The notes: generated by a model from the sequence alone, not told the origin. Numbered from the stretch's first letter, positions 1-32,000 are shown. The stretch: 32,000 nucleotides of DNA from an uncultured Opitutales bacterium (GCA_934660865.1 CAKUIA010000014.1:37354-69353); one strand, 5' to 3'. A program made the numbers and translations.

Positions 1-1139
1 CTAATGTCTTCGTTGTTAACCTCTATTTTGTTGGCCTTTGCAACGCGCGAAAGGAAAATCCTCATTTTCGCCCTTATTTCGGCGTCTTTTGTGGCGCCTT
101 CAATCAAAGAGTCTTTGTTCTTTTCGAGAACGTCTTTTGTTACGCCCTGTTGCATATAGCGCATCATTGTTTCCGACAAGATTGCGTCTCTTTCTTCGGC
201 TACAGCGCTTTCGGGAAGGGCAAATTCAACCTTTTCCATAAGCTGGTTTACGGCCTTTTCGCGCTTTAGCACTTCGTTGTATTGGGTCTTTTCCTTTTCG
301 ATGTCGGCTGCAACCTTTTCGCGCAAAGCCTGTTCGGATTCAACCTTCAAAGTCTTGCAAAATTCTTCGTCGAATTTGGGCAATACCTTTTCCTTTACGT
401 CTAAAACTTCAACATCGTAAACGGCTTTTTTGCCGGCCAATTCCTTTATTGCAAAGTCTGCTGCAAAGGTTTCTTCGGCCTGCTTTTTGTCGCCCTTTTT
501 CATGCCGACAAGGGCGTTTACAACGGCCTTAACGCCGGGGGCGTTTTCGTTGCCGGCTTCTTCCCAAGTGGATTTTTGCGTGCCGTACATTGTGGCATTG
601 GGCACAATTTCAGACACCAATTTGCCGTCTATCTTGCCTTCGTACGAAACGTTTACAAAGTCGCCTTTTTTAACTTCGCGGTCTACGCTTTCGAATTTGG
701 CATACTGGTTTTGGTAGTATTCCATAACCTTGTCTACCTCTTCGTTTGCGGCCTTTGTGTTGTCGAGCTCTACCGAGGTTTTAAGCTCGGCGGGAACTTT
801 TACTTCGGGGTATACGTCTACCGTAATTTCGATTTCGGCGCCGTTTTCGCCCACCTGGGGCTTTGCGTCTACAACCGAGAAAATGTCGAATTCCTTGATG
901 TCGTTAAGGGCTTGTATGGCCTTTTGGAAAAGCTGTCTTTCGGTAGAGGCGGCAATGTCTTTTTCGAACTTCTTTACCACCATTGCGGCGGGAGCTTTGC
1001 CTCTTCTAAAACCCTGGATTGTGGCGTTTTTTACAAAGTCGGCTGTAACGGCCTGTTTTTCTTTTGCAGTTTCTGCACCGTCGAAAGAAACTAATACCTT
1101 CTTTCTGGTGTCGTTTATTTTTTCTATTTTTGTGTTCAT
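1..1139 (-). CDS. tig: Trigger factor, partial (C-terminus lies beyond the window start)
   Basis: This gene is not in the supplied ORF track because it has no stop codon inside the window. I reverse-complemented by hand from the ATG at 1139..1137. The frame stays open to position 1 (379 codons plus 2 nt): MNTKIEKINDTRKKVLVSFDGAETAKEKQAVTADFVKNATIQGFRRGKAPAAMVVKKF... It contains the trigger-factor ribosome-binding signature GFRxGxxP, followed by an FKBP-like middle region (KKGDFVNVSYEGKIDGK). Confidence 0.85.
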   Translation of the reverse strand, partial: MNTKIEKINDTRKKVLVSFDGAETAKEKQAVTADFVKNATIQGFRRGKAPAAMVVKKFEKDIAASTERQLFQKAIQALNDIKEFDIFSVVDAKPQVGENGAEIEITVDVYPEVKVPAELKTSVELDNTKAANEEVDKVMEYYQNQYAKFESVDREVKKGDFVNVSYEGKIDGKLVSEIVPNATMYGTQKSTWEEAGNENAPGVKAVVNALVGMKKGDKKQAEETFAADFAIKELAGKKAVYDVEVLDVKEKVLPKFDEEFCKTLKVESEQALREKVAADIEKEKTQYNEVLKREKAVNQLMEKVEFALPESAVAEERDAILSETMMRYMQQGVTKDVLEKNKDSLIEGATKDAEIRAKMRIFLSRVAKANKIEVNNEDI

Positions 1140-1223
1140 CTGTTATATTATAAAATTGTCTATAAAAACGTTTTAAATAAAGCTTTAAATCATGGAGAAA
1201 GCCCGTGTTCGGGTCAAGTTTTA

Positions 1224-2543
1224 TTAGCCTATTATTTTATCAAAAACGGCCTCTATTTTGCCCTGCGGGGCAATTTTTTCCAATTTCGCCTCTACAAGCG
1301 TGTTTTTTAGCCCGTTTTTGTTTAAATTTGCAACCTCGCAGTGTATGTAGTTGTCGGTATAGCCCAAATAGTTTCCGTTATCGAGCCTGTTTTCGAGCAA
1401 TATTTTGCCTCTTTTGCCAAGTTGGGCCTTTGCAAAATTGTAGTGCAGCTGTTTTGCGACTTTGCGCATAAGGTCTGAACGGCGCTTTTTTTCGCAATAG
1501 GGAATTTGGTTTGGCATTGTTTTGGCCAGTGTTTTGTCGGCCGCCGAAAACGTGAAGACGTGCGCATATGCCAATTTTGAATTTTGCAGAATGTCAATGC
1601 ACTCTAAAAAGTCGTCTTCGCTTTCGCCGGGGTGCCCGCAAATAAGGTCGGTGCCTATTGCAATGTCGGGGCACTGCGTTTGCGCGGTTTTTACCATATC
1701 CAAAAAATCTGCAACCGTGTGTTTGCGGCGCATTTTTACCAGCGTTTTTTCGCACAAATTTTGGACTACAATATGCAGGTGCCTTGCAAGCTTTGCGTTC
1801 GGCAAATTCATTCTCTGCAAAAGCGCTTCAAGGGCAAAGTCGGGCGGCTCTATAGAGCCTATTCTTACCCGCAAAATTTCGTCTATGTCGCAAAGGCTGT
1901 CTACAACGTCCGGCAATGTATTGTTTGCGTCTTTATACTGCGAAATGTTTATGCCCGTAATTATAAGCTCGCGCACGCCGCGCTTTGCAAGCGAAATGGC
2001 CTCGGCTTTAATGTCTTTTAGCGGGCGGCTGCGGGCCCTGCCGCGGGCACGGGGTATTATGCAATACGAACACGCATTGTCGCAGCCGTCCTGTATTTTT
2101 ATGTTGCTTCGGTCGCTTAAAATGGTTGTTGCCGCATTTTCGGTTTCCGTATTGGCCTGCGGCACGGGAAAAGGCGACATAAATACCTTTGCCGCATTTT
2201 CGGGCGGGTTGTTGGCTATTATGTTTGGCAGGTCAAATTTATAGTCGTTGCCTACAACCCATTTTACGTTTTCTATCCCGCACAGGGCGTTGGCGTCGGT
2301 TTGGGCGTAGCAGCCCGTTAAAGCCACGTTTGCATTGGGGCTTTTCGATAAAAAATGCCGCACGTTGTTGCGCGTTTTTGCCCTGGCTAGCGACGTAAGC
2401 GCGCAGGTGTTTACCACAATTAAAGACGCGTTTTCGGGCGAATTTAAAACTTCGTAGCCGAGCGAGCCGAAAAGGTCCTTTAAGACGACAGCCTCGTATT
2501 GGTTAACCCTGCAACCCAAAGAATGTATAAAAACCGTATTCAA
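1224..2543 (-). CDS. mtaB: Radical-SAM methylthiotransferase, MtaB-like (MiaB/RimO superfamily)
   Basis: 439-aa ORF with a TTG start. It has the N-terminal UPF0004 cysteines (HSLGCRVNQYE, VVNTCALT, LTGCYAQ), the radical-SAM box CDNACSYCIIP, and a TRAM-like C-terminus with GYTDNYIHCEV, as in MtaB. Confidence 0.8.
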   Translation of the reverse strand: MNTVFIHSLGCRVNQYEAVVLKDLFGSLGYEVLNSPENASLIVVNTCALTSLARAKTRNNVRHFLSKSPNANVALTGCYAQTDANALCGIENVKWVVGNDYKFDLPNIIANNPPENAAKVFMSPFPVPQANTETENAATTILSDRSNIKIQDGCDNACSYCIIPRARGRARSRPLKDIKAEAISLAKRGVRELIITGINISQYKDANNTLPDVVDSLCDIDEILRVRIGSIEPPDFALEALLQRMNLPNAKLARHLHIVVQNLCEKTLVKMRRKHTVADFLDMVKTAQTQCPDIAIGTDLICGHPGESEDDFLECIDILQNSKLAYAHVFTFSAADKTLAKTMPNQIPYCEKKRRSDLMRKVAKQLHYNFAKAQLGKRGKILLENRLDNGNYLGYTDNYIHCEVANLNKNGLKNTLVEAKLEKIAPQGKIEAVFDKIIG

Positions 2544-2610
2544 TTAGCCAACTAAAGATTAAACAAAGGATAATCTAAAAGTGTTAAAATTTCGTCAAGT
2601 ATTGTTTAAA

Positions 2611-2645
2611 ACAAAAAAGCCGCTCTTTTGTTGAACGGCTTTTGT
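2611..2645 (-). terminator. Candidate intrinsic terminator downstream of the FadL-like gene
   Basis: On the minus strand the sequence reads AAGCCG-13 nt loop-CGGCTT followed by TTTTGT. The stem is only 6 bp. Confidence 0.4.
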
Positions 2646-2651
2646 TAAAGG

Positions 2652-3905
2652 CTAAAACTTTAGGCTTATTTGCAGCGCAACCGTTTGGTTGTTGCCGAAG
2701 TAGTGCCCCTTAACATTCGCGTAGGGGGTTGTTGGCACTTCGTCTACGTTGGTATTGCCTATAAAGAAAAGATATTGATAGCCCAAATCCATCGAAATTC
2801 TTTCGTTAAACACATAGCCGAAGCCGCAGGTTAGCCAAAGCCTGTCGGCGCAGGGAATGCGCGCGGTTCTATATTCGTACGAGCGTATGGGCGTTTCGTC
2901 GAAAGCCGTGCCTATTCTTAGCACCAAATTTTCGTTAAAGTCGGGGTAGTAGTGCACGCCGAAAGAAATTCTGGAAGTGTCTTTCCAGTTTTCGTATCTA
3001 TACGAGGCAAACACGGGGCTTTTTATGTCGAGATTTTCGAATAGCGACCACATTGTGTAGGTGTAGTCGGCCATAACGGCAAAGTTGCTAAGTTTGCCCC
3101 AAAGCCTTTGATACCAGCTTATGTTGAAGGTATGCGGGGTATCTATTACGGTGGAAACGGGCGCGGTTATGTTGCCCATTGTGCCGTTGCCGCTAAGTTC
3201 CTGCGAAACGGAGCTGCGCCAGGCGAATGCAAAGCGGCCGTCTTTTGCGTAGTTTACCGCAAAGCCTATGTTGCCGCCAACGCTCCAAGAGTCGGCGGTA
3301 AGCCTTATTCTTTGGTTTGTTATGGGCCTGTCTTGAGTAAGTTTTGCGTAGAAATATTGCGCCGAAATGCCGCAGCCAACCGAAAGCCAGTCGTTTACCT
3401 TGTAGCAAACAGAGGGGTTGAAATCTACCGACATCAAATAGCTTGTTATTGCCATGTGTCTGCCGCCCCAAAATTCGGGGTAGTCGGTGCTAAGCCCGTA
3501 GGGAACGGTTACGGAAAGGCCGCCGTAAAAGTCTTCCGAAAATCTGTGCAAAACAAACATATTTGGCAGCGGCGTAATTGGCGCGCAGTTTTCTATTGTG
3601 CCGAAGTTTTCGCCCAAATAGTTCGAGCTTTCCGAAGCGTCTAAGCTTAAGTTAGGTATTATAAGGTTTGCGGAAATATCCACCCTTGTTTCGCCTATGT
3701 TCAGGTTTGAATATACCGCGCTTGCAATGTTCCAAAAGGCGGCAGATGCGTCGTTATTGGCGTTTGCGCCGGCGCCCGCTACGGCGGTGCCCAAGTTTGC
3801 GGCTCCCTGCTCCAAAATTTGGAAGCCCGAAGCGTATGTGTTTGTCGAAGCAAAGCCTATAAATGCCGCCGAAAATGCAGTTAAATACCTAAGTTTTTTT
3901 ATCAT
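2652..3905 (-). CDS. Outer-membrane transport protein of the OMPP1/FadL/TodX family
   Basis: 417 aa with signal peptide MIKKLRYLTAFSAAFIGFASTNTYA. The mature N-terminus SGFQILEQGAANLGTAVAGA matches the FadL hatch-region signature. The rest is rich in alternating aromatic beta-strands and ends in ...ISLKF. Confidence 0.8.
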   Translation of the reverse strand: MIKKLRYLTAFSAAFIGFASTNTYASGFQILEQGAANLGTAVAGAGANANNDASAAFWNIASAVYSNLNIGETRVDISANLIIPNLSLDASESSNYLGENFGTIENCAPITPLPNMFVLHRFSEDFYGGLSVTVPYGLSTDYPEFWGGRHMAITSYLMSVDFNPSVCYKVNDWLSVGCGISAQYFYAKLTQDRPITNQRIRLTADSWSVGGNIGFAVNYAKDGRFAFAWRSSVSQELSGNGTMGNITAPVSTVIDTPHTFNISWYQRLWGKLSNFAVMADYTYTMWSLFENLDIKSPVFASYRYENWKDTSRISFGVHYYPDFNENLVLRIGTAFDETPIRSYEYRTARIPCADRLWLTCGFGYVFNERISMDLGYQYLFFIGNTNVDEVPTTPYANVKGHYFGNNQTVALQISLKF

Positions 3906-3914
3906 ATAAACAAA

Positions 3915-3943
3915 ATAATGAACAAACGTTCACCGCAAGTCAA
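3915..3943 (-). promoter_or_regulatory. Candidate sigma-70-type promoter of the FadL-like gene
   Basis: On the minus strand: TTGACT (3943..3938), a 17-nt spacer, then CATTAT (3920..3915), ending 9 nt before the ATG at 3905. This implies a near-leaderless mRNA. It overlaps the palindromes listed in the next feature. Confidence 0.3.
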
Positions 3944-3966
3944 TGCTTAAGTGAACATTTGTTCAT
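3918..3966 (-). promoter_or_regulatory. Two copies of the 14-bp palindrome TGAAC-N4-GTTCA, together forming a 16-bp inverted repeat
   Basis: tGAACaaacGTTCa lies at 3919..3932 and tGAACatttGTTCa at 3952..3965, with centres 33 bp apart. The arms 3918..3933 and 3951..3966 are complementary at 15 of 16 positions. The one mismatch becomes a G-U pair on the minus-strand RNA. Confidence 0.6.
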
Positions 3967-4010
3967 TTTAATGCAATGCGCTTATTTATAAACGGTTAAA
4001 TATGTATAAC

Positions 4011-4039
4011 AAAAAAACGCCCAATGTAAAAAAGGGCGT
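4011..4039 (-). terminator. Intrinsic terminator downstream of the GH43 gene
   Basis: On the minus strand: ACGCCC-11 nt loop-GGGCGT followed by TTTTTTT. Confidence 0.55.
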
Positions 4040-4065
4040 TTGGCTTGTAAAATATATGAATTTGC

Positions 4066-5313
4066 CTAATTTTTTTTGTCGAAGAACGACAAGTCCCATT
4101 TGTCTTGCCAGTAGAACACGGGGGTGTCGTTTTCCCACTGTATTGGCAGAAATATGTACCTGCCGTCTATGGCGTCGTTCGGGTTCCAGCGGTCGCCGAC
4201 ATAAATAAACGAATCGGGTTTATTCTCCACCTTGATTACCGCGGTGCTTTGCGAGCGGAAAGTTGTGTCGGCGTCGGCATTGGGGGCAAATTTTGTTTCG
4301 GGCTGGCCTTTGCCGCGGCAGGGGTTGCCAAGCTCGTACCACGGGCCCATTATGTTGTTTGCCACCGAAACCCGTCCGGCATTGGGCGCCCAGCCAGTGC
4401 AGTGCGACGAAAACATATAGTATTTGCCCTTTGTTTTAAAAAGCGCGGGGGCTTCGTGGTATTGGCCTACAAAGTTTAGCGTGTATTTGCCCGTAAAGTT
4501 TAAAAAGCTTTCGTCCAATTCGGAAACAATAAGTGAAGAATTGCCAAGTGAAGCCGATATTATATAGGCTTTGCCGTTGTCGTCTAAAAATGCGGTAAAG
4601 TCGCGGCTATATTGGCCCTCCTTAAAATGCCTTGCAAAAATGTCGTTGGCCGTTCCGTTTTTTATCGAAGCTCCGTTAAAGGTCATTTCGCTGTTTTGCT
4701 TTCCCGATTTTACCAGGTCTACAAGCTCTTCGCTTGCATTTTGCGGCAAAACGTTTGCGTGCAGGCGCTGTGCTTTTACAAATTTATACGGGCCTTCTAC
4801 GCTGTTTGCCACGGCAAAGCCAAGCAGCGACGAAGAATAGTCGGGGCTTTCCTTTTCTATTGCGTTCAAGCTCGGGTCTTTTGCGGTTTTTCCCTTTCTG
4901 GGTTCCAAGTGGAAAAACATTACGTATTTGCCCGTCTTTTTATTGAACAAAACTTTGGGGCGCTCGACTATGGCGCCTACAAAAATTTCGCTTTCGGGGT
5001 TGTCCGACATTTCAAGGGCAATGCCCATATCTTTCCAGTTATATAAATCCTGCGAGCTATAGCAGTGTACGCCCAAAACGGATTTGTTGCCCAAAACGCC
5101 GCCAAGCTTGTGTTCGCCAAACATATAGTATTTGCCGTTGTCGAAAATAAAGCCGGCCCCGTGGGCGTTTATGTGGCGGCCGTTGTTGTCCAGCCAAATT
5201 TTTGACGGGTAAAAGGCGTTGTATTCCTTTATTTTTGCCGAATTTACGCTTGGGCTGGTGCAGCCGCACAATAGGGCGCCCAGCGCAAATATAATTGCCA
5301 GTTGTTTTTTCAT
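4066..5313 (-). CDS. Glycoside hydrolase family 43-like lipoprotein (five-bladed beta-propeller; possibly an exo-beta-1,3-galactanase-type subfamily)
   Basis: The ORF track starts this gene at 5352, which overlaps the upstream gene. The ATG at 5313 gives MKKQLAIIFALGALLCGC, a lipoprotein-type signal. The motif INAHGAGFIFDNGKYYMFGEHK resembles the AHGGG..G.YYW.GE block I recall from GH43 exo-galactanases. Confidence 0.75.
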   Translation of the reverse strand: MKKQLAIIFALGALLCGCTSPSVNSAKIKEYNAFYPSKIWLDNNGRHINAHGAGFIFDNGKYYMFGEHKLGGVLGNKSVLGVHCYSSQDLYNWKDMGIALEMSDNPESEIFVGAIVERPKVLFNKKTGKYVMFFHLEPRKGKTAKDPSLNAIEKESPDYSSSLLGFAVANSVEGPYKFVKAQRLHANVLPQNASEELVDLVKSGKQNSEMTFNGASIKNGTANDIFARHFKEGQYSRDFTAFLDDNGKAYIISASLGNSSLIVSELDESFLNFTGKYTLNFVGQYHEAPALFKTKGKYYMFSSHCTGWAPNAGRVSVANNIMGPWYELGNPCRGKGQPETKFAPNADADTTFRSQSTAVIKVENKPDSFIYVGDRWNPNDAIDGRYIFLPIQWENDTPVFYWQDKWDLSFFDKKN

Positions 5314-5317
5314 ATTC

Positions 5318-6103
5318 TTATTCGAAATTTGCGGGATATTGCAGTAGTGCATAGGTTAAAGCCGCCGCCATTCTTTGGTGGCCCTTTGCGTTGGGGTGAA
5401 GCCTGTCGGTGTCTTTATTCGAAAAATATTGGTAGTGCTTGGGCTCGTTCGGGTAAAGCCCGCAAAGCGAATTTAAGTCTATTACGGGTACTGCCCAAAT
5501 GTTTGTCGCTTCTTTTACGGCCTTTACGTAGTCGTCTATAAAAAGCCCCAGGGCGTTGGCGTAGCTTTCGTCGGGTTGTATGTTTTTGGGGCCGAATTTG
5601 GCGTAGCTACGGTGAATGGGCGTTAACAATATAATCTGTTTTTCGGGAAATTCGCTTTTTAAAAGCGCCATTAAAACGTTAATTCTGCCTTTAAGCGTGC
5701 CTTTGTCCAAAACCAAGTTGCGGTGTTTTCTAAGTTCGGTTTTGTCGTCGGCTTGTACTTTTTTATAGTCGTACGAAAACCATTCGCCTATGGGAACGGA
5801 GCGGTTAAAATCGTTTGTGCCCGCAAACACAATAACTGCGTCTATGTCGGGGTGATCTTGTTTTGCAAGCCTTGCCTGCGCCGTAAGCCCCGAAAATTGG
5901 CTTCCGTTTATGGCGTATACAACGGGTGTAATGCCCAAAGTTTCCTCCAAAAACTGCCAATAGTTCTTTTTTGTTCCAATGTGGGCTTTGTCGGAAATCG
6001 AGTCGCCCAAAAACGCAACTTTTTTGCCGTTCCACTGGCATTTTATCTGCGCAAACGAGCAGGCGCAAAAGGCAAACAATGCAAAAATTGTAAATAGTTT
6101 CAT
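5318..6103 (-). CDS. SGNH/GDSL-family hydrolase (esterase), secreted
   Basis: The start was moved to the ATG at 6103 (MKLFTIFALFAFCACSFAQ); the track start at 6157 would overlap upp. Block I is FLGDSISD, block III is GTND, and block V is DRLHPN (DxxH). Confidence 0.8.
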   Translation of the reverse strand: MKLFTIFALFAFCACSFAQIKCQWNGKKVAFLGDSISDKAHIGTKKNYWQFLEETLGITPVVYAINGSQFSGLTAQARLAKQDHPDIDAVIVFAGTNDFNRSVPIGEWFSYDYKKVQADDKTELRKHRNLVLDKGTLKGRINVLMALLKSEFPEKQIILLTPIHRSYAKFGPKNIQPDESYANALGLFIDDYVKAVKEATNIWAVPVIDLNSLCGLYPNEPKHYQYFSNKDTDRLHPNAKGHQRMAAALTYALLQYPANFE

Positions 6104-6119
6104 CGTATTTTTTGTTTTT

Positions 6120-6728
6120 TTATAGAGTTCCGAAAAGCCTGTCGCCCGCGTCGCCAAGCCCGGGCAAAATATAGGCGTTTTCGTTCAAATCGCGGTCGTG
6201 TACGCCAATGTATATGTCTACATCGGGATGGGCTTTTGTTAAAGTTTCTTCGCCTTGGGGTGCCGAAACAATGTTTAGCATTGTAATGTCTTTTATGCCG
6301 CGTTTTTTTAGCATTGTAATTGCGGCCGCTGCACTGCCGCCTGTTGCAAGCATTGGGTCTAGCACAAAAACTTTGCATTTGTCGGCATTGGGGGGCAGTT
6401 TGCAATAATATTCTACAGGCTCTTTTGTTTTGTGATCTCTATACAAGCCGATGTGGCCCGTGCTTGCAAAGGGCATAAGCTCTAAAAGGGCGTCTACCAT
6501 GCCAAGGCCGGCGCGCAAAATGGGCACAAGCAAAACGGGGGTTTCAACAAATTCGCCGTTGGTAGTTTCCAGCGGAGTTTTTACGGGGCTTTTTTTAAGC
6601 GAAAGTTTTTGCGTGGCCTCGAACCCTATAAGCAGCGAAATTTCCCTGACAAGCCTGCGAAACTCGCTTGTGGGAGTGTTTTCGTCTCTAAGCATCGAAA
6701 TTTTATGCTTAATTAAAGGGTGTGTCAT
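6120..6728 (-). CDS. upp: Uracil phosphoribosyltransferase
   Basis: MTHPLIKHKISMLRDENT... matches the Upp N-terminus, taking M9 of the listed ORF as the start. The PRPP-binding loop VFVLDPMLATGGSA is present, and the C-terminus reads YILPGLGDAGDRLFGT. Confidence 0.9.
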   Translation of the reverse strand: MTHPLIKHKISMLRDENTPTSEFRRLVREISLLIGFEATQKLSLKKSPVKTPLETTNGEFVETPVLLVPILRAGLGMVDALLELMPFASTGHIGLYRDHKTKEPVEYYCKLPPNADKCKVFVLDPMLATGGSAAAAITMLKKRGIKDITMLNIVSAPQGEETLTKAHPDVDIYIGVHDRDLNENAYILPGLGDAGDRLFGTL

Positions 6729-6875
6729 GTAATGGATTTTGCCGTTTAACATAGCAGAAAATGCTAATTGTTGCGCATTTAACTACAAGCAAAAAAGTGA
6801 GGGGAGTTTCTTCAAAAAAAAATGCGCAAAAGTATGGCATAATTGTCGCAAACTTTGCGGCGCGATATAGCGTAT

Positions 6876-6914
6876 TAAAAAATGCGCAAAGCTTTTCGGC
6901 CCTGCGCATTTTGC
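6876..6914 (-). terminator. Candidate terminator downstream of the Na/Pi transporter gene
   Basis: AATGCGCA (6881..6888) pairs with TGCGCATT (6903..6910). A/T runs flank both sides, so it could act in both directions. Confidence 0.45.
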
Positions 6915-6923
6915 AAATAAATT

Positions 6924-8636
6924 CTATGCCACGGGTTTTGCGGCGGGCTTTACTTTTGCCGAATCCACTTTGGGGATTTTGTCGTAAAAGTTTGAGGCGC
7001 GCTCTACAATGTTAAAGAGGTTCTTCGAAATTTTGCGCATGGCTTCAAGCAATTCCAAATATAAAATGCCGACTTCGGGGCGGCATTTGCCGTTTTTAAT
7101 GCGCTCCATATGCTCGGTTTCAAGGCGGCTTAGAGTGTCTACAATGTCGCTTCTAAACATATCCGAAATCTTTTGGGCGTCGGGGGTTTTCTTTTCCAAA
7201 AGCGAAATCGAAAATTCCGCCAATGCGTTAAGTTTTTGGCAGATTTGGTTGAACTCGTTTTCGGCTTCGGCGCTGAAAGAATATTTGTTTTTAAGCATTC
7301 TTTCCATTACAGAATGTATTACAAAGGTAAGGTCGCCTATACGTTCGGCGTCGTTGGTGCAGTGCAAAAGAACGGGTATTTGCTCGGCCTCGTTTTGGGT
7401 AAGGTTCTTTTGCATTAGCTTGGCGAGATATTCTGTAATGTCTTTTTGGCGAATGTCTACGTCGTTTTCGCGCTCTTCAAGCTGGGCAACCATGCTTTTG
7501 TTGCGGTCGTCGTTTTGGTTGTACATTTTCAATGTGCAGTCTACCATCTTCCACGACTTTTTAAGCATTTTGCGCAACGCCCCCGCAGTTTGCGCCAAGG
7601 CTATGGAGGGCGCGTTTAAGAAGTGCGGTTCCAGCCTCTGGTATTTTACCTTTTCCTCCCTTACGGGCACAATCTTTTCGCAAATTCTCGCCAATAGGGG
7701 AATAAATGGGATTAAAATTATGGTTGTGCAAACATTGAAAATTGTGTGCGCGTTTGCAATTTCGCGGGGAACATCGCCAGCCTTGCACGACATTTTTACA
7801 ATTTTAAAGAAAATGGGATCGCCCGAAACGGGAATGTAAAGACTTGCCACAACAGCGCAAACGCCCACAACATTGAATAGTGTATGTGCCATTGCCGCCT
7901 GTTTTGCAACGCGGTTTGCGGGAATTGCCGCAATTTGTGCCGTTACCGTGCTGCCTATGTTGCTGCCGAAAACAATGGCCGTTGCCGTATAGATATCTAT
8001 TAAACCGCTGGCACCCAAAGCCACAACTATGCCCGAACATGCCGAAGAGCTTTGTATTATCAGGGTTGCAACCAAGCCTATGCCTATTGCGCCGATAAGC
8101 GAGAAAAACGGAATGTGCCCGTTTTCGGGCATACACTGGAAAGTTTGGAACACCGCCATAAAGCTTGGGTTGTCGGAAAGCGACTTAAGGTCGTTCGACA
8201 TTATCTGCATGCCGAAAAACAAAAAGCCCAAGCCTATAATTGTTTCGCTCCAGTTGCGAATTGCCGGCTTGGGTATAAAGCTTACAACTAAACCCAGCGT
8301 GATTGCGGGCATAATAATCCAGCTAATGTCGAAGGCTACAAGCTGGGCGGTAATTGTTGTACCTATGTTGGCTCCGAATATAATGCCTATTGCCTGAACC
8401 AAACTTAATAGGCCTGCGTTTACAAAACCTATAACCATAACCGTTGTGGCGCTAGACGACTGTATTACCGCCGTAACCGTAGCTCCCGTAAGGATTGCCA
8501 CATATTTGTTCGACGAAAACAGCCCTAAAATTGTGCGCATTTTTTCGCCCGCAACGGTGTTTAAGCCGTCGCTCATCATTTTCATTCCGAGAATGAAAAT
8601 AGCCAAACCTCCGATAACGTTAAGTATCAATTCCAT
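6924..8636 (-). CDS. Na+/phosphate cotransporter (NptA/YjbB type) with a C-terminal PhoU-like domain
   Basis: 570 aa. The N-terminal region is polytopic with the duplicated Na_Pi_cotrans motifs (QSSSATT, GANIGTT and QSSSACS, GSNIGST). The C-terminal soluble region has a PhoU-like NDAERIGD. Confidence 0.85.
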   Translation of the reverse strand: MELILNVIGGLAIFILGMKMMSDGLNTVAGEKMRTILGLFSSNKYVAILTGATVTAVIQSSSATTVMVIGFVNAGLLSLVQAIGIIFGANIGTTITAQLVAFDISWIIMPAITLGLVVSFIPKPAIRNWSETIIGLGFLFFGMQIMSNDLKSLSDNPSFMAVFQTFQCMPENGHIPFFSLIGAIGIGLVATLIIQSSSACSGIVVALGASGLIDIYTATAIVFGSNIGSTVTAQIAAIPANRVAKQAAMAHTLFNVVGVCAVVASLYIPVSGDPIFFKIVKMSCKAGDVPREIANAHTIFNVCTTIILIPFIPLLARICEKIVPVREEKVKYQRLEPHFLNAPSIALAQTAGALRKMLKKSWKMVDCTLKMYNQNDDRNKSMVAQLEERENDVDIRQKDITEYLAKLMQKNLTQNEAEQIPVLLHCTNDAERIGDLTFVIHSVMERMLKNKYSFSAEAENEFNQICQKLNALAEFSISLLEKKTPDAQKISDMFRSDIVDTLSRLETEHMERIKNGKCRPEVGILYLELLEAMRKISKNLFNIVERASNFYDKIPKVDSAKVKPAAKPVA

Positions 8637-8715
8637 ATATGTTGTTTTTGGGGGTATTGTTGCAATATCGGCGCAAAGTCGGGCGCAAACATTGTTATAA
8701 TAGTATAAGCTTTTT

Positions 8716-8744
8716 ATTAGATTTTATTCTTTCGCTTTTGTCAA
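8716..8744 (-). promoter_or_regulatory. Candidate sigma-70-type promoter for the Na/Pi transporter gene
   Basis: On the minus strand: TTGACA (8744..8739), a 17-nt spacer, then TCTAAT (8721..8716). It lies about 80 nt upstream of the ATG at 8636. Confidence 0.4.
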
Positions 8745-8761
8745 ACGTATTAGGAGAAAAG

Positions 8762-8804
8762 AAAAAGGCGCACCGCAAGCAAATGCAAGTGCGCCCTTTT
8801 TTTT
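8762..8804 (-). terminator. Intrinsic terminator after the GH97 gene (structure is bidirectional)
   Basis: GGCGCAC (8767..8773) pairs with GTGCGCC (8789..8795). An A5 run lies upstream and a T8 run downstream on the plus strand. Confidence 0.55.
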
Positions 8805-8832
8805 GTGCGGCGTTTAAGCCGAAATTTTAAGG

Positions 8833-10833
8833 CTAAAATATGCCGTTAACAAACTTAGAAAATCCCTTTAGGGGAATAAGCTTTATAACAAAACCGCCGT
8901 CTTTTGCCATTTTTACGGTAAGTTTGCCGTCTTTGGGTGCGTCTATTTTGCCGATTTTGGCGTCGGTTGGGGTTTTGTCGGCGTTAATGCTGTCGAGCAT
9001 GGCTTCTATGGCATAGCTTTTGTTGGGCATAAATTTCGACAAATCCAGCTGGATTTCCTTTTCTTTGCCCGCGCAAATGCCCGCAATATACCAAACTTCG
9101 CCTTTTTTGCGCGCAACAACAACATATTCGCCAAGCTTTGCGCAAACGGGTTTAGAGTCGTCCCAAGTGGTGGGAGTAGACGCTATAAACGAGGTAAATT
9201 GCGGGTATTTTTCGTATTGGGTTGGGCTGTCGCACAACATTTGCAGGGGGGCGAAAAAGAGGGTATACAACGCGCCCTGGTGCGCCCTGGTCCCTATCGA
9301 GGCTGGTGAATCGAAATTGTGCGTATAATATTGTTCGTTTACGTTGTTTATGGCCCCTGGGGTGTAGTCGATAGGCCCTTGCAACATTCTTGTCATAACC
9401 AAGTCTACATTGTGCGAGGGTGTTGTAGACTGCCTTTTAAATTTGTTCATTTCAAGCCCCAAAACCGCTTCGAAATTTATTACGTTGGGGAATGTTCTGT
9501 TTAAGCCTGCGGGCTTTGCGCAGCCGTGAAAGTCTATAACCATTTTGTTGTCGGCCGCAATTTGCGCAAGGCGGTAATACAAATCCATTGCGGTTTGGTC
9601 GTCGCGGTCGAAAAAGTCTATTTTAAGGCCGTCGGCTCCCCAGCTTTTCATTAGGGGAATTGCCTTTTCGCCGTACAGGTTCATAGACTGGCCAAGGCAC
9701 CACAATACAACTTTAACGTTCTTTTTGTGGGCATAGTCTACCAACTTTTTTACATTCAAAAACGGCTTGCCCGAAATCGCCATTTCGTGCACATCGCCGC
9801 CCATTTTGCCCACGTCTTCGCCCACAAGCCAGCCTGCGTCGAACAATATGTATGGAATCTTGTATTTTGCGGCAAAATCTATGTAGCGAATGTATGTCGC
9901 CTCGTTTACGCCCGTTTTAAAGTCTACATTTTCAAGGCTCCAGTTGCTCCACCATTCCCACGAGCACGTTCCAGTTGTTATCCACGAAATATCGCTTAGG
10001 CGCGAGGGTTCGGCCAATTTAAACACGGTGTTGTTTACCGAAAAATCGGCATCGTTTTCGCCTACAATAAATGCGCGCCACGGGAAGCTGCGGGTGGCGT
10101 CGGTTTGGGCGGTAAAGTCGTCGAATTCGCCGTGCTTTACCATAAAGTTCGAAGCCTTTACCAAATTTTTGGGGTGCTTTACAAAGGTGGATTTAAGACC
10201 GTCTTTTACCTTAAACCTAAGCATCGGGTACGAATTTACGTCGCTTTCGACCACCGCAAACGAGGCGTCTTTGGTTTTTACAATTACGGGCAGCAAAAGC
10301 TGCTTGTCGTTTTCTGAGCTGTTTATGCGGCTAAGCAGGCGCTCGTACGAGCTCATTGTATTGCTTTCGAGCATGCCTATAATTGGAGTTTTTTCGGGAA
10401 GGTTTATGTCCAAAGTTTCCGAAAGTACTTTCATCTTTTCCTTGCCCAATTTCGATACAATGCGGTAGGCAACCGAATCGTTGTAGGCGCGCAATACCAG
10501 TGTAAAGTTTCCGAAATCGGCCTCTATTTGGTTGTAGTTGTCGCGCAATTTCGAAACTATGCCGAAGGGAACGTCTATTTCGGAATCGCTTGATACGCTT
10601 TTAACCGATTTTAATTCGGACTTTTCGCCCAAAGAGCCTTTGTCGGTGTCCATTGCAATTTTCGCATTCTCGAAAAGCGGTTTGCCTTTGTACAGTAGCG
10701 AAAAGCTTATTTCTTTGTCGGATTTAAGAACGGCCTGAAGGCGGCCGTCGGGCGACTGCACCGAATGGTCGGCGGCAATAACCGCGCCTGCAAACAGTGC
10801 AAACAATGCCAATAGTGGTGTTAGTTTTTTCAT
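8833..10833 (-). CDS. Glycoside hydrolase family 97 (alpha-glucosidase/alpha-galactosidase type), secreted
   Basis: The start was moved to the ATG at 10833 (MKKLTPLLALFALFAGAVIAADHSVQSPDG); the track start at 10905 overlaps the upstream esterase. The mature N-terminus SPDGRL and the catalytic-region block WGADGLKIDFFDRDDQ resemble SusB-like GH97 enzymes. Confidence 0.85.
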   Translation of the reverse strand: MKKLTPLLALFALFAGAVIAADHSVQSPDGRLQAVLKSDKEISFSLLYKGKPLFENAKIAMDTDKGSLGEKSELKSVKSVSSDSEIDVPFGIVSKLRDNYNQIEADFGNFTLVLRAYNDSVAYRIVSKLGKEKMKVLSETLDINLPEKTPIIGMLESNTMSSYERLLSRINSSENDKQLLLPVIVKTKDASFAVVESDVNSYPMLRFKVKDGLKSTFVKHPKNLVKASNFMVKHGEFDDFTAQTDATRSFPWRAFIVGENDADFSVNNTVFKLAEPSRLSDISWITTGTCSWEWWSNWSLENVDFKTGVNEATYIRYIDFAAKYKIPYILFDAGWLVGEDVGKMGGDVHEMAISGKPFLNVKKLVDYAHKKNVKVVLWCLGQSMNLYGEKAIPLMKSWGADGLKIDFFDRDDQTAMDLYYRLAQIAADNKMVIDFHGCAKPAGLNRTFPNVINFEAVLGLEMNKFKRQSTTPSHNVDLVMTRMLQGPIDYTPGAINNVNEQYYTHNFDSPASIGTRAHQGALYTLFFAPLQMLCDSPTQYEKYPQFTSFIASTPTTWDDSKPVCAKLGEYVVVARKKGEVWYIAGICAGKEKEIQLDLSKFMPNKSYAIEAMLDSINADKTPTDAKIGKIDAPKDGKLTVKMAKDGGFVIKLIPLKGFSKFVNGIF

Positions 10834-10859
10834 ATATTTATGTTTTTTTAGTTTAAATT

Positions 10860-11783
10860 CTATTTGTTGCGGGGAAAATTCATTCTGTCGAGCCAGTCTA
10901 CGCAAAGCTGAAGCCTTATGGGATCGGGCCCTTTGCGGAAGTTCATTCCGCCGCCGTGGCCGCCTTTGGGTTTGACGTGCAGCTCGGCTTCAACGCCTGC
11001 GTCTCTTGCCGCCAAAAAATACGCGATTGCCGAAGTTATGTGCGAATCGTCCAGCATTTCGTAGATGAATACGGGCGGGGTGCTTTTTGTAATTTTAAGG
11101 TTTTCGGCCAAAGCGTAGCGCAAATTGTAGTCTTTATGGCTGGGCTTGATATTTTTCCAGCGCAGCTCGTTTGTGGGCTGGTCGCAGTAGGCGGGGTATA
11201 TCAAAATTGTGGCGTCTTGCACGGGGCTTAAATCGTCTATTTCGTCTACCTTTTGGTAGCTATTCATGGTTATTGGCGCGCTTGAGCGGGCAACCAAATT
11301 TGCGCCCGCGCTAAAGCCTATGGCCACAATTTTGTCTATATTCCACTCTTTTGCGTTATGGCGTGCAAGCCTTACAATTCTTTGCATATCCTGCAAAGCC
11401 CCGTGCGGGTTGTCGGGGGCGCGGTAGTCTAGCGTAAGCGTGCTATAGCCTTGTTCGTAAAAGGCGTTTGCCGTCATTGTTCCCTCTTCGCAGACAATGC
11501 CGCAGCCTCGGTATGCGCCGCCGTGAACTACAATAACAAGTGTAGATGGCTTTCCCGATTTTTGCAATTTAAGCGAATAGTGGGGCTTGTTTATAACGTT
11601 TTTGCGCTGGTTAAGCTTTTGTGCGGCCTCCAACGCCTCCTGCGAATTGGCGGGCATTTTGCCTTCGGGCCAAACGAGTTGCGGGTTGTATTTTTTGTTT
11701 AATGTGTCGAAATTTTCGGCAAGCTTTGCGCTTGCAAATGCGGCAAAGGCAAAAGAAAGGGCTAAAAGGGCTATTTTTTTCAT
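10860..11783 (-). CDS. Secreted alpha/beta-hydrolase esterase (HGG-type, carbohydrate or acetyl esterase-like)
   Basis: Signal peptide MKKIALLALSFAFAAFASA, oxyanion motif VVHGGAY, and nucleophile elbow GFSAGAN. The candidate catalytic His near the C-terminus lies in KGGHGGG. Confidence 0.75.
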   Translation of the reverse strand: MKKIALLALSFAFAAFASAKLAENFDTLNKKYNPQLVWPEGKMPANSQEALEAAQKLNQRKNVINKPHYSLKLQKSGKPSTLVIVVHGGAYRGCGIVCEEGTMTANAFYEQGYSTLTLDYRAPDNPHGALQDMQRIVRLARHNAKEWNIDKIVAIGFSAGANLVARSSAPITMNSYQKVDEIDDLSPVQDATILIYPAYCDQPTNELRWKNIKPSHKDYNLRYALAENLKITKSTPPVFIYEMLDDSHITSAIAYFLAARDAGVEAELHVKPKGGHGGGMNFRKGPDPIRLQLCVDWLDRMNFPRNK

Positions 11784-11949
11784 AAAAATTCGGTCTATAA
11801 AATTGTCCTGTAAATTTTATTGCAAGCTTTGCTATTACAAATTGCCGGATTTGCCAAGAATATTTATTTGAACCGTTTTTTTACAAAAGCTTAGACCTTC
11901 TTTTTGAATTGACTTAAAAGCGGGTGTTTTAGTACATATATTACAATAA

Positions 11950-12906
11950 ATGAGCGACGGCAAAACTATCCCTATATATATGTGCTGCGACGACAACTAC
12001 GCGGCGCAGTTAAGCGTTGTTTTGGCGTCTGTTTGCTACAATACAAAGGCAAACTTGCATTTTATTATACTAAGCGCCGCGCTTTCGGATTTATCCAAAC
12101 AAAAAATTGCCGATTCCGCAAAGAGCGCAAGGGTAGACTTTGTTTCAATTAAGCCCTATGCCGACGCCGTAAAAGACGTTAACGTTAAATTAAAACACCT
12201 TTCCATTGCGGCCTGCTACAGATACTTTATACCCCAGTTAGACTACGACTACGAAAAGGGCATTTATTTGGATTGCGACACCGTTGTTTTGGGCGACATC
12301 GAAAAGCTGTTCGACATAGACTTAAAAGACGCCCCGCTGGCTGCGGTAGAAGATACGGTTTCGGAAAAGCACTATAAAAAGTGGGGGCTTAAAAGATATT
12401 TCAATTCGGGCGTTTTGCTTTTGAACATAAAAAAGCTAAGGGAGGAAACTTCGCCTTTAAAGCTTGTGCAAAAAACTTTGGAGTTGGGCGATTCGCTTAA
12501 ATATGTAGACCAAGACGTGCTTAATATTTTGTATGCAAACACGGCCCTGTTTTTGCCGCCAAAATATGGCGCAATTTCGCCCCTGTTCAGGAAAACCGTT
12601 TCGCTTAAAAGCGCAAGCTTTGCCGACATAAACGAAGCCGTATACACCCCCGTTATAGTGCATTTTACGGGGCCGGACAAGCCGTGGAAAATTCCCCGCG
12701 GGCTAACCGCGCACCCGTGGGCTTGCGCCTATTTTTACTATTTGGGCAAAACTCGATTTGCCGATACAAAAGCCGAAATATTGCGCAACTTTAACGGCGT
12801 AAAAAACTTTGTTTGGTATTTTAAACGCCATTTTTTGTTTTTTGCGCGCCCGTACTACCTAAAAATGCGAAGGCTGTACAACCAAAATAAGGGGAAGTTT
12901 TTGTAA
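11950..12906 (+). CDS. Glycosyltransferase family 8 (LPS/LOS alpha-hexosyltransferase type)
   Basis: The motifs CCDDNYA, YLDCDTVVLGDI (DxD), FNSGVLLLN and HFTGPDKPW are characteristic of GT8 (RfaI/RfaJ/LgtC-like). Confidence 0.85.
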   Translation: MSDGKTIPIYMCCDDNYAAQLSVVLASVCYNTKANLHFIILSAALSDLSKQKIADSAKSARVDFVSIKPYADAVKDVNVKLKHLSIAACYRYFIPQLDYDYEKGIYLDCDTVVLGDIEKLFDIDLKDAPLAAVEDTVSEKHYKKWGLKRYFNSGVLLLNIKKLREETSPLKLVQKTLELGDSLKYVDQDVLNILYANTALFLPPKYGAISPLFRKTVSLKSASFADINEAVYTPVIVHFTGPDKPWKIPRGLTAHPWACAYFYYLGKTRFADTKAEILRNFNGVKNFVWYFKRHFLFFARPYYLKMRRLYNQNKGKFL

Positions 12907-12907
12907 A

Positions 12908-13858
12908 GTGCGCGGCTTTTTAGACATAGCGTTGGCACCCGACGACAACTACGCAAAATATGCAAAGGTTGTAATGCAAAGCGCAATGGACGCCTGCAAA
13001 ACGCCATTGCGTTTTTGGATTTTAGACGGCGGCTTGTCGGACAACTGCAAACAAATGCTAAAAAGCGTTTCCGACAATGTGGAGATTGTAAAAATAAACA
13101 AAGATATGTTTTGCGGCTTTCCGTCGAACGGCTACATAACGGTTTCCACCTGGTACAGGTTTGCAATAGCCGAGCTTTTGCCCGATAGCGTAAAAAGGGT
13201 TTTGTATTTGGATTGCGACATTGCCGTAGCCGACGATATTTCGGAATTGGCCGACATAAATTTGGACAATTACGCGGTGGCGGCCGTAAAAGACTGTATA
13301 TACAAAAAATTCGACAAAAGAATAGGGCTTTGCCAAAACTACCACTACTTTAACGCGGGGGTTTTGCTTATAAACCTAAATTACTGGCGGCAAAAAAACG
13401 TATGCAAAAGGCTTTTCGATTTTCTGGCAAAATCGCCCGAAAACCTGCGCTTGTTCGACCAGTCGGTTTTGAATTTGGTTTTAAAAGACGAATATTTGGA
13501 GCTTGATTTGCGCTACAACGTGCAGTATGTGCCGCCTTTTTTGGAGGAGTCGTGCTACGAAAGGGGCGAATTTTGCGCCGCGTTTGCAAGGCCCAAAATA
13601 ATACATTTTGTAAACCGCTTTAAGCCGTGGAATGCTAATTTCGGCTGGCTAAATCCCCTAAATGCCTACTTTGCAAGATATTTAAAATGTTCGTACACAA
13701 GGCGCAAGTTTGCGGTGTTTTTGCGCCTGTTTGCAAAAAGATTTGTCCGCAAACCCGTAATTTTGTTTAGATGTTATTATTGGAACAATGTTGCTTTGCA
13801 TTTCGCGGCAAAAGCGTTTGCGGCAAAAAAAGGTAAATCCCACAAAGCAGGAACTTAA
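12908..13858 (+). CDS. Glycosyltransferase family 8, tandem paralog
   Basis: The GTG start lies 1 nt after the previous stop. It carries the same motif set: PDDNYA, YLDCDIAVADDI, FNAGVLLINL and HFVNRFKPW. Confidence 0.85.
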   Translation: MRGFLDIALAPDDNYAKYAKVVMQSAMDACKTPLRFWILDGGLSDNCKQMLKSVSDNVEIVKINKDMFCGFPSNGYITVSTWYRFAIAELLPDSVKRVLYLDCDIAVADDISELADINLDNYAVAAVKDCIYKKFDKRIGLCQNYHYFNAGVLLINLNYWRQKNVCKRLFDFLAKSPENLRLFDQSVLNLVLKDEYLELDLRYNVQYVPPFLEESCYERGEFCAAFARPKIIHFVNRFKPWNANFGWLNPLNAYFARYLKCSYTRRKFAVFLRLFAKRFVRKPVILFRCYYWNNVALHFAAKAFAAKKGKSHKAGT

Positions 13859-13861
13859 TAT

Positions 13862-14788
13862 ATGAAACTTGATTTTCTAAGAAAAATATTCTCGTATAAG
13901 GTTGTAGACGAGCACATAAAATTGTGCGTGTTGGGCGTGCATGCAAATATCAGGCAAAAGGTTAAAATACAAACGCCCAAAATCACCCAAAGCGGCGTAA
14001 GCGGTTTGCAAAAAACAAAAGGACGCATAATATGCTCGCTAACCAGCATTCCCCAAAGGATAGACATGGTAGATATTGTCGTTGCGCGCCTGCTTAACCA
14101 AACCCTTAAGCCTGATATGGTTGTTTTGTATTTGGCAAGCGACGAATTCCCCGAAGGCGAAAAATCTTTGCCCGAAAAGCTGCTGGCTTTAAAACGGTTC
14201 GGCCTTACCGTTAAATTCTGCAAAAACTATAAGTCGTACAAAAAGCTTATTCCCGCTTTAATGGAATTTCCCGACGACTATATAATAACTTTCGACGACG
14301 ACATTTTGTACGACTTTGACGCGGTTGAAAATTTGTGGAAAAGCTCGCAGGCAAACCCCAACTGCGTGTGCTGCTACCGCACCGGGCGCATAAAGCTTGT
14401 AAACGGCGCAATTTCGCCCATATCGAACAACGTTTTGATTTGGAACCACCCGAACGACGCAACCTATAAAAACGTTATAATGAGCGGAACGGGAACGCTG
14501 TTTCCGCCGCACAGCCTTTATAAAGACATCTTAAACGAAGATATTTTTATGAAGCTTATGGCTTCGAACGACGAGATTTTCTTTTGGGCAATGGCCGTTT
14601 TAAACGGAACGAAAATTGTAAATACAAAGGGCTTTAACTATAAGTGCATACTTATAAGGCAGCAGCAAAAAGTGGCGCTAAGCCAAATAAACGTTGCGGG
14701 CAGCTCGAAGGGCATAGACGGCAAGTCGGCATTGCTGCTTATGGCGAAAACGTATCCCAAAATTATGGAAATTTTGGAAAACGAATAG
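13862..14788 (+). CDS. Putative glycosyltransferase (family not recognised)
   Basis: The start lies 3 nt after the previous stop. It has the N-terminal motif SLTSIPQRI and an acidic FDDDILY (DxD-like). The operon context is two GT8 genes. The family assignment is uncertain. Confidence 0.5.
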   Translation: MKLDFLRKIFSYKVVDEHIKLCVLGVHANIRQKVKIQTPKITQSGVSGLQKTKGRIICSLTSIPQRIDMVDIVVARLLNQTLKPDMVVLYLASDEFPEGEKSLPEKLLALKRFGLTVKFCKNYKSYKKLIPALMEFPDDYIITFDDDILYDFDAVENLWKSSQANPNCVCCYRTGRIKLVNGAISPISNNVLIWNHPNDATYKNVIMSGTGTLFPPHSLYKDILNEDIFMKLMASNDEIFFWAMAVLNGTKIVNTKGFNYKCILIRQQQKVALSQINVAGSSKGIDGKSALLLMAKTYPKIMEILENE

Positions 14789-14800
14789 AAATTTTTTCAC

Positions 14801-14840
14801 AAAAAACGGCGCAAACATTAAACTTTGCGCCGTTTTTTTG
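14801..14840. terminator. Bidirectional intrinsic terminator between convergent genes
   Basis: ACGGCGCAAA (14806..14815) pairs with TTTGCGCCGT (14824..14833) as a 10-bp stem with an 8-nt loop. An A6 run lies upstream and a T7 run downstream. Confidence 0.65.
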
Positions 14841-14861
14841 TTTTAAGATGTTTTTAACCGT

Positions 14862-15170
14862 TTACGCTGCAGGTTGCGCCTTGGGGGCTGCGCTGCGCGA
14901 TTTTTTCGCCTTTGCCTTGGGCTTTTCGTCTTGGGCCTGTTCCTTTGCGGCAAGCTCCCTTTCGGCGATAAGGTCTTCAATCTTTTCCTTCATCGAGGCA
15001 AGTTCTTCAATCGACATAGAGTCGAGAGCCTTGTTTTCGTTTACGGGAATGTCCATACCGTGCGAACGCAAAATATCGTCTATCTTATTTTGGTTCTTCT
15101 TGTATAGATAGAAGCCCGTTGCGGCCAAACCTACGCCCAAAGCGGCGCCCAATATATAATCTCTTGTCAT
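14862..15170 (-). CDS. Small hypothetical membrane-anchored protein with a Lys/Ala-rich tail
   Basis: 102 aa with one N-terminal hydrophobic helix (ILGAALGVGLAATGFYLY), an acidic helical middle, and a C-terminal KPKAKAKKSRSAAPKAQPAA. It starts 25 nt after the ATPase stop on the same strand. I recognise no family. Confidence 0.45.
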   Translation of the reverse strand: MTRDYILGAALGVGLAATGFYLYKKNQNKIDDILRSHGMDIPVNENKALDSMSIEELASMKEKIEDLIAERELAAKEQAQDEKPKAKAKKSRSAAPKAQPAA

Positions 15171-15195
15171 AATAGTTTTCCTTTCGTGAAAAAAT

Positions 15196-17424
15196 TTATT
15201 TTAGAGTAGGTGCTTTCTCCATATCATAAAAGAGTATTCGCAGAGAATTTGCAACAACTAAAATTGTGGACGAATTGTGCATTACGGCCCCGAATATTAC
15301 CGGTATTGTGCCCAAAGCCCCCAACGCCAGGCCGAGAGTGTTTATGCCCACCGAGGCGTACAGGTTTTGGCGCACAATGTCCATTGTGTATTTCGAAAGG
15401 CCGTATATGCCCGGCAGCATAAGCGCGTTGTCGCCGGCAATGGTTATGTCGGCGGCCTCCATTGCCGCGTCGGTGCGGGTTTTGCCAAGTGCTATGCCGA
15501 CATCGGCGTAGGCAAGGGCGGGGGCGTCGTTAATTCCGTCGCCAACCATAACAACCTTGTTGCCGCGCGACTGCATTCTGAGAACCACCTTTGCCTTGTC
15601 TTCGGGCAAAAGCTCGTATTCGTAGCTGTCTACGCCGAGCCTGCGGGCAACTACGTCGGCTTGCTGCTCCAAGTCGCCCGTAAGAAGAACAATGTCGTCT
15701 ACGCCGACGGTGCGCAGGCGGTTTAGCGCCTTTTTCATATTCTCGCGCAAGGGGTCTCTTATGCCTATCAAGCCCGCAATTTCGTTGCCTTTCGAAACAT
15801 AGACAACGTTTTCGCCCTTCGCAAAAAGCGCCGAGGCCTGGTCGCGCATGGGGTGGGTGTGTATGCCGCATTCGTTTAAAAAGCGCTTGTTGCCCACGCG
15901 TATTATTGCTCCGTTTGCGGTTGTGTATACGCCGCGGCCGACAACGGTTTCTATGTCGCCGTGGCGCGGAATTGCGATAATGTCGCGCCGGGCCTTTGCA
16001 AGAATTGCCGAAGCCATCGGGTGCTTTGACGTTTCTTCGGCGGCGGCCGCAAACGAAACAACTTCGTTTTGCGAGAATTTGCCCGAAAGGGGAACAACGC
16101 TTTCAACCTGCGGTTTGCCCTCGGTAAGCGTTCCGGTTTTGTCCAAAATCAAGGTATCGGCATGGCTCATGGCCTCTATTACGCCGCTTCCCTTTATAAG
16201 CACGCCCTGGCGCGCCGCGGTGTTTATAGCCGCCGAAAGGGCGGCCGCCGTGGAAAGCTTTATGCCGCAAGAATAGTCTATTATAAGCATATTAAGCGCC
16301 CTGTTTACATCGCGCGTTATGGCATATACCAGGCCCGAAAGGAATATGTTTAGCGGAACTAGCGCCGACGAAAACTTGTCGGCATAGTTTTGCACAAGGG
16401 CTTTTTTGCCGCCTGCGTCTTCTACCATCTTTATTATTTTCGAAACCGTAGTGTCGGCCCCTGCAGATTCAGCTATGCAGGTAATTGTGCCGTCTACAAC
16501 AAGCGTTCCCGCAAAAACTTTGCCGCCTTTTTCGCGCGAAACGGGTTCGAATTCGCCCGTAATCGAGGCCTGGTTTATAACGGCGCGCCCCGAAAGAACA
16601 ACGCCGTCGGCGCAAATCTTTTCGCCCGAATGGACTACTATTATGTCGCCTTTTTTAAGCTCTTTTGCCGAAATTTTTTGCAGCGGGTTGCCTATTTTGT
16701 TGTTGTAGGGGTGCCAAACGGTTTCGTTTTCGACCGAAAGCATATCCCTTATGGCGTTTCGCGTGCGGTTCATTGTGTAAACCGTCATGGATTCGGCAAA
16801 ATCGTGCAAAAACAAAACCGTCAACGCCGAAGCCGCCTTGCCCGACAATACGCTTGAAAGCACCGCCAACGCGCTTAGCGTGTCGGCATTGGGCAGCATG
16901 GAGCGCTTAAAGGCCTTTAAGCCGCTTTTAAACAAAGGCAGCGCCAGCGACATTGCTCCTATGCCGGGGAACCCGAAAAGCCTGCCCCTTAAAGTTGCGG
17001 GCACGGGCGACTTTAAAAGCCATACTCCCAAAAGCATTGCAGCCGAAACCGCGCTGCGCGTTATCAGCGTAGAAAGCGGTTCTTCGTGCAGGTCTCGCTC
17101 CTGAACAAGGAGCTTGTTTTGCTCTTCGCGCTCCCTTTGCAAAATGCCGAGCGAGTGCGCCGCAACGATTTCCTCTACCGACACCAAAAGGCGTTTCGAG
17201 TCGTTTTTGGATTCGTCGTATACAATGACAAGCGATTTTGCATAGGGGTTTATCCTTGCCGAAATTACGCCCTCTAAAAGCTTGAAGTGGCCCGCCAAAT
17301 GCTCTTTGTCTTCGCCGGTTCCCACATATTTAAACGCGTTGCAGGTTATCCTTACACGCCCCGAAATTTCGTGCGCAATAGAGCACTTTAAAAGGGGTTT
17401 TTTGTTTTTCGAGAAAAACGACAT
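15196..17424 (-). CDS. P1B-type (heavy-metal-type) P-type ATPase with an atypical TM4 motif and an N-terminal cysteine-free HMA-like module
   Basis: 742 aa with the P-type motifs ITGE, DKTGTLT, TGD and GDGINDAPAL, and an 8-TM P1B-like layout. The residues 42-44 positions before the phosphorylated Asp read Y-S-C instead of C-P-C. The last TM helix reads MHNSSTILVVANSLR. Confidence 0.9.
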   Translation of the reverse strand: MSFFSKNKKPLLKCSIAHEISGRVRITCNAFKYVGTGEDKEHLAGHFKLLEGVISARINPYAKSLVIVYDESKNDSKRLLVSVEEIVAAHSLGILQREREEQNKLLVQERDLHEEPLSTLITRSAVSAAMLLGVWLLKSPVPATLRGRLFGFPGIGAMSLALPLFKSGLKAFKRSMLPNADTLSALAVLSSVLSGKAASALTVLFLHDFAESMTVYTMNRTRNAIRDMLSVENETVWHPYNNKIGNPLQKISAKELKKGDIIVVHSGEKICADGVVLSGRAVINQASITGEFEPVSREKGGKVFAGTLVVDGTITCIAESAGADTTVSKIIKMVEDAGGKKALVQNYADKFSSALVPLNIFLSGLVYAITRDVNRALNMLIIDYSCGIKLSTAAALSAAINTAARQGVLIKGSGVIEAMSHADTLILDKTGTLTEGKPQVESVVPLSGKFSQNEVVSFAAAAEETSKHPMASAILAKARRDIIAIPRHGDIETVVGRGVYTTANGAIIRVGNKRFLNECGIHTHPMRDQASALFAKGENVVYVSKGNEIAGLIGIRDPLRENMKKALNRLRTVGVDDIVLLTGDLEQQADVVARRLGVDSYEYELLPEDKAKVVLRMQSRGNKVVMVGDGINDAPALAYADVGIALGKTRTDAAMEAADITIAGDNALMLPGIYGLSKYTMDIVRQNLYASVGINTLGLALGALGTIPVIFGAVMHNSSTILVVANSLRILFYDMEKAPTLK

Positions 17425-17427
17425 TTT

Positions 17428-17793
17428 TTAGCCTAATTTTGAAAGTTTTTCGCAAATATCGGCAACAAGCCTGCGCTCGTCGTCGGCGGTTTGGGTTGTC
17501 TTTAAAGCGTCTAAAACCGTTTGCCAGGCGGTGTCTATCCAGCCGGTTATTTCGCTTTCGGTTATGTTTTTCGGAACATACTCTATCAGAACATTGCCCG
17601 TATACTGGTTTAGCGAAACGCCGCTTATTCCCTTTTTAGACTTTAGCACGCCGATTAGCGCGTCGGCATATTCGGCTACATATTCGGGGTTGTTTTTAAG
17701 CCCCCAAATATTTATCCTTAGCCTGCCAGGCATACTGTGTACGATTTTGGGCTTGCCAAGAAGTTTTACGAAAGTTTTTTGTATGGAGTTCAT
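17428..17793 (-). CDS. Small cysteine-free HMA-like protein (what Pfam calls HMA_2, named from memory), partner of the ATPase
   Basis: The preferred start is the ATG at 17793..17791, which forms an ATGA overlap with the upstream stop. The alternative is the ATG at 17826. The stop lies 3 nt before the ATPase ATG. The module is IVHSMPGRLRINIWGL...GISGVSLNQYTGNVLIEYV. Confidence 0.65.
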   Translation of the reverse strand: MNSIQKTFVKLLGKPKIVHSMPGRLRINIWGLKNNPEYVAEYADALIGVLKSKKGISGVSLNQYTGNVLIEYVPKNITESEITGWIDTAWQTVLDALKTTQTADDERRLVADICEKLSKLG

Positions 17794-18386
17794 TTGTTGT
17801 GCGATACGCTTTGAAATAGCCACCATATAAGGTTTATCGGAAAATATGTTTGCGAGGCCTGCAAGCCCAGTTTTCTTCTTACAACGGGAATGGATTTTAC
17901 AAGCTGGAACACCAAAAGCAGCGTAATTGCAGCCCTGATGTCCAGTATGCCCTTTGTGCGGCTAAGCATTGCCTGGTTAAGCGCAAAACCTATGGTAGAA
18001 AGCTCTTTGGCCAAAATGGATTTTCTCGCCCGCATTTCGCCTTCAAAGTTAAAGCAATACGTCAGCGCAGAAACCACTATTGTAGGCGACAAAACCGCGC
18101 TGTCGTATTCTATCAAAAATGTTCCCAACAAAACGTTTGCCGAAATTTTTTTAACGCCGCGCACGGGCGACATTGCCTTTACTATGTTGTCGGCCAAAAC
18201 GGGCACGCCCTTTGTGGACGGAATTTTCACCCTTATTCTGCCGGATATTGAATGGACAACCTCCAACACGCCCGCAAAAGAGGGCGGTTTTTGCGCCAGC
18301 ATAACGGGCAAAGCGTCGGTGTTGCTGCAACTTTTAAAAATTTCCATAATGTTTCTGATTATCGCCATAACTTTTTTTAGGGTCAA
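17790..18386 (-). CDS. HMA-like (cysteine-free) protein with a hydrophobic C-terminal segment; first gene of the ATPase operon
   Basis: 198 aa from the TTG at 18386, or from the ATG at 18368. The module is VVHSISGRIRVKIPSTKG...GVKKISANVLLGTFLIEYD. The C-terminal part has a hydrophobic stretch (AAITLLLVFQLVKSIPVV). Confidence 0.6.
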   Translation of the reverse strand: MTLKKVMAIIRNIMEIFKSCSNTDALPVMLAQKPPSFAGVLEVVHSISGRIRVKIPSTKGVPVLADNIVKAMSPVRGVKKISANVLLGTFLIEYDSAVLSPTIVVSALTYCFNFEGEMRARKSILAKELSTIGFALNQAMLSRTKGILDIRAAITLLLVFQLVKSIPVVRRKLGLQASQTYFPINLIWWLFQSVSHNK

Positions 18387-18418
18387 GAGTAGATATTGTT
18401 AAAAATTTTTTAATTGTT

Positions 18419-18446
18419 AGTTTATTCTAACTTTTTTTATTGTCAA
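18419..18446 (-). promoter_or_regulatory. Candidate sigma-70-type promoter of the HMA-like/ATPase operon
   Basis: On the minus strand: TTGACA (18446..18441), a 16-nt spacer, then TAAACT (18424..18419). It lies about 30 nt upstream of the first start codon. Confidence 0.35.
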
Positions 18447-18501
18447 GGGGCAAAGTTTGTTTTTCTTGCCAAAGTTTTTCGGCAAAAATATACAGTTTGG
18501 A

Positions 18502-20127
18502 ATGAAATTTATAGGAACTGTATTTCTTGTTATATGTATGGGGTTTGCAAACGCCTTTTGCGCGCAAAACGACATTTTTGCCGGGCAGCGCGACGGCTGG
18601 CTTAAAAAGGCCGAAAGCCTTACCCCAAAATTAAGCTATAAAATTGTGCGTCCAAAATTTGTTGTGCAAGCCCAAAAAGACCCTTCGGCATTTCAGGGCA
18701 TAAGATACGCAAAAAGCGGCCAAAAAGTGGAGGACATCTACAAAAGCGATTTCAGAAAAATCAAGACGATAACGCTCGATTTTGGCGACCACTACACGGG
18801 CTATTTTACTTTTAAAACAAAGCTTTTTAACGCACCGCTAGACGCCCCCGTAAGGATAAAATTCTTTTTCGGCGAATTGCCCGCCGAGCTTAACACTCCG
18901 CTAGAGCCGTGGAAATGCTCGCTTTCGCGAGCCTGGATTCAGGACGAAATTATCACACTAACCGAAATGGGCAAAGCCTATACAATCCCGCGCAGGGTTT
19001 CGTTTAGGTATTTAAAAATAGAGCTTTTGGGCTACTCAAAATACTTCGACTTTGCCATAGACGATATGTTTATTACCGCGCAAACTTCGGCAAACGACAA
19101 TCCTGAAAAGCTGCCTGCAAATGCTTCGAAGGAAATTGTAGACATCTACAACGTTGCGCTAAAAACGCTGGCCGAGTGCATGCAAACCGTCTACGAAGAC
19201 GGCCCGAAGCGCGACCAGCGTCTTTGGCTTGGCGATTTGTATCTAGAATCGCTTGCAAACGCAAAAACCTTTAAAAATTTTAACCTTACAAAAAGGTGTT
19301 TGTATTTGTTTGCTGGGCTTTCGGGCAAAAACGGTTTTGTGTATCCTAATTGTTTTGAAAAGCCTTTTTTGCACTCGCAAAAGTCTAACTGCATTTCCTA
19401 CAGCTTGCTGTTTAACAGCACGTTGCTTGAATATTTAAAAGACACAAAAGACTACGAAACTGCGCGTGAACTTTGGCCCGTCGCAAAGAGGCAAATAGAG
19501 TTAGCCCTTGATTATGTAGACAAAAACGCAATGCACGACGGCAAGAAAAATGGCTGGAGGTTTTTCGACTGGCGCGCGGGCTTCGACCCTACGGCGTGCA
19601 TGCAGGCGGCCACAATTTTTGCGCTGTCTCAAACAAGGCAGCTTGCGCAAATGCTCGGCAAAAGCTCCGAAAATTGGGAGGAAATTCAGGAGGATATGCA
19701 AGCCGCATCTCTCGAAAAACTTTTCGATAAAAACCGCAATGTTTTTGTGTGCCCAAGCGGGCAAGTTTCGGTGTTGACGCAGGCTTGGTTTGCGTTGGCA
19801 AATGTGGGAGGCAAAGAACTCCAAAAAACGGCAATTAAAAACGCGCTTTTAGACCCGAAATCGGTTAAGCTGGGCACGCCATATGCCACACACTATTTAA
19901 TAGAGGCAATGCTTGCCTGCGGTATGGAAGACGAAGCAAGAGAGTATCTTTTAAACTATTGGGGCTCGATGGTAAAAAAGGGTGCCGACACTTTTTGGGA
20001 GGCCTACGACCCGAATAACGACTATATTTCTCCCTACGGCTTTTACCCGTCTAACAGCGCATGCCACGCCTGGAGCTGCACGCCCGCGTATTTCATTCAA
20101 AAATACCCCGAAGTTTTTTTAAAATAG
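18502..20127 (+). CDS. Secreted six-hairpin glycosidase, GH78-like (putative alpha-L-rhamnosidase family)
   Basis: The ATG at 18502 gives signal peptide MKFIGTVFLVICMGFANAFCAQ; the track uses the TTG at 18457. DGPKRDQRLWLGDL resembles the GH78 DCPQRDERLGWTGD block. The C-terminal FWEAYDP...SACHAWSCTPAYF is typical of the (alpha/alpha)6 domain. Confidence 0.7.
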   Translation: MKFIGTVFLVICMGFANAFCAQNDIFAGQRDGWLKKAESLTPKLSYKIVRPKFVVQAQKDPSAFQGIRYAKSGQKVEDIYKSDFRKIKTITLDFGDHYTGYFTFKTKLFNAPLDAPVRIKFFFGELPAELNTPLEPWKCSLSRAWIQDEIITLTEMGKAYTIPRRVSFRYLKIELLGYSKYFDFAIDDMFITAQTSANDNPEKLPANASKEIVDIYNVALKTLAECMQTVYEDGPKRDQRLWLGDLYLESLANAKTFKNFNLTKRCLYLFAGLSGKNGFVYPNCFEKPFLHSQKSNCISYSLLFNSTLLEYLKDTKDYETARELWPVAKRQIELALDYVDKNAMHDGKKNGWRFFDWRAGFDPTACMQAATIFALSQTRQLAQMLGKSSENWEEIQEDMQAASLEKLFDKNRNVFVCPSGQVSVLTQAWFALANVGGKELQKTAIKNALLDPKSVKLGTPYATHYLIEAMLACGMEDEAREYLLNYWGSMVKKGADTFWEAYDPNNDYISPYGFYPSNSACHAWSCTPAYFIQKYPEVFLK

Positions 20128-20243
20128 CGCAAGTTTTTTTCGGGAATCTTAAGAGGCAATTTTTCCGGCAAACAGCAAAAGTTTTGCCGAAAAATGCTTG
20201 AAATTTTATTCGCAAAAATTTTTATTTCGCGGGAAAAACCATT

Positions 20244-20762
20244 ATGAAAATTTCTACCAAAACGGGAGACGCGGGCAAAACAAAGCTTATGTTCGGCAAA
20301 AGCGTTTTTAAAAACTCGCCGAGGGTATGCGCATACGGCGCGGTAGACGACCTGTCGGCAACGCTGGGTTTTGCGCGCTCTTTTGCCGGCAAAGAAACGG
20401 CCGAATTTATCCTAAAAATACAAAAATCGCTTGTGTTTTTAATGACCGAACTTGCAACCGCAAACGAAGATTTTGGCAAACTTAAAGAGCATAAAATCCG
20501 CCTATTGGACGAAAGCGATTTAAAGCTTTTTGAGGACAAAATTCAGGCGGCCGAAGATAACGGCAACCTGTTTAATTCTTGGACATATTCGGGCGAGAGC
20601 CATTTGCAGGCGGCTTTGGATATGGCGCGCACGCGCTGCAGATTTGCCGAAAGGGAAATTGTTGCCCTTGCAAATTCGGAGGGTTTGGCAAGGGATTTCC
20701 CTTTAAAATATATAAACAGGCTTTCGGATTTGCTTTGGATTTTGTCGCAGGAGGCAAAATAG
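20244..20762 (+). CDS. pduO: ATP:cob(I)alamin adenosyltransferase, PduO type
   Basis: 172 aa. The N-terminus KISTKTGDAGKTKLMFGKSVFKNSPRVCAYGAVDDLSATLGFAR matches the PduO-type signature (T.TGD.G.T.L..G..v.K...r..ayG..DEL). Confidence 0.85.
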   Translation: MKISTKTGDAGKTKLMFGKSVFKNSPRVCAYGAVDDLSATLGFARSFAGKETAEFILKIQKSLVFLMTELATANEDFGKLKEHKIRLLDESDLKLFEDKIQAAEDNGNLFNSWTYSGESHLQAALDMARTRCRFAEREIVALANSEGLARDFPLKYINRLSDLLWILSQEAK

Positions 20763-20802
20763 AACACTACAGCACATAACAGTTTGATATTTTTAAGATT
20801 CT

Positions 20803-20836
20803 AGCCCAAAGCGTTTTTTTGTTTTGGGCTTTTTTA
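20803..20836 (+). terminator. Intrinsic terminator after pduO
   Basis: AGCCCAAA (20803..20810) pairs with TTTGGGCT (20823..20830) and is followed by a T run. Confidence 0.65.
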
Positions 20837-20842
20837 TTCAAT

Positions 20843-20880
20843 TTTGTACGCTACAAATTGGTAGTTGCATACAAATTTGT
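20843..20880 (+). promoter_or_regulatory. Candidate upstream activator sites (palindromes) for the sigma-54 promoter
   Basis: TTTGTA-cgc-TACAAA lies at 20843..20857 and the perfect 10-bp palindrome ACAAATTTGT at 20871..20880. They sit about 85-115 bp upstream of the -24/-12 element. Confidence 0.3.
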
Positions 20881-20958
20881 CGTTTATTATAGGAGCAAAA
20901 AATAGGGGTTTATTTGTATCTTGTTGATGGTTAGCAAAAATATGCACCTACAAAAAAC

Positions 20959-20974
20959 TGGCACAGATAATGCT
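20959..20974 (+). promoter_or_regulatory. Candidate sigma-54 (-24/-12) promoter of the dctPQM-eutBC operon
   Basis: TGGCACagataaTGCT compared with the consensus TGGCACG-N4-TTGCW. GG is at 20960-20961 and GC at 20972-20973, which is the canonical spacing. It lies 40 nt upstream of the ATG at 21014. Confidence 0.55.
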
Positions 20975-21013
20975 AGCACAAAAAGCATAGTTTAAAAACA
21001 GGCTATAAAAACT

Positions 21014-22105
21014 ATGGATACAACAAATACAAAAAAGGAAACCGCACCTGCCGTTTCGGCAGGACGTATGAACAAGAGGGGCTTTTTTAAGACTCTCGGT
21101 ATTGGAACTGCCGCCATTATGGGGGCTCCCTATGTAATGGGTGCGGCCAAAAAGCCCATAAAGTGGCGCATGCAAACGTATGCAAGCACGTCGTTGGGCG
21201 CGCATGTAATTAAACCGGCCGTAGACGCATTCAACAAAATCGCCAACGGCGAAATGAAAATAGAGTTGTATTACGCCGACCAGTTAGTGCCCACTAGCGA
21301 GTTGTTTAGCGCACTGCAACAAGGCACTTTAGACTGCGTACAAAGCGACGACGATTCCATGGGTTCCCCCGCAGACGTTGCTCCCTTTAGCGCATATTTC
21401 CCGCTGGCTACACGCTATTCGCTAGATGTTCCCGCCTTGTTCAACGAATTCGGTTTGGGCAAGCTTTGGGCGGAATCGTATAAAGAGGTTAAAAATGTAA
21501 CCTGGCTAAGCTCGGGCTCGTGGGACCCTTGCAACTTTATTACAAAAGACCCCATTCGCTCGCTTGCCGACATTAAGGGCAAAAAGCTTTATACTTTCCC
21601 GACGGCAGGCCGCTTTTTAACGCGCTTTGGCATAGTTCCGGTTACAATTCCCGTAGAAGACATTGAAATGGCAATGCGCACGGGCGAGCTAGACGGCGTT
21701 GTATGGTGCGGCATAACGGAGGCATACACGGTAGGGTGGTCGAACGCGACAAACTACTTTTTAACAAACAATATTTCGGGCGCTTGGATTGGCTCGTTTT
21801 TGGCGAACACAAAGTCGTGGGCAAAGGTGCCGCCGCACCTGCAAGAATTGTTTAAAGTTTGCATGGACTATTCGCACTACTACCGCCAATACTGGTATTG
21901 GGGCGGCGAGGCCAACCTGCGCGTAAACGGCGGCAAGCTAAAGCTTACAACCATTCCCGCCGAAGAATGGAAGCTTGTGGAAAGCGAAGCCGTAAAGTTT
22001 TGGGACGAGCTAATAGCAAAAGGCACTCCGCGCCAAAAACAGGTTGTAAAAATATTGCGCGACTACAACGCAATGATGGAAAAGGCGGGTTCTCCGTACA
22101 GATAA
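21014..22105 (+). CDS. dctP: TRAP transporter solute-binding protein (DctP family, Tat-like signal)
   Basis: 363 aa. The Tat-like signal MNKRGFFKTLGIGTAAIMGAPYVMGAA has KR in place of RR. The overall pattern resembles the DctP subfamily with Tat signals (COG4663-like, from memory). The true start may be M19. Confidence 0.8.
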   Translation: MDTTNTKKETAPAVSAGRMNKRGFFKTLGIGTAAIMGAPYVMGAAKKPIKWRMQTYASTSLGAHVIKPAVDAFNKIANGEMKIELYYADQLVPTSELFSALQQGTLDCVQSDDDSMGSPADVAPFSAYFPLATRYSLDVPALFNEFGLGKLWAESYKEVKNVTWLSSGSWDPCNFITKDPIRSLADIKGKKLYTFPTAGRFLTRFGIVPVTIPVEDIEMAMRTGELDGVVWCGITEAYTVGWSNATNYFLTNNISGAWIGSFLANTKSWAKVPPHLQELFKVCMDYSHYYRQYWYWGGEANLRVNGGKLKLTTIPAEEWKLVESEAVKFWDELIAKGTPRQKQVVKILRDYNAMMEKAGSPYR

Positions 22106-22127
22106 AATCCGCTTTATAAGGGCTATG

Positions 22128-22171
22128 GCCCGCCGCCGTTTGCAGACAAAATTTGCGTTTCGGCGGCGGGC
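22128..22171 (+). other. GC-rich intercistronic hairpin between dctP and dctQ
   Basis: GCCCGCCGCCG (22128..22138) is the perfect complement of CGGCGGCGGGC (22161..22171), giving an 11-bp stem. A T6 run follows, but only 10 nt downstream. Confidence 0.6.
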
Positions 22172-22213
22172 ATGCCACGTGTTTTTTAACTAAATATATT
22201 GGCTGTTTTTTAT

Positions 22214-22810
22214 ATGATTATCAGAAGAACAAGATTCGACGATTTGGACGAATGGCTTGATTCTGTCGATTGGCACAAGGTTGGCGAAAAGATGGGAGCG
22301 CCCATTTTAAGGCTGATGCGCGTGTATATAAAATATGTCGGCAAATTAAGCGAATTTGTAGGAGCAGGGGCTATGTATCTGCTTTTGGCAATGATGGGCA
22401 TATTGCTGTATTCTATTGTTACAAACGCATTTCACCGCCCCGAAATTTGGGTTATGGAAATGGCGCAGTTTACAATGGCCGCCTACTATATTTTGGGCGG
22501 GGCAAGCAGCCTAAAACACGGCATACATGTTAGAATGGACTTTCTATACGAGCGCTGGAAGCCGCGAACCAAGGCTTTGGTAGACGTATTTACCGTGTTC
22601 TTTTTGCTGTTTTACCTGTACATAATGGTAAAGGGCGGCTACGACAGCTCGGCCTTTGCGCTGGAATTCGACCAACGCAACCACAGTGTTTGGAAGCCCC
22701 CAATGGCTCCCATTAAGATAATAATGACTTCGGGCATGGCGTTGATGTTTTTGCAAGCTACGGCCGAATTGTTGAAGGACTTTTGCTACGCAATAGGAAG
22801 GAAGTATTAA
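22214..22810 (+). CDS. dctQ: TRAP transporter small permease (DctQ)
   Basis: The ATG at 22214 is preferred; the track uses the TTG at 22199. It has four predicted hydrophobic helices and sits between dctP and dctM. Confidence 0.75.
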   Translation: MIIRRTRFDDLDEWLDSVDWHKVGEKMGAPILRLMRVYIKYVGKLSEFVGAGAMYLLLAMMGILLYSIVTNAFHRPEIWVMEMAQFTMAAYYILGGASSLKHGIHVRMDFLYERWKPRTKALVDVFTVFFLLFYLYIMVKGGYDSSAFALEFDQRNHSVWKPPMAPIKIIMTSGMALMFLQATAELLKDFCYAIGRKY

Positions 22811-22811
22811 A

Positions 22812-24137
22812 ATGTCTCCTGCAATGATAATTTTGTTGATGTTTTCGACGCTAATGCTGCTTATGCTTACAGGCCAAAGGGTGTTTGCGGCGATGGGCTT
22901 TGTGGGCGTGGCGGCCGCCCTGCTTTTGTGGGGCGACGGCAGCACGGCGTTGGGTTTTAACGCCGCCATAAAGCTGTTTAACTGGTACCCAATGCTAACT
23001 TTGCCATTGTTCGTATTTATGGGCTTTATGCTTTCGGAATCGGGCATTGCAAACGATATGTACCACATGTTCCATGTTTGGATGGGCTCGCTAAAAGGCG
23101 GCTTGGCCGTGGGCACATTGTTTGTAATGGTGCTAATTTCCTGCATGAACGGCCTTAGCGTTGCGGGCATGGCCATTGGCTGTAGTGTGGCGCTGCCCGA
23201 ACTGTTAAAGCGCAATTACGACAAGCGCATGATTAGCGGCCTTATACAAGCGGGCAGCTCGTTGGGCATTTTAATACCGCCAAGCATAGTTTTGGTTTTG
23301 TACGGTATGATAGCCCGCCAACCGGTAAGCCAACTTTGGCTTGCGGGCATAGGCCCGGGGCTGTTGATGACGGGCTTGTTTTTGGCGTATATTCTAATTA
23401 GGTGCCACTTTAACCCGAAAATGGGCCCGGTGCTTCCAAAAAGCGAGCGCAACTATACGTTAAAGGAAAAGCTAAAGGTTTTAAGCGCGGGCATAATTCC
23501 GCTTTTGCTGATATTTTCGGTTATAGGTTCGTTTTTCTTCGGGCTTACAAGCTTGGTGGAAAGCTCGGCATTCGGCGCGTTTGCCGCGTTTTTGGTGGCG
23601 CTGTTTCGCCGCAGGCTTTCGTGGAGGCTGTTTAGGAAAATATTGCGCGAAACTTTGGACAACTCGGCAATGTTTATGTGGGTTATGATGGCAGCCCTCG
23701 CTTTTGCCGCCGTGTTCGACGGCCTTGGCGCAGTTAGAGCCCTGGAGGGATTGTTCCTTAACGACTGGGGTTTGTCGCCGTGGCAAGTGCTGCTTTTAAT
23801 GCAATTATCGTTCGTAATATTGGGCATATTTTTGGACGATACCGCAATGCTTGTAATAGTTGCACCCTTGTACATACCTTTGGTTATAAAGCTTGGCTTT
23901 AACCCGATATGGTTCGGCATACTATATACAATCACCTGCCAAATTGCATATATAACCCCGCCTTTCGGCTACAATCTGTTCCTCATGCGCGCGATGTCGC
24001 CCAAGAGCATAACGATAAGGGATATATACGCCTCGATAATTCCCTTTGTAGGTCTTATGCTGCTGGCTTTGGTTCTTATAATGATATTCCCCGAAATAGC
24101 ATTGTGGATACCGTCGCTGTTCAACACCAAAATGTAG
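22812..24137 (+). CDS. dctM: TRAP transporter large permease (DctM)
   Basis: 441-aa polytopic protein starting 1 nt after the dctQ stop. It has the typical DctM composition and length. Confidence 0.9.
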   Translation: MSPAMIILLMFSTLMLLMLTGQRVFAAMGFVGVAAALLLWGDGSTALGFNAAIKLFNWYPMLTLPLFVFMGFMLSESGIANDMYHMFHVWMGSLKGGLAVGTLFVMVLISCMNGLSVAGMAIGCSVALPELLKRNYDKRMISGLIQAGSSLGILIPPSIVLVLYGMIARQPVSQLWLAGIGPGLLMTGLFLAYILIRCHFNPKMGPVLPKSERNYTLKEKLKVLSAGIIPLLLIFSVIGSFFFGLTSLVESSAFGAFAAFLVALFRRRLSWRLFRKILRETLDNSAMFMWVMMAALAFAAVFDGLGAVRALEGLFLNDWGLSPWQVLLLMQLSFVILGIFLDDTAMLVIVAPLYIPLVIKLGFNPIWFGILYTITCQIAYITPPFGYNLFLMRAMSPKSITIRDIYASIIPFVGLMLLALVLIMIFPEIALWIPSLFNTKM

Positions 24138-24144
24138 TTTAAAA

Positions 24145-25539
24145 ATGAAAAAGTCTTGGAGCATTTGCGTTGGAAACAAAACCCATAATTTCCACTCTTT
24201 AAAGGAGCTAATGGCAAAGGCGTCGCCCCTGCGCTCGGGCGACGTGCTTGCGAAAGTTGCCGCCGCCGACTACGAAGAAAGGGTTGCAGCCCAAATGTGT
24301 CTGGCCGACGTTCCGCTTGAAATGTTCCTTACAGAGCCGTTAATTCCATACGAAAAAGACGAAATTACGCGCCTTATTTTAGACCGCCACAACAAAGAGG
24401 CTTTCAAGCCTATTTCGTCGTTTACCGTGGGCGAGTTTAGAGACTGGCTGCTGCGCTACGAAACCGACGGCAAGGTTTTAGAGGAAATCACTTGGGGGCT
24501 AACCCCCGAAATGGTTGCGGCAGTCTCTAAAATTATGGGCAACCAAGACTTGATTTTAGTGGCTTCCAAACGCCAGGTTATAACAAAGTTTAGGGACACC
24601 ATAGGCCTAAAGGGCAGGTTTTCGTCTAGGCTGCAGCCGAACGACCCTTCCGACAACCTAAAGGCCATTGCGGCCTCCATGCTAGACGGCCTGCTGTACG
24701 GCAGCGGCGACGCCGTAATAGGCATAAACCCCGCAACCGACAGCGTGCCGGCAATGACGGAAATCTTAAAGCTTATAGACGAGCTTGTGCACCGCTACGA
24801 AATTCCCACGCAATCGTGTGTGCTTTCGCATGTAACAAACGCGATTGCCGTTATGGAAAACGGCGGGCCCGTAGATTTGGTTTTTCAATCCATTGCGGGC
24901 ACCGAAATTGCAAACAAAAATTTCGGCATAAATTTGGGGATTTTAAAAGAGGCGCACGAGGCCGCATTGTCGCTGCACAGGGGCACCATTGGCGACAACG
25001 TAATGTATTTCGAAACGGGGCAGGGCTCGGCGCTGTCGGCCGAGGGCAACTGGAATGTAGACATGCAAACTTGCGAGGCCCGAGCCTATGCCGTGGCACG
25101 CGAATTTAGACCCTTGCTTGTAAATACGGTTGTAGGGTTTATAGGCCCCGAATATTTGTATAACGGCAAGCAAATAATAAGGGCTGGTTTGGAAGACCAC
25201 TTTTGCGGCAAACTGCTTGGCCTGCCTATGGGTTGCGATATTTGCTACACAAACCACGCCGAGGCCGACCAGGACGATATGGATACATTGCTTACGCTTT
25301 TGGCTGCGGCGGGCTTAACCTATGCAATGGGCATTCCCGGCTGCGACGACGTTATGCTGGGGTATCAAACAACGTCTTTTCACGACATTTTATATGCGCG
25401 CCAGCTGCTCGGGCTAAGGCCTGCGCCCGAGTTCGAGGCGTGGCTCGAAAAAATGAAAATCTTTAACAACAACAAGGTGTTGGCGTTAAACAATAACAAC
25501 AAACTGCTTGCAGACTATGGATTTACCGGCAATAGATAA
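24145..25539 (+). CDS. eutB: Ethanolamine ammonia-lyase large subunit
   Basis: It aligns by eye along its length with E. coli EutB: KASPLRSGDVLAKVAA, RLQPNDPSDN, GSGDAVIGINP, YFETGQGSALSA, NTVVGFIGPEYLYNGKQIIRAGLEDHF and MGCDICYTNHA. The start lies 7 nt after the dctM stop. Confidence 0.95.
   Translation: MKKSWSICVGNKTHNFHSLKELMAKASPLRSGDVLAKVAAADYEERVAAQMCLADVPLEMFLTEPLIPYEKDEITRLILDRHNKEAFKPISSFTVGEFRDWLLRYETDGKVLEEITWGLTPEMVAAVSKIMGNQDLILVASKRQVITKFRDTIGLKGRFSSRLQPNDPSDNLKAIAASMLDGLLYGSGDAVIGINPATDSVPAMTEILKLIDELVHRYEIPTQSCVLSHVTNAIAVMENGGPVDLVFQSIAGTEIANKNFGINLGILKEAHEAALSLHRGTIGDNVMYFETGQGSALSAEGNWNVDMQTCEARAYAVAREFRPLLVNTVVGFIGPEYLYNGKQIIRAGLEDHFCGKLLGLPMGCDICYTNHAEADQDDMDTLLTLLAAAGLTYAMGIPGCDDVMLGYQTTSFHDILYARQLLGLRPAPEFEAWLEKMKIFNNNKVLALNNNNKLLADYGFTGNR

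Positions 25540-32000: not shown

Follow-up and report, generated by a model that had tools for sequence, protein, structure and literature searches.

Organization of the locus

What would a P1B-type ATPase do with two small neighbours that repeat the module found at its own N-terminus? The question is raised by a locus of an uncultured Opitutales bacterium from the gut, which we analyzed within a stretch of 32,000 nucleotides (the window, in the following). On its minus strand we found again the three co-directional, tightly packed genes from which the original prediction had started. It had regarded them as a three-gene operon; this is corrected here, as a fourth gene, g4 (15170..14862), comes after the ATPase and is followed by a terminator (14801-14838). 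The operon consists of four genes and is closed by this terminator:

17790..18368, minus strand: g1, 192 aa counted from the ATG, a membrane-associated CoBaHMA protein
17428..17793, minus strand: g2, 121 aa, a soluble CoBaHMA protein
15196..17424, minus strand: P1B-type ATPase, 742 aa
14862..15170, minus strand: g4, a 102-aa single-pass membrane protein
14801..14838, minus strand: intrinsic terminator hairpin with a 15-bp stem (6 GC pairs) and T-runs on both sides, 24 nt past the g4 stop codon

The length of 192 aa for g1 is also given by the gene calls on identical metagenome contigs. Both close junctions described before are present: the g2 start overlaps the g1 stop in the ATGA at 17790-17793, and a gap of 3 nt separates g2 from the ATPase (TAA-AAA-ATG). 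The spacing between the ATPase and g4 is 25 nt. The ATGA is the true start of g2, because the g2 homologues in other genomes all begin with MNP, MNS or MNA at this position and an 11-codon upstream extension is not conserved among them.

Three candidate control elements were noticed at the 5' end of the operon:

18419..18446, minus strand: sigma-70-like promoter TTGACA-16-TAAACT, 5' of g1 (a consensus match only, 10/12)
18416..18432, minus strand: palindrome AGTTAG-N6-CTAAC, a candidate operator overlapping the -10 region
18345..18363, minus strand: Fur-box-like site GATAATCAGAAACATTATG, overlapping the g1 start (15/19 against GATAATGATAATCATTATC)

The palindrome has no second match within the 32-kb window (0.02 expected). 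Of the seven Opitutales-type genome loci that are distinct from each other, six have it 5' of g1 (L004, L005, L007, L041, L043 and L051; it is absent from L006), and so do the near-identical contigs L001-L003; it is kept although the DNA around it has diverged. The Fur-box-like site is the top Fur-like match across the whole window. It is conserved in the closest relatives only and is therefore weak evidence.

One module in three gene products

The products of g1, g2 and the ATPase gene each contain one copy of the same ~70-aa module:

18054-18272, minus strand: CoBaHMA domain of g1, followed by a C-terminal helical hairpin
17542-17757, minus strand: CoBaHMA domain of g2 (Pfam HMA_2)
17155-17391, minus strand: N-terminal CoBaHMA domain of the ATPase (Pfam HMA_2)

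All three modules match the Pfam family HMA_2 (PF19991) at or above its gathering score of 30 bits: g1 with 104.2 bits (8e-30, model positions 2-153 of 154), g2 with 39.3 bits (8e-10) and the ATPase N-terminus, as a borderline case, with 30.3 bits (5e-7). Pairwise BLASTP comparisons among them gave E = 2e-8 (g1-g2), 9e-6 and 1e-3. By these scores, the likeness among the three modules is far beyond chance, in line with the earlier claim that all three products share one module, and g1 and g2 are paralogous CoBaHMA proteins.

The AlphaFold model of g1 (pLDDT 83) displays a beta-beta-alpha-beta-beta-alpha module followed by helices, and the model of the ATPase contains the same module. When the g1 model was submitted to Foldseek, it superposed on the metal-binding domains of MerP, CopP, CopZ and ATP7B with 1.5-2.3 A over ~60 residues (probability 1.0, but E-values of 0.007-0.05). 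The HMA-like fold that had been proposed thus receives structural support: the module is predicted to adopt a ferredoxin-like HMA fold that has one extra strand at its N-terminus.

It has already been published as the CoBaHMA domain, which is identical to the "R-rich motif" of Grant et al. The CoBaHMA family was defined from calcyanin and structure models, and a regulatory role involving anionic lipids is hypothesized for it (Benzerara et al. 2022, PMC8890360; Gaschignard et al. 2024). Its signature is common to all three modules, each of which combines a ferredoxin-like HMA core lacking CxxC with basic residues in beta1 and a His in the extra strand beta0. H39, R44, R46, G82 and G140 of g1 are invariant (n=83 homologues), as are H18, R23 and R25 of the ATPase module (n=54 homologues), and the g2 motif reads HSMPGRLRI. 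In contrast to the family as described, the operon combines three CoBaHMA copies with a pump, and the copy of the pump has an extra, nearly invariant Cys (C14).

A check of the sequences again found no CxxC in any of the three modules. The proteins had also been called cysteine-free. This is correct for the modules of g1 and g2, but not for the whole proteins (Cys14 and Cys105 in g1 and a single Cys near the C-terminus of g2) and not for the ATPase module with its Cys14 (conserved in at least 90%) and Cys28. In g2, we found no hydrophobic segment.

The pump and its transmembrane metal site

The ATPase is an intact P1B pump. It scores 521 bits against TIGR01525 (cut-off 346), matches the Pfam families E1-E2_ATPase, Hydrolase and HMA_2, and has eight TM helices in its AlphaFold model (pLDDT 78); the catalytic motifs DKTGT, TGE and GDGxNDxP are present and invariant. 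Its motifs lie at the following positions, which were verified:

16552-16560, minus strand: TGE
16264-16278, minus strand: DYSCG in TM4
16129-16143, minus strand: DKTGT
15265-15279, minus strand: HNSST in TM6, residues 716-720

H716, N717 and T720, the residues of the HNxxT signature in TM6, are invariant, and the Asn residues of TM5 are invariant as well. It had been suggested that substrate recognition by this pump does not depend on thiols. The conservation of cysteines does not support this suggestion: the TM4 Cys386 of DYSCG is invariant in 54 homologues, beside the strongly conserved Cys14 of the module.

Some sources label homologues of these proteins "copper chaperone CopZ" and "copper-exporting P-type ATPase A", which would make the operon a classical CopZ/CopA-type copper chaperone with its pump. 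The module does share the HMA fold with the domains of that type, and CopZ/CopA or MerP-type pairs likewise unite this fold with a P1B pump and, in the adjoining gene, a small protein of chaperone-like kind. However, the modules of the operon carry a basic patch in the place of the thiol site, and the pump reaches only 316 bits against the copper model TIGR01511 (cut-off 397) and 306 against the CopA equivalog (1316). A copper system of this kind is extremely improbable; the missing CxxC motifs in the three modules and the missing CPC in TM4 effectively refute it.

With D-Y-S-C in TM4, H-N-x-x-T in TM6 and the invariant Asn in TM5, the transmembrane metal site resembles that of FezB. FezB is the P1B-6 ATPase of the fez cluster, which further encodes the R-rich proteins FezC and FezD and the GxxxG proteins FezA, FezE and FezG (bioRxiv 10.1101/2020.01.10.902569). 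The TM4 motif that defines FezB is D[Y/F]SCA (Grant et al., bioRxiv 10.1101/2020.01.10.902569), whereas TM4 reads D[YLF]SCG in 118 of the 120 best homologues of our pump. The motifs DYSCGIK, HNSST and GRVRITC of the pump match a separate colour group in Suppl. Table 1 of Grant et al., not the FezB group, and a 50%-identical homologue is among the members of that separate group. In a rough NJ tree (707 columns, 100 bootstraps) with few FezB sequences (Azospirillum, Arcobacter, Cereibacter), the SCG clade and the FezB clade were each recovered in 100/100 replicates and both together in 34/100. With 31%, the identity of the pump to FezB does not exceed that to a CtpC-like pump (33%) or to outgroup P1B pumps (30–32%). 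That the pump could be FezB itself is ruled out by DYSCG in the place of D[Y/F]SCA and by its position outside the FezB clade.

Locus tags of the D[YF]SCG clade occur in the tree table of Grant et al. only, not in the tables of fez-cluster proteins, and our literature search found no study of this ATPase clade or its cassette. The earlier statement that the arrangement had not been studied functionally was nevertheless too broad beyond this clade, since the CoBaHMA/R-rich module is published and fez clusters have been studied genetically. They were deleted, complemented or heterologously expressed in D. magneticus, S. putrefaciens and R. palustris (bioRxiv 10.1101/2020.01.10.902569), and fezB was deleted in C. 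difficile (PMC13307979).

Conservation of the cassette and its genomic neighbours

The order g1-like gene, g2-like gene, ATPase is kept in ~60 of ~70 loci of this ATPase type. This survey of neighbourhoods supports the proposal that the pump has its dedicated partners in the small proteins, and the cassette is inherited as a unit across many phyla. Its carriers include Verrucomicrobiota, Lentisphaerota, Planctomycetota, Clostridia and Fusobacterium, and further Syntrophobacteria, Nitrospirales, Calditrichota and Priestia plasmids. At some Kiritimatiellae loci, the pump is present and g1 and g2 are missing; other loci have a fifth gene for a ~280-aa protein with another CoBaHMA domain, which is absent from the lineage of the window.

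FeoB genes are the only recurrent neighbours beyond the cassette. They directly adjoin it in five lineages and lie one gene off in a sixth, and in Tepidibacter the genes Fur-FeoA-FeoB-FeoA-FeoA-FeoB are found immediately upstream. Near-consensus Fur boxes precede g1 in C. acetireducens (17/19 and 16/19) and Clostridium sp. MB40 (16/19). The majority of the surveyed loci have no nearby iron genes, and there are none beside the operon in the window. No ArsR-, MerR- or CsoR-type metal sensor is adjacent in the four loci with gene annotations.

That nearby iron genes are missing at most loci would fit a cassette that sequesters or handles another cation or mineral (Mn, Co, Ni or a non-iron intracellular biomineral), with the exchange of Ala for Gly in TM4 marking a change of substrate relative to FezB. 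The clade is deep, lies apart from FezB and has a fixed SCG motif. CoBaHMA domains also occur in calcyanin, and together with hairpin and single-TM helpers beside ccyA in cyanobacteria that form Ca-carbonate intracellularly. However, the ligands otherwise agree with those of FezB (TM4: Asp, Ser, Cys; TM6: His, Asn, Thr), a site made of Cys and His is unsuited to Ca, a calcyanin or GlyZip protein is absent, and the neighbours that do recur are those for FeoB. We therefore consider another metal or mineral unlikely.

A glycine-zipper protein downstream of the pump

The fourth gene encodes a protein with two recognizable parts:

15102-15158, minus strand: N-terminal glycine-zipper TM segment GAALGVGLAATGFYLYKKN
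C-terminal to the TM segment, minus strand: conserved acidic amphipathic helix EELASMKEKIEDLIAERE

It is conserved immediately 3' of the pump in 62 loci, and its family comprises 92 representative clusters among 1.84 billion proteins; no Pfam family was matched in 31 members. G8, G12, G14, Y21, Y23, K61, E62, E65, D66, E70 and E72 are invariant, which includes the GxxxG of the TM helix (G8-x3-G12) and the additional G14. According to the positive-inside rule, the acidic helix is predicted to be cytoplasmic. In hhalign, the g4 profile matched the 90-aa GxxxG protein of an Arcobacter fez cluster (91% probability, E 1e-6), mainly through an 18-column transmembrane stretch. The match to the YtxH-like protein of an Azospirillum fez cluster was weak, but extended over the whole length.

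The architecture of g4 is also that of PacL, in which a TM zipper of small residues is combined with Glu/Ala repeats binding to the metal-binding domain of the pump. The operon might thus specify an efflux platform in the plasma membrane, like the mycobacterial PacL-CtpC "effluxosome": the pump would export excess Zn, Mn, Fe or Cd, g4 would be a PacL-like scaffold that binds, stabilizes and clusters the pump via its CoBaHMA domain, and g1 and g2 would modulate it. To our knowledge, export of metal from the cytoplasm is the direction of all characterised P1B pumps. CtpC is described as P1B-6-like with the same R-rich N-terminus, automatic annotation names homologues of our pump "manganese/zinc-transporting P-type ATPase C", and the cassette copies on Priestia megaterium plasmids adjoin a MarR-family regulator. 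PacL-CtpC/CtpG/CtpV of Mycobacterium tuberculosis (PMC13460109, PMC13043812) share with the operon a P1B pump whose R-rich N-terminal domain lacks CxxC and which is co-transcribed with a small single-pass protein that has both a small-residue TM zipper and, in the cytosol, a helix that is acidic and rich in Ala.

The resemblance does not extend to the sequence of the helper, however. In g4 and 30 relatives, neither DUF1490 (PacL) nor DUF6110 (PacL-like) was matched at E<=1, and the hhalign comparison that detects the fez GxxxG protein finds nothing with the DUF1490 protein of Rhodococcus. Where CtpC has CPC in TM4, our pump has SCG; the helper gene of PacL systems precedes that of the pump, whereas g4 follows it; and the operon adds two free-standing CoBaHMA proteins, which are absent from PacL systems. 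The context of the genes is one of iron uptake and not one of metal intoxication, and the Fur boxes and feoAB neighbours suggest co-regulation with iron uptake, the opposite of a detoxification logic. An efflux platform is the main rival to the reading that we favour, but we regard it as doubtful.

Comparison with fez and proposed function

The reading we favour, with a confidence that is about evenly balanced, is that the operon would be a fez-like system sequestering Fe(II). Like fez, it combines a P1B pump (R-rich CoBaHMA module at the N-terminus, D[YF]SC in TM4, HNxxT in TM6) with two further CoBaHMA proteins, of which one is membrane-associated and the other soluble, and with a small membrane protein carrying GxxxG (here g4); the hosts, too, are mostly anaerobes. 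In several other genomes, but not in the window, feoAB and Fur accompany the cassette. Both CoBaHMA proteins that the Azospirillum fez cluster encodes were matched by the g1 profile (97% probability, E ~1e-10). Fez clusters are themselves associated with Feo and Fur genes, and in C. difficile the inactivation of Fur leads to an accumulation of ferrosomes (bioRxiv 10.1101/2020.01.10.902569; PMC13307979).

The operon also differs from fez. The pump of the window falls into a separate clade (SCG versus SCA, ~31% identity, sister relationship unsupported), the operon has a single GxxxG protein, placed 3' of the pump, and it contains no gene for a DUF2202 ferritin-like or FeoA-domain protein. The C-terminus of g1 is a helical hairpin without a match to DUF4405, which is said to resemble the membrane domains of FezC. 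The pump clade is related to but separate from FezB, and the operon is therefore a testable variant of a known system, not a new kind.

In such a fez-like system, the pump would move Fe(II), or a similar divalent first-row metal, from the cytoplasm across a membrane; we infer the metal from the gene context. Through its GxxxG zipper, g4 would cluster this membrane, curve it or both. The three CoBaHMA domains would organize or regulate the assembly by means of their basic patches, which may bind the acidic helix of g4, an anionic lipid or phosphate. By analogy to fez, iron phosphate would be stored within a bounding membrane, and this store would be made alongside the iron-uptake genes under Fur-type control.

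Going one step further, we tentatively suggest that the D[YF]SCG cassette might specify a membrane-bounded metal-storage compartment of its own, that is, a second, independently evolved ferrosome-like organelle, maybe for another metal or mineral, in gut PVC bacteria, Fusobacterium, toxigenic Clostridium and on Bacillaceae plasmids. Its assembly would be driven by contacts of the invariant acidic helix of g4 with the basic patches on three or four CoBaHMA domains.

Implications

The ferrosome, a lipid-bounded store of iron, was recognized only recently, and that fez genes are essential for it has been demonstrated in no more than a few species. If the sister cassette does the same job, membrane-bounded metal storage would extend to many more anaerobes; its reach would include Fusobacterium, the Clostridium botulinum/sporogenes group, Verrucomicrobiota, Lentisphaerota and Kiritimatiellota of the rumen and the human gut, and Priestia plasmids. 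If it is an efflux platform, the idea of a PacL-type scaffold would be generalized beyond Actinobacteria, by way of an unrelated helper family. With its four or five genes, the cassette is compact, and its hosts include culturable, genetically tractable ones, so that it is directly testable. It offers a natural experiment on the role of the CoBaHMA (R-rich) domain, and another one on whether the residue after the TM4 Cys, Ala or Gly, tunes the choice of metal.

Organization of the operon

All three co-directional genes of the original prediction could be recovered as open reading frames on the minus strand. They are referred to here as g1, g2 and the pump, and the ORF that follows the pump as g4.

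Features of the operon (window positions)
18446-18419, minus strand: promoter-like TTGACA-16-TAAACT, a consensus match 5' of g1
18368-17790, minus strand: g1, membrane-associated CoBaHMA protein, 192 aa counted from the ATG, in agreement with the gene calls of identical metagenome contigs
17793-17428, minus strand: g2, soluble CoBaHMA protein, 121 aa
17424-15196, minus strand: P-type ATPase (the pump), 742 aa
15170-14862, minus strand: g4, ORF of 102 aa beginning 25 nt past the ATPase
14801-14838, minus strand: terminator hairpin with a 15-bp stem and T-runs, closing the operon

The expected ATGA overlap of the g1 stop with the g2 start lies at 17790-17793, and the 3-nt gap ahead of the ATPase is found in the sequence TAA-AAA-ATG between g2 and the pump. 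The three genes are thus coupled as proposed, but the unit is not a three-gene operon, since it runs past 15196 into g4 and then the terminator. A longer g2 ORF with a start at 17826 also exists. However, the g2 homologues from many genomes all start with MNP, MNS or MNA where g2 has its internal ATG, and do not keep the upstream extension, so the overlapping ATG is the real start.

The window derives from an uncultured Opitutales (Verrucomicrobiota) MAG of Hadza gut samples, to which it is 98% identical. On both sides (11950-14788 and 18457-26350), the operon has unrelated carbohydrate and metabolic neighbours, namely three glycosyltransferases (two of GT8, one of GT2), a GH78-like rhamnosidase, genes for a cobalamin adenosyltransferase and the TRAP transporter DctPQM, and the ethanolamine ammonia-lyase EutBC. 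No iron-homeostasis genes were seen among the annotated genes of the window. A low-GC block on the minus strand (27713-31822; 35-40% vs 42-52% in the rest of the window) contains four ORFs of 207-459 aa that lack a Pfam match at E<=1e-5 and adjoin a Wzy_C (O-antigen polymerase/ligase-like) gene. This block probably is a variable locus for surface polysaccharide and may have been acquired horizontally.

A CoBaHMA module repeated in three proteins

One module is indeed shared by all three proteins, each of which reaches the gathering score of Pfam PF19991 (HMA_2) in a profile search (E = 8e-30 for g1, which covers almost all of the 154 model positions, 8e-10 for g2 and 5e-7 for the ATPase N-terminus). 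Pairwise BLASTP comparison gave E-values of 2e-8, 9e-6 and 1e-3. The AlphaFold model of g1 (83 homologues, mean pLDDT 83) displays a beta-beta-alpha-beta-beta-alpha arrangement followed by a helical region; that of the ATPase (54 homologues, pLDDT 78) has the same topology at its N-terminus, followed by eight TM helices. In Foldseek, the g1 domain superposes on MerP, CopP, CopZ, ATP7B domains and the YajR YAM domain over about 60 residues (1.5-2.3 A). The matches have a probability of 1.0 with E-values of only 0.007-0.05, which are modest since the query extends beyond the matched domain. The profile matches and the modelled folds of g1 and the ATPase therefore agree on an HMA-like domain without CxxC.

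According to a Microcystis preprint, the HMA_2 profile represents the CoBaHMA ("Conserved Basic residues HMA") domain, first described in calcyanin (PMC8890360). In this family, the HMA core lacks the metal-binding cysteines, a strictly conserved histidine sits in an additional strand beta0, and both beta1 and beta2 contain basic residues that are conserved (PMC8890360). A regulatory role related to anionic lipids has been hypothesized for it (Gaschignard et al. 2024, as related in citing papers). The h-H-[SE]-h-x-G-R-h-R-h pattern noticed earlier is the CoBaHMA signature and at the same time the "R-rich motif" (RxR) described by Grant et al. (bioRxiv 10.1101/2020.01.10.902569) at the N-terminus of the ferrosome pump FezB and related P1B ATPases including CtpC, as well as in accessory proteins of ferrosome (fez) gene clusters.

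The description of the small proteins as cysteine-free did not hold: g1 has two cysteines and g2 one, all outside the module. The module of the ATPase contains Cys14 and Cys28. Cysteines within the module occur only in this copy, as KC14-x3-H18-x4-R23-x-R25-x2-C28 (window 17341-17385, ATPase residues 14-28). Cys14 is conserved in at least 90% of 54 homologues and is missing from Azospirillum and Arcobacter FezB. It is possible that the basic face of the pump's CoBaHMA domain carries a Cys/His metal site.

The pump belongs to a clade separate from FezB

The pump is an intact P1B ATPase (TIGR01525, 521 bits vs a cut-off of 346) with the catalytic motifs DKTGT, TGE and GDGINDAP. Its putative transmembrane metal site consists of DYSCG in TM4 and HNSST in TM6, and residues D383, S385, C386, N687, N695, H716, N717 and T720 are invariant in all 54 homologues. 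The invariant C386 contradicts the proposal that substrate recognition does not depend on thiols; metal recognition very probably involves one.

FezB (P1B-6) was defined by Grant et al. through D[Y/F]SCA and HNxxT. The pump has the latter signature but not the former, and SCG is found in 118 of its 120 best homologues. In Supplementary Table 1 of Grant et al., DYSCG[ILV][KR]/HNxxT sequences form a colour group apart from FezB, with members from Clostridium kluyveri, C. sporogenes, C. botulinum, C. acetireducens, Fusobacterium, Leptotrichia, Negativicutes, Bacillaceae and Salinispira. The C. acetireducens entry is a homologue of our pump at 50% identity. The locus tags of this group that we checked (CLAOCE, CKL_11, Lebu_20) appear in the tree table only and in none of the fez-cluster protein tables; the corresponding gene neighbourhoods were apparently left out of that analysis.

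For comparison, we took reference clusters from a plasmid collection: the true fez clusters of Azospirillum and Arcobacter (DYSCALK, HNGTT), a Cereibacter fez cluster (DYACPVK) and a Rhodococcus pair of PacL and a CtpC-like pump. A rough NJ tree recovered the SCG clade and the FezB clade in 100/100 replicates each and their union in only 34/100. The pump shares 31% identity with FezB, compared with 33% for the CtpC-like pump and 30-32% for outgroup P1B pumps. It represents a separate deep lineage that has signature motifs in common with FezB without being a member of the FezB clade. This depth and the fixed SCG motif would also fit a cassette that handles a different metal or mineral, a reading that we regard as rather improbable.

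No solved structure of the SCG clade turned up in PDB matching, where the best matches (CopA, the cadmium-translocating P-type ATPase 7qbz and ZntA) covered the pump core only. A copper chaperone-pump pair was excluded, with neither CxxC nor CPC present and copper-family models sub-threshold. We also rejected a calcium carbonate function: there is no calcyanin/GlyZip protein, and a site of Cys and His is unsuited to Ca.

Accessory proteins

Behind its CoBaHMA domain, g1 has an amphipathic helix and then a hydrophobic hairpin with conserved G140-x2-D143 and WW182-183. The g2 protein is soluble. A single-sequence word search returned only 4 relatives of g1 and was repeated with a 35-sequence alignment from the genome loci. 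In the Azospirillum fez cluster, both CoBaHMA proteins match the g1 profile (about 97% probability, E ~1e-10), the membrane-bound one over 118 columns.

The g4 product is a single-pass protein with the glycine zipper GAALGVGLAATGFYLYKKN. By the positive-inside rule, its C-terminus is predicted to be cytoplasmic; this part carries an acidic helix with invariant K61, E62, E65, D66, A69, E70 and E72. The family is found in neither Pfam nor NCBIfam, and an exhaustive HMMER search of 1.84 billion proteins yielded only 92 representative clusters, all of 48-129 aa. Identification as PacL (DUF1490), DUF6110 or YtxH was dismissed after g4 and 30 relatives gave no match to them at E<=1. At the profile level, g4 matches two fez proteins, a GxxxG protein of 90 aa from the Arcobacter cluster (91%, E 1e-6, 18 TM columns) and, weakly over the whole length, a YtxH-annotated protein from the Azospirillum cluster (29%, E 6e-4, 56 columns); hhalign found nothing against PacL or the hydrophobic proteins of the Cereibacter fez cluster.

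Conservation of the cassette

We surveyed 78 genome loci (numbered with L), for which we called the ORFs ourselves and iterated the HMM searches. Of about 70 SCG-type loci, about 60 keep the order g1-like, g2-like, pump, g4-like, which bears out the idea that the small proteins are dedicated partners of the pump. The hosts include Opitutales, Victivallales/Lentisphaeria, Kiritimatiellae, Planctomycetes and Phycisphaerae, as well as Clostridia, Syntrophobacteraceae, Nitrospirales, Calditrichota, Latescibacterota, Armatimonadetes, KSB1 and GN15. Clostridium sp. MB40-C1, Tepidibacter, Fusobacterium vincentii and Priestia megaterium plasmids are further carriers. When all flanking ORFs of the surveyed loci were clustered, no family except FeoB recurred; the cassette thus behaves as a self-contained unit.

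Most cassettes outside the gut and rumen PVC bacteria consist of five genes, the fifth lying between the pump and g4 (L037, L039-L050, L054-L065, L082, L083, L085, L086). Its product of about 280 aa (range about 250-300; 196 aa in Priestia) starts with another CoBaHMA motif (e.g. HKMHNRVRVK) and has hydrophobic segments. There was no precomputed Pfam match for it in L082 and L083, the two loci for which annotations were returned. The lineage of the window is without this gene and also without the N-terminal hydrophobic helix that g1 carries in fifth-gene lineages. Several gut Kiritimatiellae loci (L023, L027, L036; also L024, L026, L028, L029) have an SCG pump with no upstream g1 or g2, with or without g4. 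These bacteria either can do without the accessory genes or encode them at another site of the genome.

Two variants were observed besides. Many plasmids of P. megaterium and P. aryabhattai carry a complete cassette (L085; similar in the homologue matches H3-H13) with DFICGIK in TM4 and the order g2-g1-pump-fifth gene-g4, adjoining MarR and rhodanese genes. Syntrophobacter-type loci have a second R-rich P-type ATPase just 3' of the cassette (L044, 6109-8409; L045, 8990-11221). Its N-terminus reads QTQGRVRVKV, the TM4 motif search matched DCICFDK, and it recalls FezH, the second pump of large fez clusters.

Regulation and metal context

The identity of the metal was addressed through genomic context only. 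Six lineages (Victivallales, Phycisphaerae, Calditrichota, Planctomycetaceae, KSB1 and Tepidibacter) have FeoB close to the cassette, in five of them as the adjoining gene and in the other one gene away; in Tepidibacter, the array Fur-FeoA-FeoB-FeoA-FeoA-FeoB lies directly 5' of the cassette. An association with iron genes is likewise known for fez clusters (Grant et al.). In C. acetireducens, near-consensus Fur boxes that overlap each other (17/19 and 16/19), the only such sites of the locus, are located 56-80 bp 5' of g1, and Clostridium sp. MB40 has a 16/19 box 125 bp 5' of g1. The Fur-box scan revealed no strong site 5' of g1 in PVC, deltaproteobacterial and most other loci. With only these two Clostridium loci convincing, Fur control cannot be generalized. 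The best match to the Fur-box consensus in the 32 kb, GATAATCAGAAACATTATG (18345-18363, minus strand, 15/19), overlaps the first g1 codons. It is kept only in relatives at about 98% identity and for this reason may be mere coding sequence.

Between the promoter-like -35 hexamer and g1, we noticed the palindrome AGTTAG-N6-CTAAC (extended AAGTTAG-N6-CTAACTT; 18416-18432, minus strand). It is the single match in the window (0.02 expected) and is conserved 5' of g1 in 6 of 7 distinct Opitutales-type genome loci despite diverged flanking DNA. Its half-sites resemble the GTTAG/CTAAC core of DtxR/IdeR iron boxes, although the spacing differs. The palindrome is a candidate operator of some regulator. 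An Rfam scan of the whole window returned nothing, therefore no riboswitch or leader RNA explains the regulation.

This context bears on the main rival explanation, a plasma-membrane efflux platform of the PacL-CtpC type. Such a platform would agree with the direction in which P1B pumps generally transport and with the Priestia copies on plasmids, but not with the Fur and Feo context or with the lack of a metal-sensor gene beside the cassette in the four loci with annotations, and we consider it somewhat unlikely.

Possible function and relation to ferrosomes

In C. difficile, ferrosomes accumulate upon Fur inactivation. They require FezB, the presumed importer of Fe(II) into a compartment holding a ferrous phosphate mineral (PMC13307979). 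Alongside the observed anatomy, paralogy and conservation of the cassette and its homology to fez accessory proteins, we propose a reading to which we give an even chance of being correct. The pump would move Fe(II) from the cytoplasm into a membrane-bounded space, the g4 zipper would cluster or shape the membrane, and the basic patches of the CoBaHMA domains in g1, g2 and the pump would organize or gate the assembly. The invariant acidic helix of g4 would be an obvious candidate partner of these domains, by analogy with PacL, whose Glu/Ala repeats bind the R-rich N-terminal domain of CtpC (PMC13460109, PMC13043812).

The assumption that no functional study touches on this arrangement did not hold, as the CoBaHMA domain, the R-rich motif and the cluster logic are already published. 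The fez operon of S. putrefaciens has even been expressed in anaerobic E. coli. In the literature, we found no description of the SCG pump clade, its conserved four- or five-gene cassette or the unannotated g4 family. The cassette is directly testable in culturable carriers, which makes it of moderate interest, and the Priestia plasmids provide a mobile, aerobically culturable version for experiments.
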